A stretch of 64,000 nt of DNA from Sideroxydans sp. (GTDB lineage: Bacteria; Pseudomonadota; Gammaproteobacteria; Burkholderiales; Gallionellaceae): the NCBI GenBank assembly GCA_028710605.1, contig JAQTTU010000008.1, positions 92,409 to 156,408 on the forward strand, read 5' to 3'. Shown piece after piece: positions 1 to 64,000 of the stretch; the first letter of the stretch is position 1, and each line of letters begins with the position of its first letter. The position numbers and the translations under genes are program-made. Below the pieces are notes generated by a model. That model worked only from the letters and a program-made list of their open reading frames with translations, searched no databases and was not told where the DNA came from.

Positions 1-1
1 G

Positions 2-460
2 TTCAAGGACGAAGTGCGCGAACTGGGTGTGGCGCTGGGTTTACCAGTCGATATGATCTATCGTCATCCTTTCCCCGGCCCAGGTTTGGGTGTGCGCATT
101 CTCGGTGAAGTGAAGCGCGAATATGCCGAGTTGCTGCGCCGCGCCGATGCGATCTTTATCGAAGAACTGCGCAACACCAAAGATGCTGGCGGCAAGAGCT
201 GGTACGACCTCACCAGCCAGGCTTTCACCGTATTTCTGCCGGTGAAAAGCGTCGGCGTGATGGGCGACGGTCGCACTTACGAATGGGTGGTGGCTTTGCG
301 CGCAGTGCAGACGCAGGACTTTATGACCGCGCACTGGGCGCATCTTCCCTACGAACTGCTAGGCAAGGTTTCCAACCGCATCATCAACGAAGTGCGCGGC
401 ATCAACCGTGTGGTGTATGACATTTCGGGCAAACCTCCCGCGACTATCGAGTGGGAATAA
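2..460 (+). CDS. guaA: GMP synthase (glutamine-hydrolysing), C-terminal fragment; 5' end outside window
   Basis: Frame open from the window edge. [41 protein letters not shown] matches the conserved GuaA C-terminus. A hairpin terminator follows. Confidence 0.9.
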
Positions 461-475
461 AGCCGGGCGCGGCAA

Positions 476-511
476 ATAAAAAAAGCGGTGGGCTAACCAC
501 CGCTTTTTTTA
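476..511. terminator. Bidirectional intrinsic terminator between convergent guaA and the lipoprotein gene
   Basis: A-run, stem GCGGTGG (485-491) / CCACCGC (497-503), then T-run 504-510. Confidence 0.7.
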
Positions 512-527
512 TTAAGAAGAAACCGGA

Positions 528-986
528 TCAATGCGAAACGCGGGTTACTCCGGCGCTTTCGATCACGCGCACTTTATCGCCGACGGCGAAGGTTTCTCCG
601 CTGATGGATTTGGCCTGAACCACCGAGATGTGGCTGCCGTCTTCAAGTTTGATGGCGATCTCCAGCGCATCTTCTCGGGTGTAAGCCTCTTCCGTGGCTG
701 CCCCCAGCATACCGCCGACTACGCTGCCGAGAACAGAGGCGATCTCGCCGGTTTTTCCCTGCGATGCACCGCTACCGGCGATACCGCCGACCACCGCACC
801 GGCGGTTGTGCCGATCTGGCTTTGCGTGCCTTCGATGCGCACCGCCCGCACGCTCTCGATCACGCCGACCTTGAAGGTTTGCACCTGGCGCACTTGGTCG
901 CGGGTATAGACATCGGCGGATTTTCCGCTGGCGCAGGCACCCAGCAATACGGCGGCGGACAGAGCAAGAATCAGTTTTGTGTTCAT
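528..986 (-). CDS. Glycine-zipper outer-membrane lipoprotein (SlyB/Pcp-like)
   Basis: Signal peptide with lipobox LLGAC. Gly-zipper stretch GTTAGAVVGGIAGSGASQG..SVVGGMLGAA. Confidence 0.7.
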   Translation of the reverse strand: MNTKLILALSAAVLLGACASGKSADVYTRDQVRQVQTFKVGVIESVRAVRIEGTQSQIGTTAGAVVGGIAGSGASQGKTGEIASVLGSVVGGMLGAATEEAYTREDALEIAIKLEDGSHISVVQAKSISGETFAVGDKVRVIESAGVTRVSH

Positions 987-1041
987 GTGTGGACTCCTTG
1001 AAAAAATTGGCGAAGATTGGATTGCGCGCCAGAGCTTAGGT

Positions 1042-3219
1042 TCAACTTTTTGAATAACCGGGCCGCCATTTTTTGAGCAGCAGCGCGTTGCTGACGACCG
1101 ACAACGAACTCATTGCCATTGCGCCGCCCGCAATAACCGGGTTGAGCAAGCCCATCGCCGCCAGCGGAATGCCCAGCACGTTGTAGGCGAAAGCGAAGAA
1201 CAGATTCTGGCGGATTTTGGCGAGGGTGACTTGAGACAGATCAATGGCATCCGCAACGCTGGAAAGATCGTTGCGCATCAGCGTGATGTCCGCCGCTTCG
1301 ATGGCGATGTCGCTGCCGCTCTTCATGGCAAAGCTGACATCGGCGGAGGCCAGCGCGGGCGCATCGTTGATGCCGTCGCCGACCATGCCGACGATTTGTT
1401 CTGCGGCTTTGTACGAGTTGACATGGTGCGCCTTGTCTTGCGGCAACACTTCGGCGCGGTACTCGTCGATTCCGGCCTGCTGCGCGATGGCGTGCGCCGT
1501 GGCTTCGTTGTCGCCGCTCAACATCACCACGCGTATGCCCATGGCGCGCAAGCGTGCCACGGCGGCGATGCTGGTAGCCCGCAACTGGTCGGCAAATGCG
1601 ATGTAACCCAGCATGCTGTTATTGCGCGCCACTGCGATGACGCTTTTGCCTTGTTGTTGCAGAGCCAGTATTGACGGCGCTTCCGACGCGATGCCTTGTT
1701 CGGACAGAAAGGCGGGCGAACCCATCACGTAAGATTCGCCATCCAGTGTGGCGCGCAGCCCCTTGCCCGGTGTCTCGACGAAATCGCCGACGGGCAGCGG
1801 TGCAACAGAGTGTTCCCCGGCGTATTGCAGCAACGCGGCAGACAGCGGGTGAGTGGAATGTTGCCCCAGACTGGCCGCGACGCGCAGCAACTCGCCCTCA
1901 TCACTGCCCGCATTCGGGCGCAATTCGGTGACTGTCGGTTTGCCTTCGGTCAGCGTGCCGGTCTTGTCCAGTACCAGCACCGACAATTTGTGCGCGCGTT
2001 CCAGCGATGCCGCATCTTTGACCAGAATGCCGTTGCGTGCCGCCAAGCCGCTGGCGACCACGATGGTGATCGGCGTGGCCAGACCCAGCGCGCAAGGGCA
2101 GGCGATGACCAGCACCGACACGGCGTTGATGAGCGCGTAAGAAAATTCACCTTCCACTTTCAGCCAATAGAAAAAAGTCAGCGTGGCCAGCACCAACACC
2201 ACGGGTACAAACACGCCGGAGATTTTGTCCGCCAGTTTCTGGATGGCGGCTTTCGAGCCTTGCGCCTGTTCGACCATACGGATCACCGCCGCCAACTGGG
2301 TGCGGCTGCCCACCGCGATGGCGCGGCACTTGATGACACCATGCTGATTCATGGTGGCGGCATACACCTTGTCGTTTGTTTCTTTTATTTGCGGCATGCT
2401 TTCGCCGGTCAGCATGCTTTCGTCCAGCGTGGATGAACCTTCCAGCACCACGCCGTCCACCGGCACGCTTTCGCCGGGACGCACCACGAAAATATCGTCC
2501 GGGCGAAACTGCCCGACCGGCACGTCGATCACCGCGCCGTCGCGCTCCACATGGGCGATCTTCGGTTGCAGATTGAACAGCGCTTCCAGTGCAGACGTAG
2601 CCTTGTTCTTGGCATTCGCTTCCAGCAGTTTGCCGAGCAACACCAGCGTGATCAGCGTCGCGCCCGCTTCAAAATATACCGGCTGATGCAGGCCGAGCAG
2701 CACGATGGCGCAACTCAGGAAATAGGCGGCACTGGTTCCCAGCGCCACCAGCAAATCCATGTTGCCGCTGCCGTGCTTGATGCTGCCCCAAGCGCCGCGA
2801 TAGAAGCGCGCCCCCGCCCAGAACTGCACCGGCGTGGCCAGCAGCCATTGCAGCCAGGTGGGCAGCGGCAGGTGGATGTCGAGCATCATCAATGCCATCT
2901 TCAGCAGCAGCGGCGAGATGAGCGCCAGCGAAACATAAAACACCATTTTTTCTTTGTGGAACTGCCGGGCTCTATCCAGTTTCTCCGCCGCGAAATCGCG
3001 CGCCAGATGGGCATCGAAGCCGGTGTCCTGCACCGCCTTGATGAGTTCATCAACATTGGTCTGGGAGGAGTTGAAAGTGATGCTGGCTTTTTCGGTGGCG
3101 AGATTGACCACCGCGTTGACATTGTTTAACTGGTTCAGGGTTTTTTCGAGGCGCGAGGAGCATGAGGCGCAGCGCATACCGACGATTTGAAGTTCGCAGT
3201 GATTTTCAGCGTTTGACAT
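1042..3219 (-). CDS. copA: Copper-translocating P1B-type ATPase
   Basis: N-terminal GMRCASCSS metal-binding domain, CPC motif (ACPCALGLATP), DKTGTLT phosphorylation site, GDGINDAP hinge. Confidence 0.93.
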   Translation of the reverse strand: MSNAENHCELQIVGMRCASCSSRLEKTLNQLNNVNAVVNLATEKASITFNSSQTNVDELIKAVQDTGFDAHLARDFAAEKLDRARQFHKEKMVFYVSLALISPLLLKMALMMLDIHLPLPTWLQWLLATPVQFWAGARFYRGAWGSIKHGSGNMDLLVALGTSAAYFLSCAIVLLGLHQPVYFEAGATLITLVLLGKLLEANAKNKATSALEALFNLQPKIAHVERDGAVIDVPVGQFRPDDIFVVRPGESVPVDGVVLEGSSTLDESMLTGESMPQIKETNDKVYAATMNQHGVIKCRAIAVGSRTQLAAVIRMVEQAQGSKAAIQKLADKISGVFVPVVLVLATLTFFYWLKVEGEFSYALINAVSVLVIACPCALGLATPITIVVASGLAARNGILVKDAASLERAHKLSVLVLDKTGTLTEGKPTVTELRPNAGSDEGELLRVAASLGQHSTHPLSAALLQYAGEHSVAPLPVGDFVETPGKGLRATLDGESYVMGSPAFLSEQGIASEAPSILALQQQGKSVIAVARNNSMLGYIAFADQLRATSIAAVARLRAMGIRVVMLSGDNEATAHAIAQQAGIDEYRAEVLPQDKAHHVNSYKAAEQIVGMVGDGINDAPALASADVSFAMKSGSDIAIEAADITLMRNDLSSVADAIDLSQVTLAKIRQNLFFAFAYNVLGIPLAAMGLLNPVIAGGAMAMSSLSVVSNALLLKKWRPGYSKS

Positions 3220-3246
3220 GAATGGATGATTCGGGAAATGAACGTT

Positions 3247-3286
3247 TTAAAAGATACGCCCGATAGACAGGCTTGTCTATCGGGCG
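3247..3286 (-). terminator. Perfect 13-bp-arm palindrome between the DUF2892 gene and copA; terminator or operator
   Basis: CGCCCGATAGACA (3257-3269) GGCT TGTCTATCGGGCG (3274-3286). On the minus strand it is followed by TATCTTTT. Confidence 0.45.
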
Positions 3287-3312
3287 CGGGTAACGCGAAT
3301 GAATGCTAATGC

Positions 3313-3507
3313 TTATTTCTTTTCCGTCGAGCAAGTGTTCATGCCGAGCAAGGTATAGGCCGGGCAAAAACCGAAAATGCCGGTGAGCAAAGGCACCACG
3401 CCGATCCAACCCCACACGCCGACTGTTCCGGTCAGCGTCAAACCGATCAACGCCAGGCCAACCACGATACGCAGACCACGATCAATACCGCCTTCATTGC
3501 ATTTCAT
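3313..3507 (-). CDS. Small YgaP-like/DUF2892 inner-membrane protein
   Basis: 64 aa with two hydrophobic helices. GIDRGLRIVVGLALI..FGFCPAY is typical of DUF2892. Confidence 0.6.
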   Translation of the reverse strand: MKCNEGGIDRGLRIVVGLALIGLTLTGTVGVWGWIGVVPLLTGIFGFCPAYTLLGMNTCSTEKK

Positions 3508-3656
3508 TTCAATCTCCGATAATGAGTTTTGGGGCTTTCATGATACGGAATTTGCGGCTAGTGTCTGTGATAAAACGCACACAGGCGCATTATCGGCCTT
3601 GAGCGGAGCGGGGTTTCCTGTTTCAATCCGCGCACTGAACGTTTACGGGGAAGCGC

Positions 3657-4529
3657 ATGGGACAGGCAAGCATAGGCATCATAGGCGGCAGCGGCGTATA
3701 TGACATCGACGGGCTGGAAAACAAACGCTGGAAAAAAATCGAATCTTCTTTCGGCGAACCGTCGGACGAATTGCTGTTCGGCGAACTGGATGGCGTGAAG
3801 CTGGTCTTTTTGCCGCGCCACGGAAGAGGGCACAAAATCCCGCCGTCCGAGATCAACTTCCGCGCCAACATCGACGTGCTCAAGCGCGTCGGCGTGACCG
3901 ATGTCATTTCGGTCAGCGCGGTCGGCTCGTTGCGCGAAGATCTTCCGCCCGGCACGTTCGTCATCGTCGATCAATTCATTGACCGCACCTTCGCCCGCAA
4001 CAAATCGTTCTTCGGCAGCGGACTGGTGGCGCACGTGTCGATGGCGCATCCGGTGTGCAGCCGTCTGGGCGACCACATCGAAGCGGCGGTGAAGGAGGCG
4101 GGCATCAACGCCGTGCGCGGCGGCACGTATCTGGTGATGGAAGGCGCGCAGTTTTCCACGCTGGCCGAATCGAACGTGTATCGCAGCTGGGGCTGCGACG
4201 TGATCGGCATGACCAACATGCCCGAAGCCAAACTCGCGCGCGAAGCCGAGCTGTGTTACGCCACCGTGGCCATGGTCACCGACTTCGACTGCTGGCATCC
4301 CGACCACGCGCATGTGACCGTGGACCAGATCATCAAAGTGTTGCTGGCCAATGCCGACAAGGCCAAAACGCTGGTGAAACATGCCGTGCCGCGCTTGGGC
4401 GGCGATGTGGCCGCGCACGAATGCGGCTGCCGCAGTTCGCTGCAATACGCCCTCATCACCTCGCCCGAAGCGCGCGACGAAGAAATGAAAAAGAAACTGC
4501 AAGCGATAGCGGGGCGGATGCTTTTGTAG
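3657..4529 (+). CDS. mtnP: S-methyl-5'-thioadenosine phosphorylase
   Basis: IGIIGGSGVYD, FLPRHGRGH and GMTNMPEAKLAREAE are PNP/MTAP family signatures. Confidence 0.9.
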   Translation: MGQASIGIIGGSGVYDIDGLENKRWKKIESSFGEPSDELLFGELDGVKLVFLPRHGRGHKIPPSEINFRANIDVLKRVGVTDVISVSAVGSLREDLPPGTFVIVDQFIDRTFARNKSFFGSGLVAHVSMAHPVCSRLGDHIEAAVKEAGINAVRGGTYLVMEGAQFSTLAESNVYRSWGCDVIGMTNMPEAKLAREAELCYATVAMVTDFDCWHPDHAHVTVDQIIKVLLANADKAKTLVKHAVPRLGGDVAAHECGCRSSLQYALITSPEARDEEMKKKLQAIAGRMLL

Positions 4530-4580
4530 GAGCGAGCTTGCTCGCGAAAAGGCTTCGCGAGCAAGCTCGCTCCTACAAAA
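4522..4580. repeat. REP doublet (TGTAGG-hairpin family), inverted pair
   Basis: TTTTGTAGGAGCGAGCTTGCTCGCGAA AAGGC TTCGCGAGCAAGCTCGCTCCTACAAAA. Each arm is itself a hairpin. Confidence 0.8.
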
Positions 4581-4604
4581 CCGACTTTGAATGAAAGTTG
4601 AAGA

Positions 4605-5243
4605 ATGACTGAAAAAATTTTGCGCCAACAACTGTTCGACACCTCGCGCCGCCTGGTCGAACTCGGCCTCAATCGCGGCTCTTCCGGCAACGCCTCGGTG
4701 CGCTACGGCGACGGCATGCTTATCACCCCATCTGCCTTGCCCGTGTCCGACATGACCACAGAAAGCATGGTGCGCATGGACTTGAACGGCAACGTGCTGC
4801 AAGGCGGCAAGCCTTCCAGCGAATGGCGCTTTCACCGCGACATCTTTGCCGCGCGTCCCGAGATCGACGCGATCATTCACACCCATTCCATCTACGCCAC
4901 CACCATCGCCTGTTTGCGCAAAGACGTGCCGCCGGTGCATTACCACATCGCGATCACGGGCGGCGACACCATTCGCTGCACACCGTACTCCGTGTTCGGC
5001 GAGCAGATACTTTCCGACCATGCGTTGGAAGCGCTGCGCGAACGCAAAGCCTGTCTGCTGGGCAACCACGGCATGATCGCGCTGGGCACGGACTTGGCCG
5101 ATGCACTGGCCGTCGCGGTGGAAGTCGAATTCGTGTGCGAAATCTACTGGCGCACGCTGCAAGCTGGCGAGCCGCAGATACTGACACCGCAACAGATGCA
5201 CGAAGTGAAACAGAAGTTTGTCGAGTACAAGAAGAAAAGCTAA
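4605..5243 (+). CDS. Class II aldolase, FucA-like; candidate 5-(methylthio)ribulose-1-phosphate aldolase (Ald2-type) rather than MtnB dehydratase
   Basis: Near-collinear with my recollection of E. coli FucA: LGLNRGSSGNASVRYGDGMLITP, PSSEWRFH, HTHS, HYHIA, LGNHGMIALG. It sits between mtnP and apt/mtnA. Confidence 0.75.
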   Translation: MTEKILRQQLFDTSRRLVELGLNRGSSGNASVRYGDGMLITPSALPVSDMTTESMVRMDLNGNVLQGGKPSSEWRFHRDIFAARPEIDAIIHTHSIYATTIACLRKDVPPVHYHIAITGGDTIRCTPYSVFGEQILSDHALEALRERKACLLGNHGMIALGTDLADALAVAVEVEFVCEIYWRTLQAGEPQILTPQQMHEVKQKFVEYKKKS

Positions 5244-5255
5244 CCTCAAAACCTT

Positions 5256-5327
5256 CCCCGCAGATTACGCAGATTAAATAGATTAAAAGCAAAAATAATC
5301 TGCGTGAATCTGTGTAATCTGCGGGCA
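5256..5327. repeat. 9-mer-armed hairpin element (CGCAGATTA family)
   Basis: Left arm CCCGCAGATTACGCAGATTAAATAGATT, right arm AATCTGCGTGAATCTGTGTAATCTGCGGGC. It starts 13 nt after the aldolase stop. Confidence 0.8.
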
Positions 5328-5358
5328 ATAGTTTTTGAATTTAATTTAGGAAACCGCC

Positions 5359-5886
5359 ATGCCCATCAAATCAAAAATCCGCACCGTCCCCCATTACCCC
5401 AAACAAGGCATCCAGTTCCGCGACATTACCACCTTGCTCAAAGACCCGGTCGGTCTGCGCATCACCGTGGATGAACTGGTGCGCCGCTATGCCGACGTGA
5501 AGATCGACAAGATCGCGGGCATCGAATCGCGCGGCTTCATCATCGGCGCACCGCTGGCTTACGCGCTGGGCAAAGGCTTCGTGCCCATCCGCAAAAAAGG
5601 CAAACTGCCCGCCGAAACCATAGGCCACGACTACGAACTCGAATACGGCACCGACCGCATCGAAATCCACACCGATGCCATCGAGAAAGGCGAAAAAGTA
5701 TTGCTGGTGGACGACCTCATCGCCACCGGCGGCACAGCCCAAGCCGCCTGCTCCCTGATCGAAAAAATGGGCGGCCACATCGTCGAATGCTGCTTCATCA
5801 TCGACCTGCCCGACATCGGCGGACGCGCACGGCTGGAGAAGCACGGGCAGAAGGTGTTTGCGTTGTGTGAGTTTGAGGGGGATTAG
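5359..5886 (+). CDS. apt: Adenine phosphoribosyltransferase
   Basis: 175 aa. PRPP-binding loop [14 protein letters not shown] and typical Apt N-terminus ([18 protein letters not shown]). Confidence 0.92.
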
Positions 5887-5941
5887 CCTGTACTAACGAT
5901 GCAAGACGGCGCAGTGGTGATTCAGTTCAAGGAGAAATGAA

Positions 5942-6250
5942 ATGAGCAAATTTTGTTTGCAGTGCGATGACGGCACAAAACTGAAGTTGCAAACCAAAGA
6001 TGTCACCGTCGAAGCGCGCGGTGAATCGTGCGTTGTGCCCAAAGTCACCGGCTGGCATTGCCCCGTGTGCGGTGATATTGAATACACCGACAACGACAGC
6101 GCGGATCGCGTATGGAAGGCCATCGAAGCCATGGGCGAAAAAGCCAAAGCGCGCGATGCCGCGCTATTGGCTTATGCCTGAAAACGTTTGAAGCTGACGC
6201 AATAGCAAGCTGCCAATGACAGGGGATTTCAATTGAAGAGGGATAAGTGA
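5942..6250 (+). pseudogene. Decayed MqsA/YgiT-type antitoxin: intact zinc ribbon, HTH part broken by in-frame stops and deletion
   Basis: CLQC..CPVC zinc ribbon in 5942-6181. Reading on in the same frame gives *KRLKLTQ*QAANDRGFQ, which resembles the MqsA HTH start (KKLSLTQKEAAEIFGGG as I recall it). No MqsR-like ORF is adjacent. Confidence 0.6.
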
Positions 6251-6582
6251 TGCTAGATGCGAATCAGTCGGTAAGTGTTTTTCTGAAATCTTTACCCCGT
6301 TCAATTGATGGTGCAATGGCAATGTACCTATCTGTTTTCTCAATTGCGCTGATTTTATTGCATGGCATTATTTTGCTAACAGGATTCACCCCATCCCTAG
6401 AAATGTTGCAGTGGAATACGTTATGGGATGTTCTACTGATTTCAGTTCCATTTATGTGTCTTGCAAGTTATGCCTGGCTAAACATGGCAAATGATTATGG
6501 ACGACTAGGGCAGCTAGTGAATGCGATCCTTTTATCAATATTCCCTGGCGGAATAATTCTCAAATCCCTACATATTTTTTAA
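6250..6582 (+). CDS. Hypothetical small membrane protein (3 predicted TM helices), low-GC
   Basis: The ORF is visibly more AT-rich than its flanks, with hydrophobic segments. I recognise no family. Confidence 0.4.
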   Translation: MLDANQSVSVFLKSLPRSIDGAMAMYLSVFSIALILLHGIILLTGFTPSLEMLQWNTLWDVLLISVPFMCLASYAWLNMANDYGRLGQLVNAILLSIFPGGIILKSLHIF

Positions 6583-6595
6583 AAGGTGGTCGTAA

Positions 6596-7636
6596 ATGAA
6601 AGTCGAAACCCTACGCTGGTTCAACAACAGGCTGGAGATGATAGACCAGCGCATCCTGCCTGCCGCTTTTGAATATCTGAGTTACTACACGGCCTCTTCT
6701 GTAGCCGAGGGCATACGCAGCATGGTGGTGCGCGGCGCGCCTGCCATTGGCGTGGCGGCGGCGTATGGGGTGGCGCTGGAGGCGCTGCATTTGCAGGAGA
6801 AATCTGCGGACGAGTTCAAGACTGGCATGGAGACCGGCTTTACGGTGCTGGCAGCCAGCCGTCCGACGGCGGTGAATCTGTTCTGGGCGTTGCAGCGCAT
6901 GCGCAAGGTTTGGGAAAGTGTGGCGATGCAAACGCCGCAGCAGATCGCGCAGCGTTTGCTGGCCGAGGCGCATGAGATTTTGGCGGAGGACATTCGCATC
7001 AACCGTGCGATGGGGACGTATGGCGCGGCGTTGCTGAAGGACGGGGCGCGGGTGTTGACGCATTGCAATGCGGGGGCGCTGGCGACGGCGGGTTGGGGTA
7101 CGGCGTTGGGGGTGTTCCGTTCGGCGGTGGAGGCGGGCAAGAAGATTTCGGTGATCGCCGACGAGACGCGGCCTTTCCTGCAAGGCGCGCGGCTGACGGC
7201 GTGGGAGATGGTGCAGGAGAATATTCCGGTGACGCTGATTACCGACAATATGGCCGGTTACATGATGGCGCAGGGCGAGGTGGATGCGGTGGTGGTGGGC
7301 ACGGATCGCGTGGCGGCCAACGGCGATGTGGCGAACAAGATCGGCACTTACATGGTGGCGGTGCTGGCGCGGCGGCACAATATTCCGTTCTATGTGGCGT
7401 GCCCGCTTTCCACCATCGACATGAACATCGCCAGCGGAGCGGACATTCCCATCGAGGAGCGCTCGGTGGATGAGGTGAAAGGCTTCCGCGATTATCACTG
7501 GGCGGCGGAGGGCGTGAAGATTCGCAATCCGGCGTTTGATGTGACTCCGGCGGAGTTGGTGTCGGGGCTGATTACCGAACGCGGCGTGGTGTTGCTGCCG
7601 GATGCGCAAAGCATTCGACAGTTGATGTTGGGGTGA
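6596..7636 (+). CDS. mtnA: Methylthioribose-1-phosphate isomerase (eIF-2B alpha/beta/delta family)
   Basis: 346 aa. VVRGAPAIGVAAAYG, HCNAGALAT and GTDRVAANGDVANKIGTY are MtnA signatures. Confidence 0.9.
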   Translation: MKVETLRWFNNRLEMIDQRILPAAFEYLSYYTASSVAEGIRSMVVRGAPAIGVAAAYGVALEALHLQEKSADEFKTGMETGFTVLAASRPTAVNLFWALQRMRKVWESVAMQTPQQIAQRLLAEAHEILAEDIRINRAMGTYGAALLKDGARVLTHCNAGALATAGWGTALGVFRSAVEAGKKISVIADETRPFLQGARLTAWEMVQENIPVTLITDNMAGYMMAQGEVDAVVVGTDRVAANGDVANKIGTYMVAVLARRHNIPFYVACPLSTIDMNIASGADIPIEERSVDEVKGFRDYHWAAEGVKIRNPAFDVTPAELVSGLITERGVVLLPDAQSIRQLMLG

Positions 7637-7657
7637 TGAGCGAAGGATTTTAAGATT

Positions 7658-7919
7658 CGTCATTCCGGCGAAGGCCGGAATCCAGTGGTTTTATTCAACA
7701 TGCCTTTAGTCACTTACCGGTCAAAACATGATGTGATTTTTTCACGCGGAGACGCGGAGGGCGCGGAGAACATAGGATTCCAGCTTGCTTTGTTTTTCTC
7801 TGCGTCTCCGCGCCTCCGCGTGAAACCTTGTTTGGTTCATGCTTGTCCGGCTTAGGGGTTGTCCCTGCTACGTAAGGGATTCTTATTTAACTGGATTCCG
7901 GCCTGCGCCGGAATGACGG
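7658..7919. mobile_element. Nested palindromic (MITE-like) composite element
   Basis: Outer inverted hairpins CGTCATTCCGGCGAAGGCCGGAATCCAG (7658-7685) and CTGGATTCCGGCCTGCGCCGGAATGACGG (7891-7919) enclose an inner 9-mer-armed hairpin, TCACGCGGAGACGCGGAGGGCGCGGAGAA (7742-7770) / TTCTCTGCGTCTCCGCGCCTCCGCGTGA (7796-7823). Confidence 0.65.
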
Positions 7920-7963
7920 ATGTTTTGATCTTCTTGGTGGGATGCACCTTGCCCGCAAGCCCC

Positions 7964-8022
7964 TAAATACGGCCATCTCCATCAATCGCATTGCGTAGAA
8001 CGCCTATTGACGGGCGTTGCGG
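7964..8022 (+). repeat. GTAG-65 dispersed repeat, copy 1
   Basis: TAAATACGGCCATCTCCATCAATCGCATTGCGTAGAACGCCTATTGACGGGCGTTGCGG. It shares the core GTAGAnnGCCTATTGACGGGC with six other copies. Confidence 0.85.
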
Positions 8023-8106
8023 GGAAGGTGGCCTTTAAGCTTTTCGTTTGAGCGCCGCTGCAAGTCACAATCCACGGCAAATGGGCGCTTCAAGGTTAAA
8101 TACCTG

Positions 8107-8135
8107 TTTCCATGAGTGCATCCTTTTGGTACAAT
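8107..8135 (+). promoter_or_regulatory. Candidate sigma70 promoter of the rimP-nusA-infB operon
   Basis: TTTCCA, 17 nt, TACAAT, with an extended -10 TGG. A short hairpin plus T6 (8149-8172) follows before the rimP ATG. Confidence 0.4.
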
Positions 8136-8188
8136 CCGCGCCGTTTTCAGATGGGCTTCGAGCCCGTTTTTTATTTGTGGGTACGAAT

Positions 8189-8614
8189 ATGGATGTGACT
8201 AAGCTGGTAGAAACGACGCTGGCCGGTATGGGTTACGAGCTGGTTGATCTGGAGTTGTCCGGTCGCGGGTTGATGCGCGTGTTCATGGACAAGCCGGAAG
8301 GTATTGCGGTGGAAGACTGCGAGCGGGTGAGCAACCAGTTGGTGCGCTTGTTCACGGTGGAGGGGGTGGAGTACGAGCGCCTCGAAGTGTCTTCGCCGGG
8401 GCTGGATCGCGTGCTGAAGAAGGAAGCCGATTTCGTGCGTTTTGCCGGGCAGAAAGCGCAGATCAAATTGCGCATGCCGATGGCGGCGCGCAAAAATTTC
8501 GTCGGCATCATCGGCGAACTGAAAGATGGGATATTGCAGTTGGATGTGGATGGCAGCTTGGTTGCAATCGAGCTGTCCAATATAGACAAGGCACGCCTAG
8601 TGCCTGTTTTCTGA
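8189..8614 (+). CDS. rimP: Ribosome maturation factor RimP
   Basis: [22 protein letters not shown].. is a typical RimP N-terminus. It lies upstream of nusA. The longer ORF start at 8048 is rejected because it has no homology and runs through the promoter. Confidence 0.88.
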
Positions 8615-8631
8615 AGCGGTCGGAGAAAGCT

Positions 8632-10107
8632 ATGAGTCGTGAAGTTCTGTTGTTGGTAGATGCCTTGGCGCGTGAGAAGAACGTGGATAAGGAGATCGTG
8701 TTCGGTGCGCTGGAATCGGCTTTGGCCTCGGCTACCAAGAAACGTTTCCCGGACGAAGAGGCGGATGTGCGCGTGAGCATCGACCGCCAGACCGGCGAGT
8801 ACGAATCGTTCCGCCGCTGGCAGGTGATGGACGATGAAACATTTGAAACGCCCGAATTGCATATCAAGCAAAGCGAAGCGGAAAAGCAGCATCCCGGCAT
8901 TCAACTGGAAGAGTTTATCGAAGAGCAGCTGGAGAACATCGACTTCGGTCGTATCGGCGCGCAAGCGGCGAAGCAAGTCATCTTCCAGAAGATTCGCGAC
9001 GCGGAGCGCGAGCAGATTCTGGCCGACTTCATGGAGCGCAACGAACATCTGGTGTCCGGCACGATCAAGCGTATCGAGCGCGGCAACGCCATCGTCGAGT
9101 TCGGCAAGATTGAAGCACTGCTGCCGCGCGACCAGATGATCCCGAAAGAAAATCTGCGCGTCGGCGACCGCGTGCGTTCTTATCTGTTGCGTGTTGATCG
9201 CACCGTGCGCGGCCCGCAGATCATTCTGTCGCGCATCACTTCGCAATTCCTGGTCAAGCTGTTTGAACTGGAAGTGCCGGAAATCGAAGAAGGTCTGCTG
9301 GAGATCGTCAGCGCGGCGCGCGATCCCGGTTCGCGCGCCAAGATCGCGGTGCGCAGCCACGACCAGCGCCTCGATCCCATCGGCACTTGCGTCGGTATGC
9401 GCGGTTCGCGCGTGCAGGCCGTGACCAACGAATTGGCGGGCGAACGTGTTGACATCATCCTGTGGTCGGAAGATGCCGCCACTTTTGTCATCAACGCTTT
9501 GGCTCCTGCGGAAGTCAGCAGCATCATGGTGGATGAAGACAAGCACAGCATGGATGTGGTGATTGAGGAAGAGAATCTGGCGCAAGCCATCGGGCGCGGC
9601 GGTCAGAACGTGCGTCTGGCGACCGAGTTGACCAACTGGGAAATCAATCTGATGACGGTTGAGCAAGCTGCCGAGAAGAACGAGCAGGAGTTCTCCAAGA
9701 TTCGCGACCTGTTTGTGAGCAAGCTGGATGTGGACGAGGAAGTCGCCGACATTCTGGTGCAGGAAGGTTTCAACACGCTGGAAGAAGTGGCCTACGTGCC
9801 GCTGGAAGAAATGCAGGCCATCGAATCTTTCGATGAAGCGACGGTGGAAGAGCTGCGCAGCCGCGCACGCAATGCGCTGCTGACCGCAGCCATCGCCAAT
9901 GAAGAACAGGTCGAGCACAACATCGAAGACCTGTTGAAGATCGACGGCATGGACGAGGAAACGGCGCGCACGCTGGCGGGCAAAGGTGTCGGCACGCAAG
10001 AGCAGCTGGCCGACCTGGATGGCGATGAGTTGATGGAAATGACCGGAATGGATGCCGAGCGCGCCAACCAGTTGATTATGACGGCGCGTGCGCCTTGGTT
10101 CGTTTGA
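8632..10107 (+). CDS. nusA: Transcription termination/antitermination factor NusA
   Basis: 491 aa with S1 and KH regions and C-terminal acidic repeats. Conserved position between rimP and infB. Confidence 0.95.
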
Positions 10108-10164
10108 ACCTGAAGCGCAGGCAGTAAGGGTTATCCGTAGTCTGGTATTGGTTAAGGGGTTGCA

Positions 10165-12804
10165 ATGGGAAAAATGAATGTCGCGCAATTTGCGAGTGAG
10201 CTGGGGCTTCAGGTCGAGCTGCTGTTGGAGCAGTTGAAATCGGCTGGCGTTGCCAAGCAGAAAGATACCGACTCCATCTCCGAACAGGACAAGTCGCAAC
10301 TGCTGGAACATCTGCGCAGCGCGCACGGTGGCGGCAAGAACAAGATCACGCTGGTGCGCCGCGAGACGACCGCGATCAAGAAAGCCGATAGTTCCGGCAA
10401 GTCGCGCACCATTCAAGTCGAAGTGCGCAAGAAACGCACGGTTGCCCCCGCCGCAGCGGCACAGCCTGCCGAAGTGGCGGCAGCGCCCGCTCCGGTAGCC
10501 GCGCCTGCACCTGTTGCGGAAGTTGTCGCGCCAGCCAAGCCCGCCAAGAAGGGCTTGAACGAGCAGGAGCAAAAAGCGCGCGAAGAAGAAGCGCGCCAAC
10601 AAGCCGAACTGGCGGCACGCCAGGCGGCGGATGCGCTGGCCAAACAAGAGCGCAACAAACGCAAAGCTGCGGCTGCCGAACCTGCCCCAGCGCCTGCCCC
10701 GGCAGCCGCGCCAATCGCTGCGCCAACTCCAGAACCTGTGGCAGAGGCCAAGTCCGCCGTTGCTGCGCCTGCCGCTGCGGCCGCACCGGAAGGCACATTG
10801 CACAAGCCGACGCTCAAGCCCGGCGACAAGGTCGCGCGTCCCGCCAAGAAGGTCGAGAAGCCCGCCGCCGCTGTCAAGGAAAGTCCGTGGGATGAGAAAG
10901 GACACAAAAAGCGTCCGCCTTCGCGCAGCACCGATACCCGTGCCGGGTTGGGCAGTCGCACCGGCGGCAGCGCGGTGCGCGCGCCGCGTCACGACAAGCA
11001 CAGCAAGCCGGAAGCGGCGCATGCGTTCTCGTTGCCGACCGAACCTATCGTGCAAGAGGTGATGGTTCCTGAAACCATCTCGGTTGCCGAGTTGGCGCAG
11101 AAGATGTCGATCAAGGCGGTGGAGATCATCAAGACCCTGATGAAGATGGGTTCCATGGTCACCATCAATCAGGTGCTGGATCAGGAAACCGCGATGATTC
11201 TGGTGGAAGAGTTGGGACACAAAGCCGTTCCGGCCAAGCCGGACGATCCCGATGCGTTCCTGATGGAAGCGGTCGATCATTCCGATGTGGTGATGGAATC
11301 GCGCGCGCCGGTGGTGACCGTGATGGGTCACGTTGACCACGGTAAGACATCCTTACTGGACTACATCCGCCGTACTCGTGTGGCGAGCGGCGAAGCAGGC
11401 GGAATCACGCAGCACATCGGTGCATATCACGTCGATACCCCGCGCGGCATGATTACTTTCCTCGACACGCCCGGCCACGAAGCGTTCACCGCGATGCGTG
11501 CTCGCGGCGCAAAAGCCACCGACATCGTGATTCTGGTGGTGGCGGCGGACGACGGTGTGATGCCGCAAACCAAAGAAGCGATTCACCATGCCAAAGCGGC
11601 GGGCGTGCCCATCGTGGTGGCGGTGACCAAGATCGATAAACCGGATGCCAATTCCGAGCGCGTGCGCCAGGAACTGGTGGCGGAAGGTGTGGTGCCTGAA
11701 GATTGGGGCGGCGACGCGATGTTTGTGGAAGTGTCCGCCAAGACCGGACAAGGCATAGACACTTTGCTGGAAGGCATTCTGTTGCAAGCCGAAGTGCTGG
11801 AATTGAAAGCACCGAAGAACACCAGCGCCAAAGGCGTGGTGGTCGAAGCGCGTCTGGACAAGGGTAAGGGCGCGGTAGCCACGCTGCTGGTGCAATCCGG
11901 TACGCTGAAACGCGGCGACGCGATTCTGGTCGGCTCCGTGTCTGGCCGTGTGCGCGCCATGCTGGATGAAAACGGCAAAGCCATCCACGAAGCCGGTCCT
12001 TCCATTCCGGTGGAGATTCAAGGTTTGTCCGAAGTGCCGGTGGCCGGTGCCGATTTCCTGGTGCTGGCCGACGAGAAGAAGGCGCGCGAAATCGCGCTGT
12101 TCCGCCAAGGCAAGTTCCGCGACGTGAAACTGGCCAAGCAGCAAGCCGCCAAGCTGGAGAATATGTTCGAGCAGATGGGCGAGGGCGAAGTGCGCACCTT
12201 GTCGCTGATCGTCAAAGCCGACGTGCAGGGCTCGCTCGAAGCTATCGCCAGTTCGTTGCAGAAGCTTTCCACGTCCGAGGTCAAGGTCAACCTCATCCAC
12301 AGCGCGGTGGGCGCGATCACCGAGTCGGATGTCAATCTGGCGCTGGCTTCCAAGGCGATCATCATCGGCTTCAACTCGCGTGCCGATGCCACGGCGCGCC
12401 GTCTGGCGGAATCGTCCGGCGTGGATATTCGCTACTACAACATCATCTACGCGATGGTCGATGAGATCAAAGCGGCGCTGTCCGGCATGCTGGCTCCCGA
12501 GAAGAAGGAAAGCATCATCGGCATGGTCGAGATTCGCCAGGTGTTCCACATTTCCAAGGTGGGCACGATTGCCGGATGTTATGTCACCGAGGGCTTGATC
12601 AAGCGCAGCTCCAGCGTGCGCGTGTTGCGCAACAACGTGGTGATCCATAGCGGCGAACTGGATTCGTTGAAGCGCTTCAAGGATGATGCGAAGGAAGTTA
12701 AATCCAACTTCGAGTGCGGCTTGTCTCTGAAGGGTTACAACGATCTGCAAGTCGGCGACTTCCTCGAAGTGTTCGAGATCGTCGAAGTGGCACGGGCGCT
12801 GTAA
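10165..12804 (+). CDS. infB: Translation initiation factor IF-2
   Basis: [20 protein letters not shown] and TKIDK GTPase motifs. Ala/Pro-rich N-terminal linker. Confidence 0.95.
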
Positions 12805-13157
12805 TGGCCAAAGACTACGCACGCACGGATCGCATCGCCGAACAAATCCAGCGCGAATTGGCCCAGCTGATTCGCTTGGAGGTGAAAGATCCGCGCGTGC
12901 GCAAAGTTACGCTGACCGGCGTGGAAGTCACCAACGACCACGCCCACGCCAAAGTGTTTTACACCTCGCTGGACGGCAACAGCCCCGAGCTGTTGCAAGG
13001 CTTGGAGCGTGCCGCCGGATTCCTTCGCAGCCAGTTGGCGCACGCCATGAAGCTGCGCATCACACCGCAGTTGCATTTCCTCTACGATGCCTCGGTCGAA
13101 CGCGGCGCGCATCTTTCCCAGTTGATCGATCAAGCGGTTGCGAGTGACAAACGCTAA
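12804..13157 (+). CDS. rbfA: Ribosome-binding factor A
   Basis: [20 protein letters not shown].. The start overlaps the infB stop (TAATG). Confidence 0.9.
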
Positions 13158-13172
13158 AGACAAAACCTCTTG

Positions 13173-13289
13173 CCCGCAGATTACACAGATTACCCAGATT
13201 TAGAGTCGATAAACCTTCAATCAGTGAAGCTGAAATTTATTATGGGTTTTGTTTGTTTGAATCTGTTTAATCTGCGTAATCTGCGGGCA
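13173..13289. repeat. 9-mer-armed hairpin element (CGCAGATTA family)
   Basis: GCCCGCAGATTACACAGATTACCCAGATTT .. about 58 nt .. AATCTGTTTAATCTGCGTAATCTGCGGGC. Confidence 0.8.
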
Positions 13290-13320
13290 CAGGCTTTTGC
13301 CTGCTTGGGGGTATAACCCC

Positions 13321-14244
13321 ATGTCCCGTACCAAACGCCCGCTGGATGGCGTGCTGCTGTTCGATAAGCCGCTGGAACTCAGCTCCAACACCGCGCTGCA
13401 AAAAGTCCGCCGTCTGTTCAGTGCCGAAAAAGCCGGACACACCGGCACGCTAGATCCGCTCGCTACCGGCCTGCTGCCGGTCTGTTTCGGCGAAGCCACC
13501 AAATTCACCATTGCCTTACTCGATGCCGACAAACGTTATCGCGCCACGATACGTCTGGGACAACGCACGACCACCGGCGATGCCGAAGGCGAAGTCACCG
13601 AGACGCGCCCGGTGGATGTAAATGAAGCGCAAGTGCTGGCAGTGCTGCAAAAATTCATGGGCGAAACCCAGCAACTGCCGCCCATGCACAGCGCCATCAA
13701 ACACCAAGGAAAACCGCTGTACGAATACATCCGCAAAGGCGAAACAGTAGAGCGCGAACTGCGCACCGTGTTCATCCACGAGTTGAAGCTGGAACGCTTG
13801 CAGGAAAACGAACTGGAATTCAGCGTGCTGTGCAGCAAGGGCACTTATGTGCGCACCTTGGCGGAAGACATCAGCGAACAACTGGGTTGCGGCGGACATC
13901 TGATCGCGCTGCGCCGCACAGGAATCGGCGAGTTCAATCTGGACGATGCATACACTCTGCCGCATCTGGAAGCCATGGACGCAACGCAGCGCGATGCCTG
14001 CCTGCTGCCGCTGGATAGACTGGTGCAAAACCTGCCGCGTCTGGAACTGAATGCGGTGCAGGCCAACCGTCTGGCGCAAGGCCAACGGCTGGGACTGACC
14101 GATGCCTTCCCCGACGGCAAACGCAGGATGTATGCGGACGGTTGCTTCATCGGTCTCGGTGAATTGTCCGCTGGCAGACTGAGTCCCAGCCGCTTGCTGT
14201 CCGGAATCGCCAAAGCGGCGGCAGTGGTTTCTTCGCCCGAGTAA
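13321..14244 (+). CDS. truB: tRNA pseudouridine-55 synthase
   Basis: GVLLFDKP.., and GHTGTLDPLATGLLPVCFGEATK contains the catalytic Asp motif. Confidence 0.92.
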   Translation: MSRTKRPLDGVLLFDKPLELSSNTALQKVRRLFSAEKAGHTGTLDPLATGLLPVCFGEATKFTIALLDADKRYRATIRLGQRTTTGDAEGEVTETRPVDVNEAQVLAVLQKFMGETQQLPPMHSAIKHQGKPLYEYIRKGETVERELRTVFIHELKLERLQENELEFSVLCSKGTYVRTLAEDISEQLGCGGHLIALRRTGIGEFNLDDAYTLPHLEAMDATQRDACLLPLDRLVQNLPRLELNAVQANRLAQGQRLGLTDAFPDGKRRMYADGCFIGLGELSAGRLSPSRLLSGIAKAAAVVSSPE

Positions 14245-14281
14245 TTCGCAGCATCCAATCTGTAAAACGCAGTCGAGGGGG

Positions 14282-14305
14282 TTGTAGGTGCGAATTCATT
14301 CGCAC
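14282..14305 (+). repeat. REP, TGTAGG-hairpin family (single)
   Basis: TTGTAGGTGCGAATTCATTCGCAC. Confidence 0.7.
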
Positions 14306-14410
14306 GTTTAGGGCATCTCTAATAATTCAAATTCCGTCATTCCGGCATCTTCAACTGCGTTTCTTAGGTTCAAAAATGCAGCGAGTGAGTTTTCGTTTGA
14401 CCAACCTCAC

Positions 14411-14470
14411 GGGAACGCCCGTCAATAGGCGATCTACAGCATGCGATTGATGAAGATTTCCGTATTTGTT
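14411..14470 (-). repeat. GTAG-65 dispersed repeat, copy 2 (inverted)
   Basis: The reverse complement reads AACAAATACGGAAATCTTCATCAATCGCATGCTGTAGATCGCCTATTGACGGGCGTTCCC. It lies 85 nt upstream of the RAYT gene. Confidence 0.85.
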
Positions 14471-14554
14471 GGCTTGCGGGCGAATCGGGTTTGTCGGCGC
14501 TGGTGAGCGGAGGCATATCTAACCTCAGCACATTTTCTGCTACAGTTTCACCCC

Positions 14555-15424
14555 ATGGCGCGACCACTCCGAATCGAACTATCCGGCGGCATCTACCACG
14601 TGACCTCGCGCGGCGACGGGCGCGAGGATATTTTTCTGGATGACCGAGATCGGGTGCAATGGCTGGAAGTGCTCGGACAAGTCTGCGAGAGGTTTAACTG
14701 GGTATGCCACGCCTGGTGCCAGATGACCAACCATTACCACCTGCTGATCGAAACCCCGGAAGCCAATCTCGCCCAAGGCATGCGCCAACTCAACGGCGTT
14801 TACACCCAACGCTTCAACCGCGACCACCAGCGCGTAGGCCACGTATTTCAAGGCCGCTACAAAGCCATCATCGTCGAACGCGACACCTACCTGATGGAAC
14901 TGGCACGCTATATCGTCCTGAACCCGCTACGCGCAAAAATGGTTAAGCGCCTCGAAGATTGGCGATGGAGCAGCTACCTCGCCACCTGCGCACAAGAACC
15001 GCAACCCAACTGGTTGCAGACCGACTGGATACTGGCGCAATTCGGAATTCGGCGTAGCAGCGCCATTGCCAAATACATCCAGTTCATCCACCAAGGCGCG
15101 CGCCTGCCCAGCGTGTGGGCGCAATTGCAAGGGCAGATATACCTCGGCTCGGAAACCTTCGTCAAAAACATGCAAGCGCAGATCGAAAAGAAAACCTCGC
15201 TGGACGAAATCCCGCGCGCGCAAAGACGCGCCATCACCCAACCGCTGGAAGAATTTGAAAAGCAATACGAACGCAACGAAGCCATGGCACAAGCCTACCT
15301 GAGCGGGCGACACACCATGGCTGCCATAGCCCAACATTTCGGCGTACATTACGCCACCGTGAGCAGAGCGGTTAACGCCAGCAAGTCAACGGAAAAACAA
15401 GGTGCGGACGATGCTAATACTTGA
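14555..15424 (+). CDS. REP-associated tyrosine transposase (RAYT; IS200/IS605-like Y1 HUH enzyme) with C-terminal DnaA-C-like HTH
   Basis: YHVTSRG, HUH motif NHYHLLIETP, catalytic-Tyr block RYIVLNPLRAKMV, WRWSSY, and C-terminal MAAIAQHFGVHYATVSRAV. Confidence 0.85.
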   Translation: MARPLRIELSGGIYHVTSRGDGREDIFLDDRDRVQWLEVLGQVCERFNWVCHAWCQMTNHYHLLIETPEANLAQGMRQLNGVYTQRFNRDHQRVGHVFQGRYKAIIVERDTYLMELARYIVLNPLRAKMVKRLEDWRWSSYLATCAQEPQPNWLQTDWILAQFGIRRSSAIAKYIQFIHQGARLPSVWAQLQGQIYLGSETFVKNMQAQIEKKTSLDEIPRAQRRAITQPLEEFEKQYERNEAMAQAYLSGRHTMAAIAQHFGVHYATVSRAVNASKSTEKQGADDANT

Positions 15425-15514
15425 TGCGCCACCAGAACCGCCAAGAAATGCACCAGTGATGATGGCGCAAGCGAAAGAATGCGCCGGATGGAAATGTCGT
15501 AATGCAAGACCTGA

Positions 15515-17611
15515 CCCCGTTGTTCCTACTCTCGTCTATATGAGCATCAAAAAATTGATGGATCCGCCACGGTTACGGTATTGCAGAACCCCAAGCACGG
15601 GGTAATACGTTTAGTAACAGAGGCCGACAGAGGCACTTTCTTTAGCAGTAAATCTGGCCCCATTAATCCAGCTTACGAGCCTTACGCTTACCTTCCGGAG
15701 CAAGGTTATCTGGGCAACGACAGCGCCACCTTCCTGGTAGATTTTGGCGGCAAGATAGTCAAAGTAGTTTATTACTTCAAGGTGGTCGATCACCCCGTTG
15801 GGAATGATGGTGACATGGAGATATGTAAGTCCGGTCCTTACTGGAAAATCTCCTCCACCCTAGCCCCCAACGGCACCAGCACCCTCACCTCCGTCGAATA
15901 CCAGCAGCTCACCCTTGACGCTGGCAACACCACGACAGATATTTCCACGTTGGCTTCAACACTCGACTCCAGCATCCTGAGCAGCCTCTCCGTTGACCCA
16001 ACCGCTGTCACTCTGAACATCGCCGACCTCCCCAACGCCGCAGTCGGCCAAACCACCGGCTCCACCATCACCCTCGACACCACCGCCTCCGGTTACGGCT
16101 GGTTCATCGACCCCACCCCCGCCGACAACAGCGAATACCTCCCCACCTCCAACCCCTTTGAGTGGGTAGCCAAAGCGGGCAGTGAGGCTGCGGGCAAAAT
16201 GGACATGCTCACCGTCCTCCTGCACGAATACGGCCATGCCCTAGGCATCAACCACAGCGCCGACCCGAACGACTACATGGGCGCAACGTTGACGGCGGGG
16301 GTGCGCAGGTTGCCGAGTGCGGAAGAGATGGTCTTGATGCAGGGGTTGGTGGCGCAGGCTAAAGACGGTTTGGTAGGGCGGGTTACACCCGCCGATGCCG
16401 CACAACAAACGGCGGGTGTGACCCGCCCTACGACCCCCGCCCCATTCCCCACCCTCCCGCTAGGCGGCATGAGCCTGGCTTTCGTCGGCCTGCTGCGCAG
16501 CAGCCGTTATGGCGGACTGAGCATCGCGCCGGATGGCAGCACGTTGGTTACACAATACGACTGGGCGGCTAATCCCGCCTTTGCCAGCCTCGACAATGTG
16601 GGTGGTTGGTCAACGGAAGATGGCGTGGACTTTGCGCCCGCAGACCCTTCGACAAGCTCAGTGCGAACGGCCTCTGCCACCCTGAACGAAATCTCCACCA
16701 GCCAAACCCGCTTGAGCCAAGTGTTCATGCTCAACACTAGCGACCGCTACCTGAGCTTCACTCTGAGCGGCACAGCGCTGGATAACCTCACTGGCGCACC
16801 GGACGATGCCTTTGAAGTCGCTTTGCTCGATGCCAACACCGGCCTCTCGTTGCTCGGCAGCAACGGCCTAACCCGCAGCGATGCCTTCCTCAACCTGCAA
16901 GCCGACGGCACGCAGAACGCCGCTGACTGCGTGACCTGCACCAACAATGCCGATGGCAGCCGCACCTACCGCGTTGACCTCACCGGCATTTCCGCAGGAA
17001 CCGTAGCCAACCTCAGCTTCGACCTCATCGGCTTCGGGCAAAACGGTAGCCACATCACCGTGCAGGATGTGCGCGTCAGCGGCCTGCCGCAATTGCACGA
17101 CGACAGCGCCACCCTCGCCGAAGATAACCAGCTGACCTTCGACCCCTTCGCCCAAGCCGACACCCAGCTCAAACCGCTGCTTGTTTCCCACATCGTTGAT
17201 GCTCCGACGCATGGTGCTGTTACGGTGAACGCGGACGGCAGTGTCAACTCCGCATCCGCTTAAGCGGATAGCGGATTGCCTACCTTTGGTACATTCGCTT
17301 ACACCCCAGACCTCAATTACTTCGGCAGCGACAGCTTCAGCTACCGCCTCTCCGACGGCCCGCTCGATTCCAACCTCGCCACCGTCAGCCTCACCGTCAC
17401 CCCGGTGAACGACGCGCCTGTAGTCGCCGACGTTGCTGCGATTACGGCAGAAGACACGCCGCTGGTGATTGCGCTGGGAGCGTATGCAAGCGATGTGGAC
17501 TCCACCGCGCTTGTTGTAACCATCGTCAACGCACCCATCCACGGCACGCTGCAAGCCAATGCACTGAGGATGAACTTGCTGGCAGTAGTGAATGCGAATT
17601 CATCGCACTAA
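15515..17611 (+). pseudogene. Remnant of a large secreted metzincin / cadherin-like repeat protein: 5'-truncated, one in-frame TAA, 3'-truncated
   Basis: Zinc motif HEYGHALGINH. Cadherin-like repeats (DSFSYRLSDGPLDSNLATVSLTVTPVNDAPV). No signal peptide or credible start. ORFs 15581-17263 and 17276-17611 share one frame separated by a TAA at 17261-17263. The reading frame ends inside a REP. Confidence 0.65.
17584..17608 (+). repeat. REP, GTAG-hairpin family (variant)
   Basis: GTAGTGAATGCGAATTCATCGCACT has the same hairpin core as 14282-14305. Confidence 0.55.
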
Positions 17612-17615
17612 TTCG

Positions 17616-17645
17616 TTGGCATCCGCCAAATTGTTCGGTTACAAT
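17616..17645 (+). promoter_or_regulatory. Candidate promoter for tRNA-Val
   Basis: TTGGCA, 18 nt, TACAAT, ending 15 nt before the tRNA 5' end. Confidence 0.55.
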
Positions 17646-17659
17646 GCGCGTCCTTTTAC

Positions 17660-17736
17660 AGGCGCGTAGCTCAGCTGGTTAGAGCACCACCTTGACATGG
17701 TGGGGGTCGTTGGTTCGAGTCCAATCGCGCCTACCA
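17660..17736 (+). tRNA. tRNA-Val (anticodon GAC)
   Basis: Acceptor AGGCGCG/CGCGCCT, U8, D-arm AGCTCAGCTGGTTAGAGC, anticodon arm CCACC-TTGACAT-GGTGG, T-arm GTTGGTTCGAGTCCAAT, encoded CCA. Confidence 0.93.
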
Positions 17737-17775
17737 ATTTCCCGGTAGCATCCCGAAGTTCTTCTGAAAAATGCC

Positions 17776-18330
17776 ATGTTCACATTGAGCCTGCATGGAG
17801 AAGAAAGCACCCAGGCTCAGCTCAAGCCTGGCTATTCCTACTGTTTGATCGTGCGTTCCGATGCTCAGCGCAAAGCGGTGTTGGATACGCTTGCCGCACT
17901 GCCGAACGTGGCGGTTGTCGCCAACAACGGCGGGCTCATCAGCAATCTGCGCGTGTGGGAAAACCTGGCCTTGCCGGTGCAATATCGCAATATTCAACTC
18001 GGCGGCAAATTCGAAGAGAACGTGGTAAATTTGCTGGAGAAGTGCGGAGTGCGCGACGAGCAGTCTTTTACCGCGCTGATGTTCAAGCTGCCCGATCAAT
18101 TGTCGTTGTATGAAAAGCGTTTGGTCGGTTTTGTGCGTGCGATGCTGATGATGCCGGAGGTGATGGTCTATGACTCTTTGCATGAAGGACTTTCGCCCAG
18201 GGAGATGGAAAAGACCGCCAGATTCGATCGCATTTTCCGTTTGTATTTTCCGTTCCGCACTTCGGTATTGTTGAGTTTCGACGAATATCGGGATCCGACC
18301 GAACCCCGACAAGTGGTTATCCAATTGTGA
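17776..18330 (+). CDS. Degenerate ABC nucleotide-binding-domain-like protein (MlaF-like fold, all catalytic motifs lost)
   Basis: 184 aa, collinear with MlaF as I recall it. Walker A GPSGIGKT is replaced by VRSDAQRKA, the Q-loop Q by N, signature LSGGM by LSLYE, Walker B-Glu FDEP by YDSL, and H-loop SHD by SFD. Confidence 0.6.
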   Translation: MFTLSLHGEESTQAQLKPGYSYCLIVRSDAQRKAVLDTLAALPNVAVVANNGGLISNLRVWENLALPVQYRNIQLGGKFEENVVNLLEKCGVRDEQSFTALMFKLPDQLSLYEKRLVGFVRAMLMMPEVMVYDSLHEGLSPREMEKTARFDRIFRLYFPFRTSVLLSFDEYRDPTEPRQVVIQL

Positions 18331-18331
18331 G

Positions 18332-19285
18332 ATGAAACTACCTAACTTCAATCTGACCATACTGAATACCGAACGCAAAACCACGCGCTTTATGTGGGTC
18401 GCGCTTCTGGTGCTGGTTGCGGTGTCGAGCATGATCGCGTTCAAGCAGGATTATTTTGTGCGCAATACCGCGATCTATTTCTTTGCGCCCAACGCGCAGG
18501 GAATCAGCAAGGGCATGGCTGTAAAATTCATCGGCTTCAAGGTGGGCAGCGTGCAGGAAATCAGCATGCAGTCCAACGCTTCGGTCAAGGTCAAGCTGTC
18601 GCTGGATAACGAGTACGTCCGCCTTATCGGGCAGGATGCCAAAGCGCGTTTGACCAAAGAGGCGCTGGTGGGCGAGGGCGTGGTCGAGATCATTCCCGGC
18701 GAGCAGCAGGTGCGGCAGGTGGTGGAGAACAGCGTGCTGGTGTTCGAGCGCGGCATAGATGCCGGAGCATTGGTGGAGCGGCTTACCGGGCAATTGCAAC
18801 CGATTCTGACCGATGTGAAACAAATCACTTCTTCGATCAATAATCCGCGCGGCGACGTGCAGCAGATTCTGAAAAATCTTACTCAAGTGACCGGCGGCTT
18901 GCGCGAGACGGTGGTGCAATTCAACGCGCTGGCGCAAAGCGGCAACCAGAAGCTGGATGGCGCATATGTGAAAGTGGATCGCGCGCTGGATCGCGTCAAT
19001 TCAAGTCTGGAAGCGGTGGACAAGGCGATTCCGAAATTGGTGGGCAAAGCGGATGCGACGATGGACAACGTGCAGTCGGTGGCTGTCGATATCAAACGCA
19101 TCACCAGCGAATCTTCCGAACAAATTCCTTCTCTGGTTCGCAATACCAACGCCCTTGTGCAGGATAGCCAGGAGACGCTGAAAGGCGTGCAGAAATCCTG
19201 GTTGCTGAACGATCTTTTCCCCAGGCCGGAAGAGACGGCGCTGCCGGTGGACGGCTATGTGACACCGCCGGTGGTCAAGCCGTGA
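18332..19285 (+). CDS. MCE-domain (MlaD-like) membrane protein with long helical C-terminal region
   Basis: N-terminal TM (FMWVALLVLVAVSSMIAF). MCE core ..GISKGMAVKFIGFKVGSVQEISM..VKVKLSLDNEY.. Confidence 0.8.
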   Translation: MKLPNFNLTILNTERKTTRFMWVALLVLVAVSSMIAFKQDYFVRNTAIYFFAPNAQGISKGMAVKFIGFKVGSVQEISMQSNASVKVKLSLDNEYVRLIGQDAKARLTKEALVGEGVVEIIPGEQQVRQVVENSVLVFERGIDAGALVERLTGQLQPILTDVKQITSSINNPRGDVQQILKNLTQVTGGLRETVVQFNALAQSGNQKLDGAYVKVDRALDRVNSSLEAVDKAIPKLVGKADATMDNVQSVAVDIKRITSESSEQIPSLVRNTNALVQDSQETLKGVQKSWLLNDLFPRPEETALPVDGYVTPPVVKP

Positions 19286-20091
19286 TGAAGGCATTTTTCC
19301 TGAGGAGCGGGCTCTTGCTGCTGGCGTTATCGCTGCTGTCCGCCTGCGGCAGCAAAGCGCCGGTCGCGCGCAGCGCGCGGCAGGAGCAGGCCATCGAATT
19401 CAACCAGCGCGCCCAGCGCGCATTTTTGCGCGGCGAATATCAGACTGCCGCCGGTTTGTACGAAAACGCGCTGCTATTGGATGCCGCCATCGAGAATGAG
19501 GAAGGCATCGCGATCAATCTGCTGAATCTGGCCAGAGTAAATCAAACGCTGGGCAAGCCTGCGCTGGCGCAACAGTATCTGGATAGGCTGCTGGGCGAAA
19601 AGGCGCTGAAATTTCCGTCAGCGCAACTGGCGGCTGCGGCCACGCAATACGGCCTGATCCGCTTGCAGGCAGGCGATGTTGTCACAGCGAAAATATGGGC
19701 GGACAAGGCGGCGGAATATTGTGCGTCAGACTGCAAATCGTCCGGGGTGATCGCCAATCTGCGCGCGAACATCGCCATCCAGTCCAACGATAAAGAGCAG
19801 GCGCTGTCGTGGAGCGAGCGTGCGGTTTCCGCCAACAAGGGCGAGTCGCAAGTGGAATATGCCAATGCCTTGCGTTTGTTGGCGCAGTCCAGATTGTTGC
19901 GGCAGGAATTTGCGTTGGCGCTGCCCTTGCTGGAAGAGGCGCTTGCAATCGACAAGACGCTGGGGCTGCCGGAAAAAATTCGCCAGGATTTGTTGTTGTC
20001 GGCGCAAGCGCAGGGCAAATTGGGGCGCGCGGAAATGGCGGTGCAATATCGCGAACGGGCGGCGCGCATCGCCGCCACTGCGGTGAAGTGA
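19285..20091 (+). CDS. TPR-repeat lipoprotein
   Basis: Lipobox LLSAC. Repeated A-x-x-Y/L-x-x-A-L TPR-like helices. The start overlaps the MCE gene stop. Confidence 0.7.
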   Translation: MKAFFLRSGLLLLALSLLSACGSKAPVARSARQEQAIEFNQRAQRAFLRGEYQTAAGLYENALLLDAAIENEEGIAINLLNLARVNQTLGKPALAQQYLDRLLGEKALKFPSAQLAAAATQYGLIRLQAGDVVTAKIWADKAAEYCASDCKSSGVIANLRANIAIQSNDKEQALSWSERAVSANKGESQVEYANALRLLAQSRLLRQEFALALPLLEEALAIDKTLGLPEKIRQDLLLSAQAQGKLGRAEMAVQYRERAARIAATAVK

Positions 20092-20092
20092 G

Positions 20093-21892
20093 ATGGAGCT
20101 GAAACTGGGCGCGCTGAAGTTGGCAAACGAAAAGGCCAGAATCGGTCTGGGTTTTGTCGTGTGTCTGCTGGTGACTGCGGGGCTGACTTTCTCCCACTTG
20201 AGCGAGAATCTGAACCGGAAAATACTGGACCGGCAATTTGTTTTTTTGCGCGATCACTACCCGCATCCGGTTGCCAACGATGTGGTGATTGTCGGTATCG
20301 ACGAAGCGACCTTCAAGACCTTCAAAGAACCCTACGAATTATGGCATCCCCACTTCGCCAAATTCTTGCAGGCCATGAGCCGTGCCAAGCCTTCTGTGGT
20401 CGGGATAGATGTGGCGTTGCCGGAACATTCCTACGATTTTTTGATACCGAAGTATGACCAGAATCTCACTCAGGGATTGCTCGCGCTGAAAGCGCAAAGC
20501 CCCATCGTGCTGGGGCAATTGCTGGACGAAAACGGCAACTTCCGTTCGGTGTATGCACCATTTATCGAGGCATCCGGCACGAATGCGCTGGCCACAGTCG
20601 TGGTTTGCTCGGAAGCGGACAAGGTGGCGCGTTTCGCCGATCCGAACCAGTGTACGGTCAATGCGCAAGGCGCGACCTTGACCGAAGCGATGGCGGTGCA
20701 ATTGGGCAGGAAGCAACCATCGCGCGGCCTGGTCGATTTCAGGGTGGGCGATGAGCTGACTTACATCCCGTTTCAAAAAGTGCTGGATTGGGCGGAAAAT
20801 GGAGATGACGAGCAAATGCGCAATGCGTTTGCAGGCAAGCCAGTGTTGCTCGGCATGATTTTGCCGTTTGAAGATCGCGTGAATTTGCCCGTGGTGCTGG
20901 CGGCGTGGGAGCCGGAAAACCGTCATGTATCCACTGTGGTGTGGCATGCACAGGCGCTACGTTCGATGCTGGAGCGCGGTTTGATTCAGGAATCCCATCA
21001 CGATCTGGTGCTGGCGTTGAGCCTGCTCGCGGCTTTGCTTTGGTTTGCCCGTTTGCACTGGTTCAAGTTTGTGTCGCTGGTGATTTTTCCGATTGTGTTG
21101 CTGGCTTATTCGACCTGGCATCTGAGTCAGGCGGCTTATTTACCGGTGGGCGGAATATTGCTCTCGGGCTTTGCTGCATTCGGTTTGCGTTCCATTTATG
21201 AATTGATATTGAAAGCGCGCGAGAACAAGGAACTGCGCGGCATCTTCGGCAGTTACGTGAGCGCCGAGACCTTGCGCGAACTGATCGCGGGCGGCGTGAA
21301 ATCGCGTCTTGAGGGCGAGCGTAAACGGGTGTGCATCCTGTTTGCCGACATCCACAATTTCGGCGCGCGCAGCGAAAGCAGTTCGCCCAAAGAAGTGGTC
21401 GCATTGCTCAACGAATACTTCACCGAAATGACGGTCGCCATCCACCAGCACAACGGCACGGCCAGCAAGTTTATCGGCGATGCCATCATGGCCTGCTTCG
21501 GCGCGCCGCAAGCATTGGAATGCCCGGAGAAAAACGCATTGGAAGCCGCACAGGCAATGCTGTTGCGCGTGCGCCAGGTCAATGCGCGTTTGAAGGAGCA
21601 GGGCATCGCTCCGATTGAGATCGGTATCGGACTGCACGTGGGCGACGTGGTGATCGGACATATTGGCTCGGAAGCGCGCCACGAATACACCGCCATTGGC
21701 GAAGTGGTGAGCATGGCGGCCAAGCTGGAAGAGCTGACCAAGACTTTGGGCTACCCGGTAGTGTGCTCCAGGGCGGTGGCGGAAAGAGTTGAACTGTCCG
21801 GCGGGTTGACCGAGCTGGGCGAGCAAACAATGAAAGGTAATGCCGTATTGTCGGTGTGTGGCTGGTATCCACCTTTGCTTGCGGCGAACTGA
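20093..21892 (+). CDS. CHASE2 sensor / class III nucleotidyl cyclase with non-canonical transition-state residues
   Basis: N-terminal TM, about 270-aa periplasmic CHASE2-like region, three TM helices, then a cyclase domain: ILFADIHNFG and KFIGDAIMACFGAP are present, but the GDxVNxAxR block reads GEVVSMAAK. Confidence 0.8.
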   Translation: MELKLGALKLANEKARIGLGFVVCLLVTAGLTFSHLSENLNRKILDRQFVFLRDHYPHPVANDVVIVGIDEATFKTFKEPYELWHPHFAKFLQAMSRAKPSVVGIDVALPEHSYDFLIPKYDQNLTQGLLALKAQSPIVLGQLLDENGNFRSVYAPFIEASGTNALATVVVCSEADKVARFADPNQCTVNAQGATLTEAMAVQLGRKQPSRGLVDFRVGDELTYIPFQKVLDWAENGDDEQMRNAFAGKPVLLGMILPFEDRVNLPVVLAAWEPENRHVSTVVWHAQALRSMLERGLIQESHHDLVLALSLLAALLWFARLHWFKFVSLVIFPIVLLAYSTWHLSQAAYLPVGGILLSGFAAFGLRSIYELILKARENKELRGIFGSYVSAETLRELIAGGVKSRLEGERKRVCILFADIHNFGARSESSSPKEVVALLNEYFTEMTVAIHQHNGTASKFIGDAIMACFGAPQALECPEKNALEAAQAMLLRVRQVNARLKEQGIAPIEIGIGLHVGDVVIGHIGSEARHEYTAIGEVVSMAAKLEELTKTLGYPVVCSRAVAERVELSGGLTELGEQTMKGNAVLSVCGWYPPLLAAN

Positions 21893-22674
21893 TGTCTGAC
21901 CTTTGGAGCAAAATCAGTCTGTGGTTGAAGCTGGGGCAGATAGTCCAGACGGCGCGCGGTTGTTTTGATTTGTGGTGGTATGCAACCAGCCATTACCGCG
22001 TATTAAAAATCGTCCCGGTCAACACCGTATTCCATCGCCAGATATTTTTCACCGGGGTCGAGGCGTGGGGCATTGTCGCGGTGTTCGGCTTTCTGTGCGG
22101 CACGCTGGTTATCACCCAGACCACCTCGCTGGTCGGCGGCGACAGCGAGCTTACCGTGAAAATTTTGATCTGGACCGTGGTGCGCGAAGTCGGCCCCTTG
22201 TTCGCCGCCATCATCATCATCGCGCGCAGCAGCGCAGCCATCGCCTCCGAGTTGGCGCTGATGAAAACGCGCAACGAAATGACCCACCTCTCGCGCATGG
22301 GCATCTCGCCGCAAGACTATCTGATCGTGCCGCGCATCTTCGGCGTAACGCTGGCGGTAATGGCGCTGACCATTTACTTCCAGGTTGTCGCCATCGGCGG
22401 CGGTCTGGCCGTGAGCGCACTGTTTCAAAACGTTTCCTATCTCGATCAAATCGGGCGCTTCCTGAGCACCGTCAAACTCAGCGAATTCGTGCTGGTCGCG
22501 TTCAAAGGCTGCCTGTTCGGCATCGCCATTTCCACCATCTCCTGCTACAACGGCATGCAAGCCAAACCCTCGGTGACCGAAGTCCCCAAAGTCGCCATCC
22601 GCGCCGTGCTGCAAAGCCTGCTGTTCGTGTTCACGCTGGATGCGTTGATCGCCTATGTCACTATGGCGGGGTGA
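21892..22674 (+). CDS. MlaE-like ABC transporter permease
   Basis: VREVGPLFAAIIIIARSSAAIASELALMKTRNEM..LSRMGISPQDYLIVPRIFG is the MlaE/YrbE signature. The start overlaps the cyclase stop (TGATG). Confidence 0.85.
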   Translation: MSDLWSKISLWLKLGQIVQTARGCFDLWWYATSHYRVLKIVPVNTVFHRQIFFTGVEAWGIVAVFGFLCGTLVITQTTSLVGGDSELTVKILIWTVVREVGPLFAAIIIIARSSAAIASELALMKTRNEMTHLSRMGISPQDYLIVPRIFGVTLAVMALTIYFQVVAIGGGLAVSALFQNVSYLDQIGRFLSTVKLSEFVLVAFKGCLFGIAISTISCYNGMQAKPSVTEVPKVAIRAVLQSLLFVFTLDALIAYVTMAG

Positions 22675-22684
22675 CTTGCTTTGC

Positions 22685-22709
22685 TTTCCGGCTTGTGCCG
22701 AAATGACGG
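22685..22709 (+). repeat. Degenerate CGTCATTCCGGC-type hairpin
   Basis: TTTCCGGCTTGTGCCGAAATGACGG; compare ATTCCGGCCTGCGCCGGAATGACGG at 7895-7919. Confidence 0.55.
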
Positions 22710-22795
22710 ACTTAAGAGAATCGCAGCAGGCATAGCCAATCCGCAAGCGTTGTGTTAGATTCTGTCCAGTCTGGCCAGAATTAATGGAGAACATC

Positions 22796-23074
22796 ATGCG
22801 CAGCGAACGACAGTTTCAGGAAGCAACGGGTCATTGGCAATTACAGGAAGCAAAGGGCAACTTCAGCCAACTCATCAAGCGGGCGGCGGGCGGCGATGCG
22901 CAAATGGTCACTGTACACGGCAAGCCTACGGCGGTAGTTGTTTCGGCGGAAGAGTACGCCCGGCTCACCCGCCACCGCACCAAGCTCTCCAGCGCGCTGC
23001 TGCGTCCCGACCTCGCAGCCGAAGACCTGGACATTACCCGCAGCCGCGACGCTGGGCGCGACATCGAGCTATGA
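22796..23074 (+). CDS. Type II antitoxin, Phd/YefM family
   Basis: WQLQEAKGNFSQLIKRA..VTVHGKPTAVVVSAEEYARL. It overlaps the toxin start (ATGA). Confidence 0.8.
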   Translation: MRSERQFQEATGHWQLQEAKGNFSQLIKRAAGGDAQMVTVHGKPTAVVVSAEEYARLTRHRTKLSSALLRPDLAAEDLDITRSRDAGRDIEL

Positions 23075-23493
23075 GCTGGCTGCTGGACACCTGTGCGCTT
23101 TCCGAATACGCCAAGAAAGCTCCAGCGACTAAAGTGATAGCTTGGCTGGACGAACAGGACGAGGCCAGCCTTTTTATCAGCGTCATCACGCTGGGCGAAA
23201 TCGAAAAAGGCATCCTCAAATTGCGCTCCCGCGACACGCGCCGCAGCCAGAAGCTCACCGCTTGGTTGGGCAAGGTGGAACAACGTTTCGCCGGACGCAT
23301 CCTGCCGCTCGATGCCGCCACTCTCCACGTCTGGGCGCAAATCGCCGCGCATTGCGAGCTGGCCGGGCAACCCATGCCAGTGATGGACGGCCTGCTCATG
23401 GCCACCGCCCAATGCCACGGACTCACCGTGGTCACCCGCAACGTGCAGGATTTTGCGCCGTATCCACAAATCTTTAATCCTTGGGAGCTGTGA
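23071..23493 (+). CDS. vapC: Type II toxin VapC (PIN-domain ribonuclease)
   Basis: MSWLLDTCALSE (first PIN Asp), ..ITLGEIEKG.., C-terminal VVTRNVQDF. Confidence 0.85.
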   Translation: MSWLLDTCALSEYAKKAPATKVIAWLDEQDEASLFISVITLGEIEKGILKLRSRDTRRSQKLTAWLGKVEQRFAGRILPLDAATLHVWAQIAAHCELAGQPMPVMDGLLMATAQCHGLTVVTRNVQDFAPYPQIFNPWEL

Positions 23494-23586
23494 TCCTGCC
23501 GCAGCCCCAATACCATTTCGACCTACAACCCCCGAGTCATATAAACCGATACAAATTTTTCGATTTTAATAACCGTGCATCGTGGA

Positions 23587-23643
23587 GATGCCCGTCAATA
23601 GGCGATCTACGCTATTCAATTGCTGGAGAGTGGCGTGTTTATT
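23587..23643 (-). repeat. GTAG-65 dispersed repeat, copy 3 (inverted)
   Basis: The reverse complement reads AATAAACACGCCACTCTCCAGCAATTGAATAGCGTAGATCGCCTATTGACGGGCATC. Confidence 0.85.
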
Positions 23644-23785
23644 GGTTTGCGAGCAAGGTGAGTTTTGCAGTTGGCAAATTTTATTTAACACTTGCCTCCT
23701 ATCGCCACTCACTCTCGGCATCCCCTGTGACTTGCGCTATACTGCGCGCCGCTTGGCGCAGGGTGCGTCCGGTCGAAATTTGAAG

Positions 23786-23810
23786 TGCGGCGCTCGCCGC
23801 ATTTGTTTTT
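23786..23810 (+). terminator. Terminator-like hairpin in the thrS leader
   Basis: TGCGGC GCTC GCCGCA followed by TTTGTTTTT, 17 nt before the thrS ATG. A TATACT box lies at about 23738. Confidence 0.4.
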
Positions 23811-23826
23811 AGCAGAGTGAATAAAA

Positions 23827-25740
23827 ATGCCTGTCATTACCTTACCGGACGGTTCTCAACGTAGTTTTCCCAACCCCGTGACTGTGGCTGAAGTCGCGCA
23901 AAGTATTGGTGCCGGTTTGGCGCGTGCGGCGCTGGCGGGCAAGGTGGACGGGGTGCTGGTGGATACATCGCACCTGATTTCTGCCGATGCCAGGCTGGCG
24001 ATCATCACCGACAAGGATGCCGACGGTCTCGATCTGATTCGCCACTCCACCGCGCACTTGCTGGCGTATGCGGTGAAGGAGTTGTTCCCCGAAGCGCAGG
24101 TGACCATCGGTCCGATGATAGAAAACGGTTTCTATTACGACTTCGCCTATTCGCGTCCTTTCACGCCGGAAGATTTGGAGGCCATCGAAAAACGCATGGC
24201 GGAGTTGTCCAAGAAAGATTTGCCGGTGACGCGCAAGGTTGTGCCGCGCGACGAGGCGGTGGCTTATTTCAAATCGTTGGGCGAAAAATACAAAGCCGAG
24301 CTGATCGAAGCTATTCCTGCCGATCAGGATGTGTCGCTATATACGGAAGGCGAGTTCACCGATTTGTGTCGCGGCCCGCACGTGCCTTCGACCGGCAAGC
24401 TGAAGGTGTTCAAGTTGATGAAGGTGGCCGGTGCGTATTGGCGCGGCGATTCGAAGAACGAGATGCTGCAACGCATCTACGGTACGGCCTGGGCGAAGAA
24501 GGAAGACCTCGACGCGTATCTGATGCGTTTGGAAGAAGCGGAAAAGCGCGACCACCGCAAGCTGGGCAAGTTGCTCGATCTGTTCCACATGCAGGACGAA
24601 GCGCCGGGCATGGTGTTCTGGCATCCCAAGGGCTGGGCGATGTGGCAGGTGATTGAGCAGTACATGCGCCGCGTGTATCGCGACAACGGCTATCAGGAAA
24701 TCCGCTGCCCGCAGATCATCGACCGCGTGCTGTGGGAAAAATCCGGCCACTGGGAACACTACAAGGCCAACATGTTTACCACCGAGTCGGAAAAACACGA
24801 CTACGCCATCAAGCCGATGAACTGTCCCGGCCACGTGCAGGTGTTCAATGCCGATTTGCGTTCGTATCGTGAATTGCCGTTGCGCTACGGCGAGTTTGGT
24901 TCATGCCACCGCAACGAGCCGTCCGGCGGTTTGCACGGCCTGATGCGCGTGCGCGGTTTCGTGCAGGACGATGGTCATATCTTCTGCACCGAAGCGCAGA
25001 TCGAATCCGAAGTGACGGCATTCAATGCGCTGGTGCTGAAGGTTTACAAGGACTTCGGTTTTCACGACGTGGTGGTGAAACTGGCGTTGCGCCCTGAGGG
25101 CAGGGTTGGCTCCGACGAAATCTGGGATAAGTCCGAGAATGCCTTGCGCGCGGCATTGAGCGCTTCCGGCATGACTTGGGAAGAATTGCCGGGCGAGGGC
25201 GCGTTCTACGGCCCGAAGATCGAATTCCATATCAAGGACGCGATTGGGCGCTCATGGCAGTGCGGCACGATTCAAGTGGACTTCTCCATGCCGGGACGCT
25301 TGGGTGCTGAGTACGTTGATGAGGACAACAGCCGCAAAGTGCCGGTGATGCTGCACCGCGCGATACTGGGTTCGCTGGAGCGTTTTATTGGCATTCTGGT
25401 CGAGAATCATGCCGGGGCGTTGCCGTTGTGGCTGGCTCCGGTGCAGATGGTGGTGATGAATATCTCGCAGGCGCAGGAGCAATATGCCGAAAAAGTAGCT
25501 GAATCCTTGCGTGCATCCGGCTTGCGCGTGCAATCAGATTTGCGCAACGAGAAGATTACCTATAAAATCCGCGAACATAGCTTGCAGAAGTTGCCTTACC
25601 AGCTGATTATCGGCGACAAGGAAATGGCTGCAGGTCTCATTGCCGTGCGATCCCGAACAGGTGAAGACCTTGGGCAGATGTCGGTGGAGGCGCTGTTACA
25701 GCGCTTGCAGGCCGATCTGCATGCGGAGAGCGCGGTTTAA
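23827..25740 (+). CDS. thrS: Threonine--tRNA ligase
   Basis: 637 aa with TGS N-terminus and class II core ([25 protein letters not shown]). Confidence 0.95.
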
Positions 25741-25761
25741 TTTTTTAATGGAGAATTTCCA

Positions 25762-26280
25762 ATAGCACAGGATAAGTCGCAGCGTATCAATGAGCAGATA
25801 ACAGCACCGCAGGTGCGGCTCATCGGCGCGGAGGGAGAGCAGGTTGGTGTCGTGGCAATCGCGGAAGCATTGCGCATGGCGGACGAAGCGGAATTGGATC
25901 TGGTGGAGATAGCGCCTTTGGCCGAACCGCCTGTTTGCCGGATCATGGATATCGGCAAATTCAAATACGCGGAAGCCAAAAAACAGCACGAAGCCAAGCT
26001 AAAGCAGAAGCAAGTTCAGATCAAAGAGATCAAGTTTCGTCCGGGTACGGACGAGGGCGACTACAACATCAAGTTGCGCAACCTGATCAAATTTCTGGCT
26101 GATGGCGACAAAACCAAAATTACCCTGCGCTTCCGTGGGCGCGAGATGGCGCACCAGGAAATCGGCATGAAGCTGATCGAGCGCATCCGGGGCGATTTGG
26201 ACGAGCATGGCGTGGTCGAGCAATTCCCCAAGATGGAAGGCCGTCAGATGGTGATGGTGCTCGGTCCAAAGAAGAAATAA
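25762..26280 (+). CDS. infC: Translation initiation factor IF-3, probable non-canonical AUA start
   Basis: The conserved N-terminus ..[20 protein letters not shown] lies upstream of the first GTG (25813). The only in-frame start-like codon with an SD (GGAG, 8 nt upstream) is ATA at 25762. Confidence 0.8.
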
Positions 26281-26410
26281 GTTTGTATCGTAGCGGAGCA
26301 AGGGACTTGCCGTTGCGGTGGTAGTACAAAGAGTCCCGCATAAGTGATTTCGGGTTTTTAAGTGTTTCTGTCAGAAACCTCCCGGCATCATCAAATAAAA
26401 TGGAGTTGTT

Positions 26411-26608
26411 ATGCCAAAGATGAAAACCAAAAGCAGTGCGAAAAAACGCTTTGTCGTTCGCGCTGGTGGCACCATCAAACGCGGTCAAGCGTTCAAGCGC
26501 CACATCCTTACCAAGAAAACCACCAAGAACAAGCGTCAATTGCGCGGTTCGACCGGTGTCCATGAAACCAACACAGCATCGGTTCGCGCCATGATGCCTT
26601 ACGCGTAA
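26411..26608 (+). CDS. rpmI: 50S ribosomal protein L35
   Basis: [14 protein letters not shown].. Confidence 0.93.
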
Positions 26609-26618
26609 GGAGTAGAAC

Positions 26619-26978
26619 ATGCCAAGAGTAAAACGTGGTGTAACGGCGCGTGCGCGCCATAAGAAAGTTCTGAATCTGGCCAAGGGTTACCGTGGTCGCC
26701 GCAACAGCGTTTATCGCATCGCCAAAGAAGCGGTGATGAAGGCCGGTCAATATGCCTACCGCGACCGTCGTCAACGCAAGCGTCAGTTCCGCACTCTGTG
26801 GATCGCCCGTATCAATGCGGCTGCACGTGAACAAGGCATGGCGTATAGCGTGTTCATGAACGGCCTGAAAAAGGCGATGATCGAGATCGATCGCAAGGTG
26901 CTGGCCGATTTGGCCGTGTTCGACAAGGCTGCGTTCGCGCAGATCGTCGCACAAGCCAAAGCCAGCCTAGTCGCGTAA
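26619..26978 (+). CDS. rplT: 50S ribosomal protein L20
   Basis: [18 protein letters not shown].. Confidence 0.95.
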
Positions 26979-26992
26979 GTATTGCGCTAAAT

Positions 26993-27022
26993 AAAAAAGG
27001 AGGCTTCATGCCTCCTTTTTTT
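26993..27022 (+). terminator. Intrinsic terminator/attenuator between rplT and pheS
   Basis: GGAGGC TTCAT GCCTCC followed by T7. Confidence 0.65.
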
Positions 27023-27035
27023 GTTTCAAGACTGA

Positions 27036-28049
<1,014 letters not shown>

Positions 28050-28051
28050 CT

Positions 28052-30406
28052 ATGCAATTCTCTGAATCTTGGTTGCGTACCTTCGTAAACCCTTCGCTCA
28101 CTAGCGAGGAGTTGTCTCACCTGTTAACCATGGCCGGGCTGGAAGTGGAGGAGATGACTTCTGTCGCTCCAGCTTTTGAAAAAGTCGTGGTGGCGCAAGT
28201 GCTGAGCAAAGACAAACATCCCGATGCGGACAGACTGAACGTGCTCACCGTGGATGTTGGTCAAGCTGAACCGCTGACCATTGTTTGCGGCGCGGGGAAT
28301 GTAACCGTCGGCATGAAAGCGCCGTGCGCGCTGGTCGGTGCAAAATTGCCCGGCATCGAAATTAAGCAGGCCAAGGTGCGCGGTATCGCTTCTTTTGGCA
28401 TGATGTGTTCGGACAAAGAACTCGGTCTGGCGGAAGAAAGTGCTGGATTGCTGGAACTGTCTGACGATGCCATCGTCGGACAAAGCATCCGTGAACATCT
28501 CGATCTGGACGATCACCTGATTACCCTCAAGCTCACGCCCAACCGCAGCGATTGCCTGTCGTTGCAGGGAATCGGACGCGAAGTGGCAGCGTTGACCGGA
28601 GCGCCGTTGCAAGGCAATTCCCATGCAATCTTCAAGCAGAGCAGCGACATCACGCGCAAGGTTAAAGTAACGGCATCCGCCGCATGTCCGCGTTACAGCG
28701 GACGCGTGATTTCCGGCGTGAATGCAAAGGCAGCGACCCCGGCGTGGATGGTGCGGCGTTTGGAGCGTAGCGGTTTGCGCAGTATCAGCGCGCTGGTCGA
28801 TGTGACCAATTATGTGCTGCTGGAACTGGGGCAACCGTTGCATGCTTTCGATCTGAACAAGTTGAGCGGCGACATCGAAGTACGTTTCGCCCGCGCTGGC
28901 GAAAGCATCAAGTTGCTGAACGAACAAGTCGTAGAGTTGAAAGAAGACATGCTGGTGATCGCCGACGGCAAGAACCCGGTTGCGCTGGCAGGCGTGATGG
29001 GCGGTGCGGACAGCGCGGTGGATGATGCCACTACCGATATTTTTCTGGAAAGCGCGTTTTTTGTGCCCAGCGTGATTGTCGGCAAATCGCGCCTTCTCGG
29101 CTTCGGTTCGGATTCCTCTTATCGTTTCGAGCGCGGCGTGGATTTTGCCGCCACACTGGCCGCACTGGACAGAGCTACACAATTGATTCTCGACATTTGC
29201 GGCGGACAAGCTGGCGCGCTGACCGAGGTGTGCGCTGAACTACCCGTGCGCCATCCGGTAAAACTGCGTGCTTCACGCGTGCTGCGCGTGCTGGGTGTGG
29301 CCTTGGATGCAGCCGAGATTGCGCAGATTTTTTCGCGTCTGGGCATGGCGTTTGAGCAGAATGGCGATGAATTCTTGGTGACACCTCCAAGCTACCGTTT
29401 CGACATCGCGATTGAGGAAGATTTGATCGAAGAAGTTGCGCGCGTCTATGGCTACGAAAAAATCCAGCCTGTGGCAACGCAAGCGCGTATGCGCGTGTTG
29501 CCGCAAGTTGAAGCGCAGCGTCCTTTATCCAAACTGCGCCAGTCTTTGGTGTTGCGCGATTATCAGGAAACCATCAACTACGCATTCGTCGAAGCCGCTT
29601 GGGAGCGCGATCTGTGCGGCAACAGCGCACCCATCGCGCTGAAAAATCCCATCGCCAGCCAGATGAGCGTGATGCGCAGCAGTTTGTTGGGCGGATTGCT
29701 GGGCGCTTTGCGCACCAATCTCGCGCGCAAGCAGCCGCGCGTGCGCCTGTTCGAGATCGGAGGTTGTTTCTTCGCCCAGGCGGGAAGCTACGAGCAGCAT
29801 GAGCGTCTGGCCGGATTGGCTTACGGCGGCGCTTTGTCCGAACAATGGGGCTCGCCCGCACGCAATGTGGACTTCTACGATGTGAAAAGCGATGTGGAAG
29901 CGTTGTTCGCGCCGCGCAGTCTGAGCTTTCAGACAGCGCCTCATCCGGCATCGCATCCGGGGCGTTCAGCGCGCATCCTGCTGGATGGTCGCGCAATCGG
30001 CTGGATCGGTGAACTGCATCCGCAATGGCAACAGCAATACGATTTGCCGCAAGCAGTGCTGTGGTTTGAAGTAGAGTTGGGCGCGTTGACTCAGGGCAAT
30101 GTGCCGAAGGCCTCCGACATTTCGCGTTTCCCGCCCGTTCGCCGCGATCTTGCGCTGCTGGTGGACGAAGGCGTGACCGTGCAGACGCTATTGGATGCCA
30201 TGCAGGCGGCCAAAGCGCCCAAAGTGGTGGAGTTGGCCTTGTTCGATGTGTATCGCGGCAAGGGTGTGGAGCAAGGCAAAAAAAGCCTTGCATTCCGTGT
30301 GTTGTTGCAAGATACTCAAAAAACTTTGACCGATATCGAGATTGAAGAAAATTTGACGCGTCTGGTTGCAGCTCTGCAAACCCAAGGCGCGCAGTTGCGT
30401 ATGTAA
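28052..30406 (+). CDS. pheT: Phenylalanine--tRNA ligase beta subunit
   Basis: 784 aa. MQFSESWLRTFVNP.. N-terminus with tRNA-binding, B3/4, B5 and FDX-ACB order. Confidence 0.95.
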   Translation: MQFSESWLRTFVNPSLTSEELSHLLTMAGLEVEEMTSVAPAFEKVVVAQVLSKDKHPDADRLNVLTVDVGQAEPLTIVCGAGNVTVGMKAPCALVGAKLPGIEIKQAKVRGIASFGMMCSDKELGLAEESAGLLELSDDAIVGQSIREHLDLDDHLITLKLTPNRSDCLSLQGIGREVAALTGAPLQGNSHAIFKQSSDITRKVKVTASAACPRYSGRVISGVNAKAATPAWMVRRLERSGLRSISALVDVTNYVLLELGQPLHAFDLNKLSGDIEVRFARAGESIKLLNEQVVELKEDMLVIADGKNPVALAGVMGGADSAVDDATTDIFLESAFFVPSVIVGKSRLLGFGSDSSYRFERGVDFAATLAALDRATQLILDICGGQAGALTEVCAELPVRHPVKLRASRVLRVLGVALDAAEIAQIFSRLGMAFEQNGDEFLVTPPSYRFDIAIEEDLIEEVARVYGYEKIQPVATQARMRVLPQVEAQRPLSKLRQSLVLRDYQETINYAFVEAAWERDLCGNSAPIALKNPIASQMSVMRSSLLGGLLGALRTNLARKQPRVRLFEIGGCFFAQAGSYEQHERLAGLAYGGALSEQWGSPARNVDFYDVKSDVEALFAPRSLSFQTAPHPASHPGRSARILLDGRAIGWIGELHPQWQQQYDLPQAVLWFEVELGALTQGNVPKASDISRFPPVRRDLALLVDEGVTVQTLLDAMQAAKAPKVVELALFDVYRGKGVEQGKKSLAFRVLLQDTQKTLTDIEIEENLTRLVAALQTQGAQLRM

Positions 30407-30415
30407 GAGGAGAAT

Positions 30416-30724
30416 ATGACGACACTGACCAAAGCCGAACTGGCCGATCTACTGTTTGAAAAAGTGGGGCTGAACAAGCGTGAAGCTAAAGACATGGTGG
30501 AGACCTTCTTTGAAGAAATTCGCATGCAACTGGAGCAAGGCGAGAGCGTCAAGCTTTCCGGCTTCGGCAACTTTCAATTGCGCGACAAACCGCAACGTCC
30601 GGGACGCAATCCAAAAACCGGAGAAGAGATACCGATCACCGCGCGCCGGGTGGTCACTTTTCATCCCAGCCAGAAACTCAAGAGCATGGTAGAAAAGAAC
30701 TATCATGGAACAGCACGTAGCTAA
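30416..30724 (+). CDS. ihfA: Integration host factor alpha subunit
   Basis: [46 protein letters not shown]. Confidence 0.93.
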
Positions 30725-31073
30725 TTCAGAATTGCCGCCTATCCCGGCGAAACGCTACTTCACTATCGGAGAAGTCAGCGAATTGTGCGGGGTGAAAGCG
30801 CATGTGTTGCGTTACTGGGAGCAGGAATTCTCCCAACTCAAACCGGTGAAGCGCGGCGGCAATCGCCGCTATTACCAGCACCACGAAGTGTTGCTCATCC
30901 GCCGTATCCGCCAACTGCTTTACGAAGAAGGATTCACTATCAGCGGCGCGCGCGGACGCTTGGAACAACCTGCCGCGCAGAAAGAAATCGCCGTTCCCGT
31001 CAATACCCCAAGCTTCAATGCGGGCATGTTCAAACGAGAATTGCGCGAAATTATTTCGCTGCTGCATTCCTGA
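30705..31073 (+). CDS. MerR-family transcriptional regulator
   Basis: [28 protein letters not shown]. It overlaps the ihfA 3' end by 20 nt. Confidence 0.8.
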
Positions 31074-31094
31074 TTGAAAAACGCATAAACAGCT

Positions 31095-31123
31095 TCGAGA
31101 TTTTCTGGGTGCTCTGCTATAAT
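31095..31123 (+). promoter_or_regulatory. Candidate promoter for tRNA-Pro
   Basis: TCGAGA, 17 nt, with extended -10 TGCTATAAT. It ends 10 nt before the tRNA. Confidence 0.5.
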
Positions 31124-31132
31124 CCGCGCCCT

Positions 31133-31209
31133 CGGGGCGTAGCGCAGCCTGGTAGCGTACTTGCATGGGGTGCAAGGGGTCGGGAGTTCGAATCTCCCCG
31201 CCCCGACCA
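31133..31209 (+). tRNA. tRNA-Pro (anticodon GGG)
   Basis: Acceptor CGGGGCG/CGCCCCG, anticodon arm CTTGC-ATGGGGT-GCAAG, T-arm GGGAGTTCGAATCTCCC, encoded CCA. Confidence 0.92.
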
Positions 31210-31217
31210 GTAGTAAC

Positions 31218-31256
31218 AAGACTTGCAGCAGAAATGTTGCAAGTCTTTTTTATTTT
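31218..31256 (+). terminator. Intrinsic terminator after tRNA-Pro
   Basis: AAGACTTGCA .. TGCAAGTCTT followed by TTTTTATTTTT. Confidence 0.75.
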
Positions 31257-31546
31257 TGGATTCCCGTAGCCAACCTGAAAATTGGCGGTCTTGCGGCAAA
31301 CAAATTTACTTTCAGTAAAATTTTTCCATTTCATTTATTTCATATCCATTTCTCGTTTGGCGTAATATTGCAGCCCGAAGAAAAAGTGGGGAAATACGAT
31401 GAAATGTATTCGTTATTGTCTGCTTCTATTCTGTTTGCAGTCCTCTCTCTTGAACTCCCTACAGGAGAAATCCGCCGCTGTTAATGTCCGTTCGAGAATC
31501 GCATGAACCTGTCAATACAACCGTATTATTTTCAGGAATCATTCAA

Positions 31547-32794
31547 ATGAATAAAACAATCAACAATATTTCAGCTCCGATTTTAGACAAGCTCGAATCC
31601 TTGCGCGTGCTATTGGTGGATAGCGACGAATTTGCGCAGGATTTGATGGAAGGCATGCTGCGCAAACTGGGCATCAAAAGCATCAACAGATCCCTTGAGG
31701 GACATGCTGCGCTGGAGATCATTGATAACGCAATCAATTTACCGCAACTGGTGATCTGCGATCTCGCCATGCCGGGTATGGATGGCATCGAATTTTTGCG
31801 GCATCTGGCGCATCGCGGTTTTGAAGGTGGCGTGATCATTTCTTCGGGTGCAGATAAGCGGGTGATCAAAACCGTGGAGAGTCTGGTACACGCGCACCGG
31901 CTGCGTTTTCTCGGCACGTTGCGCAAGCCGGTTGAAAAAGAAGCACTATTGGTTGCGCTCATGGATCTTATCGGCACTGTGCCGAACAACGTCTATGGGC
32001 AGATACAGCAGCTTACTCCCGAAGAAATCCGTGCCGGATTGGATGCGGATCGACTTGAGACTTTCTTTCTGCCCAGAGTGCGGCTGGCTGATCGTAGTGT
32101 GGCTGGTGCTGAGTGTCTGGTGCGTTGGCGGCATCCCGAACGCGGCCTGATTCAGTCGGTCGCCTTCATTCCTGTGGCGGAAGAATACGGCCTGATAAAT
32201 GACCTGACCATGGTGATGTTCGGCAAGGCATTGGCTCATCTGGGCGAGTGGATGCGCAAGGGCTATGACTTGAATCTATCGGTGAATATTTCCATGAACA
32301 GCTTGAACAGGCTCGATCTGCCGGAGGTGTTCGCCGACTTTGTGCGGCAAGCCGGATTGAATACAAACCGGGTGATACTGGAAATGACCGAGAGTCGCCT
32401 GATGAGCGATATTCCCACCAGCCTGGAAGTCATCACCCGCTTGCGGCTCAAAGGCTTCGGCGTATCCATAGATAACTTCGGCACAGGCTATTCAAGCATG
32501 GAAAAGTTGAAGCAATTGCCTTTCACTGAAATCAAGATGGATCGCACCTTCGTTTGCAGTGCCACCACCGATGATGTGGCGCGCGCCATTTTGGAGTCGA
32601 GCCTGAAAATGGGGCATGCACTCGGTTTGAACGTTGTCGCTTCAGGCGCGGAAACGCGGGAAGACTGGAATTTACTGGCCGCTATCGGCTGCGACGAAGT
32701 GCAGGGATATTTTGTCGCCAGACCGATGCCGGCCGAGGAATTTGTTGCCTGGAAAACACGCTGGGAAACGGCCAATTGCAAGAGCAAGGGATAA
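31547..32794 (+). CDS. Response regulator receiver + EAL domain protein (EAL motifs partly non-consensus)
   Basis: REC: LRVLLVDSDE..VICDLAMPGMDG. EAL: GAECLVRW, SVNIS, LEMTES, DNFGTGYSS, KMDRTF, ASGAE, VQGYF. An alternative start is at 31484. Confidence 0.8.
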   Translation: MNKTINNISAPILDKLESLRVLLVDSDEFAQDLMEGMLRKLGIKSINRSLEGHAALEIIDNAINLPQLVICDLAMPGMDGIEFLRHLAHRGFEGGVIISSGADKRVIKTVESLVHAHRLRFLGTLRKPVEKEALLVALMDLIGTVPNNVYGQIQQLTPEEIRAGLDADRLETFFLPRVRLADRSVAGAECLVRWRHPERGLIQSVAFIPVAEEYGLINDLTMVMFGKALAHLGEWMRKGYDLNLSVNISMNSLNRLDLPEVFADFVRQAGLNTNRVILEMTESRLMSDIPTSLEVITRLRLKGFGVSIDNFGTGYSSMEKLKQLPFTEIKMDRTFVCSATTDDVARAILESSLKMGHALGLNVVASGAETREDWNLLAAIGCDEVQGYFVARPMPAEEFVAWKTRWETANCKSKG

Positions 32795-32812
32795 ACCTTA
32801 AAACCCAGTTCA

Positions 32813-32943
32813 GCCCGCAGATTACACAGATTTACGCAGATTATCTGAGGCTGATTGTAGAGATGAGCCTCGCCCGAAAGGAGTGGCAAAAAAACTGAGG
32901 CTACCTGTTGTTTAATCGGCGTTAATCTGTGTAATCTGCGGGC
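32813..32943. repeat. 9-mer-armed hairpin element (CGCAGATTA family)
   Basis: GCCCGCAGATTACACAGATTTACGCAGATTA .. about 78 nt .. TTAATCTGTGTAATCTGCGGGC, between the convergent EAL gene and glnD. Confidence 0.8.
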
Positions 32944-32969
32944 AAACAAGGTTTTTTATGCATAAAACT

Positions 32970-35504
32970 TCACGCGAGTTGTTGCCGTAGCGCTTCGCAA
33001 AGCTTGCCGGTTTCATCTTCCTTATCCAGCGTTTTACCGCTGATCCAGAACGTATCTTCGGCGCGCGCGCCCAGCGTATTGATCTTTGCGCTGCGCAATT
33101 CAATGTGATGCTGCGCCAGCAAATAGGCGATTTGCGCCAGCAAGCCGGGACGGTCACCGGCCACGATAGATAAAATGTGCTGGCCTTTTTCGTCATGCGC
33201 GATACCGACTCTTGGCGCGATGGGGAAATGTTTGAGTTGGCGGCTGACGCGGCCAGCGTGCGGTGCGGCGGGCGAGGCATCGCCGGCAAGTTTTTGCGCC
33301 AACTCGTATTCGATATAGTTCAACACATCGCGGTAAACGGTTTTGCTGTTGCCCGCATCCATCACCTGAAAACTGTCCAGTGCGTAACCGTGATGCGTGG
33401 TATGCACTTTGGCTTCCATGATGTTGTAGTTCATGCGCGCGAAGAAATTGCAGATGCATGCGAACAGGTACGGCTTGTCTCTGGTATAGACGAAAACCTG
33501 CATCCCCTCGCCGATGCGGCTCAACCGCGCCTTGACCACGGGCACGTCGCTGTTCACGCGATGCGCCAGCAAGCGCGTGTGCCACGCGATTTCGTGCGGC
33601 TCGTGGCGCAGGAAATAGTCCGGGTCCAATTGCGCCCACAGCAATTCGTAAACCTCGGAATGGATGGCGTACAGGCTGAGCGTTTCCGCTGCGAGGCGGC
33701 GCACTTCGCCGACCTGATCGGCGATCTTGCCGCCCACCATAAAGCGCCGTGTGGATTGGAACAGGTTCTCGAATAACTTGCCTTTCCACACGTTCCACAC
33801 CTTGGGGCTGGTGCCCAGCACATCGGCCACGGTGAGCATATATAGCGCCACCAGATAGCGGTCGTTCGGGATTTTTTTGGCGAACGCGGCGATCACATCC
33901 TGATCGGCCAGATCCTGCATTTGTGCTGTGGCGGAAAGATCGAGATGATGTCCGACCAGCCACACCACCAGCTTTCTATCCTCGCGCGACAGGTTGTGCT
34001 GCTTGCAAAAACGCTCGGCATCGGCGCGGCCTTTTTGCGCGTGGTCGCCGCCGCGCCCCTTGGCGATGTCATGGAACAATCCGGCGATATACAACACTTC
34101 GGGGCGGGCAAAATCCTTCATTAGTTTGTTGCACAGCGGATGCTCGTGCTCATGCCGCTTCAGCGCGAAACAGCGCAGGTTGTGCACCACCATCAGGATG
34201 TGTTCATCCACGGTATAGACGTGAAACAGGTCGTGCTGCATCTGCCCCGCGATGCGCCCGAAGGCGGGCAGGTAGCGCCCCAGAATGCCGCTGCGGCTCA
34301 TGCGCCGCAGCACGTGGGTGATGCCTTGCGGCGCGCGCATGATCTCCATAAACAGCGCGCGGTTCTTTTCATCGCGGCGGAATGCCGCGTCGATTTTGAC
34401 ACGCGCACGGATCAGCGCGCGCGCGGTCGGCGCGGAAAAACCGGTCAGTTTCCCATGCTGTTCCATCAGCAAAAAACTTTCCAGAATCGCCGAGGGATCA
34501 TGCTCGAATAACATTTCGTCGCGCGCTTCAAGCAGGTTGTTGCGCGACAGGAAACGCTCGTTGAGCGGATACACCGTGTCCACTTCCGGGAACAAATGCG
34601 TATGCAGATTCTGCAAAAGAATGGCGCTGAGTTGCAGCACCGCGCGCTTGGTGCGGTAGTAGCGCTGCATCAGAATTTCGCTGGCGCGGCGCGTGTCGGT
34701 GGCGGCGATGTGCATCTGCGTAGCCAGCTCGGTTTGATAGTCGAACAGGATGCGGTCTTCGCGCCGTCCGGCGATGTAGTGCAACTGGATGCGCAGCGTT
34801 TGCAACAGCGCCTCGTGGCGCGCGACGGCGCTGGCTTCCTGCGCGGTAATCAGTTTCGCTGCGGCGAGTTTGCGCCACGTTCCGCCGAAACCGCTGGCGC
34901 GGCTGATCCACAACACCGTCTGCAAATCGCGCAGACCGCCGGGGCTTTCCTTGAGATTCGGTTCGAGATTGAAATCGGTATCCTGAAACCGCGTATGGCG
35001 TTTTTCCTGCTCCTGCACCTTGGCCAGATAAAACGCGCGGCGGCTCAGATGCGCGGCAAGTGCTTCGCGCATTTCCAGAAACAGCGCGCGGTTGCCCGTG
35101 ATATGGCGCGCCTCCAGCAGATTGGTTTGCACCGTCACATCGGACGATTCGGACATGCATTCGCCTATGGTGCGCACGCTGTGGCCGACTTCCAGCCCGA
35201 TGTCCCATAACTTGCCAACCAGTTCCTGCAAGCGCTGTTGTAACGCTTCATCCGGCTGTTGCGGCAACAGGATCAACAGGTCGATGTCCGACTTGGGAAA
35301 TAACTCCTCGCGGCCATAACCGCCCACCGCCACCAGCGCCAGATCGGCAGGCATCTCCAGCAGTTGCCACACCTGCTGCAAATGTTCATCGACGATTTTG
35401 GTATGCGCATGCAGATGGCGCGCGGGCTGAGTGTGAGCGGTATAGCTTTCTTGCAGCGCACGGCGCGCAGTGCGCAAGCTGTCGCGGATTTTGGTGATGG
35501 ACAT
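32970..35504 (-). CDS. glnD: [Protein-PII] uridylyltransferase/uridylyl-removing enzyme
   Basis: GGYGREELFPKSDIDLLIL nucleotidyltransferase motif, HD domain (HDIAKGRGGDH), two C-terminal ACT domains. Start taken at MSITKIRD, directly after the map stop. Confidence 0.92.
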   Translation of the reverse strand: MSITKIRDSLRTARRALQESYTAHTQPARHLHAHTKIVDEHLQQVWQLLEMPADLALVAVGGYGREELFPKSDIDLLILLPQQPDEALQQRLQELVGKLWDIGLEVGHSVRTIGECMSESSDVTVQTNLLEARHITGNRALFLEMREALAAHLSRRAFYLAKVQEQEKRHTRFQDTDFNLEPNLKESPGGLRDLQTVLWISRASGFGGTWRKLAAAKLITAQEASAVARHEALLQTLRIQLHYIAGRREDRILFDYQTELATQMHIAATDTRRASEILMQRYYRTKRAVLQLSAILLQNLHTHLFPEVDTVYPLNERFLSRNNLLEARDEMLFEHDPSAILESFLLMEQHGKLTGFSAPTARALIRARVKIDAAFRRDEKNRALFMEIMRAPQGITHVLRRMSRSGILGRYLPAFGRIAGQMQHDLFHVYTVDEHILMVVHNLRCFALKRHEHEHPLCNKLMKDFARPEVLYIAGLFHDIAKGRGGDHAQKGRADAERFCKQHNLSREDRKLVVWLVGHHLDLSATAQMQDLADQDVIAAFAKKIPNDRYLVALYMLTVADVLGTSPKVWNVWKGKLFENLFQSTRRFMVGGKIADQVGEVRRLAAETLSLYAIHSEVYELLWAQLDPDYFLRHEPHEIAWHTRLLAHRVNSDVPVVKARLSRIGEGMQVFVYTRDKPYLFACICNFFARMNYNIMEAKVHTTHHGYALDSFQVMDAGNSKTVYRDVLNYIEYELAQKLAGDASPAAPHAGRVSRQLKHFPIAPRVGIAHDEKGQHILSIVAGDRPGLLAQIAYLLAQHHIELRSAKINTLGARAEDTFWISGKTLDKEDETGKLCEALRQQLA

Positions 35505-35518
35505 GGAGGCTTTGAAGC

Positions 35519-36313
35519 TCAGTCTGGAACAGGCGGCGCACCGGCGGATTGGGTCAACACTTCGCAGCCGCTTTCGGTCACCAGAATGGTGTGCTCCCAT
35601 TGCGCCGACAAGCTGTGATCCTTGGTCACCACCGTCCAGCCGTCGCCCAGTTGCTTGGTGCCCGCCTTGCCCGCGTTAATCATCGGCTCGATGGTGAAGA
35701 TCATGCCCGCTTCCAGTTTGGGGCCGGTCTTGGCCTTGCCGTAATGCAGCACCTGCGGCTCTTCGTGGAAATTTCTGCCGATGCCGTGCCCGCAAAATTC
35801 GCGCACCACGCTGTAGCCCAGCCCTTCCGCGTAGGATTGAATCGCGCAACCGATGTCGCCCAGATACGCACCCGCCTTGACCGTGCGGATGCCCAGCCAC
35901 ATCGCGGTATAAGACGCTTCGCACAAACGCCTGGCCTGGATCGACGGCTCGCCGATATAAAACATGCGGCTGGTGTCGCCGTGAAAACCATCCTTGATCG
36001 TGGTGATGTCCAGATTCACGATGTCGCCGTTCTTCAACTTCTTGTCGCCCGGAATGCCATGACACACCTGATGATTGATCGAAGTGCAAATGGACTTCGG
36101 ATACGGCGAATGCGAACCGTTCGACGTGTAATTCAGCGGCGCGGGAACGCAGCCTTGCACCTTCACCATATAGTCGTGGCACAACTTGTCCAGCTCTTCG
36201 GTGGCGACACCGACTTTGACAAACGGCGTAATGTAATCCAGCACCTCACCGGCCAAACGACCGGCAACGCGCATCTTCTCGATTTCCTGCGGGGATTTGA
36301 TACTGATAGACAT
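35519..36313 (-). CDS. map: Type I methionine aminopeptidase
   Basis: 264 aa. IKSPQEIEKMRVAGRL, metal ligands in DIVNLDIT.., GHGIGRNFHEEP, TIEPM. Confidence 0.95.
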   Translation of the reverse strand: MSISIKSPQEIEKMRVAGRLAGEVLDYITPFVKVGVATEELDKLCHDYMVKVQGCVPAPLNYTSNGSHSPYPKSICTSINHQVCHGIPGDKKLKNGDIVNLDITTIKDGFHGDTSRMFYIGEPSIQARRLCEASYTAMWLGIRTVKAGAYLGDIGCAIQSYAEGLGYSVVREFCGHGIGRNFHEEPQVLHYGKAKTGPKLEAGMIFTIEPMINAGKAGTKQLGDGWTVVTKDHSLSAQWEHTILVTESGCEVLTQSAGAPPVPD

Positions 36314-36427
36314 GATGTGATTGGATATTTGGAACGGGTGCGAGGATAGAGGATAGAGCGTGACAGCACAACCACCTGAGTATCAACACAATAGCAAAAA
36401 CTGCACCCCCCTGTTTGAGCGCAGACC

Positions 36428-36488
36428 AATAACCACGGCCTTCTCCATCAAGCGCATCGCGTAGAACGCCTATTGACGGGCGTTGCGG
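36428..36488 (+). repeat. GTAG-65 dispersed repeat, copy 4
   Basis: AATAACCACGGCCTTCTCCATCAAGCGCATCGCGTAGAACGCCTATTGACGGGCGTTGCGG. Confidence 0.85.
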
Positions 36489-36532
36489 AGCAGTTCGTAT
36501 GTTCAGAGCCGAGATATTTTACGCGGACAGAA

Positions 36533-37495
36533 TCAAACGGCTTTTCCGTTTTTCTGCGATTTGATAGCGACCTCTTCAAGCTGTTGTCCCGGCTTTTCGA
36601 GAAGTGTCCAAAGGTCGGAGTAGAAAAAATGGTCGATGGTTTTGATGTGCTGTGAAAGTAGTGTGTCGGAAATCATGTTGGGGCGAATGTCACAGTAATA
36701 CACACCGTCCAGTGGATTTAATTTGACTGTGAACGCTTTGAAGTGACCGGGCAGGAACGTGGCGCTAATCCCGTATTCATTTTCCCGTTTCGATTTCTTG
36801 CGTTGCACGTCGTTCAGGAAAATGGCGATATGTGGCAGGGCGGTATCGGTGAGGCGGTTGTACAGAAATTTATCCATGAAGACCTTGTCGATGCGGTCTT
36901 TGCTGGAGGTTTTTACCGAGCCGATAATTTTCATTTCATCGTCTTTGCTTATCAGCAAATCGTGCTGATAGCTGGATTTGAAAAGCTCCGTTCCATCCGC
37001 ATCTTTTACCGGAACTTGCATTGTCCCCGACACGCAATCCACTTTGAGAGACACGATCAGCAAACGAATCAACCGCTCGAATAAGTCGCCATTCACCTTT
37101 CTGGCCTGATTCGATTTTCCGGCAGGTAGTCCATCAAGCGCTGCACCGATAGCTTGTTGCAGTGTGTAGATGGTGCGAATCAGGTTTGCGCGCAAATCAT
37201 CAGCCGGATGCTGACCGTCGCGCAACTGTTCAAGCGTTATTCCGAACTGTTTTGCCGCTGTGGCGAAGCTGTTCGCGTCATACATCAACTGCGAATTCAG
37301 TGGTCGCGTGATGTTGAAGCTGCCTTCATTTTTGTACTGAAAAAATTGATACTGACTTTCATTTTGAGACACGATGCGCGCTTGCAGTCCGGTCTCGACA
37401 AATTCCAAATAGCGGCTGCAAAAATCGATGTATTGCGCGATGGAGTGAAACCTTTTTTTATCTGCGGCGTGATTCACCAAGTCGGAAAGTTTCAT
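36533..37495 (-). CDS. Type II restriction endonuclease (PD-(D/E)xK-like)
   Basis: 320 aa and low-GC. The start overlaps the stop of the upstream methyltransferase (ATGA). The QHDLLIS ..IGSVKTSSKDRIDK block resembles the D..(S/E)xK..K(D/E)R catalytic region of NgoMIV/Cfr10I/EcoRII-type enzymes; this is from memory and not verified. Confidence 0.6.
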   Translation of the reverse strand: MKLSDLVNHAADKKRFHSIAQYIDFCSRYLEFVETGLQARIVSQNESQYQFFQYKNEGSFNITRPLNSQLMYDANSFATAAKQFGITLEQLRDGQHPADDLRANLIRTIYTLQQAIGAALDGLPAGKSNQARKVNGDLFERLIRLLIVSLKVDCVSGTMQVPVKDADGTELFKSSYQHDLLISKDDEMKIIGSVKTSSKDRIDKVFMDKFLYNRLTDTALPHIAIFLNDVQRKKSKRENEYGISATFLPGHFKAFTVKLNPLDGVYYCDIRPNMISDTLLSQHIKTIDHFFYSDLWTLLEKPGQQLEEVAIKSQKNGKAV

Positions 37496-38481
37496 CGGAT
37501 GGATTCCCTTCTCTCCGCAGTCTTCCGATCATGCGCGATCCACTCTTCTTTCGTCATGCGCCGCACATTTTCAAGCCGTTCAATTGCCCATTGGTTGTAT
37601 TGCGGGTCGAGATCGCAAGCCATCCAGTGTCGCCCCAATTGTTCGGCCACCACGGCGGTGGTGCCTGAGCCGGAAAACGGGTCAATCACCAGATCGCCTT
37701 CATTCGATGAGGCCAGCACAAATTTGCGCAACAACTCTTCCGGCTTTTGCGTGGGGTGCGGAGTCTTTTCGCCCATGCCATTGCAAGTGGTCGGAATATC
37801 AATCACATCTTTGGGTTTTGCTCCTTTGGGATGTGGCAACCAATTGTCGCGTTTTTTGATTACTCCTTTGCTATATGCACTGGTCTCGGCCTGTGGATGG
37901 GAGGGATATTTCAGCGTGTGCGCGCCATAGGGGGTGCGCACATCGTCGATGTTGAGCTTGGACGCATCCGACTTGCGAAAATGAATTATGCTTTCGTGCG
38001 ACCGTCCCCAATCGCCGCCCAAATTCGCTTTATTTTTGTAGTGCCAGATTAGCCAGCGGCAATGCTTGAAATATTTTGATGCCGGATGTTTCAAATCGGC
38101 AAGGATTTCCGAGAAACCGCACACATACATTGACCCCGTTGGCTTCAACACGCGCGAGGCTTGAGCTATCCATTGGATAGACCACTCGATATACTTTTCC
38201 TGACTCTCGAAGTTATCCCAATCCGCTTTCTTGATGTTGTAGGGTGGGTCGGCAAAAACGAGATCAACGCTGGCATTGTCCAAAGACTCAAGCCAGGCAA
38301 TTGAGTCCCCTTGGTACAGCCTCCCGTTGGCATGCTCGTACTGCATCCGAAAGCCGTTGGATGCAGGTGCAAAGGCAAGCTCAGGGTCTATGGGCTGTCG
38401 CCAATTTTCGCCGGGTTCAATAAGGGTAAGCTGTTCCATTGGTTTGCCTTGCGGCGGAATTTGTAGGTTTGTAGGATACAT
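37492..38481 (-). CDS. Beta-class DNA N6-adenine/N4-cytosine methyltransferase
   Basis: Motif IV DPPYN (VFADPPYNIKKADWD) precedes motif I (DPFSGSGTTAVVA), which is beta-class order. The likely true start is MEQLTL at 38439, because 38481 abuts a terminator U-run. Confidence 0.85.
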   Translation of the reverse strand: MYPTNLQIPPQGKPMEQLTLIEPGENWRQPIDPELAFAPASNGFRMQYEHANGRLYQGDSIAWLESLDNASVDLVFADPPYNIKKADWDNFESQEKYIEWSIQWIAQASRVLKPTGSMYVCGFSEILADLKHPASKYFKHCRWLIWHYKNKANLGGDWGRSHESIIHFRKSDASKLNIDDVRTPYGAHTLKYPSHPQAETSAYSKGVIKKRDNWLPHPKGAKPKDVIDIPTTCNGMGEKTPHPTQKPEELLRKFVLASSNEGDLVIDPFSGSGTTAVVAEQLGRHWMACDLDPQYNQWAIERLENVRRMTKEEWIAHDRKTAERRESIR

Positions 38482-38510
38482 AAAAAAGGCACGCCGAAGC
38501 GTGCCTTTTT
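38482..38510 (-). terminator. Intrinsic terminator after rhlE (hairpin is bidirectional)
   Basis: AGGCACGC CGAA GCGTGCCT with an A6 run on one side and a T5 run on the other. Confidence 0.7.
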
Positions 38511-38531
38511 TATTCCGCTTAACCTATCGGT

Positions 38532-40169
38532 TTAGCGTTTGTTGCCATTCGGGTTGCTGTTGTTGCCGCGTCCCAAGGAGAAGGTGCTGCTACCTTGCGG
38601 GCGCGGTGCGGAGGTGCGCGGCGCTGCGGTGTGGTGTGTCGTGGTGTGATGCGAGGCGGTGTGGTGCGATGGGGCTGCACGGTTGCCGCTGTAATTTCCG
38701 CTCACGTTGCCGTTGGCGTTGCCGCCGAACGGTGCGCGGGCAGGGCGGGCATCGTTGTTGAAGCGGGTGTGTTTCGCTCCTTCGCGGCGCGCGTCTTGCG
38801 GGTGTTCGTGACGGCTGTCCGGTGCGCTGTGACGGGAGTTGAAGCCGCCGCCATTGCCGCGATTGTTGAAGTCGCCGCCGTTGCGGTTGCTGTAACCGCC
38901 GCCGTTGCTGCGGCTGTTGAAGCCGCCGCCGTTACCGCGCGGTGCGCCGCCGCGAGGTGCGGACGATGCGGGACGCGGCTTGAACTTCGGCTCCATGCCT
39001 TCAACGGTATGCGCCTTGATCGGTTGGCCGGTGAAGCGTTCGATCTTTTTCAGGTTCACCGCATCGCGGTTGGAAGCGAACGATACAGCGATACCGGATG
39101 CGCCAGCGCGGCCGGTACGGCCGATGCGGTGCACGTAGTCTTCGGCGAACTTCGGCAAGTCGAAGTTGATCACGTGGGTGATGCCGGCCACGTCGATGCC
39201 GCGCGCGGCAACGTCGGTGGCAACCAGCACGCGCACATTACCTTTGCGCAGGTTGAGCAGGGTGCGGTTACGTTCGCGCTGGTTCATGTCGCCGTGCAAA
39301 GCGGCGGCGGCGTGACCGGCAGCGGACAGTTCATCCGCCAACGAGTCGGCATCGCGCTTGGTGGCGGTGAACACCAGTGCCTGATTCAGATCGACATCGC
39401 GCAACAGGTGGTCGAGCAGGCGATTCTTGTGTGCCATGTCGTCCACATACATCAGGCGTTGTTCGATGTTTTCGTGGCGCGCTTGAGAAGACGCAACGCT
39501 GATGCGTTTCGGGCTCTTCAGCAGGCGCATTGCCAGGTTACCGATCGCGCCTTCCAGCGTGGCGGAGAACAGCAAAGTCTGGCGCGTGGCGGGCGTGGCA
39601 GCGGCGATGCGTTCCACGTCGTCGATGAAACCCATGTCCAGCATGCGGTCGGCTTCGTCCAGCACCAGCATTTCCAGACGCGAGAAGTCGATGCGGCCGC
39701 GTTCGATGTGGTCGATCAAACGACCCGGTGTGGCAACGAGGATGTCCACGAAACCGGACAGCAATTTGTTTTGCAGCGGGTAGGGCATGCCGCCGAGGAT
39801 GCTGACTACTTTGACGCGCATGTTCTTGCCATATTTATTGGCAGCGTCGGAAACTTGTTGTGCCAGTTCGCGCGTCGGGGTCAGCACCAGAATACGCGGG
39901 CCTTTGCCGCGCACCGCAGCTTCAACCGACAGCTTCTGCAATGCTGGCAGAATGAACGCGGCGGTCTTGCCGGTGCCGGTCTGGGCGGAGGCCATCAGGT
40001 CATGTCCGGCCATTGCTTCGGGAATGGCTTGCGCTTGAATGGGGGAAGGTACGGTGTAACCCGCATCCTGCACAGCTTGCAGAATGGCGGGAGCCAGACC
40101 CAAAGAGGCAAAAGTGATTACGTTTTCGGCAGAAGCGGGAATTGCAGTTTCAATGATTTTTTCAGACAC
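38532..40169 (-). CDS. rhlE: ATP-dependent DEAD-box RNA helicase with long low-complexity C-terminal tail
   Basis: AQTGTGKT, PTRELA, DEAD (VLDEADRML), SAT, HRIGRTGRAG. The tail reads GNGGGFNSRSNGGGYSNRNGGDFNNRGNGGGFNSR .. HHTASHHTTTHHTAAP. Confidence 0.92.
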   Translation of the reverse strand: MSEKIIETAIPASAENVITFASLGLAPAILQAVQDAGYTVPSPIQAQAIPEAMAGHDLMASAQTGTGKTAAFILPALQKLSVEAAVRGKGPRILVLTPTRELAQQVSDAANKYGKNMRVKVVSILGGMPYPLQNKLLSGFVDILVATPGRLIDHIERGRIDFSRLEMLVLDEADRMLDMGFIDDVERIAAATPATRQTLLFSATLEGAIGNLAMRLLKSPKRISVASSQARHENIEQRLMYVDDMAHKNRLLDHLLRDVDLNQALVFTATKRDADSLADELSAAGHAAAALHGDMNQRERNRTLLNLRKGNVRVLVATDVAARGIDVAGITHVINFDLPKFAEDYVHRIGRTGRAGASGIAVSFASNRDAVNLKKIERFTGQPIKAHTVEGMEPKFKPRPASSAPRGGAPRGNGGGFNSRSNGGGYSNRNGGDFNNRGNGGGFNSRHSAPDSRHEHPQDARREGAKHTRFNNDARPARAPFGGNANGNVSGNYSGNRAAPSHHTASHHTTTHHTAAPRTSAPRPQGSSTFSLGRGNNSNPNGNKR

Positions 40170-40462
40170 GTTGGTTCCTTAAAATTTTTAAGACACAGCG
40201 CATGCGCGGCCAACAGGCCACACAATGAAATTCAGTAGGGGGAAAATCCGCTACCGGCGCAAACAAACATCGTCGCTAACCGGTGAAGCTTGGCGCGTCC
40301 TGATTGGACGCTGGAGGGTCAGAAAACGATGAACTCGATACCGTCCAGAGAACGGCAAGGCGCGCATTATACGGATGGAAGAAAAAATAGCCAGCGATTA
40401 TTTTGCTCGGGTATTGCGCGCAGCATTTCCCTTTCCCCAGCCCCTATCCATGAGCCTCACGC

Positions 40463-40541
40463 TTTTGTAGGTCGGGATTTATCCCGACGGTGTTAAAGGA
40501 TTTGAGAAAAAAGCATCGGGATAAATCCCGACCTACGAAAA
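40463..40541. repeat. REP doublet (TGTAGG-hairpin family), inverted pair
   Basis: TTTTGTAGGTCGGGATTTATCCCGAC .. ATCGGGATAAATCCCGACCTACGAAAA. Confidence 0.8.
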
Positions 40542-40617
40542 TCAGCGCGGTTCATGGGGTTCAATTCGGCGACTGCGGTCTCTCCAGCAAGCGGGCGAGG
40601 AAAGTTGATGCGGTGGG

Positions 40618-41382
40618 TTAGAAACGCGCCCGCCATTCCGTCAACGCAGTAAACACGGCGAGCGGGCTGGTGTCTTTCAAGCCGCGCGCTTGCAAGGTAT
40701 GAATGAGTTCGGGATTGGTGCAGCGCAGAAACGGGTTGGTGGCTTTCTCGGTGGCGAGGGTGAACGGGACGGTGGGTTGGTCGGCGGCGCGCAGTATTTC
40801 GGTTTCCGCCAGTCGTCGTTTGATGTTCGGGTTGCTTGGTTCGCACAGCAGCGCAAAGGGCAGGTTGTAGTCGGCGTATTCGTGCGCGCAATAAATCAGC
40901 GTGTCGTCGGGTAGTGCCGCCAGACGTTGCAGCGAATGGTGCAGTTGTTCCAGCGTGCCTTCGAAATTTTTGCCACAGCCGGCAGCAAAGATCATGTCGC
41001 CGCACAGCAATATCCCCGGCGCGATGAAAACAATGTGACCTTCAAAATGGCCGGGAGTCTCGATGATGTCGAAGGTGATGCCCAGCGGTTCTAGCCGCAA
41101 TTGGTCGCCTTCGATCAAGTCATCGGTGATGTGCGGGTTGCGCGGATGGCTTCGTCCATAGACGGGCACGTTATATACTCTGCGCAGTTCGACTATGCCG
41201 CCGACATGGTCGCCATGGCGGTGGGTACACAGGATTGCGTCAAGCTGTAAATTGTTTCGTTCGATGAAGTCCAGCACCGGCGCAGCCTCGCCGGGATCGA
41301 CGATCACGACGTGCCGGTCGTCGTGCAGCGCCCAGATGTAATTGTCTTGCAGCGCGGGAATGGCGGTAATTTTTATCATCAC
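40618..41382 (-). CDS. gloB: Hydroxyacylglutathione hydrolase (glyoxalase II)
   Basis: IPALQDNYIW, metal motif CTHRHGDHVGG, TPGHFEGH. Confidence 0.92.
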   Translation of the reverse strand: MMIKITAIPALQDNYIWALHDDRHVVIVDPGEAAPVLDFIERNNLQLDAILCTHRHGDHVGGIVELRRVYNVPVYGRSHPRNPHITDDLIEGDQLRLEPLGITFDIIETPGHFEGHIVFIAPGILLCGDMIFAAGCGKNFEGTLEQLHHSLQRLAALPDDTLIYCAHEYADYNLPFALLCEPSNPNIKRRLAETEILRAADQPTVPFTLATEKATNPFLRCTNPELIHTLQARGLKDTSPLAVFTALTEWRARF

Positions 41383-41397
41383 AGGTCAGCGAATCGG

Positions 41398-42216
41398 ATG
41401 CCGAATTCTAAAGTAATCGCCCAAAGTTTGAGTGAATGGTTCGCTACAGCGCAGGGCGGCTATGTGTTGTCGCGCGAGCAGGCTTTCTTCGACCATACGG
41501 TGAGCGACATCTTCGGCTATAACGCGCTGCAACTGGGCTTGCCCGAGTACAAGTTTTTGCGCAGCAACCGCATGCCGTTGCGCTTTTCGGCGGGCAGCCA
41601 GAGCGGCAACGATGTGCGCCTGACCTACGCCGAGTTGCCGTTCGACAGCGGCAGCATCGATCTGGTGCTGATGCCGCATGTGCTGGAATTTTCCGACAAC
41701 CCGCACCAGATTATCCGCGAAGTGGAGCGCGTGCTGATGCCTGAAGGACATTTGCTGATTAGCGGCTTCAACCCGTTCAGTCTGTGGGGCTTGCAGCGCA
41801 GGCTGGGCAGGAAACAGGGATTCCCGTGGCAGGGGCATTTCATCAAGCTGCAACGCATGAAGGACTGGCTGGCGCTGCTGGGCTTCGAGGTGGTGGGCGG
41901 CAGATTCGCCGCTTACGCGCCGCCGTTCCATCAAAGCAAATGGCTGAACCGCTATTCATTCATGGAAAAAGCGGGTGACCGCTGGTGGGCGGTGGGCGGC
42001 GGCGTGTATTTTTTGCATGCGATCAAGCGCGTTCCTGGCATGCGGCCGATCAAACCGAAATGGAATAAAGGACTGGTGAGCAACCTGATACCGTCATCGG
42101 CAAAATTGAACAAGGGCATCCAGCAAGTATCAACCCCAATTTTAGCCACAGAGATCACAGAGAACACAGAGAGAGAAGTGCTTGCCCCACATTTCATCGC
42201 TTCACCCAAAAAATGA
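41398..42216 (+). CDS. Class I SAM-dependent methyltransferase (YafS-like)
   Basis: Divergent from gloB as in E. coli gloB/yafS. SIDLVLMPHVLEFSDNPHQIIREVERVLMPEGHLLISGFNP. The last roughly 25 codons run into a repeat element. Confidence 0.8.
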   Translation: MPNSKVIAQSLSEWFATAQGGYVLSREQAFFDHTVSDIFGYNALQLGLPEYKFLRSNRMPLRFSAGSQSGNDVRLTYAELPFDSGSIDLVLMPHVLEFSDNPHQIIREVERVLMPEGHLLISGFNPFSLWGLQRRLGRKQGFPWQGHFIKLQRMKDWLALLGFEVVGGRFAAYAPPFHQSKWLNRYSFMEKAGDRWWAVGGGVYFLHAIKRVPGMRPIKPKWNKGLVSNLIPSSAKLNKGIQQVSTPILATEITENTEREVLAPHFIASPKK

Positions 42217-42284
42217 ATCGCTCTCGTGTGGTCGTGTTGGTTTTCTCTGTGACCTCTGTGACCTCTGTGTACTCTGTGGCTAAA
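42141..42284. repeat. 9-mer-armed hairpin element (CACAGAGAT family)
   Basis: TTTAGCCACAGAGATCACAGAGAACACAGAGAGAGAA .. TTTTCTCTGTGACCTCTGTGACCTCTGTGTACTCTGTGGCTAAA. Confidence 0.8.
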
Positions 42285-42304
42285 TTGTTTTTCAGGATTT
42301 TAAA

Positions 42305-42751
42305 ATGAGTGATGTGGTGGATATTTTCAGCGACGGCGCATGCAAGGGAAATCCCGGTATTGGCGGCTGGGGCGTGTTGTTGCGCGCCAAGGGCAAAGAG
42401 CGCGAACTGTGCGGCGGCGAAGCGCATACCACCAACAATCGCATGGAACTGATGGCGGCGATTGCTTCGCTGGAAACCCTGACACGCCCGTGCAAGGTGC
42501 GGCTGCATACCGACTCCAAATACGTGCTGCAAGGCATCACCGAATGGCTGCCCGGCTGGAAACAGCGCGGCTGGAAAACGGCGAGCAAGCAGCCGGTGAA
42601 GAACGAGGATTTATGGCGCAGGCTGGATGAAGCGGTGGCACGGCATCAGATCGAATGGATATGGGTCAAAGGCCACGCCGGACACGACGGCAACGAGCGC
42701 GCCGATATGCTGGCGAATCGCGGGATTGAAGAATTAAGGAATAAATCTTAA
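42305..42751 (+). CDS. rnhA: Ribonuclease HI
   Basis: 148 aa. [47 protein letters not shown]. Confidence 0.95.
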
Positions 42752-42760
42752 AAACTTTTT

Positions 42761-42856
42761 GCCCGCAGATTACGCAGATTAACGCAGATTATTTTGTGTG
42801 GAATTCGATGAGCAGTTCTTGGTTTTTAATCTGAGAAATCTGCGTAATCTGCGGGC
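42761..42856. repeat. 9-mer-armed hairpin element (CGCAGATTA family)
   Basis: GCCCGCAGATTACGCAGATTAACGCAGATTA .. TAATCTGAGAAATCTGCGTAATCTGCGGGC, between rnhA and dnaQ. Confidence 0.8.
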
Positions 42857-42881
42857 AAAGGTTTTTTCAGGAGCACATCAC

Positions 42882-43583
42882 ATGAGACAAGTTGTACTAG
42901 ACACCGAAACCACCGGCCTCGATCCCAAGCAGGGACATCGCATCATCGAAGTGGCGGCGATCGAGCTGGACGGGCGCAAGGTTTCCGAGCGCATGTTTCA
43001 CCGCTATCTGAATCCCGAGCGCGAGATTGACGAGGGCGCGGCGGCGGTGCACGGGCTGACGCTGGACCGGTTGCAGGACGAACCCAAGTTTGCCGAGATT
43101 GCGCCCGCGCTGCTGGAATTCATTGGCGACGCGCAGCTCATCATCCACAACGCGCCGTTCGACCTGGGCTTTCTCAATGCCGAACTGAAGTTGGCCGGCC
43201 TGCCGCCGCTGGACAATCCGGTGATCGACACCTTGAAGGTCGCTAAGGATTTGCATCCCGGCAAAAAGAACAATCTGAATGCTTTGTGCGACCGCTACTT
43301 CATCGACAACTCGCACCGCACTTTGCACGGCGCGCTGCTGGACACCGAGCTGCTGGCCGAGGTGTATCTGGGCATGACGCGCGGGCAGGAGAGTCTGCTG
43401 GGCGAAGAGGCTGCGGAAGAGGTTGGCGTGCAATTCGGCGCGACAGGCGAGGCGATCCATTTGAGCGTGCGCGTGTTGTGTGCCGATGATGAAGAGTTGG
43501 CGCTGCACGAAACGCAACTGGCCGACATCGACAAAGCCAGCAAAGGCGCATGCGTGTGGAAAAAATTGGCTGCTGAAGCCTGA
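42882..43583 (+). CDS. dnaQ: DNA polymerase III epsilon subunit (3'-5' exonuclease)
   Basis: ExoI VVLDTETTGL, ExoII IHNAPFDLGFL, ExoIII HGALLDTELLAEVY. The upstream part of ORF 42798 is translated repeat sequence. Confidence 0.92.
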   Translation: MRQVVLDTETTGLDPKQGHRIIEVAAIELDGRKVSERMFHRYLNPEREIDEGAAAVHGLTLDRLQDEPKFAEIAPALLEFIGDAQLIIHNAPFDLGFLNAELKLAGLPPLDNPVIDTLKVAKDLHPGKKNNLNALCDRYFIDNSHRTLHGALLDTELLAEVYLGMTRGQESLLGEEAAEEVGVQFGATGEAIHLSVRVLCADDEELALHETQLADIDKASKGACVWKKLAAEA

Positions 43584-44845
43584 TGAGCAAACCGGATTCG
43601 GAGTTCGATGCAATCATCATCGGCGCGGGCGCTGCGGGCATGATGTGCGCGCTGACCGCCGCGCAGCGCGGGCGTTCCGTGCTGCTGCTCGATCACTCGG
43701 CCAAGCTCGCCGAGAAGATCCGCATCTCCGGCGGCGGGCGCTGCAACTTCACCAACCTCAACGCCAAACCGGAAAACTATCTCTCGCACAACCCGCATTT
43801 CTGCCGCTCCGCGCTGGCGCGCTTCACCCCGCAACACTTCATCGCCATGCTGGACAAACACGGCATCGGCTACCACGAAAAAACGCTGGGACAATTGTTC
43901 TGCGACGAAGAATCGGAAGCCATCATCGCCATGCTCAAAACGGAATGCGATGCGGCGGGCGTGCGCTGGTGCATGCCGTGCGAAGTGCAAAGCATTTCCC
44001 CTCTCCACCCTCACCCCAGCCCTCTCCCGGCGGGAGAGGGAGCTGTCACGGGGCTAGGGGTGGGGGAACACTCCCCGCAAGCCGCAGCACGTTATTCCAT
44101 CACCACTCCGCGCGGAAAATACCGCGCTACCTCCTTGGTCATCGCCACCGGCGGCCTGTCCATCCCCAAGATAGGCGCAACCCCCTTCGGCTACAAAGTC
44201 GCCGAGCAATTCGGTGTGCCCATGACCAAGCTCAAACCGGGATTGGTCCCGCTCACATTTCATCCCGAAGAATGGGCGGCGTATGCCGAACTGGCGGGCA
44301 TCTCGCAGGATGCGGTGGTGAGTTTCGCCAAACGCAGCTTCCGCGAAAACCTGCTGTTTACCCATAGGGGCCTGAGCGGCCCGGCCATTCTGCAAATCTC
44401 CTCGTACTGGGAACACGGACAGCCGCTGTCCATCGACCTGCTGCCCGATCACGACCTGCGCGAAATGTTCCTGCAACAGCGCGGCAGCAAAATGCTGTTG
44501 AGCAATTTTCTGGCGCAGCATTTGACTAAACGTCTGGCCGAGATCATCGCCACACAATGGACAATAAACAAACCGCTCAATCAATTTGCCGAAAAGGAAT
44601 TGCGCGCCTTGGCCGACAAAATCAAAAACTGGCAAATCACCCCGACTGGCACGCTGGGCTACAGCAAAGCCGAAGTGACCTGCGGCGGCGTGGATACGCA
44701 TGCGCTGTCGTCCAAAACCATGGAGTGCATGGACGTACCCGGCTTGTATTTCGTCGGCGAAGTGATGGACGTGACCGGACAACTCGGCGGCTACAACTTC
44801 CAGTGGGCGTGGTCTTCGGGCTATGCGGCGGGGCAGGCGGTTTAA
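43583..44845 (+). CDS. BaiN/YhiN-family NAD(P)/FAD-dependent oxidoreductase carrying an in-frame palindromic insert
   Basis: DAIIIGAGAAGMMCA Rossmann motif, ISGGGRCNFTN, FVGEVMDVTGQLGGYNFQWAWSSG. The start overlaps the dnaQ stop. Confidence 0.85.
   Translation: MSKPDSEFDAIIIGAGAAGMMCALTAAQRGRSVLLLDHSAKLAEKIRISGGGRCNFTNLNAKPENYLSHNPHFCRSALARFTPQHFIAMLDKHGIGYHEKTLGQLFCDEESEAIIAMLKTECDAAGVRWCMPCEVQSISPLHPHPSPLPAGEGAVTGLGVGEHSPQAAARYSITTPRGKYRATSLVIATGGLSIPKIGATPFGYKVAEQFGVPMTKLKPGLVPLTFHPEEWAAYAELAGISQDAVVSFAKRSFRENLLFTHRGLSGPAILQISSYWEHGQPLSIDLLPDHDLREMFLQQRGSKMLLSNFLAQHLTKRLAEIIATQWTINKPLNQFAEKELRALADKIKNWQITPTGTLGYSKAEVTCGGVDTHALSSKTMECMDVPGLYFVGEVMDVTGQLGGYNFQWAWSSGYAAGQAV
44001..44066. repeat. 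GC-rich imperfect palindrome embedded in-frame in the YhiN-like CDS
   Basis: The core CCCTCTCCC GGC GGGAGAGGG (44020-44040) is flanked by CCACCCTCACCCC / GGGGCTAGGGGTGGGGG. It translates as ..PLHPHPSPLPAGEGAVTGLGVGE.. Confidence 0.65.
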
Positions 44846-44870
44846 AAAACAGGCAAATGCCCCGCGAGCC

Positions 44871-44930
44871 ATTAAATACGGGCATCTCCGTTAAGCGAAT
44901 GATGTAGATCGCCTATTGACGGGCACCTTC
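44871..44930 (+). repeat. GTAG-65 dispersed repeat, copy 5
   Basis: ATTAAATACGGGCATCTCCGTTAAGCGAATGATGTAGATCGCCTATTGACGGGCACC. Confidence 0.85.
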
Positions 44931-45032
44931 ATGAGGTGACTTGAAAAATTCCCGCCATCGCCCAATTTATCGTTGCGGTTTTGGTGCTATAGTTTTCTCG
45001 TGCAACTCAAGTTCAACCAAGGAGATTTTACG

Positions 45033-45635
45033 ATGCGTGCTTTATTGATGATGATGCTGGTCGCGCTGTTGAGCGGTTGCGGCTACAACGATTTCCAGGC
45101 CAACGACGAACAGGTCAAGGCCGACTGGGCGGAGGTGCTGAACCAGTACCAGCGCCGCTTCGATTTGGTTCCCAATCTGGTCGAAATCGTCAAAGGGGCT
45201 GCTGCCCAGGAAAAAGATATTCTCGTTGGTGTTACCGAGGCGCGCGCCAAGGTCGGCAGCATTCAGGCCACGCCAGAACTGATCAATGACCCGAAAGCGT
45301 TTGCGCAATTCAACGCTGCGCAGGGTGAGCTGTCCTCGGCACTTTCGCGCTTGATGGTGGTTGTTGAAAAATATCCGCAGCTCCAGTCGATCGCCGGCTA
45401 TCGCGATTTGCAGGCGCAACTTGAAGGCACGGAAAACCGCATCACCGTGGCGCGCAACCGATACATCAAATCGGTGCTAGCCTACAACGTGCTGGCGCGT
45501 TCGTTCCCGACCAATCTTACTGCCATGATGTTCAGCTACAGCGTAAAACCTTCGTTCACAGTGGAGGACGAGAAGGCGGTATCTAAACCGCCGAAGATCG
45601 ATTTCGCCGCACCCAAGGCAGCACCAGCCAAGTAA
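45033..45635 (+). CDS. lemA: LemA-family lipoprotein
   Basis: Lipobox LLSGC. ..VKADWAEVLNQYQRRFDLVPNLVEIVKG..NRITVARNRYIKSVLAYN. Confidence 0.88.
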   Translation: MRALLMMMLVALLSGCGYNDFQANDEQVKADWAEVLNQYQRRFDLVPNLVEIVKGAAAQEKDILVGVTEARAKVGSIQATPELINDPKAFAQFNAAQGELSSALSRLMVVVEKYPQLQSIAGYRDLQAQLEGTENRITVARNRYIKSVLAYNVLARSFPTNLTAMMFSYSVKPSFTVEDEKAVSKPPKIDFAAPKAAPAK

Positions 45636-46508
45636 ATGAAACGGCTCTGCACGCAACTTCTGCTGTTCGCGCTGTTGCTTTGCGGCACGGCGCAAGCCGA
45701 AGTTACCGTGCCCAAACTCACGCAGCGCGTCACCGATCTTACCGCCACGCTGGATGCCGCGCAGACGCAGGCGCTGGATGCGCGACTCGCGGCTTTTGGA
45801 ACCGGCAAAGGTTCGCAGATCGCTGTGCTGATTGTGCCCACCACCAAGCCGGAGGAGATCGAGCAATTCAGTATTCGCGTTGCTGAAGCATGGAAGCAGG
45901 GACGCAAGGGCGTGGATGACGGTGTGCTGCTGCTCATCGCCAAGGATGACCGCAAGTTGCGCATCGAAGTCGGTTACGGCTTGGAAGGCGCGTTGAACGA
46001 TGCCACGGCGAAGCGCATTGTGGCCGAGGTCATCACGCCGTACTTCAAGCGCGGCGAGTTTTATGCGGGCATTGATGCCGGGGTGACTTCTATCATCAAG
46101 GTGGTGGAAGGCGAACCGCTGCCGCCGCCCGCTCAAAGTTCTTCCTCGGGTAATGCAAATTCCGATTCCGATAAGTTGGGAAACGTGTTTGGCATAGCGT
46201 TCATCATTTTTATGTTCGGCAACATCATTCTGCGTCAGATGTTGGGGCGGCTTCCCAGCGGGCTGATTGTCGGCGGACTGATAGGCGGCTTGGTCTGGAT
46301 AACTCTGCTGTCGGCGGCGTGGGCTGCGGGCATCGCATTTCTGGCTTTTGTTTTCTCGCTAATCTTCGGCATGAGCGGTAGAGGTTCTTCTTTTCCCTCG
46401 GGTTGGGGCGGTGGTGGAGGCGGAGGTTGGGGTAGCGGCGGCGGGGGCGGAGGCTTCAGCGGCGGCGGAGGTGGCTTCGGTGGTGGTGGGGCTTCGGGAG
46501 GCTGGTAA
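45636..46508 (+). CDS. TPM-domain (YgcG-like) protein with TM segments and Gly-rich C-terminal tail
   Basis: Signal peptide, VTDLTATLDAAQTQALDARL..GSQIAVLIVPT..LLLIAKDDRKLRIEVGYGLEG, and tail GWGGGGGGGWGSGGGGGGFSGGGGGFGGGGASGGW. Confidence 0.85.
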   Translation: MKRLCTQLLLFALLLCGTAQAEVTVPKLTQRVTDLTATLDAAQTQALDARLAAFGTGKGSQIAVLIVPTTKPEEIEQFSIRVAEAWKQGRKGVDDGVLLLIAKDDRKLRIEVGYGLEGALNDATAKRIVAEVITPYFKRGEFYAGIDAGVTSIIKVVEGEPLPPPAQSSSSGNANSDSDKLGNVFGIAFIIFMFGNIILRQMLGRLPSGLIVGGLIGGLVWITLLSAAWAAGIAFLAFVFSLIFGMSGRGSSFPSGWGGGGGGGWGSGGGGGGFSGGGGGFGGGGASGGW

Positions 46509-47008
46509 TGAACATCAAACGCATCATCAAACATCTGTCAGTAGGTCACGCTGCGCTGCGTCGAAATTTCCCGCGCGCCGCGCTGGAAAACATCGAGCGC
46601 ACCATCGCCGAAGTTGAGCAAACACATGCCGGACAAATCCGTTTCGCGGTCGAGCATGCGCTGGAGCTGTCGCCGTTGCTGGCCGGGCAGACGGCGCGCG
46701 CCAGAGCGGTTGAAGTTTTTTCCAAGCTACGCGTATGGGATACCGAACAAAATAACGGTGTGCTGATCTATTTGTTGCTGGCCGACCGCGATGTGGAAAT
46801 CATCGCGGATCGCGGTGTGCATACCAAACTCGGTCAGGAGGTGTGGGAGTTGGTGTGCAAAGAAATGGAAGCATCGTTCCGCGAGGGAAAATTCGAGCAA
46901 GGTGTTATCGCCGGAATACGCAGCGTGGGCGCGCATCTCGCGCGGCATTACCCGCATGTTGGCACTGACAAAATTAACGAACTGTCGGATCGTCCCGTTT
47001 TGATTTAA
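46508..47008 (+). CDS. TPM-domain protein (cytoplasmic partner)
   Basis: ..IERTIAEVEQTHAGQIRFAVE..NGVLIYLLLADRDVEIIADRG.. The start overlaps the upstream stop (TAATG). Confidence 0.8.
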   Translation: MNIKRIIKHLSVGHAALRRNFPRAALENIERTIAEVEQTHAGQIRFAVEHALELSPLLAGQTARARAVEVFSKLRVWDTEQNNGVLIYLLLADRDVEIIADRGVHTKLGQEVWELVCKEMEASFREGKFEQGVIAGIRSVGAHLARHYPHVGTDKINELSDRPVLI

Positions 47009-47015
47009 GTCCGCC

Positions 47016-48500
47016 GTGACCATCGAAACCGAACTCAAGCTGCACATCACTCCAGAGCATCTGCAAAAGCTCAAGCGTCATCCCTTCCTGCGTTCGCTTT
47101 CTTCCACCCGCGCGCGCACGCTCAAGCTGTACAGCATCTACTACGACACCGCCGATCTGGCACTGCGCCGGCGCGCGATGGCTTTGCGTTTGCGCCGCAT
47201 CGGCAAACAGTTTTTGCAAACGTTAAAAGGCGGCGGGCAGGTGAGTGCGGGGCTGCATCAGCGCAACGAATGGGAAACGCCGGTGCTGTCCGAGCAATTG
47301 GATTTCGATGCGCTCAAGCAAAGCGGCGGCGAATTGCCGAGCGGCGTGCGCAACCGTTTGCAGCCGGTGTTTGTCACCGACTTTTCGCGCAATGTGCGCC
47401 TGCTGAATTTCGGGGGCGCGGAGATCGAGCTGTGTATGGACAGCGGCGAGATACGCGCCGGGCAATCGAGCTGTCCGATTTCGGAAGTGGAACTCGAACT
47501 CAAATCCGGCGCGCCGCAGCAACTGTTCAAACTCGCGCTGGCCTTGCTCGACATCGTGCCGCTGCAAGTGGAGCACACCAGCAAGGCGGAATACGGCTAC
47601 CTGCTGTTCGCAGCAAGCAATCCCTCGGTGAGCAAAGCCAAATTTCCGCCGCTGAAAAAATCGCAGTCCATCGCCAGCGCCCTGCAAGACTTGATCGCCG
47701 CCTGTTTGTCGCACGTGCAATCCAACGTGCCGGGCGCGCTGCTAAAACTGGATGAGGAATATCTGCATCAGGTGCGCGTCGGCTTGCGCCGCTTGCGCGT
47801 GGCGCTGGCTATCGCGCAACGCTTTCACGCCGATGCGGAATTGACGGACTTGCGCGGGCAGGTGGCGAAGTTGTGTGTGGAGCTGGGGCGTTCGCGCGAA
47901 TGGGACGTGTTCGTCACGCAGACGCTGGCACCGATTTGCACCCGCTTGCCGGAACACGCCGGACTGCGCGAGGTGTTGAGCGTGAGCGAGCGCGCGCGCA
48001 AGAAGCAACATGCCGGAATGGAGCAGAGCCTCGCCTCGCCGGATTTTCAGCGTCTGCTGCTGCGCTTCGGCGCGTGGATGCACGGTGTGCAAGCGGAAGA
48101 GACGGAAACCACGCTGCACCAATTCGCCGCGCAAACGCTGGCGCGGCGCAACAAGTCGGTCATCAAACACGGCAAAGCGCTGGTCGGCGAAGATGCCGCG
48201 CAATTGCACGCGCTGCGCATCGCCTGCAAAAAACTGCGCTACAGCATCGAGATGTTCGACAGTTTATTTGCCGCAAACGACAAAGAGTATTTGGACGCGC
48301 TGGCCGATCTGCAAGATATTCTGGGCATCCTCAACGACCTCGCCGTGGCGCACCGCCTGCTGGGCGAGCTGGACAACCCCGCGCGCCACGAAACCCTCGC
48401 CCTGATACGCGGCTGGATGGAACACGACTACGCCGAGCGCGTGGCCGAGTTCGGCAAAGCTTGGAAACGCTTCGAGGCGCAAAAAGGGTTTTGGGATTAG
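47016..48500 (+). CDS. CYTH (triphosphate tunnel metalloenzyme) + CHAD domain protein
   Basis: ExExK motif IETELKL at the N-terminus. CHAD helices with LHQVRVGLRRLRVAL and LHALRIACKKLRYSIEMF. GTG start 8 nt after the upstream stop. Confidence 0.85.
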   Translation: MTIETELKLHITPEHLQKLKRHPFLRSLSSTRARTLKLYSIYYDTADLALRRRAMALRLRRIGKQFLQTLKGGGQVSAGLHQRNEWETPVLSEQLDFDALKQSGGELPSGVRNRLQPVFVTDFSRNVRLLNFGGAEIELCMDSGEIRAGQSSCPISEVELELKSGAPQQLFKLALALLDIVPLQVEHTSKAEYGYLLFAASNPSVSKAKFPPLKKSQSIASALQDLIAACLSHVQSNVPGALLKLDEEYLHQVRVGLRRLRVALAIAQRFHADAELTDLRGQVAKLCVELGRSREWDVFVTQTLAPICTRLPEHAGLREVLSVSERARKKQHAGMEQSLASPDFQRLLLRFGAWMHGVQAEETETTLHQFAAQTLARRNKSVIKHGKALVGEDAAQLHALRIACKKLRYSIEMFDSLFAANDKEYLDALADLQDILGILNDLAVAHRLLGELDNPARHETLALIRGWMEHDYAERVAEFGKAWKRFEAQKGFWD

Positions 48501-48618
48501 CAAATTTCCAACTTTCCGGGAATGGTTTGGGTCGGGGTTGGCGGTTTTATGCGGATTGCATTACTAATTGATTATCCATGTGTTTCGGGTAATATCCACA
48601 CGCGCTACGTGCCGGTTC

Positions 48619-48675
48619 AATAAACACGGCAATCTTCGGGCGATGTGTCTGTAGATTGCCTATTGACGGGCACTT
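48619..48675 (+). repeat. GTAG-65 dispersed repeat, copy 6
   Basis: AATAAACACGGCAATCTTCGGGCGATGTGTCTGTAGATTGCCTATTGACGGGCAC. Confidence 0.8.
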
Positions 48676-48784
48676 TCGCGATGTTCTGTGAACTGATTTG
48701 TTGTCCGTTTGTGTTTGCTCCATTCTCCCGCTTGCAGGCGAAGTTGCTGCACAACTTTCCAACCGAAATGCATATAGGTGCCAG

Positions 48785-51700
48785 ATGAAAAAGCTCAAAG
48801 AAGTGGTCAAGCTTGCGGTTGGGGCGTTGTATATGTGGGGCGTGATAGGTATCAAGCTAGTGGCGGGGCAGCTAAAAGAGTCCGGGCGAAAACAGGCGAT
48901 ATTTGCGCTGGTGTTGGTGTGCGGGTTGTTATGGTTTTTCCAGCCGGTAGCCGGGTGGAAGAACTGGTGGGAATGGCATACTTTTAGCGGGGCAAGAGAA
49001 GATCAAGCAATTTCCCGCGAACAGGCCAGTAGCTTGGGGCGATATGACTCGGGGATATATATTTCCGGCCCGGAACGCACGCGGTATAACCCGGAAGGCG
49101 GCGAGATCAAACCGAATCCGGTTTCATTCAATTTCCAAAGTTCGGTCGCACCGTTGGCGCGGGTGGGGCAGGAGGCGGAAGGCGTGGAGCTATCTCCGGC
49201 TTTGCCCGGCAAATGGATGTGGGTTTCGCCCAGCCGTCTGGAATTTTTGCCCGCGCAGGATTGGCCTATCGGCAAGGAATACAAAGTTTCGTTCGGCGAA
49301 AAAACCTTTGCCCCGCAAGTGGCGGTTGCCCGAAAGCTTACGTTTCAGACACCGCGTTTTGTATTGAATATTCGCTCGGCCAGTTTTTATCAAGACCCGG
49401 TGCAAGTCACTTTGCGCAAAGCAGTGTTCGAGGTCGAATTTTCCCACCCGGTCGATGCGCAATCTTTTGAGAAACAATTAAGCCTGGGCGGCAAGAAATT
49501 CAGCGTGACCTACGACAAGAACCGGTTGTCGGCCACAGTGCATTCCGAAGCGCTGAGTATTCCCAAAGACTCTACCGTTTTGACGCTGGTTATCGACGAG
49601 GGAACAGAGGCGCAACAGGGGGGCAATGCCGAAAGCAGACAGCTCAAACAGTCGGTAGAAATTCCCGGCTTGTACAGTCTGGAAATTTCAGAGCTCAAGC
49701 AAATGATTGTTTCCGCCGAAAACGGCGAGCCGGAACATGTGTTGCAAATGACTGCCGGGATGGCAGTGCATCAAAATGAAATGGAACGAGCGGTCAGCGC
49801 GTGGCTGTTGCCCCTGAAACATAAAACCGAAGGTTCGGAGAAAGAAACCACGGTTTGGAACGACACGGCGGATGTCACCGATGGCGTGCTGAAACAGTCC
49901 AAAAAAATTGCGCTTACCGCCATTCCGGCAGAGCGTGAAATCATTGAAACCCATTCGTATAAATTCACGGCAGAGCCGGGGCGATACATGCTGGTGCGCA
50001 TTGCCAAAGGCTTGAGTTCTGCGGGCGGCTACCAATTGGGTGAAACGCGCGATGCCATCTTGCGCGTGCAACAGTCTTCTCCCGAATTGTCGATTATGAG
50101 CAAAGGTTCTTTGCTGGCCATGTCCGGCGAAAAGAAGCTGCCCGTGATTGCCCGCGACCTGCCCGGCATGCATATTGAAATAGGCCGTTTGTTGCCGCAG
50201 CAATTGCAGCATCTGGTGACCCAATCTCAGGGCGAAATGAGCAATCCGGCGTTTTATTCCGGCATTACGCCAGATGAACTCACCGAACGCTTTGAAAAAA
50301 ATATCACGCTGAGCCATCAACCCGGCAAGACGCAGTTTGAATCCATAGACTTTGCCGACTATTTGCGTGCCGATGCATCCGACCGTCGCGGTGTATTTCT
50401 GCTTTCCATACAAGGCTACGATCCGGTGCCGGGCGGCACGCCCGCACCGGTTTATGTTCCGCCGCGTGCGCAGGCCGATGAATCCGGCGAATGCGATGGC
50501 GAGTGCGAGGGGGAATCCGGCGCGGAGCAATACTACGCCCCCGTGAATTACTCGGCCTACCGCGATAGCCGTCTGGTGATCGTGACCGACATGGGTGTGG
50601 TGTCCAAACAGGCGCTGGATGGATCGCGAGATGTATTCGTGCAATCCATTGCCAGCGGGCAGCCCGTCAGTGGTGCAACGGTGGAAATATGGGCGCGCAA
50701 TGGCACTGTGTTAGTCAGCCGCGAGACAGATGGTGGCGGCAGCGCGCATTTGCCCAGTGTGAACGGTATGTCCCGCGAAAAAGCCCAGGCGGTGCTGGTG
50801 GTCAGAAAAAGCGGCGATTTGAGTTTCCTGCCGTTGAATCGCTATGACCGCAATCTCGATACCTCGCGTTTTGATGTGGGCGGTGTGCATTCCTCCAGTC
50901 TGCCCAACCAGATTCAGGCATATCTGTTTTCGGATCGAGGTATTTACCGTCCCGGCGATACCATCAATGTCGGTATTGTGGCCAAGTCCAGCAACTGGTC
51001 GCAGAAGCTGGGCGAAATGCCGCTTGAAGTCGAGGTGATCGACGCGCGCGGTCTGGTGATCCGCCGCGACAAATTGAAGCTGGATGCAGGCGGTATGGCC
51101 GATTTCTCCCACGCCACGCAGGATGCTTCGCCCACGGGGAACTACACCATCAACTTGAATCTGGCGCGCGACTCCGGCTCGGCGTTACCCGGGGCTTCCA
51201 GCATGCCGCCGTTGCAGCTCGGCAGCACGACCATCAAGTTGCAGGAATTTATGCCCGACCGCATGAAAGTATCCGCTTCACTGTCTCAGGAAGCCGGGGA
51301 AGGCTGGGTTTCACCGAAAGAGTTGACGGCGAAAGTGAATGTGCAGAATCTGTTCGGCACACCCGCGCCGAATCGTCGTGTGGATGCCGCGCTGACGCTA
51401 TCGCCAGCCTATCCTTCGTTCCACCGTTATCCCGAATTCATTTTTTCCGATCCCTCGCGTGCCAGCGAAAAATTTCAAAGCAATCTGGAGCGCGGCAGCA
51501 CCGACAATGAGGGTAACGCCAGCTTCGATTTGGGGTTGCAACGCTATAAACAGGCGACGTATCAATTGCACATTCTGGTTAATGCATTTGAACCTGAAGG
51601 AGGGCGTAGCGTGTCCGCCGAAACTGCTGCGCTGGTTTCCGACCGCCCGTATTTGATCGGTTACAAGGCGGATGGTGATCTCGGCTATATCAACCGCGAT

Positions 51701-54700
51701 AGCGAACGCTCTATTTCGTTCATCGCCATTGACCCGAAAGCGCAGAAAACCAGCGTCAGCGATTTGCGTTTGGTGCGTATGGAGCGCAAGGTGGTTTCGG
51801 TATTGGTCAAGCAGTACAACGGTCTCTTCAAGTACGAATCGCGCGCGCTGGAAAGCGTGTTGAAAGAGGAAAAGTTCAAGGTGGCGGCGAGCGGCGGCGC
51901 TGTGTCCATGGATACCAAAACCCCCGGAAATTTTGCATATTTGGTGCGCGATGCGCAGGGCTTGGAATTGGCGCGCGTCAATTACAGCGTGGTCGGCGAG
52001 GGCAATGTTACGCGCTCGCTGGACAGGAACGCCGAACTGCAAATGACGTTGAGCAGCAAGGATTACGAACCGGGCAACGAGATCGAAATCAGTATTCGCG
52101 CGCCTTATGCCGGAGCCGGTTTAATCACCATCGAACGGGACAAGGTGTATGCCCACAAATGGTTCAAGACGACGGATACCGCCTCGGTTCAGAAAATAAC
52201 GCTGCCCAAGGATTTTGAAGGCAACGGTTACGTGTCGGTGCAGTTCGTGCGCGATCTGGCTTCCAGCGAAATCTACATGAGCCCGATGAGTTACGGGGTC
52301 ATGCCATTTGCCACCAGCCTGTCGCGCCGCACTACGCCCATGTCTTTGCATGTGCCGGAACTGTTGAAGCCGGGACAAGTCGCAAAATTCAAACTCGAAT
52401 CCAAAGTGCCCAGCCGCGCCATCGTGTTTGCGGTGGATGAAGGGATTTTGCAGGTGGCACGCTACCAGACTCCCGATCCGCTCAAATTCTTTTTCCAGAA
52501 ACGGGCGCTGGAAGTCAACACCCAGCAAACATTGGATTTGATCCTGCCGGAATTCAAGAAATTGATGCAGGGTGCGGCACCGGGGGGCGATGCGGAAGCG
52601 CTGATCGGCAAACATCTCAACCCGTTCAAACGCAAAACCGACAAACCTGTGGTGTTCTGGTCGGGCATCGTGGAGGTGAGCGGCAGCCGCGAATTTTCTT
52701 ACACCATCCCGGAGAGTTTTAACGGCGCGCTGCGGGTGATGGCAGTGACCGTGAATGACGATACGGTTGCCGCCACCTCGGCCACGACCACGGTGCGCGG
52801 GGATATTGTGTTGTTGCCCAACGTGCCGGTGGCGATCACGCCGGGCGATGAAGTGGAAATCGGCGTGGGCGTGTCCAACAACACCAAAGGTTCGGGCAAG
52901 GATGCTCCGGTGAAGCTAACGCTGAATGTCACGCCGGGACTTGAAGTGCAGGGGGCGATCACGCAAACCTTGTCCATCAGCGAACGTTCCGAAGGTTCGA
53001 CCAAATTCCGTGTCAAGGCCAAGTCCGGGGCGCAGGCGCAACTGGGTTCGGCCAGTGTTATTTTTAGCGCGCAAATCAAGGAGGCGAAGGCAAAACTATC
53101 GACCGATGTCAGTGTGCGTCCCGCTTCCGGCTTTGTGACGCTGGTGCAAACCGGTATATTTCGCGGTGATGCCGAACTGGCCTCCAAAGCGGAAATGTAT
53201 CCCAACTTCAAACGCAGCGAAGCCGCCTTGTCGGGGTCGCCGTGGGCGTTTGCTGCGGGGCTGGTGCAATACCTCGATGTCTATCCGCACGGCTGTTCGG
53301 AGCAAATCACCAGCCAGACTTTTCCGGCGGTGGTGTTGTCCACCCAGCCTGCGGTAGCCGAACAATTGCTCAAGCTCGAAAAGCAAACCGGCGCTAAAAA
53401 GCCGGATGCGCACAAAACTTTCGAGCGTTACCTGACTCAAGTCCGCGCGCGCCAATCGGCCGATGGCGGTATCGCAATGTGGCCGGGGAACAGTTCCGAT
53501 TTGTTTGCCACGACTTACGTGGTCAGCTTGCTGGTCGAGGCCAAGGAACGCAAATTTGCCGTGCCCAACGACATGTTGCAGCGCGCCAATATGTATCTGC
53601 AATTGCGCTTGGCCGAAGCTTCGCGCCAGGATTACAACTGGCGCGTGCAGGCGCAAGCCGCGTATTTGTTGACCAAGCAAGGGGTGGTCGTGGCGGCGGC
53701 GCTGAACAATCTGCATGAGAATTTGCGCAGCCGGATATCCTCCGCGAGCAATGCGGGGCAGCGCGATGCCATCGCCAGCGATCTGGGCGCGGTGTATCTC
53801 GCAGCGAGTTTTCAGATATTGAAGCAGGAAAAAATCGCTCAGGAATTGCTGCAACCCGCGATCAAGGACTTGGTCGCCAACACTGATCCGTGGCGGCGCT
53901 GGTATTGGTATTACTACTATGATCCGCTGGTGTACCGAGCCACCACCATGCAATTGGTCGCGCTGCATTTCCCCGCACAGATCAAACAGTTGCCCTTGGA
54001 TTTCTGGACACGCATGGCCGGTGCCATCCATGACAACTATTACCAGAGCCTGTCTGCTGCCAGGATATTGTTGGCGGTGGATGCATATGCGGCCGCCGCC
54101 GCGCAATCGGCGGCGGGCAAGGTGAGCTTGAGTGCGGTGGATAAAGCGGGTGTCGCCAAAGCGATTGCATTGCCGCAAAAACTGGTCTTGACGCAATTAT
54201 CCGTACCGCTGGATGCGACCAAACTGAAATTGAGCAGCGGCGGCGAATTGCCGCTGTTTTATTCCTGGGCGGAATCCGGTTACGAGCTGAATGTGCCGAA
54301 AGAAGCGATCAACAAAGGGATAGAAATCATCCACGAATTTCTGGATGCAAAAGGCAATGTGGTTGGCGAAGCGCAGGTCGGCGACGAATTGACCGTGCGC
54401 GTCAGAGTGCGTGCAACAGAGCGCGATCAGTTACAACAAGTCGCGTTGGTCGATGTGTTACCCGGCGGCGTGGAACCAGTGTTGACCGCGCCTTCCGACA
54501 ACGATGCGCCGGATATGCCGCTCTGGCGCAGAAGGCTGGGCGGCAACAGCACTTGGGAAATCGAGTATGCGGATATTCGCGAGGATCGGGTGATATTTTA
54601 CGGCACGGTGAATAGCAACATGACCGAGGTGACCTACAAAGTGCGCGCGACCAACGTCGGCGAATTCGTCGTTCCTGCGGCTTATGGCGAGGCGATGTAC

Positions 54701-54763
54701 GAGCGGCGTGTTTTCGGTCGTTCTGCGGGGGCGAGCTTTAAGGTAAATCCGGCGGATAAATGA
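48785..54763 (+). CDS. Bacterial alpha-2-macroglobulin (thioester-containing, YfhM/ECAM type)
   Basis: About 1990 aa. Thioester motif GCSEQ (YPHGCSEQITSQ). Followed by overlapping pbpC. N-terminal hydrophobic anchor. Confidence 0.9.
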   Translation: MKKLKEVVKLAVGALYMWGVIGIKLVAGQLKESGRKQAIFALVLVCGLLWFFQPVAGWKNWWEWHTFSGAREDQAISREQASSLGRYDSGIYISGPERTRYNPEGGEIKPNPVSFNFQSSVAPLARVGQEAEGVELSPALPGKWMWVSPSRLEFLPAQDWPIGKEYKVSFGEKTFAPQVAVARKLTFQTPRFVLNIRSASFYQDPVQVTLRKAVFEVEFSHPVDAQSFEKQLSLGGKKFSVTYDKNRLSATVHSEALSIPKDSTVLTLVIDEGTEAQQGGNAESRQLKQSVEIPGLYSLEISELKQMIVSAENGEPEHVLQMTAGMAVHQNEMERAVSAWLLPLKHKTEGSEKETTVWNDTADVTDGVLKQSKKIALTAIPAEREIIETHSYKFTAEPGRYMLVRIAKGLSSAGGYQLGETRDAILRVQQSSPELSIMSKGSLLAMSGEKKLPVIARDLPGMHIEIGRLLPQQLQHLVTQSQGEMSNPAFYSGITPDELTERFEKNITLSHQPGKTQFESIDFADYLRADASDRRGVFLLSIQGYDPVPGGTPAPVYVPPRAQADESGECDGECEGESGAEQYYAPVNYSAYRDSRLVIVTDMGVVSKQALDGSRDVFVQSIASGQPVSGATVEIWARNGTVLVSRETDGGGSAHLPSVNGMSREKAQAVLVVRKSGDLSFLPLNRYDRNLDTSRFDVGGVHSSSLPNQIQAYLFSDRGIYRPGDTINVGIVAKSSNWSQKLGEMPLEVEVIDARGLVIRRDKLKLDAGGMADFSHATQDASPTGNYTINLNLARDSGSALPGASSMPPLQLGSTTIKLQEFMPDRMKVSASLSQEAGEGWVSPKELTAKVNVQNLFGTPAPNRRVDAALTLSPAYPSFHRYPEFIFSDPSRASEKFQSNLERGSTDNEGNASFDLGLQRYKQATYQLHILVNAFEPEGGRSVSAETAALVSDRPYLIGYKADGDLGYINRDSERSISFIAIDPKAQKTSVSDLRLVRMERKVVSVLVKQYNGLFKYESRALESVLKEEKFKVAASGGAVSMDTKTPGNFAYLVRDAQGLELARVNYSVVGEGNVTRSLDRNAELQMTLSSKDYEPGNEIEISIRAPYAGAGLITIERDKVYAHKWFKTTDTASVQKITLPKDFEGNGYVSVQFVRDLASSEIYMSPMSYGVMPFATSLSRRTTPMSLHVPELLKPGQVAKFKLESKVPSRAIVFAVDEGILQVARYQTPDPLKFFFQKRALEVNTQQTLDLILPEFKKLMQGAAPGGDAEALIGKHLNPFKRKTDKPVVFWSGIVEVSGSREFSYTIPESFNGALRVMAVTVNDDTVAATSATTTVRGDIVLLPNVPVAITPGDEVEIGVGVSNNTKGSGKDAPVKLTLNVTPGLEVQGAITQTLSISERSEGSTKFRVKAKSGAQAQLGSASVIFSAQIKEAKAKLSTDVSVRPASGFVTLVQTGIFRGDAELASKAEMYPNFKRSEAALSGSPWAFAAGLVQYLDVYPHGCSEQITSQTFPAVVLSTQPAVAEQLLKLEKQTGAKKPDAHKTFERYLTQVRARQSADGGIAMWPGNSSDLFATTYVVSLLVEAKERKFAVPNDMLQRANMYLQLRLAEASRQDYNWRVQAQAAYLLTKQGVVVAAALNNLHENLRSRISSASNAGQRDAIASDLGAVYLAASFQILKQEKIAQELLQPAIKDLVANTDPWRRWYWYYYYDPLVYRATTMQLVALHFPAQIKQLPLDFWTRMAGAIHDNYYQSLSAARILLAVDAYAAAAAQSAAGKVSLSAVDKAGVAKAIALPQKLVLTQLSVPLDATKLKLSSGGELPLFYSWAESGYELNVPKEAINKGIEIIHEFLDAKGNVVGEAQVGDELTVRVRVRATERDQLQQVALVDVLPGGVEPVLTAPSDNDAPDMPLWRRRLGGNSTWEIEYADIREDRVIFYGTVNSNMTEVTYKVRATNVGEFVVPAAYGEAMYERRVFGRSAGASFKVNPADK

Positions 54764-57093
54764 GATTTGCGGGTGTAAAACAAATCGCTGGCTGGATTCC
54801 TTGGCGTAGTCGCAAAGCCGGATTGTTGTTGGGCTCGTTGCTGTTTATTGTCGTGCTGCGACTCTGGCCGGGTACACCATTGTCGGATCAATTTGCCTCC
54901 TCGCGTAGCGTGTTGGCAGATAACGGCGAGTTGTTGCGGCTGACCTTGGCGGCGGACGAGCAGTTTCGTTTGTGGACTCCTCTGGACGAAATCGCCGCGC
55001 CTATGCAGCAGGCGATTTTGCTGTATGAGGATCGCTGGTTTTATTGGCATCCGGGCATCAATCCGTGGGCGATTATCAGGGCGGCGGGAGTGACCGCTAC
55101 CGGTTCAAGGCGTATCGGCGGTTCTACCATCACCATGCAACTGGCGCGCCGTTTGTATGGCATCGACAGCCGCAGTCTCGCCGGAAAATTGGAGCAGGTG
55201 CTGGCTGCGATGTGGCTGGAACTGCGTTACGGCAAAAAGGAAATTCTGGAGGCTTATCTCAACTGCGCGCCTTTCGGCGGAAATATTGAAGGGGTGGGCG
55301 CAGCCAGTCTGGTGTATCTGGGCAAACCGGCGCGAATGCTGAATGTGCCGGAAGCATTGAACCTCGCGGTGATTCCGCAAAATCCGCGCAAGCGTTTGGG
55401 ACAATCGTCTGCTGGAATGCAATCCGAGGAGCTGCGCGAAGCACGTGGTCGCCTGGCAATAAACTGGGCGAGCGCTTATCCGCAAGATGCGCGATTTGCC
55501 GAAGAAAGCGCGTTGCAGATGTCTTTCCATTCGCGCGCCAACCTGCCATTTCGCGCACCGCACGCGGTTGATTTTCTGCTGCGTTCTTCGACTGCCCGCG
55601 AAATAAACTCCTCAATCAACTTGCCGGTGCAATCGGTGGTCGAACGCGTGTTGGGCGAGTACGTCAAGTCGCGCGCTTCTGCCGGGATCAATAATGCTTC
55701 CGCTATTCTGGTGGACACATCAACCATGCAGGTTAAAGCGATGGTCGGCTCGGCTGATTATCAAAACGATGAAATTGCCGGACAAGTGAACGGGGTGTTT
55801 GGCAAGCGCTCGCCGGGTTCGACGCTCAAGCCCTATATTTATGGCTTGGCGCTGGATCAGGGGTTGATTCACTCCGCCACTATTCTCAAGGATGCACCTA
55901 AAAGTTACGGCGCATTTTCCCCGGAAAACTTCGATGGTCGCTTTACCGGCCCCATTGCCGCGCAGGATGCGCTGATTCGCAGTCGCAATGTGCCGGCGGT
56001 GGAGCTGGCTTCACACTTGAGCCGTCCCAGTTTATATGACTTTCTGAAACTGGCCGGGGTGAGCAGACTTGCCTCGGAACAGCATTACGGACTGGCTCTG
56101 GTATTGGGTGGGGGCGAGGTGACCATGGCCGAGTTGGCGCAACTTAATGCCATGTTGGCCAATCATGGAAAATGGCAAGAACTGCGCTATGTGTCCGATA
56201 AGCAGCTCTCTCCGCAAACCCCGTTAATCTTGTTAAGCCCGGCTGCGGCTTATGTCACTCTGGACATGCTGCGGCAAACTCCCCGACCCGACACCTATGC
56301 CCCGGCACGCCCGGCAATTGCATGGAAAACAGGCACGTCGTGGGGGTTTCGTGATGCGTGGACGGCGGGCGTGTTTGGTCGATATGTGTTGGTGGTATGG
56401 GTCGGCAATTTTGACGGTTCGGGCAATCCGGCATTTATCGGTATTGAGGCGGCAGCGCCATTGTTCATGCGCATTGTTGATGCGCTGCGCGCCGAACGGC
56501 TGGATCCCGGAGAAATGGCATTTACCCAGCCAGCAGATTTGCAGCGCGTCGAAATTTGTACTGCCAGCGGCGACATACCCAACGATGCCTGCTGCGTCCG
56601 TTCTCAGGCGTGGTTCATCGCGGGCAAATCGCCTATACGCAAAAGCACTTTGCACCGCAGCGTGCTGATGGACACGCGTACCGGCAAAATTGCCTGCCAA
56701 CCCGGCCCGTACACCCGAACGGAAATATTTGAATACTGGTCTTCGGATATGGCCGCTATTTTTAAGCAAGCGGGAATGCCTTTGCGCCAACCGCCAAGCG
56801 GAAATTGTGATAACAATACCGACAACCAAATGCCGCCCAGCATTGTTTCGCCGCTGCGCGGCGTGATTCATGTTCGCCGTTTGGGCAAACAAGAACCGGT
56901 TTATCTGCGTGCGGAAGCGGGTACGAGCGACACTGGCTTGCTCTGGTTTGTGGATAACACATTGATCGGGCACAGCAAGCCTGGAGAAGCTATCGCTTGG
57001 AGCCCGCCGCAAAGCGGAAGTTATCTGTTGCGTGTTGTTGACTCGGAAGGTCGTGCAGACAGCCGCAAGATTCAGTTTGAAATGGCTGACTAG
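54760..57093 (+). CDS. pbpC: Penicillin-binding protein 1C
   Basis: Glycosyltransferase motifs EDRWFYWHPG and GGSTITMQLAR. Transpeptidase motifs SPGSTLKP (SxxK), SRN, KTGTS. C-terminal PbpC domain. Confidence 0.92.
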   Translation: MRFAGVKQIAGWIPWRSRKAGLLLGSLLFIVVLRLWPGTPLSDQFASSRSVLADNGELLRLTLAADEQFRLWTPLDEIAAPMQQAILLYEDRWFYWHPGINPWAIIRAAGVTATGSRRIGGSTITMQLARRLYGIDSRSLAGKLEQVLAAMWLELRYGKKEILEAYLNCAPFGGNIEGVGAASLVYLGKPARMLNVPEALNLAVIPQNPRKRLGQSSAGMQSEELREARGRLAINWASAYPQDARFAEESALQMSFHSRANLPFRAPHAVDFLLRSSTAREINSSINLPVQSVVERVLGEYVKSRASAGINNASAILVDTSTMQVKAMVGSADYQNDEIAGQVNGVFGKRSPGSTLKPYIYGLALDQGLIHSATILKDAPKSYGAFSPENFDGRFTGPIAAQDALIRSRNVPAVELASHLSRPSLYDFLKLAGVSRLASEQHYGLALVLGGGEVTMAELAQLNAMLANHGKWQELRYVSDKQLSPQTPLILLSPAAAYVTLDMLRQTPRPDTYAPARPAIAWKTGTSWGFRDAWTAGVFGRYVLVVWVGNFDGSGNPAFIGIEAAAPLFMRIVDALRAERLDPGEMAFTQPADLQRVEICTASGDIPNDACCVRSQAWFIAGKSPIRKSTLHRSVLMDTRTGKIACQPGPYTRTEIFEYWSSDMAAIFKQAGMPLRQPPSGNCDNNTDNQMPPSIVSPLRGVIHVRRLGKQEPVYLRAEAGTSDTGLLWFVDNTLIGHSKPGEAIAWSPPQSGSYLLRVVDSEGRADSRKIQFEMAD

Positions 57094-57141
57094 GGAATTG
57101 GCCGCCATTTGTTGCCCCAAGTTGCTCGCGGTTAATACATC

Positions 57142-57171
57142 TTGAGCGCAGCCCCCAATAAAGGGTAGAAT
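57142..57171 (+). promoter_or_regulatory. Candidate rpsO promoter
   Basis: TTGAGC, 18 nt, TAGAAT. Confidence 0.5.
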
Positions 57172-57201
57172 GCCGCACTTTTTAATTGGAGAGAGAAGTC
57201 A

Positions 57202-57471
57202 ATGTCTATTACCGCCGCTCAAAAATCGCAAATCGTGGCCGACTATCAACGTGCCCAGGGCGATACCGGCTCCCCTGAAGTACAAGTTGCCCTGATGACC
57301 GCTCGCATCAACTATCTGACCGATCATTTCAAAGAACACAACAAGGATCACCACTCGCGCCGTGGTCTGCTGCGCCTGGTGAGCCGCCGCCGCAAGCTGC
57401 TGGACTACCTGAAGAGCAAGAACGAAGCCGCTTACAAAGAGCTGATCCAGCGTCTGGAACTGCGCAAGTAA
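57202..57471 (+). CDS. rpsO: 30S ribosomal protein S15
   Basis: [30 protein letters not shown].. Confidence 0.95.
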
Positions 57472-57484
57472 CTAAGGTTTGATC

Positions 57485-57516
57485 GAGCGGGTCGCGTAGG
57501 CGACCCGCTTCGTTTT
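57485..57516 (+). terminator. rpsO terminator / pnp leader hairpin
   Basis: GCGGGTCGC GTAG GCGACCCGC followed by TTCGTTTTG. It occupies the position of the RNase III-processed hairpin of E. coli rpsO-pnp. Confidence 0.6.
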
Positions 57517-57574
57517 GCATGTCATTTCATTACGCTGGCAACTCTGTCACGCTTACACTTTGGAGATCGCTATC

Positions 57575-59689
57575 TTGAGTCACTATAAAAAAACACTGAG
57601 CTACGGCAAACATCAATTGACGTTGGAAACCGGCGAAATCGCCCGTCAATCGAGCGGCGCAGTCATCGTCAGCCTGGACGACACCGTGGTGCTGGTCACC
57701 GTGGTGGGTCGCAAAGATGCCAAACCCGACCAGGATTTTTTCCCGCTGACTGTGGATTATCAAGAGCGCACTTACGCCGCCGGCAAGATTCCCGGCAGTT
57801 TCTTCAAGCGTGAGGGTCGCCCCAGCGAAAAAGAAATTTTGACCTCGCGTCTGATCGACCGTCCGCTGCGTCCGCTGTTCCCCGAAAGTTTCTACAACGA
57901 AGTGCAGATCGTGGCCACCGTGATGTCGTCCGATCCGCAAATCGATTCCGATATTCCTTCCATGATTGGCGCTTCCGCTGCTCTGGCGATTTCCGGCATC
58001 CCGTTCGACGGCCCCATCGGCGCGGCGCGCGTGGGTTATGCCAACGGCCAATATCTGTTGAACCCGACCAAAGACGAACTGGTCACTTCGCAGATGGATC
58101 TGGTGGTCGCCGGTACTTCCAAAGCGGTGCTGATGGTTGAATCCGAAGCGCAACAACTGTCCGAAGAAGTCATGCTGGGCGCGGTCGTGTTCGGCCACGA
58201 GCAAATGCAAGTGGTGATTAACGCCATCATCGAAATGGCAAACGAAGTGGGTCAAGACGATTGGGACTGGACTCCCGCGCCGAAGAACGAAGCGCTGATC
58301 GCCAAGATCGGCGCGCTGGCCGAAGCCGACCTGAAAGCCGCTTACGCCGTGCGTGAAAAACAAGCTCGTACCCATCAAGTGGAAGCGATTCGCTCCAAGG
58401 TCTCCGAAGCATTGGCGATACCGGAATTCGAGAACGTGTCCAAGAACGAAATCGGCGAATTGTTCAGCGCGCTGGAAGCCAAGATCGTGCGCGGCCAGAT
58501 TCTGAGCGGCGAACCGCGTATCGACGGACGCGACACGCGCACCGTGCGCCCGATCACCATCCGTACTGGCGTGCTGCCGCGTACCCATGGTTCGGTGCTG
58601 TTCACGCGCGGCGAGACGCAAGCCATCGTGGTGGCGACACTGGGTTCCATGCGCGACGCGCAAACCATCGACGCATTGCAGGGCGAGTATTCAGACCGCT
58701 TCATGCTGCACTACAACTTCCCTCCGTATGCCACCGGTGAAACGGGCCGTGTCGGTACACCCAAGCGCCGCGAAATCGGCCACGGTCGTCTGGCCAAGCG
58801 CGCGCTGGTCGCCGTGTTGCCGAGCGAAGAAGATTGTGGCTACGCCATCCGCGTGGTGTCCGAGATCACCGAATCCAACGGCTCCAGCTCCATGGCTTCC
58901 GTGTGCGGCGGCTGTCTGTCGATGATGGACGCAGGCGTGCCGCTGAAGACACACGTGGCCGGTATCGCCATGGGGCTGATCAAGGACGGCGGCCGTTTTG
59001 CCGTGCTGACCGACATCCTCGGTGACGAAGATCACCTGGGCGACATGGACTTCAAGGTGGCCGGTTCCGAGACGGGCATCACCGCGTTGCAGATGGACAT
59101 CAAGATCAACGGCATCACCAAGGAAATCATGCAGGTCGCTTTGAGCCAAGCCAAAGAAGGCCGCATGCACATCCTCGGCATCATGAAAGAAGCGATGCCT
59201 GCCGTGCGTCCCGAAGTTTCCGACTTCGCGCCGCGCATGATCAAGATGAAGATCAATCCCGAGAAAATCCGCGACGTGATCGGCAAAGGCGGCGCAGTGA
59301 TCCGCGCGCTGACCGAAGAAACCGGCACCACCATCGACATCGACGACGAAGGCAACATCACCATCGCTTGCGTCAACGGCGACGCGGGCGAACTGGCGAA
59401 GAAGCGCATCCAGGACATCGTGGCCGAAGTGGAAGTGGGCAAAGTGTACGAAGGTCCTGTGGTCAAGTTGCTGGACTTCGGCGCGCTGATCAACATCCTG
59501 CCGGGCAAGGATGGTCTGTTGCACATCTCGCAAATCTCGCACGAGCGCATCGCCAACGTGGCCGACCACCTGAAAGAAGGCCAAGTGGTCAAGGTCAAGG
59601 TGCTGGAGCTGGACGACAAAGGCCGCATGCGTTTGAGCATGAAGGCCTTGGTGCCGCAAGGTGACGCAGCAGCACCCGCAGCCCAGTAA
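57575..59689 (+). CDS. pnp: Polyribonucleotide nucleotidyltransferase (PNPase), probable UUG start
   Basis: (L/M)[24 protein letters not shown] aligns with the PNPase N-terminus. GGAG lies 9 nt upstream of TTG at 57575. Two RNase PH domains plus KH and S1. Confidence 0.93.
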
Positions 59690-59709
59690 TCAAGCAACAG
59701 AAGTGAATC

Positions 59710-59738
59710 AAGCCCCGCCGAGCGCGGGGCTTTTTTTT
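59710..59738 (+). terminator. Intrinsic terminator after pnp
   Basis: GCCCCGC CGAGC GCGGGGC followed by T8. Confidence 0.8.
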
Positions 59739-59808
59739 GCCTGAAAAATTGTTACGCCACACTGGACTGTCGCTGTTTATCTTCCAAGTTTAAATAAAAA
59801 AGTTTAAT

Positions 59809-60018
59809 ATGGCCTGCGTGCTCAACAAACAAGGGGCTGCGGTGAAACAAAGCGAATTTGTGAGATGGTTGCGTAGCCAAGGTGCAACCTTCAAAGATGG
59901 CACGAAACACATGAAGGTATATCTGAACGGTGAGATGAGCCACTTGCCAAGGCATCCATCGGCAGAACTTAAAACAGGATTGGTCGAAGGCGTGAAAAAG
60001 CAACTGAAATTGAAGTAA
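59809..60018 (+). CDS. hicA: HicA-family mRNA interferase toxin
   Basis: KQSEFVRWLRSQGATFKDGTKHMKVYLNGEMSHLPRHPSAELKTGLVEGVKKQL. The more likely start is GTG at 59842, preceded by an AAGGGG SD. Confidence 0.8.
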   Translation: MACVLNKQGAAVKQSEFVRWLRSQGATFKDGTKHMKVYLNGEMSHLPRHPSAELKTGLVEGVKKQLKLK

Positions 60019-60098
60019 GACAAGCTCCGCAAGAGGGCCTGGTGAAATGGCAATACACACCGGAGCTGAAAATTTAGCACCGAGAAAACGAGGAAAAT

Positions 60099-60515
60099 AT
60101 GCGATACCCGGCACGTTTTAAACCGGCAGAAGAAGGCGGCTTTGTAGTCACCTTCCGCGACATTCCAGAAGCAATCACCCAAGGCGATACAGAAGCCGAA
60201 GCGATGGAGATGGCGGAGGATGTGCTTTACAGTTCAATGGAGTTTTATTTTGAGAGTAAACGCCCCGTGCCATTGCCCAGCGCGGCAAAGCGCGGCGAGA
60301 AATTGGTCGAGCTGCCTCCCAGCGCGTGGGCAAAAGTGCTGCTGTTGAATGAAATGCTTGCACAGCGTGTGACCCCCAGCGAACTGGCACGCCGCTTGCA
60401 CACCACACCGCAGAATATGAACAAGGTGATCGACCTCGGGCATGTGACCAAAATTGATATGCTGAATCAGGCGATGGTGGCAATGGGCAAGCGGCTGGAA
60501 GTTGTGGTGGCATAG
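60099..60515 (+). CDS. hicB: HicB-family antitoxin with C-terminal HTH
   Basis: RYPARFKPAEEGGFVVTFRDIPEAITQGDTEAEAMEMAEDVL, with C-terminal ..VTPSELARRLHTTPQNMNKV.. Confidence 0.85.
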   Translation: MRYPARFKPAEEGGFVVTFRDIPEAITQGDTEAEAMEMAEDVLYSSMEFYFESKRPVPLPSAAKRGEKLVELPPSAWAKVLLLNEMLAQRVTPSELARRLHTTPQNMNKVIDLGHVTKIDMLNQAMVAMGKRLEVVVA

Positions 60516-60592
60516 CCGGGCATTTCCGTCGCAACAACACACTGGCCTACGTCCCCGCAATATTCCGCTCGGGAGTTCGATAAACTTGCGAT

Positions 60593-61282
60593 ATGGTTTC
60601 GCTCAAATACCCATCGTCTGTCCGGCAAGTCGCAGCGGCGCTGAAAACGCGCTACCGCGACTTCAACCACTACAACCTCAAAGACCCGCTGGACGAATTG
60701 CTGTTCATCATTTGCAGCACAAAAACTGGCGAAGCGAGCTACCGCAATACATATCGTTCGCTGAAAGAATCCTTTCCCACCCACCTGCGAATCGCCGAAG
60801 CGCCCGCCGAATATATTGCGCGGCCTATCGCCAGCGGCGGATTGTCGAACCAGAAGTCCCGCGCCATACGCGAACTGCTCGACATCGTCGTGGACAAATT
60901 CGGCGAGCCGACGTTGAAGCATTTGCACAAGATGAGCGATGCGGAGGCCGAGAAGTTTTTGCTGTCGCTGCCGGGTGTCGGCAAGAAAGTGGCGCGATGC
61001 GTTTTGATGTATTCGCTGGACAGGCAGGTTTTCCCTGTCGATACCCATTGCTGGCGGATCGCCAGGCGGCTGGGCTGGGTCAGGCCGACGCAAAAAGATA
61101 GGCACTGCGCGCCGCGCGACATGGATAGGTTGCAATCCAAAATCCCGCCCGAACTGCGTTACTCGTTGCACGTGAACATGATTTCTCTCGGGCGCGAGAT
61201 TTGCGCGCCAACTGCGCCACGCTGCGATGAATGCCCAATAGCAGCATGGTGTCGCAGGATTGGAATACGGCAGGCAAAATAG
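60593..61282 (+). CDS. Endonuclease III-like HhH-GPD DNA glycosylase with 4Fe-4S loop
   Basis: HhH LPGVGKKVARCVL (Lys at the Nth catalytic position), VDTH Asp, and cluster C-x6-C-x2-C-x5-C (CAPTAPRCDECPIAAWC). Confidence 0.8.
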   Translation: MVSLKYPSSVRQVAAALKTRYRDFNHYNLKDPLDELLFIICSTKTGEASYRNTYRSLKESFPTHLRIAEAPAEYIARPIASGGLSNQKSRAIRELLDIVVDKFGEPTLKHLHKMSDAEAEKFLLSLPGVGKKVARCVLMYSLDRQVFPVDTHCWRIARRLGWVRPTQKDRHCAPRDMDRLQSKIPPELRYSLHVNMISLGREICAPTAPRCDECPIAAWCRRIGIRQAK

Positions 61283-61300
61283 TGAATGTGGCCGCAAGTT

Positions 61301-61362
61301 AATAAATACACCATTCTCCATGATGTTCATTACGTAGAACGCCTATTGACGGGCGTTGCGGG
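61301..61362 (+). repeat. GTAG-65 dispersed repeat, copy 7
   Basis: AATAAATACACCATTCTCCATGATGTTCATTACGTAGAACGCCTATTGACGGGCGTTGCGG. It marks the switch to AT-rich DNA. Confidence 0.85.
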
Positions 61363-61525
61363 GTAGGTTGTAGGCGAAATCAACAGTAAATGAGGAGGTC
61401 TATATATTCTTGCTCGTGGAAAGTCCCTAGCTTTGCTGTTAGATTGAGCGGGTGAATGAGCGATGATGCTGGGAAAAAAGTATTCTGAATCCGACCCAAT
61501 AATCTCGTTAATAGTTATTACATTT

Positions 61526-63568
61526 ATGGAAGCCAATATGAGCGACGAAGCTGTTTATTACCGCATTGGTACAGGTGACTATGCTGTATCAATTAATATT
61601 GATACAGCAAAGCCGTTAGAAGTATTCCATGTTGGAAATTTACAAATTAGTGATGGTATTCACGTTGTAAATCAAGATGAGCTATCTAAACTTGGCATGC
61701 TTACCCCCCCCTCTAAGGGAAAATACACGCTACTCAGCAAAGGAAAAATACTCGCGTTTGAAAAACTGCAGGGTGGTATACGCCTATCTCAAACATTGCG
61801 CAACGAAGTATTTGAAGAGCGTACTGTTAGAGTTGCTGAGCAATTTAGGCGGCGAATGTGGGGGAAGCTTATTGATTGTGTTTACTCGAAAAATACTGGT
61901 GTTGAGGAGGTATTAAACCAACTTATTACACATACCTTTTCGGATCATTATTCCCTTTGGCTATATAACGAACATACTCAGCATTTTCACTTGCACTGCG
62001 CTTCATTTCCATCTGATGCCCAGTATGTTCCTGCCGACAATGTTGATGCAACTTTGCGGGAGATGCTTGATGAAAAGAATCAATATATCCACAGAGCCAT
62101 CAAGTCCGAGCAAATTAATTCTAATCGCCTTAAAGATATGGTTTGGATTAACAGATACCGTATTGAAAAAGGAGCCGGATTAATTGCTGTAGTTTCATTT
62201 TATTCAAGGCATGATTCTTTTTCCTTTGCAGAAAGAATTAGTCAGATCATTCCTGAGATTATTTCCTCTAAACTCGAACGTGAATTCTCACCTTACTTAG
62301 ATAAGCACTTGCAAGTGAGAACTCTCGTAGAGAACTATTCACCTGGAAACCTTAAATCGTTCTTAAGTTCAAATTTACCAAAATTAACTAGCTTAATTGG
62401 ATGGGAATCAACTTCGGTTTTTTTGTTTGATGCAGAAATAGGATCTCTTACTCTATCTGCTCTTGCGATAAATGGCACAGAAGTCGAATGTCCTAAAGCA
62501 TCATATGATCTATCAACAAGTTCTTTGACCGGAAGTGTATATCTGGACTCCAAACTGGCTTTTTCATATGACATATCAAATGATCCAAGAAATTCCCATG
62601 GATTTGACGAGTCGACAAATTTGAATCCGGTTAATTGGGTTGGCGTTCCAATAGTCAGGCCAACAGAGTCGCCTGTTGGAGTGTTGCGAGTTAGAAACAA
62701 ACTTTCTGCAAACGGCGAGATAGTCCACTTCAATGTGTTTGACATTGATCTTTTGCAGAATATTGCGTCGATAATTGCATATTTATGTCACATTGAGGGG
62801 ACATTTAGAGGACGTGAGCAGGCAATTCAGGCAGACTTATCAAAGCAAGAAGCCGAGAATGAGCAACTAAGTGAATATATTAAAACTTTTAGGCACGAGC
62901 TTAAATCTCCCTTGACCGTTGTCACACAAGCATCAAACACTATCCGTCGTGCTTTGGCGCAATCAGGTATTTGTGATGAGGAGTTGTTACCAAAAAAAGT
63001 TAAAGATATTTTGTCTGACTTAGATATGGTTGGAAGTCGCCTTGTCTATGTCACGAGCGTTCTAACATTTGAAGCACAAGAACTCGTAAAAGATATTGAA
63101 GTAACTGGCTTGTTTCACGACATAGTCGCACCAGTACTTGCCTTTTCCATTCCTTATGCAAAGAACAGGGGACGCACTCTCAAAGTTGACAAAGATAGCT
63201 TATTCAATAATGTATATTGTGATTCGCAGGCCGCATCTATGGTATTTCATATGTTGATAGACAACGCAATTAAGTATTCAAAGCCAAATACAACAATAAC
63301 AATTAGAGGTGGCGCTTCAGAAACGTTATGTTCAATTTATATTGAAAGCTATGGCCTTCCGATTCTTCCAGAGGAAAAAGAATATATATTTCGCAGATAT
63401 TTTCGAGGTGCGCATGCTAAACAACAGAAGACGGATGGATCAGGAATTGGGCTTTATCTGGCACGGGAGATTATGAAACATAATCGTGGTGAAGTAATGC
63501 TCAAACGATTATCTTCGCCAACACTTTTTGTGCTTTCAATTGAAAGGGCCGGGAAGGAAAATAAATGA
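61526..63568 (+). CDS. Cytoplasmic sensor histidine kinase with large N-terminal sensory region (GAF-like domains)
   Basis: AT-rich gene with no TM segments. H-box FRHELKSPLT, N-box DNAIKYS, G-box DGSGIGLYLAREIM. Alternative starts at 61463 and 61538. Confidence 0.8.
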   Translation: MEANMSDEAVYYRIGTGDYAVSINIDTAKPLEVFHVGNLQISDGIHVVNQDELSKLGMLTPPSKGKYTLLSKGKILAFEKLQGGIRLSQTLRNEVFEERTVRVAEQFRRRMWGKLIDCVYSKNTGVEEVLNQLITHTFSDHYSLWLYNEHTQHFHLHCASFPSDAQYVPADNVDATLREMLDEKNQYIHRAIKSEQINSNRLKDMVWINRYRIEKGAGLIAVVSFYSRHDSFSFAERISQIIPEIISSKLEREFSPYLDKHLQVRTLVENYSPGNLKSFLSSNLPKLTSLIGWESTSVFLFDAEIGSLTLSALAINGTEVECPKASYDLSTSSLTGSVYLDSKLAFSYDISNDPRNSHGFDESTNLNPVNWVGVPIVRPTESPVGVLRVRNKLSANGEIVHFNVFDIDLLQNIASIIAYLCHIEGTFRGREQAIQADLSKQEAENEQLSEYIKTFRHELKSPLTVVTQASNTIRRALAQSGICDEELLPKKVKDILSDLDMVGSRLVYVTSVLTFEAQELVKDIEVTGLFHDIVAPVLAFSIPYAKNRGRTLKVDKDSLFNNVYCDSQAASMVFHMLIDNAIKYSKPNTTITIRGGASETLCSIYIESYGLPILPEEKEYIFRRYFRGAHAKQQKTDGSGIGLYLAREIMKHNRGEVMLKRLSSPTLFVLSIERAGKENK

Positions 63569-63957
63569 AAATTTTATTTATTGAAGATAATCCTGAATTC
63601 TCTTCCATCGTCGCAGAAATACTAAGGGATGCAGGCCATGATGTTGAAGTGATTAATAATGCGGACGACGCTGTTAACGCTTTGTTAAGGCATCAGGAAT
63701 TTGATTTAGTTATTCTTGACATCATGATGATGTTGGGAAAAACAATTAATGAAAAGGAAGCGCCGGAAACTGGTATTGCAATATATAAGAGACTTCGGAA
63801 ACTGAATACTAGTATTCGCGTACTTGTGCTTACTGCACTCACCAAAAAAGATATTTGGATTCACTTTTCTTCTGATCCCAAAGTTCAATATTTTGGGAAG
63901 CCAATTCCTAAAGATAATGCTAGATTTCTAGCTATGGTTGATGGTAACCCCCGATGA
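63565..63957 (+). CDS. Stand-alone receiver-domain response regulator
   Basis: 130 aa. ILFIEDN, phospho-acceptor LVILDIMMM, LTAL, YFGKP. ATGA overlap with the kinase gene. Confidence 0.85.
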   Translation: MKILFIEDNPEFSSIVAEILRDAGHDVEVINNADDAVNALLRHQEFDLVILDIMMMLGKTINEKEAPETGIAIYKRLRKLNTSIRVLVLTALTKKDIWIHFSSDPKVQYFGKPIPKDNARFLAMVDGNPR

Positions 63958-64000
63958 ATAAATCCATTCTGACATTTAAAGGTTTCATTTTTTGGTTCTC
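63954..64000 (+). CDS. 5' end of a third, translationally coupled ORF (runs off window)
   Basis: The ATG overlaps the receiver stop (ATGA). MNKSILTFKGFIFWF.. stays open to the window edge. Confidence 0.35.
   Translation, partial: MNKSILTFKGFIFWF

Follow-up and report, generated by a model that had tools for sequence, protein, structure and literature searches.

The operon described here occupies positions 17776-22674 of a 64,000-nucleotide stretch of Sideroxydans sp. DNA (GCA_028710605.1, JAQTTU010000008.1:92409-156408), referred to below as the window. Five genes on the + strand follow one another in the order ORF1 (NBD-like), MCE protein, TPR lipoprotein, CHASE2 cyclase and MlaE permease (Table 1). 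They were originally predicted to be tightly packed and coupled, and direct reading of the sequence confirms all ORFs and junctions: TGAgATG at 18328-18334 between ORF1 and the MCE gene (+1 nt), GTGATGA at 19282-19288 between the MCE and TPR genes (-1 nt with ATG 19285, or -4 nt with GTG 19282), TGAgATG at 20089-20095 between the TPR and cyclase genes (+1 nt), and TGATG at 21890-21894 between the cyclase gene and mlaE (-1 nt). This last overlap makes ATG 21892 the most likely MlaE start, favored over GTG 21856. Upstream, a tRNA-Val gene lies 39 nt from ORF1 and, as had also been proposed, no terminator-like site is seen between them on the + strand. In every locus where the tRNA is included, it lies 36-54 nt 5′ of the ORF1 ortholog. 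It is preceded by a TTGGCx...TACAAT GCGCG(T/G)CC block that is kept in essentially all Gallionellaceae loci; judged from its sequence, the window copy is probably the promoter for tRNA-Val and, via read-through, for the five-gene operon. A toxin-antitoxin pair, found in the window alone, lies directly 3′ of the operon. The ORFs listed for 15.5-25.5 kb include no integrase.

Table 1. Features of the tRNA-Val/MCE operon region, in window coordinates.
Feature	Coordinates	Strand	Description	Support
Promoter-like site	17616..17645	+	TTGGCA, 18 nt spacer, TACAAT, then GC-rich discriminator	scan, 10/12 matches
tRNA-Val	17660..17736	+	anticodon GAC	ARAGORN
ORF1, predicted pseudo-NBD	17776..18330	+	184 aa; MlaF/MceG-type ABC nucleotide-binding fold without P-loop	
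MCE protein	18332..19285	+	317 aa; N-terminal TM anchor, MCE beta-barrel domain, ~150 aa of C-terminal helices (needle-type extension)	
TPR lipoprotein	19285..20091	+	268 aa from ATG 19285; signal peptide, lipobox LLSA↓C, Gly at +2	TPR_12, E = 5e-11
CHASE2 cyclase	20093..21892	+	599 aa; CHASE2, TM cluster, class III (IIIb-type) cyclase-homology domain	
MlaE-type permease	21892..22674	+	260 aa from ATG 21892	PF02405, E = 2.7e-48

Pfam profile searches uphold the identities first assigned to the last four products. The permease is a member of the MlaE family, although its match to TIGR00056 (E = 4.6e-35) falls below the curated cut-off of that model. Of the five proteins it is the best conserved, with 74-95% identity over the main clade. 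The MCE protein matches MlaD (PF02470, E = 5e-15) and Mtu_fam_mce (TIGR00996, E = 4e-20) and is anchored in the membrane by a TM segment at residues 20-38. Its AF2 monomer, a low-confidence model (pLDDT 50) informative for secondary structure only, places helices at residues 144-169, 176-206, 214-242 and 247-289, and the precomputed match to Helical_needle (PF28544) is faint. The TPR lipoprotein has a hydrophobic N-terminus ending in LLSAC and no Pfam match to ABC_trans_aux/PqiC; all related loci, cyclase-less ones included, have an orthologous gene 3′ of the MCE gene. Pfam gives no STAS (MlaB) or MlaC match for any of the five operon products, in line with the reported absence of both. The operon thus differs from canonical mlaFEDCB, which encodes MlaB and MlaC with MlaFED; a STAS-MlaE fusion is seen only in a separate, conventional operon of locus L040.

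ORF1 had been described as NBD-like, which holds, but it is predicted not to be an ATPase. It has no match in Pfam and only weak, partial matches to ABC-NBD profiles, while the best PDB match of its family profile is MlaF (7ch8, E = 1.5e-12). Alignment to MlaF reveals that Walker A is missing, with ~28 aa deleted after its position, that the LSGGM signature has become LSLYE, that the Walker B DE has become DS with loss of the Glu, and that the switch His is replaced by Phe. The ORF1 family counts 64 representatives at E <= 1e-30 and 541 at E <= 1e-10, and none of the 150 best representatives carries a Walker A motif (GxxxxGK[ST]). In one relative, the GGSGSGKST motif is intact in a conventional MCE operon only 5 kb away, so the loss of Walker A is specific to the pseudo-NBD system. 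The AF2 model (pLDDT 92.4) retrieves MceG (8fed_H) and MlaF (7d06_B) as top Foldseek matches, with TM scores of ~0.72, and FtsE and BceA are also among its structural neighbors. ORF1 is accordingly classed, by alignment, as an MlaF-derived pseudo-NBD from which all ATP-binding and hydrolysis motifs (Walker A, signature, Walker B Glu and switch His) are gone, and the NBD fold itself is modeled with high confidence, nearest to the MCE-system ATPases MceG and MlaF.

The cyclase gene product matches CHASE2 (PF05226, E = 1e-18) and Guanylate_cyc (PF00211, E = 3e-23), with the CHASE2 domain set between one N-terminal TM segment (residues ~15-33) and a hydrophobic cluster at residues ~305-365. Class III cyclases need a transition-state Asn and Arg for normal turnover. 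When the window protein is aligned to CyaC (1wc0) and Cya2 (2w01), its hexad reads DDKTSK (D419, D463, K459, T533, S540, K544), which keeps both metal-binding Asp residues and the adenine-specifying Lys/Thr pair and replaces the transition-state Asn with Ser540 and Arg with Lys544. The predicted hexad is therefore not the complete set of a class III adenylate cyclase, and the enzyme may still be active given its retained metal ligands and Lys/Thr. DDKTSK is the commonest and a stable state among family cyclases. Deep-branching relatives carry the canonical DDKTNR, one clade has RSKTDA, the metal-binding Asp residues are missing in many orthologs, and the whole gene is missing from four genomes and from the outgroup. 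On a neighbor-joining tree of core proteins, calculated without support values, the hexad runs from DDKTNR through DDKTSK and RSKTDA to gene loss, with at least two losses of the gene within clades that were already degenerate. Rough dN/dS values, with dS near saturation, are ~0.11-0.17 for the cyclase and ~0.17 in the clade without metal ligands. Across the family the fold is more conserved than the catalytic residues, and the domain is estimated to remain under purifying selection. The cyclase is a lineage-level accessory of the operon and nearly always lies directly 5′ of mlaE; in 31 of 36 loci the cyclase stop and the mlaE start share 1 nt.

The same gene order, in the same slot between tRNA-Val and thrS, is found in ~40 species-level Gallionellaceae genomes, so the operon is no strain-specific insertion into a canonical mla operon. 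The main clade comprises 46 loci, ~40 of them with a complete operon; order and junctions are kept, nearly all junctions are <= 20 nt, and thrS follows ~100 nt downstream. Conservation of order and tight junctions across species-level genomes far exceeds chance expectation, and the five genes form a conserved, translationally coupled operon of the iron-oxidizing Gallionellaceae. The operon recurs in four deeper lineages. At locus L073, ~6 kb of other genes separate the TPR gene from the cyclase gene, yet the latter still adjoins mlaE. A cyclase-less core of MlaE, pseudo-NBD, MCE protein and TPR lipoprotein occurs in Nitrospirae, Geobacteraceae, other Burkholderiales and metagenomes, and outgroup loci have the order E-F-D-lipoprotein. 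Signaling genes recur beside the core in relatives, including a REC-GGDEF gene, REC/PilS-PilR-like genes and, in a Nitrospirae relative, a cNMP-binding protein fused into the operon. The original picture of an operon rebuilt around a cyclase and a lipoprotein must consequently be revised: the lipoprotein belongs to an older four-gene core that exists without the cyclase, which makes the cyclase the add-on.

Comparison with known systems places the operon among MCE complexes of the Mla type. MlaFEDB, which acts with MlaC and MlaA in phospholipid transport in E. coli, A. baumannii and P. aeruginosa, likewise pairs an MlaE permease (PF02405) with an MCE protein (PF02470). Its MlaF is the best solved-structure sequence match to ORF1, and by fold MlaF and MceG both rank among the best matches. 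In contrast, the Gallionellaceae NBD lacks Walker A, the signature, the catalytic Glu and the switch His, and the operon lacks MlaB and MlaC, adds the TPR lipoprotein and CHASE2 cyclase, and has its permease gene last rather than beside the NBD gene. The 317-aa MCE protein with its long helical tail also exceeds E. coli MlaD, which has 183 aa (PMC10665443). Closer parallels are the chimeric Mla-Pqi system Mpc (mpcEFDA) of Brucella abortus (PMC12436622) and the trans-envelope MlaEFD of Veillonella parvula (PMC10665443). Like the window operon, both have a minimal MlaE/MlaF/MCE core without MlaB and MlaC and an elongated MCE protein, which in those two systems has been proposed as a bridge across the periplasm. 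The fourth gene of Mpc encodes a bridge partner (PMC12436622), and its gene order is shared with the E-F-D-lipoprotein outgroup loci. For a bridge of the PqiABC, LetAB, Mce1 or Mpc type, the window protein offers ~150 aa of predicted helices, the faint PF28544 match and the monomer of pLDDT 50. The F subunits of Mpc and V. parvula MlaEFD are described as MlaF homologs (PMC12436622; PMC10665443); the window NBD is a predicted pseudo-enzyme. The window lipoprotein is of TPR type without the ABC_trans_aux match that is present in the conventional operon of L040, and neither Mpc nor V. parvula MlaEFD includes a sensor cyclase.

The cyclase shares its architecture (N-terminal TM, periplasmic CHASE2, TM cluster, cytoplasmic cyclase) with CyaD1, CyaD2 and CyaK of S. 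meliloti, which signal through the outer-membrane protein NsrA, a known case in which the input of CHASE2 cyclases comes by way of the outer membrane (PMC13001267). Unlike these, the window gene sits inside an MCE operon, to which it is coupled in translation and which encodes no Crp/Clr-type receptor, and its hexad is non-canonical, with further degeneration in orthologs. A conceptual likeness only is found with the sensory complex BceAB-BceS and with the mechanotransmission systems FtsEX, LolCDE and MacB, in which the main output is a signal or conformational change instead of import or export; the homology shown is that of the NBD fold alone, and those systems need an active ATPase, which the window system lacks. 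Moreover, the partner of BceAB is a sensor-less histidine kinase, whereas the cyclase that takes this place here has a periplasmic domain of its own. As anticipated, no description of this architecture was found in the literature searched, and the operon appears to belong to an undescribed subfamily of MCE (Mla-type) envelope systems. Its core is MlaE, an MlaF-derived pseudo-NBD, an MCE protein with a long helical tail at its C-terminus and a TPR lipoprotein, and the cyclase occurs in one branch.

The reading favored here, at slightly better than even odds (about 0.55), is an MCE envelope complex that is not powered by its own NBD and is linked to a CHASE2 sensor with weakened or lost cAMP output. 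Two MlaE, two pseudo-NBD and six MCE subunits would assemble as in MlaFED, the MCE needle and TPR lipoprotein extending towards, or touching, the outer membrane. On the cytoplasmic side of the MlaE dimer, the pseudo-NBD would be a static clamp or a docking platform; the complex would be unable to draw power from it, and lipid movement, if any, would be passive or otherwise energized. Judged indirectly, from adjacency and translational coupling, the CHASE2 protein would associate with the MCE complex, where it could couple the periplasmic or lipid-occupancy state to the cytoplasmic cyclase-homology dimer. The ancestral output would have been cAMP, and in the window lineage it may be weak cAMP synthesis at best, or a catalysis-independent nucleotide-binding or allosteric role. 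The proposal of a signaling machine on an MCE scaffold thus survives in part: the coupled MCE/CHASE2 operon and the NBD without an ATP site agree with it, but the output of a cyclase with eroded residues is doubtful.

Alternatively, the four core proteins may form an ordinary MCE lipid conduit, passive or energized in trans by the proton motive force or another ATPase; the CHASE2 cyclase would then play no part in the complex and be a relic in decay. Precedents for such a conduit are PqiAB and LetAB, MCE systems that have no ABC ATPase. The cyclase-less core is widespread, the most conserved protein is MlaE, and the cyclase has eroded catalytic residues and repeated losses inside degenerate clades; since four genomes do without it and the outgroup lacks it, its contribution may be small. 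This explanation is nonetheless unlikely. Full-length cyclase ORFs are kept at rough dN/dS values of ~0.1-0.2 even without metal ligands, the 1-nt overlap with mlaE is retained in most loci, and in a distant lineage, where the cluster is laid out very differently, the gene still adjoins mlaE. A trans-acting ATPase would also need to displace a strongly conserved pseudo-NBD.

An active envelope- or lipid-sensing machine, in which CHASE2 receives a signal from the periplasm or outer membrane through the MCE scaffold and TPR lipoprotein and the cAMP (or cGMP) that the cyclase produces serves as the organism's physiological output, is equally doubtful. It would accommodate the metal ligands and purine-specifying pair of the window enzyme, the stability of DDKTSK, the canonical hexad of deep relatives, the cNMP-binding fusion in Nitrospirae and an NBD unable to drive transport. 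Against it, both transition-state residues are replaced in the window, catalytic-metal binding is lost in many orthologs and the gene itself is missing from four genomes, so cAMP synthesis is not the conserved function of the operon, and the cAMP/cGMP output expected initially is not to be assumed. Far less probable still is a set of functionally unrelated genes sharing an operon, a tRNA-linked mobile island or a Pycsar-like defense module. The adjoining tRNA gene, the downstream toxin-antitoxin pair and matches of the cyclase to PADLOC PycC models invite such explanations, which the synteny survey has already largely refuted: tRNA-Val, operon and thrS are syntenic over the 46 main-clade loci, and the toxin-antitoxin pair is the only window-specific part. 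The PycC matches reflect generic cyclase-domain homology, the locus is a conserved slot of the core chromosome, the specificity residues Lys/Thr are of purine type, and the operon encodes no cNMP-binding effector (PycTM or PycTIR).

The pseudo-enzyme NBD, a point missed by the original prediction, is arguably the more surprising feature of the operon, and it strengthens the earlier claim that the system is not a plain lipid transporter. With an ATPase subunit that has no ATP site and a sensor cyclase whose catalytic residues are eroding, the operon is unlikely to encode a conventional lipid pump driven by ATP.

The five plus-strand ORFs originally predicted for the region are all present, and their junctions read TGAgATG, GTGATGA, TGAgATG and TGATG, as had been reported. 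Pfam profiles back the assignments of the MlaD-like MCE protein, the TPR lipoprotein, the CHASE2 and cyclase domains and the MlaE permease. ORF1 matches no Pfam family, and its matches to ABC ATPase models are weak, partial and far under the cut-offs; the description as NBD-like is right, although the protein is not an ATPase. No second Mla/MCE system was found within the window.

Features of the operon and its surroundings (window coordinates)
Feature	Position	Strand	Evidence or remark
truB	13297-14241		
IS200-like Y1 transposase with HTH	14555-15421		
Matrixin/cadherin-like large surface protein, split in two ORFs	15581-17263 and 17276-17611		possibly frameshift or truncation
Promoter-like element	17616-17645		TTGGCA, 18 nt spacer, TACAAT (consensus scan)
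tRNA-Val(GAC)	17660-17736		
ORF1 pseudo-NBD	17776-18330	+	no Pfam match
Perfect 9-bp hairpin	17811-17831		CCAGGCTCA GCT CAAGCCTGG region
ORF2 MCE/MlaD	18332-19285	+	MlaD, E = 5e-15
ORF3 TPR lipoprotein	19282/19285-20091	+	TPR_12, E = 5e-11; signal peptide with lipobox LLSAC at end
ORF4 CHASE2 cyclase	20093-21892	+	CHASE2, E = 1e-18; Guanylate_cyc, E = 3e-23
ORF5 MlaE	21856/21892-22674	+	MlaE, E = 3e-48
Phd/YefM antitoxin and PIN-domain VapC-type toxin	22784-23493		PF02604, E = 4e-15; PF01850, E = 2e-11

The promoter-like element lies directly upstream of tRNA-Val, and a consensus scan of the plus strand between tRNA-Val and ORF1 returned no terminator-like site, in line with the original prediction. 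The promoter block (TTGGCx, 17-18 nt spacer, TACAAT, GCGCG(T/G)CC) is almost invariant between the window (17616-17659) and the equivalent sites of related loci L001-L044. Between tRNA-Val and ORF1 there is too little room for the operon to have its own promoter outside the tRNA gene, so that co-transcription of the operon with tRNA-Val is the simplest reading. The promoter block includes a conserved GC-rich discriminator, as is usual where stable-RNA promoters are subject to stringent control; read-through, if it occurs, would place the envelope operon under growth-rate control. Terminator-like matches do occur within the operon (e.g., 19407-19421), with 15 in the region against a shuffle mean of 8.8 (sd 2.9), a modest excess. 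The hairpin lies about 35 nt into the ORF1 coding sequence, and the 5′ end of the mRNA has a local fold energy of -22.5 kcal/mol. The truB, transposase and split surface-protein genes upstream of the tRNA gene occupy 13297-17611.

ORF1 represents a family of ABC-type domains that has lost its nucleotide-binding motifs. A search of 5.8 billion proteins recovered 112 relatives, mostly exactly 184 aa long, from Gallionella, Sideroxydans, Sideroxyarcus and Ferrigenium, and HMMER, run exhaustively over 1.84 billion cluster representatives, gave 64 at E <= 1e-30 and 541 at E <= 1e-10. The family alignment lacks the Walker A loop together with the ~28 residues that come after it in ordinary NBDs; GxxxxGK[ST] occurs in none of the 150 best representatives and an LSGGQ-like signature in only one. 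MlaF (7ch8) is the top solved-structure relative of the family profile (E = 1.5e-12), and the alignment to it shows LSLYE where MlaF has LSGGM, Asp-Ser in place of the Walker B Asp-Glu, and Phe at the switch His. The AlphaFold2 model, built on an 83-sequence alignment, is confident (pLDDT 92.4, pTM 0.90) and is closest to MceG of the Mce1 complex (8fed_H) and MlaF (7d06_B), with TM ~0.72 on the query. The name "MlaF ATPase", given to ORF1 homologs in JGI source annotations, is misleading. A strongly conserved stretch, GGLISNLRVWENL.LP..YH, aligns to the Q-loop/helical-subdomain region of MlaF, which in ABC NBDs faces the permease; from this we infer that ORF1 probably still docks on MlaE. General drift of the lineage as the cause of P-loop loss was ruled out by one Sideroxydans genome (L040), where a conventional MCE operon (1651-5250), ~5 kb upstream of tRNA-Val, keeps its Walker A. 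That operon comprises a STAS-MlaE fusion, an ABC_tran protein with GGSGSGKST, MlaD and an ABC_trans_aux lipoprotein. The loss is hence specific to the pseudo-NBD system; the window holds no operon of the conventional type.

The distribution of the operon was surveyed in one genome per species (GTDB-based), scanned with the ORF1 alignment; the five window proteins were mapped onto the resulting 62 loci. In the main Gallionellaceae clade (L001-L046, with about 40 loci complete) the genes run pseudo-NBD, MlaD, TPR, cyclase, MlaE, an order shared in full by the more distant L047-L049, with an ORF1 identity of 38-39%. Nearly all gene gaps in these related operons are <= 20 nt, a 1-nt overlap joins cyclase to MlaE in 31 of 36 loci, and MlaD overlaps TPR by 1 or 4 nt in 24 of 44. 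Nearly all main-clade loci have tRNA-Val 36-54 nt upstream and thrS ~100 nt downstream. As both slot and order are conserved, the operon is part of the core chromosome rather than an island. Strain-specific insertion of the cyclase and TPR genes is likewise rejected, both being conserved across the family. At this site only the Phd/YefM-PIN pair between mlaE and thrS appears to be window-specific; it looks like a strain-specific insertion because the mlaE-thrS distance is ~100 nt in most related loci. Several MAG loci have split or fused matches: the cyclase lies in two frames in L002, L016 has an 857-aa ORF, and MlaE is broken in two in L025. Assembly frameshifts, rather than pseudogenes, are the probable cause.

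A simpler arrangement is found outside the clade. Eleven outgroup loci, from other Gallionella and Burkholderiales, Nitrospirae, Geobacteraceae and a deltaproteobacterium, carry MlaE, NBD, MlaD and TPR lipoprotein in that order and no cyclase; their NBDs (215-236 aa) likewise lack Walker A. Metagenomic loci L063 and L069 have MlaE, an NBD with no Walker A, MlaD and TPR, and a third, L065, has pseudo-NBD, MlaD, TPR and MlaE, again with the cyclase absent. Since such loci keep the TPR gene, the lipoprotein is a defining member of a four-gene core that predates the cyclase, the latter being an addition. This part of the original prediction, that an Mla/MCE operon had been rebuilt around cyclase and lipoprotein together, does not hold, as the lipoprotein belongs to the older core found without the cyclase. 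The E-F-D-lipoprotein order of the outgroup loci resembles that of Brucella mpcEFDA (PMC12436622) and recalls the minimal MlaEFD of Veillonella (PMC10665443), both of which have been proposed as trans-envelope bridges. For the MCE protein of the window, an actinobacterial Mce model outscores MlaD, and there is a faint Helical_needle match and ~150 residues of predicted helix; its AlphaFold2 monomer was poor (pLDDT 50) and only the secondary structure was used. The operon works like Mla/MCE ABC systems and descends from them, yet lacks the ATPase that defines them, and for this reason should not be classed as an MlaFEDB transporter.

The cyclase shows a second, graded loss. Hydropathy places a single TM segment ahead of the CHASE2 region and a TM cluster behind it. 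Alignment to Spirulina CyaC (1wc0) and Cya2 (2w01) located the metal-binding D419 and D463 and the class IIIb Lys/Thr pair K459 and T533, all present, and Ser540 and Lys544 at the transition-state Asn and Arg positions. The window protein thus belongs to the CHASE2-class III cyclases by its domains but departs from their catalytic hexad, DDKTNR. Among in-operon orthologs of the species survey the canonical hexad is found only in L047; L048 and L049 have NDKTNR, the commonest form is the DDKTSK of the window, and several loci have N, G, Y or H at the first Asp. Further forms are REKTE(Q/K) in L043 and L046 and RSKTDA, RGKTDA, RSRTDA and similar in the Sideroxydans lithotrophicus-type clade, and four genomes (L035, L041, L044, L045) have no cyclase gene. 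In a neighbor-joining tree of the three shared core proteins, which carries no support values, near-canonical hexads are deepest, L041, L044 and L045 fall within the RSKTDA clade, and L035 sits beside other degenerate forms. The "nocyc" label that L002 bears in this tree is an artefact: the MAG gene is frameshifted, and tblastn recovers the cyclase in two pieces. As a fold the cyclase domain is still conserved, with a mean column conservation of 0.76 versus 0.70 in CHASE2, and the 99 near-invariant residues do not include the catalytic positions. Pairwise dN/dS is ~0.17 in the clade that lacks the metal ligands and ~0.11 among DDKTSK members, rough values at a dS of 1.0-1.6. The hexad erodes while purifying selection continues. 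A paralogous CHASE2 cyclase elsewhere in L017 retains DDKTNR. In the periplasmic CHASE2 region, C172 and C187 are invariant in all in-operon orthologs, which suggests that they may form a conserved disulfide.

In an independent lineage, L073 (GCA_964410705.1), a stretch of ~6 kb with other genes, for DUF4384, OmpA and small secreted proteins, comes after pseudo-NBD, MlaD and TPR. Beyond it lies a CHASE2 cyclase with 51% identity to that of the window and the hexad DDKTNR, and MlaE starts 7 nt on, so that cyclase and mlaE stay neighbors even in a cluster of very different layout. The larger L073 cluster (1-20555, also on P0355 contigs) encodes a ShlB/TpsB transporter, a 2411-aa TPS-caspase (Peptidase_C14), DUF4384 and OmpA, and curlin-like QGNT...N.A repeats were seen by eye in its small secreted proteins. 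In another relative TPR-CHAT and caspase-DUF4384 genes adjoin the pseudo-NBD. One secreted protein (288-305 aa, without a Pfam match) is 51% identical between L047 (6258-7172) and L073 (9107-9973); it accompanies the system only in these two loci with a DDKTNR cyclase and has no homolog in the window or main-clade loci. Signaling genes also neighbor the core in relatives. In L052 (Nitrospirae) the TPR gene is overlapped by a gene (7026-8246) whose product joins a BrkB/YihY-family membrane protein to a cNMP-binding domain, possibly a cNMP receptor attached to the cyclase-less core. A REC-REC-GGDEF protein follows MlaE in L047, and L062 has PilS/PilR-like genes upstream and a stand-alone receiver downstream. 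Two further lineages have Caspase/CHAT/DUF4384/TPS genes on the flanks of the module; L058 and L069 have no signaling neighbors of the core. These are single examples per lineage with no statistic, and are no more than suggestive.

The reading favored here (probability about 0.55) starts from the observed composition, motif loss, conservation, synteny and hexad erosion under purifying selection, and derives function entirely by inference. The pseudo-NBD would act as a static clamp on MlaE in an MlaFED-like assembly, with the needle-type MCE protein and TPR lipoprotein reaching towards the outer membrane as a putative bridge. The CHASE2 protein would be functionally coupled to MlaE and may physically associate with the core. 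Its ancestral output was presumably cAMP, which in the window lineage would now be reduced to weak synthesis or replaced by a non-catalytic role. Envelope-relayed input has a precedent in the CHASE2 cyclases of S. meliloti, reported to sense a signal via the outer-membrane protein NsrA (PMC13001267). A transporter with a vestigial cyclase, which loss of the gene in four genomes would fit and the low dN/dS and conserved cyclase-mlaE overlap would not, is unlikely. The active cAMP sensor of the original prediction, consistent with the retained metal ligands and at odds with Ser540 and Lys544, appears equally improbable. Chance juxtaposition has very little to recommend it, as do a mobile island or a Pycsar defense system, both ruled out by synteny and a missing effector.

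Rather tentatively, the ABC-derived MCE machine may have turned from transporter into trans-envelope sensor. The P-loop-less NBD would hold the MlaE dimer frozen in the role of a scaffold, outer-membrane or lipid status would be reported by the MCE needle and the TPR lipoprotein, and the CHASE2 protein, docked to MlaE, would pass that status to the cytoplasm. If this is so, no earlier example of signal transduction based on MCE proteins exists, a CHASE2 domain would have its first physiological input, and two pseudo-enzymes, NBD and cyclase, would have been co-opted in one complex.

Whatever its function, the operon is real and conserved, and it is unexpected twice, in its dead NBD subfamily and in its MCE-linked CHASE2 cyclase in graded decay. 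The original prediction knew of no description of this architecture, and none was found, for it or for P-loop-less MlaF homologs, in the full-text literature searched, subscription-only papers aside. Systems with a pseudo-NBD, predicted to be unable to bind ATP, form a broad natural subfamily of the MlaE type (at least 64 clusters at 50% identity, E <= 1e-30). They offer a ready test case for what an MlaE/MCE core can do without ATP hydrolysis and for the structural contribution of the NBD fold, and bear on the energy source, direction and manner of lipid movement by MCE systems. We know of no defined direct ligand of CHASE2, and the fixed pairing with mlaE offers a concrete partner for this sensor domain. 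The passage from canonical cyclase through dead cyclase to gene loss is a clean natural series for pseudo-enzyme evolution. Gallionellaceae are iron oxidizers that must manage their envelope and extracellular mineral, and they may depend in this on a conserved envelope system that is probably transcribed by read-through from a tRNA promoter.

Follow-up and report, generated by a model that had tools for sequence, protein, structure and literature searches.

A widespread MlaF-like nucleotide-binding domain that has lost its catalytic motifs, encoded with MlaE and MCE proteins, as a likely scaffold subunit

Introduction

ABC transporters are defined by the ATP-driven dimerization of their nucleotide-binding domains (NBDs). 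How MCE systems are powered and the direction in which they move lipids are debated for Mla and, to our knowledge, are not known for Pqi and Let. PqiABC and LetAB, which are also MCE envelope systems, function with no ABC ATPase, and in Pqi the outer-membrane lipoprotein PqiC partners a needle-forming MCE protein.

The MlaFEDB complexes of E. coli, P. aeruginosa and A. baumannii (6xbd, 7ch8 and 7d06) combine an MlaE permease with an MCE protein, MlaD, that has an N-terminal TM helix. Without nucleotide, MlaFEDB is outward-open and a hydrophobic path runs unbroken through MlaE and MlaD, the cytoplasmic segment between TM2 and TM3 of MlaE is the coupling helix that contacts MlaF, and MlaF carries a C-terminal 'handshake' extension (Coudray et al., PMC7790496). 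The mycobacterial Mce1-Mce4 systems share an orphan ATPase, MceG, and MceG Walker B mutants support neither transport nor stabilization of the complex (PMC9947336). Degenerate nucleotide-binding sites occur in heterodimeric ABC proteins such as CFTR (site 1), PatAB and TM287/288 (PMC5626490 and PMC9541285).

An earlier note on a 64-kb stretch of Sideroxydans DNA (hereafter the window) claimed that the only ABC-type gene of an operon with an MCE gene encodes a pseudo-enzyme. Computational analysis of this gene bears out that description, as the product keeps the NBD fold while all of its catalytic motifs are replaced. The protein, referred to here as the pseudo-NBD, is most likely a non-catalytic scaffold on MlaE, and it belongs to a large family that extends far beyond one operon.

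Organization of the operon and comparison with described systems

The pseudo-NBD ORF runs from ATG to TGA and is the first of five genes that overlap or lie 1 nt apart (Table 1). It is coupled to the MCE gene through a TGA-g-ATG junction with a gap of 1 nt, the start codon of the TPR lipoprotein gene overlaps the MCE stop codon, and the ATG of mlaE overlaps the cyclase stop codon by 1 nt. A GTG at position 21856 proposed by the ORF finder is probably not the mlaE start; the start adopted here follows the gene called at a related locus (L001) and the junction itself. Judged by its pattern, the sigma-70-like match upstream of the tRNA-Val gene may be a common promoter for the tRNA and the operon, in a region where promoter-like matches are not more numerous than in shuffled sequence. 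A regex search of all six frames of the 64-kb window found no ORF combining a Walker A motif with LSGG, so the pseudo-NBD is the only ABC-like gene in the window, as the earlier note had stated for the operon.

Table 1. Features of the pseudo-NBD locus (positions in the window)
Feature	Coordinates	Strand	Evidence
Sigma-70-like promoter match, TTGGCA-18-TACAAT, upstream of tRNA-Val	17616..17645	+	consensus scan, 10/12 matches, pattern only
tRNA-Val (GAC), 39 nt 5' of the pseudo-NBD start codon	17660..17736	+	ARAGORN
Pseudo-NBD, MlaF/MceG-like ABC nucleotide-binding-domain homologue without catalytic motifs, 184 aa	17776..18330	+	profile searches, alignments, AF2, Foldseek, dN/dS
Former Walker A, V26-R-S-D-A-Q-R-K33, no glycine-rich loop, no GK[ST]	17851..17874	+	hhalign, MAFFT
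Former Q-loop and hallmark block (G52-G-L-I-S-N-L-R-V-W-E-N-L-A-L-P-V-Q-Y-R71)	17923..17988	+	conservation, alignments
Former ABC signature, LSLYE (L109-E113) for LSGG[QM]	18100..18114	+	profile, MAFFT, hhalign
Walker B remnant VMVYDS; D133 kept, catalytic Glu replaced by Ser134	18160..18177	+	profile, MAFFT, hhalign
Former H-loop, SFD (S167-F-D169) for (S/T)HD, His replaced by F168	18274..18282	+	profile, MAFFT, hhalign
MCE (MlaD-family) protein, 317 aa, N-terminal TM helix, one MCE domain, ~145-aa C-terminal helical region	18332..19285	+	Pfam MlaD E 5e-15
TPR lipoprotein, 269 aa, predicted lipobox LSAC, Cys22, Gly at +2	19282..20091	+	Pfam TPR_12, lipobox
CHASE2 sensor fused to class III nucleotide cyclase, 599 aa	20093..21892	+	Pfam CHASE2 and Guanylate_cyc
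MlaE-family permease, 260 aa	21892..22674	+	Pfam MlaE E 3e-48; P. aeruginosa MlaE 7ch8_G E 8.5e-18
Terminator-like hairpin and T-rich tail at operon end	22657..22685	+	pattern scan only

The MCE protein has a single hydrophobic segment at residues 17-39 and a beta-barrel at residues 45-139 in its AF2 model, and its orthologues have a precomputed match to PF28544 (Helical_needle). Only secondary structure was taken from the model of the MCE monomer, which has a pLDDT of 54 with the helical tail below 50. PADLOC returned no defense-system match for the pseudo-NBD, the TPR lipoprotein or MlaE, and matched the cyclase only as a generic class III cyclase (PycC).

Among described systems, MlaFEDB is similar in its MlaE permease, in its MCE protein with an N-terminal TM helix and in the tight coupling of its genes in one operon, and MlaF is, by small margins, the best match of the pseudo-NBD in both sequence and structure. 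The differences lie in the missing catalytic motifs of the pseudo-NBD, in its lack of the 'handshake' extension and of ~27 residues of the beta-subdomain, and in the gene content of the operon, where Pfam detected no STAS domain and no mlaB or mlaC gene is present, but a TPR lipoprotein and a CHASE2 cyclase are encoded. E. coli MlaD is also shorter, at 183 aa, than the window's MCE protein with its long helical tail. The Mce1-Mce4 operons likewise encode no catalytic ATPase in cis, the C-terminal parts of their MCE proteins are long and helical (and form a needle in Mce), and MceG (8fed) is among the best structural matches of the pseudo-NBD; those operons, however, contain no NBD gene at all and need active MceG, whereas the window operon encodes a dedicated dead NBD. 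PqiABC and LetAB share with the window operon the MCE basis, the absence of a working ABC ATPase (for the window operon, in cis) and, in Pqi, a lipoprotein partner, but PqiA and LetA are unrelated to MlaE, there is no NBD-fold subunit, and each MCE protein carries several MCE domains. In heterodimeric ABC proteins with degenerate sites the catalytic Glu, the His or the signature is lost while the NBD is kept for structure or regulation, as could be the case here. In those proteins, though, degeneracy affects only one of the two composite sites, ATP still binds at the P-loop and hydrolysis goes on at the other site, whereas an NBD that is encoded by a single gene, and is thus presumably a homodimer, and that has lost its P-loop would have both sites dead.

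The closest catalytic relative is probably a group of canonical systems of Betaproteobacteria that encode a STAS-MlaE permease, an MlaF-type NBD, an MCE protein of ~316 aa and a PF03886 lipoprotein in that order, as at locus L041 in Sideroxydans sp. LH_M3 (L041:651-4250). The four-gene order at L041 matches that of the pseudo-NBD modules of Nitrospirae, Geobacter and Chitinibacteraceae, and the Q-loop region of these systems, QHGGLFGSLTVxENIGLPL, resembles the hallmark of the pseudo-NBD family, GGLISNLRVWENLxLP. Their NBD is canonical (GGSGSGKS, LSGGM, LDEP and THD; Pfam E 5e-29), however, their permease has a STAS domain, and their lipoprotein is PqiC/DUF330-like instead of TPR. Close homologues of the L041 NBD that carry an organism name come mostly from Rhodocyclales (Azoarcus, Aromatoleum and Accumulibacter), with only one from Gallionella.

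Homology, fold and size of the pseudo-NBD

The pseudo-NBD scores below the gathering threshold of Pfam ABC_tran (PF00005; 16.4 bits, E 0.014, cut-off 25), and its best NCBIfam match reaches 27 bits against cut-offs above 200. Despite the sub-threshold Pfam score, homology to ABC NBDs is significant by profile methods. A 19-sequence profile searched against the PDB gave P. aeruginosa MlaF (7ch8) as the best match at E 3e-12, and a comparison by hhalign with 14 canonical MlaF-type paralogues gave a probability of 97.9% and E 5.7e-13, with the alignment running from the strand of Walker A as far as the H-loop. The predicted structure agrees: the AF2 model (pLDDT 92, pTM 0.89) contains the RecA-like core and the helical subdomain of an NBD, minus ~27 beta-subdomain residues, and its best Foldseek matches are MlaF (7d06_B and 6xbd_I) and MceG (8fed_H) with TMq values of 0.72-0.73. 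Foldseek against the PDB returned 1057 matches at E<=0.001, and among the matches listed all 50 of 50 were ABC NBDs. The pseudo-NBD is thus a true ABC NBD homologue, and the fold prediction called for by the earlier note found the NBD fold kept. MlaF appears to be the closest of the NBD families, an affinity that rests on gene context and on small score margins both in the profile search (49.5 bits for MlaF and 46.1 bits for a sugar-transporter NBD) and in Foldseek (E 7e-11 for MlaF and 4e-10 for FtsE).

The protein is indeed shorter than ordinary NBDs, although the account first given of the missing parts needs correction. The shortfall relative to E. coli MlaF is 85 aa, and most of it is accounted for by an absent C-terminal extension of about 55 aa, with the pseudo-NBD ending about 15 residues past the H-loop position. 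An internal deletion after Walker A, put at roughly 25 aa in the earlier note, corresponds to the beta-subdomain hairpin after helix 1 and amounts to about 27-29 residues. The N-terminal strand, on the other hand, is not missing; the N-terminal region is only shortened, and the AF2 model places strands at residues 2-6, 12-16 and 21-25.

Loss of the catalytic motifs

The earlier claim that every catalytic position differs is confirmed by three independent alignments, namely the profile search against the PDB, a MAFFT alignment with verified E. coli MlaF, and hhalign against the 14 paralogues. The three agree on the substitutions, which rules out misalignment of the motifs by eye. VRSDAQRK pairs with GGSGSGKS in the hhalign alignment and with E. 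coli GPSGIGKT in the MAFFT alignment. The Q-loop (FQSGALF or FQHGGLF) aligns with A49-N-N-G-G-L-I55, in which N50 takes the place of the Gln, and the Walker B and catalytic Glu motif (F/L)DEP aligns with Y132-D-S-L135. The same losses are found across the family. The Walker A regex G.{4}GK[ST] matched none of the 82 module-linked ORFs from 80+ genomes and none of the best 148 of 581 cluster representatives, and LS[GA]G occurs in only 2 of those 148. At the Walker B position, 19 of 27 family representatives keep the Asp and one has the catalytic Glu. Since the P-loop, the Q-loop Gln, the signature, the catalytic Glu and the switch His have all been lost, the pseudo-NBD is predicted from its sequence neither to bind ATP in the canonical manner nor to hydrolyze it.

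Selection, conserved surface and family breadth

All 45 Gallionellaceae orthologues of the pseudo-NBD have 184 codons with no indel and no stop, and the 112 homologues found are nearly all exactly 184 aa in length. The median NG86 dN/dS of the pseudo-NBD is 0.119, compared with 0.120 for MlaE, 0.143 for the MCE protein, 0.205 for the TPR lipoprotein and 0.204 for the cyclase. The gene is therefore under strong purifying selection at a level equal to that of the MlaE permease, and the proposal of the earlier note that an intact ORF is being retained and is not decaying has stood up.

Across 27 divergent representatives (under 60% identity), conservation is highest in residues 52-70, the block that follows the Q-loop, and in the helix behind the former signature. 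The family consensus of this block is GGLISNLRVWENLxLPxxYH, a motif that 113 of the best 148 cluster representatives share, and G53, L54, N57, L58, N63, L66, P67 and Y70 are invariant columns in an alignment dominated by Gallionellaceae. The corresponding stretch of ordinary ABC transporters lines the coupling-helix groove and docks the permease. The block in the pseudo-NBD is presumed, by analogy, to be its permease-docking surface. Alignment with P. aeruginosa MlaE (7ch8_G) indicates that the operon's MlaE keeps the cytoplasmic TM2-TM3 segment. The earlier note had asked whether the groove for the coupling helix was kept, and as far as can be read from the sequences this appears to be so, the block predicted to line it being the most conserved part of the family.

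The family is large and unannotated, with 581 clusters (at 50% identity) at E<=1e-10, of which 67 reach E<=1e-30; canonical paralogues score no better than 46.9 bits (E 1.9e-7) on the same scale. Its hosts belong to several phyla and include Betaproteobacteria, Nitrospirae, Geobacter and Verrucomicrobia, and the module is present in the complete genomes of Sideroxyarcus emersonii (AP023423.1), Ca. Ferrigenium straubiae (NZ_CP194331.1), Chitinibacteraceae HSL-7 (CP197642.1) and Jeongeupia wiesaeckerbachi (NZ_CP136946.1), among others. The genes beside that of the pseudo-NBD nearly always encode MlaE, a TPR lipoprotein and an MCE protein whose helical tail is long. An MCE gene is present in all 82 loci, MlaE in 71, and the TPR gene in most. 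Eight of the 11 loci that lack MlaE are cut by contig ends. The loci L052, L053 and L057 have the pseudo-NBD, MCE, TPR and cyclase genes with no MlaE within the flanks examined, so MlaE may not be the sole partner of the pseudo-NBD or may be encoded elsewhere in these genomes. Neither a Walker-A-less MlaF-like family nor MlaE/MCE/TPR modules were described in the literature searched, and the supplement of a Sideroxydans ES-1 transcriptome and the text of a Ferrigenium straubiae preprint contained nothing on expression of these genes. Family members are at present labeled 'hypothetical' or, wrongly, 'MlaF ATPase subunit', and GGLISNLKVWEN in the absence of a P-loop is offered as a signature for their annotation.

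Proposed role and alternative explanations

The explanation that we favor, and consider likely to be correct, is that the pseudo-NBD is a non-catalytic descendant of an MlaF-type NBD which serves as an obligate scaffold subunit of a distinct and widespread envelope module, whose other members are MlaE, a single-domain MCE protein with a long helical C-terminal region and a TPR lipoprotein. The pseudo-NBD keeps the NBD fold and would also retain a surface for docking on the MlaE coupling helix. By analogy with MlaFEDB, the complex might contain two pseudo-NBDs, two MlaE subunits and six MCE subunits, with both composite nucleotide sites dead. The pseudo-NBDs would cap and stabilize the MlaE dimer on its cytoplasmic side and keep it in the conformation of the nucleotide-free state. 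The complex would then be no pump but a conduit, tether or sensor that handles hydrophobic molecules without ATP. In the Gallionellaceae, the operon has acquired an inserted CHASE2-cyclase gene, a hint of a signaling link.

Whether a motor is supplied from another gene bears directly on this proposal. No canonical NBD was detected by regex inside any module among the 82 loci. A canonical ABC ORF lies within 7 kb in only seven of them, at a distance of at least 4 kb from the module. Six of these ORFs carry GASGSGKS and LSGGE, and the one inspected (at L001) is an ABC_tran domain followed by a MacB_PCD/FtsX permease; the seventh is the NBD of the separate canonical MCE system of Sideroxydans sp. 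LH_M3, whose complete gene set (STAS-MlaE, ABC_tran with GGSGSGKS and LSGGM, MlaD and the PF03886 lipoprotein) lies 4.3 kb upstream of the pseudo-NBD operon. The earlier statement that the system has no ATP-hydrolyzing subunit therefore stands for genes in cis, while an ATPase acting in trans, like MceG, could still serve it. The accompanying remark that such a system would be unusual is not apt for MCE systems as such, given PqiAB and LetAB, but it is for an MlaE permease paired with a dead NBD.

It is possible, though unlikely, that a canonical MlaF- or MceG-type ATPase encoded elsewhere powers MlaE and that the pseudo-NBD, as its competitor or as its partner in mixed dimers, serves as a brake, a stabilizer or a chaperone of assembly. 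Sharing of orphan ATPases is established for Mce systems (PMC9947336), and the likeness of the GGL motif to the QHGGLF Q-loop of the L041-type paralogues means that the two kinds of protein could recognize similar coupling helices. The canonical system in LH_M3, close as it is to the pseudo-NBD operon, has its own MlaE, however, and ATPases of its type are not evidently universal in genomes that encode the pseudo-NBD. A mixed dimer, moreover, would have no complete ATP site because the pseudo-NBD lacks both Walker A and the signature, leaving one site without a P-loop and the other facing LSLYE. The 1:1 linkage with MlaE and the equal constraint on the two proteins also point to a stoichiometric subunit more than to a regulator that acts only occasionally. 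That the ORF is a decaying mlaF remnant, arose by chance or encodes an NBD with intact but misaligned motifs is scarcely credible, and these readings have already been refuted. The sub-threshold Pfam score, the label 'hypothetical protein' that NCBI gives to the orthologues, and a longer antisense ORF (17731-18444; 237 aa) that overlaps the pseudo-NBD ORF would be in keeping with them, but they are outweighed by the uniform length of the homologues, the occurrence of the family in several phyla, the confident AF2 model, and the concordance of hhalign with the other two alignment methods; decay in particular is ruled out by the dN/dS of 0.12 and by the intact orthologues.

Alternatively, the pseudo-NBD could have been repurposed as a cytoplasmic sensor or adaptor that binds another ligand at the remodeled P-loop or binds the cytoplasmic domain of the CHASE2 cyclase, in which case the MlaE-MCE complex would be a signaling device and not a conduit; we regard this as quite improbable. 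At the former P-loop, R27, S28, Q31 and R32 reach at least 90% conservation in the Gallionellaceae-dominated alignment, and non-canonical binding of a nucleotide or another ligand may occur, but these residues are not conserved in the wider family. A CHASE2 cyclase occurs in or beside the module in at least three gene orders (the main clade, L048 and L049, and L064), it accompanies the pseudo-NBD in L052 and L057 with no MlaE nearby, and in L049 and L052 the module lies amid CHAT, caspase, DUF4384 and DUF928-like genes, a setting on which a search of the literature for the CHASE2/DUF928/CHAT combination gave nothing useful. About 31 of the 82 loci, however, have no cyclase match (mostly those of Nitrospirae, Geobacter, Chitinibacteraceae, Verrucomicrobia and Burkholderiales), and the cyclase is gone from L042, L045 and L046 and eroded in many other loci while the pseudo-NBD is unchanged there.

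With the scaffold as the preferred explanation, an NBD fold that lacks the ATP motifs and yet is conserved in several phyla suggests that these complexes have swapped the motor for an inert look-alike. The broader proposition, that a wide class of MlaE-MCE machines has permanently replaced the ABC motor with a dedicated pseudo-NBD, is tentative, and we lean slightly to the doubtful side of it. If it is true, an ABC-transporter architecture has become a device that runs without ATP, either a passive conduit or tether for lipids across the envelope or a sensor of envelope lipids. No earlier ABC-type system would then have an NBD, here apparently a homodimer, that is P-loop-less on both sides and serves only as a scaffold. 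Because MlaE and an NBD-shaped subunit have been kept under strong purifying selection in several phyla while the ATP residues have gone, the family is a natural experiment on what a non-catalytic NBD contributes to assembly, stabilization and conformational locking, and it could show whether an MlaE-MCE conduit works without energy input.

The CHASE2 cyclase

If the broader proposition holds, the device is wired in the Gallionellaceae to a CHASE2 cyclase that is itself now becoming a pseudo-enzyme. Parallel erosion of this kind suggests that entire complexes can gradually exchange an enzymatic role for a structural one. By its sequence the operon's cyclase is catalytically eroded, and catalytic residues are being lost in the window's clade; none of 35 orthologues has the full catalytic set. 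Read from alignment with CyaC (1wc0) and Cya2 (2w01), the window protein keeps D419, K459 and D463, the two metal-binding Asp residues and the substrate Lys of the catalytic set, and it has S540 and K544 at the positions of the transition-state Asn and Arg, respectively.

Homology and retention of the pseudo-NBD

The pseudo-NBD is encoded by the first gene of a five-gene operon in which every junction is a 1-nt spacing or an overlap (TGA-g-ATG, GTGATGA, TGA-g-ATG and TGATG, in order). Single-sequence searches barely detect it as an NBD, as it scores 16.4 bits against Pfam ABC_tran (cut-off 25) and 27 bits against the best NCBIfam ABC ATPase model. The top match of a 19-sequence profile was Pseudomonas aeruginosa MlaF (7ch8; E 3e-12; alignment spanning Q-loop through H-loop), and hhalign matched a 69-sequence alignment to 14 canonical MlaF-type paralogues with 97.9% probability (E 5.7e-13) over 150 columns beginning at the strand that precedes Walker A. 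In this alignment, Walker A (canonical GGSGSGKS) reads VRSDAQRK (26-33), the Q-loop (FQHGGLF) ANNGGLI (49-55), the signature (LSGGM) LSLYE (109-113), Walker B with the catalytic Glu (LDEP) YDSL (132-135), and the H-loop (THD) SFD (167-169). MAFFT alignment with E. coli MlaF (a reference identical to PDB 6xbd_I) gave the same pairings, and the loss of catalytic motifs proposed in the earlier note is upheld by all three alignments. That note also held that the N-terminal strand was missing, which is incorrect, as the strands are present in shortened form (model residues 2-6, 12-16 and 21-25). The internal loss, put at about 25 aa, covers some 27-29 residues following helix 1 and corresponds to the beta-subdomain hairpin; the protein is indeed short, by 85 aa relative to E. 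coli MlaF, and the other main part of this deficit is a missing C-terminal extension of about 55 aa.

The NBD fold is kept. AlphaFold2, run with the 69-sequence alignment, gave a confident model (pLDDT 92.0, pTM 0.89), and Foldseek against the PDB returned only ABC NBDs among the 50 matches listed, led by Acinetobacter baumannii MlaF 7d06_B (E 7e-11, TMq 0.73), E. coli MlaF 6xbd_I and mycobacterial MceG 8fed_H. FtsE, YbbA and others score within a factor of ten of these, so a specific affinity with MlaF rests mainly on gene context.

A protein search recovered 112 homologues, almost all of them of exactly this length (184 aa), in Gallionella, Sideroxydans, Sideroxyarcus and Ferrigenium, and the codon alignment of 45 genomic orthologues has 184 columns with no indel and no stop codon. 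Median pairwise dN/dS (Nei-Gojobori, pairs with dS between 0.05 and 1.5) is 0.119 for the pseudo-NBD, 0.120 for MlaE, 0.143 for the MCE protein, 0.205 for the TPR lipoprotein and 0.204 for the cyclase. Constraint on the dead ATPase equals that on the permease, and the earlier view that the gene is retained rather than decaying is borne out. An antisense ORF of 237 aa spans the whole gene; judged by how the plus-strand frame is conserved and by its dN/dS, this is almost certainly a shadow ORF that does not code for protein.

Features noted in the window
Feature	Position	Strand	Basis or remark
P-loop motif GACASGKS	918-941	-	in 193-codon stop-to-stop open frame
IS200-like Y1 transposase-family ORF	14555-15424		HTH domain; upstream of tRNA-Val
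560-aa ORF	15581-17263		matrixin (M10) motif, cadherin-like domain
111-aa ORF	17276-17611		cadherin-like
Promoter-like match	17616-17645		pattern match only; 5' of tRNA-Val
tRNA-Val (GAC)	17660-17736		ends 39 nt 5' of pseudo-NBD start codon
Antisense ORF, 237 aa	17731-18444	-
Pseudo-NBD, 184 aa	17776-18330	+	ORF call
Former P-loop	17854-17871	+	residues R27 to R32
MCE/MlaD protein, 317 aa	18332-19285	+	Pfam
TPR lipoprotein, 269 aa	19282-20091	+	Pfam; lipobox LSAC, Cys22
CHASE2 sensor-class III cyclase fusion, 599 aa	20093-21892	+	Pfam
Cyclase catalytic sites	near 21347, 21467, 21479, 21710, 21722	+
MlaE permease, 260 aa	21892-22674	+	Pfam
Terminator-like hairpin			pattern match only; 3' of MlaE
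Phd/YefM antitoxin	22784-23074		between MlaE and thrS
PIN-domain toxin	23071-23493		between MlaE and thrS

A family of NBD-like proteins without a P-loop

Scanning a single genome for each GTDB species gave 80 loci, and the five window proteins were used as tblastn queries against all fetched loci. The module (MlaE, an NBD-like protein, an MCE protein and usually a TPR lipoprotein) was found in Gallionellaceae and other Burkholderiales, in Chitinibacteraceae (Chitiniphilus, Jeongeupia, Silvimonas and others), and in Nitrospirae, Thermodesulfovibrio, Geobacter and Verrucomicrobia. Gene order is NBD-MCE-TPR-cyclase-MlaE at 38 loci, MlaE-NBD-MCE-TPR at 14, MlaE-NBD-MCE at nine and NBD-MCE-TPR-MlaE at eight. 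The Walker A pattern G.{4}GK[ST] occurs in none of the 82 module-linked ORFs. The sole locus with a Walker A (L082) carries an unrelated canonical ABC protein and has no MCE or MlaE gene.

When 1.84 billion cluster representatives were searched exhaustively with an HMM, the number of clusters retrieved was 67 with a threshold of E<=1e-30, 581 with E<=1e-10 and 12,056 with E<=1e-3. Among the best 148 representatives (E<=1.5e-21), Walker A is found in none and LS[GA]G in two, while a GGLISNLKVWEN-type block is found in 113. Scored on the same scale, the nearest canonical paralogues do not exceed 46.9 bits (E 1.9e-7) and E. coli MlaF gets 32.4 bits, so some 580 clusters (E<=1e-10) outscore every catalytic NBD tested. 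The pseudo-NBD belongs to a large family and is no lone oddity. The predominant forms are about 215-225 aa long and keep the beta-subdomain segment with the P-loop already gone; the 184-aa Gallionellaceae form derives from these by a later deletion. Almost no family protein has a precomputed Pfam hit, source records name these proteins 'hypothetical' or, automatically, 'MlaF ATPase subunit', and full-text literature searches found no description of the family. The operon encodes an MlaE/MCE system whose NBD is a pseudo-enzyme.

Conserved surface, possible source of ATPase activity and proposed function

Among 27 representatives sharing less than 60% identity, the strongly conserved positions are the block G52-G-L-I-S-N-L-x-V-W-E-N-L-x-L-P-x-x-Y70, P106/L109, and the helix E113-K-R-L-V-G-F-V-R-A-M-L124...P127; the Walker A, Q-loop Gln, catalytic Glu and H-loop positions vary. 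In ABC transporters generally, the coupling helix of the permease fits into a groove lined by the segment following the Q-loop. The alignment of the operon MlaE with P. aeruginosa MlaE includes the cytoplasmic stretch between TM2 and TM3, identified by Coudray et al. (PMC7790496) as the coupling helix that contacts MlaF. This pattern is what would be expected of a subunit kept for docking and not for catalysis.

At the former P-loop, S28, Q31 and R32 are kept at >=90% and R27 is basic in most sequences of an alignment made up mostly of Gallionellaceae. These four residues lie at the N-terminus of helix 1, where phosphates would bind, and are not conserved in the wider family; together they could make up a remodelled site for an anion or ligand.

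Less probably, a catalytic ATPase is supplied in trans to the MlaE of the module. The window has no ORF with both a Walker A and an LSGG signature (the frame with GACASGKS near the start of the window lacks an ABC signature), and a canonical ABC ORF lies within the fetched flanks of only 7 of 82 loci, each time at least 4 kb from the module. Six of the seven have a GASGSGKS/LSGGE ORF, and at the one of these inspected, Sideroxyarcus emersonii (L001), an ABC_tran gene is followed by a MacB_PCD/FtsX permease gene. The seventh is Sideroxydans sp. LH_M3 (L041, 651-4250), where a complete canonical MCE system lies 4.3 kb upstream of the pseudo-NBD operon; a pseudo system and a catalytic paralogue can thus be present in one genome. 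The canonical system comprises a STAS-MlaE fusion, an ABC_tran protein with GGSGSGKS and LSGGM, a 316-aa MlaD and a PF03886 (PqiC-like) lipoprotein. It resembles the pseudo family in gene order (E-F-D-lipoprotein) and Q-loop (QHGGLF), and is probably its nearest catalytic relative. A mixed dimer would still have no complete ATP site, since the pseudo-NBD has neither P-loop nor signature.

The pseudo-NBD is very likely a non-catalytic NBD homologue that is under selection and integral to the module. By analogy with MlaFEDB, two copies would sit on an MlaE dimer beneath a hexameric MCE ring. Without bound nucleotide, MlaFEDB is outward-open and the pocket of MlaE runs on into the pore of MlaD (PMC7790496); a pseudo-NBD that never binds ATP would leave MlaE outward-open, giving a static hydrophobic route to the MCE channel. 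Past its MCE domain, the MCE protein has some 145 helical residues (in a low-confidence model; Pfam Helical_needle is matched in orthologues), and the TPR lipoprotein has Gly at +2 and would be destined for the outer membrane under the E. coli rule; together these suggest a trans-envelope arrangement like that of Pqi or Mce1. A non-catalytic NBD descendant serving as a subunit of an MlaE/MCE module, with this mechanism, is overall a probable explanation of the data; the locked outward-open passive conduit taken by itself is only plausible, and somewhat doubtful.

Chain I of the recent PDB entry 13hr (312 aa, named 'Mce/MlaD domain-containing protein'; eight chains) gives a weak alignment (E 0.003) to the MCE protein of the window across the MCE domain and helical tail; among solved single-domain MCE proteins with a long tail, it may be the nearest.

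Erosion of the operon cyclase

The window cyclase retains the metal-binding Asp residues (D419, D463) and Lys (K459), with the transition-state Asn replaced by S540 and the Arg by K544. The full D-K-D-N-R set occurs in none of 35 orthologues in its clade, and 16 of the 35 have lost one or both metal-binding Asp. Three loci (L042, L045, L046) lack the gene and a fourth (L036, 9317-9511) retains a remnant of about 65 aa, with the other four module genes intact in all; the cyclase has thus been lost repeatedly within the main clade. The canonical set is kept in a distant clade (L048, L049, L052, L053, L057, L064), where CHAT, caspase, DUF4384 and DUF928-like genes surround the module. Together, these patterns indicate that the cyclase was still active when recruited and is now eroding in the window's lineage, while the pseudo-NBD has stayed constant. 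In L049, a Gallionella MAG (8876-12775), a DUF4384 protein lies between the TPR lipoprotein and the CHASE2 cyclase and a DUF928-like protein between the cyclase and MlaE, so CHASE2-associated genes are interleaved with the module.

MlaE was not found within 7 kb upstream or 3.4 kb downstream of the module in L052 (the complete genome of Ca. Ferrigenium straubiae KS) and L057, both of which have the pseudo-NBD, MCE, TPR and cyclase genes. L053 has the same four genes and likewise no MlaE, but its downstream flank covers only about 0.7 kb; L053 and L057 are Gallionella MAGs. In L052 (348-11034) the module is preceded by genes for a CHAT-TPR protein and for two caspases, one carrying DUF4384 and the other PDZ and S41 peptidase domains.

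Operon boundaries and neighboring genes

The tRNA-Val gene and the operon may be co-transcribed, as the sole promoter-like match sits 5' of the tRNA; no obvious Shine-Dalgarno sequence lies between the tRNA and the pseudo-NBD start. The GTG at 21856, called by the ORF finder as the MlaE start, is probably not the true start, because the called MlaE of S. emersonii starts at the cyclase stop. Upstream, the 560-aa and 111-aa ORFs look like fragments of a single large adhesin or protease gene that has been disrupted; dnaB occupies the position in S. emersonii that matches window 14555-17611. Downstream, MlaE directly adjoins thrS in S. emersonii, and the Phd/YefM and PIN pair is inserted between these two genes in the window.
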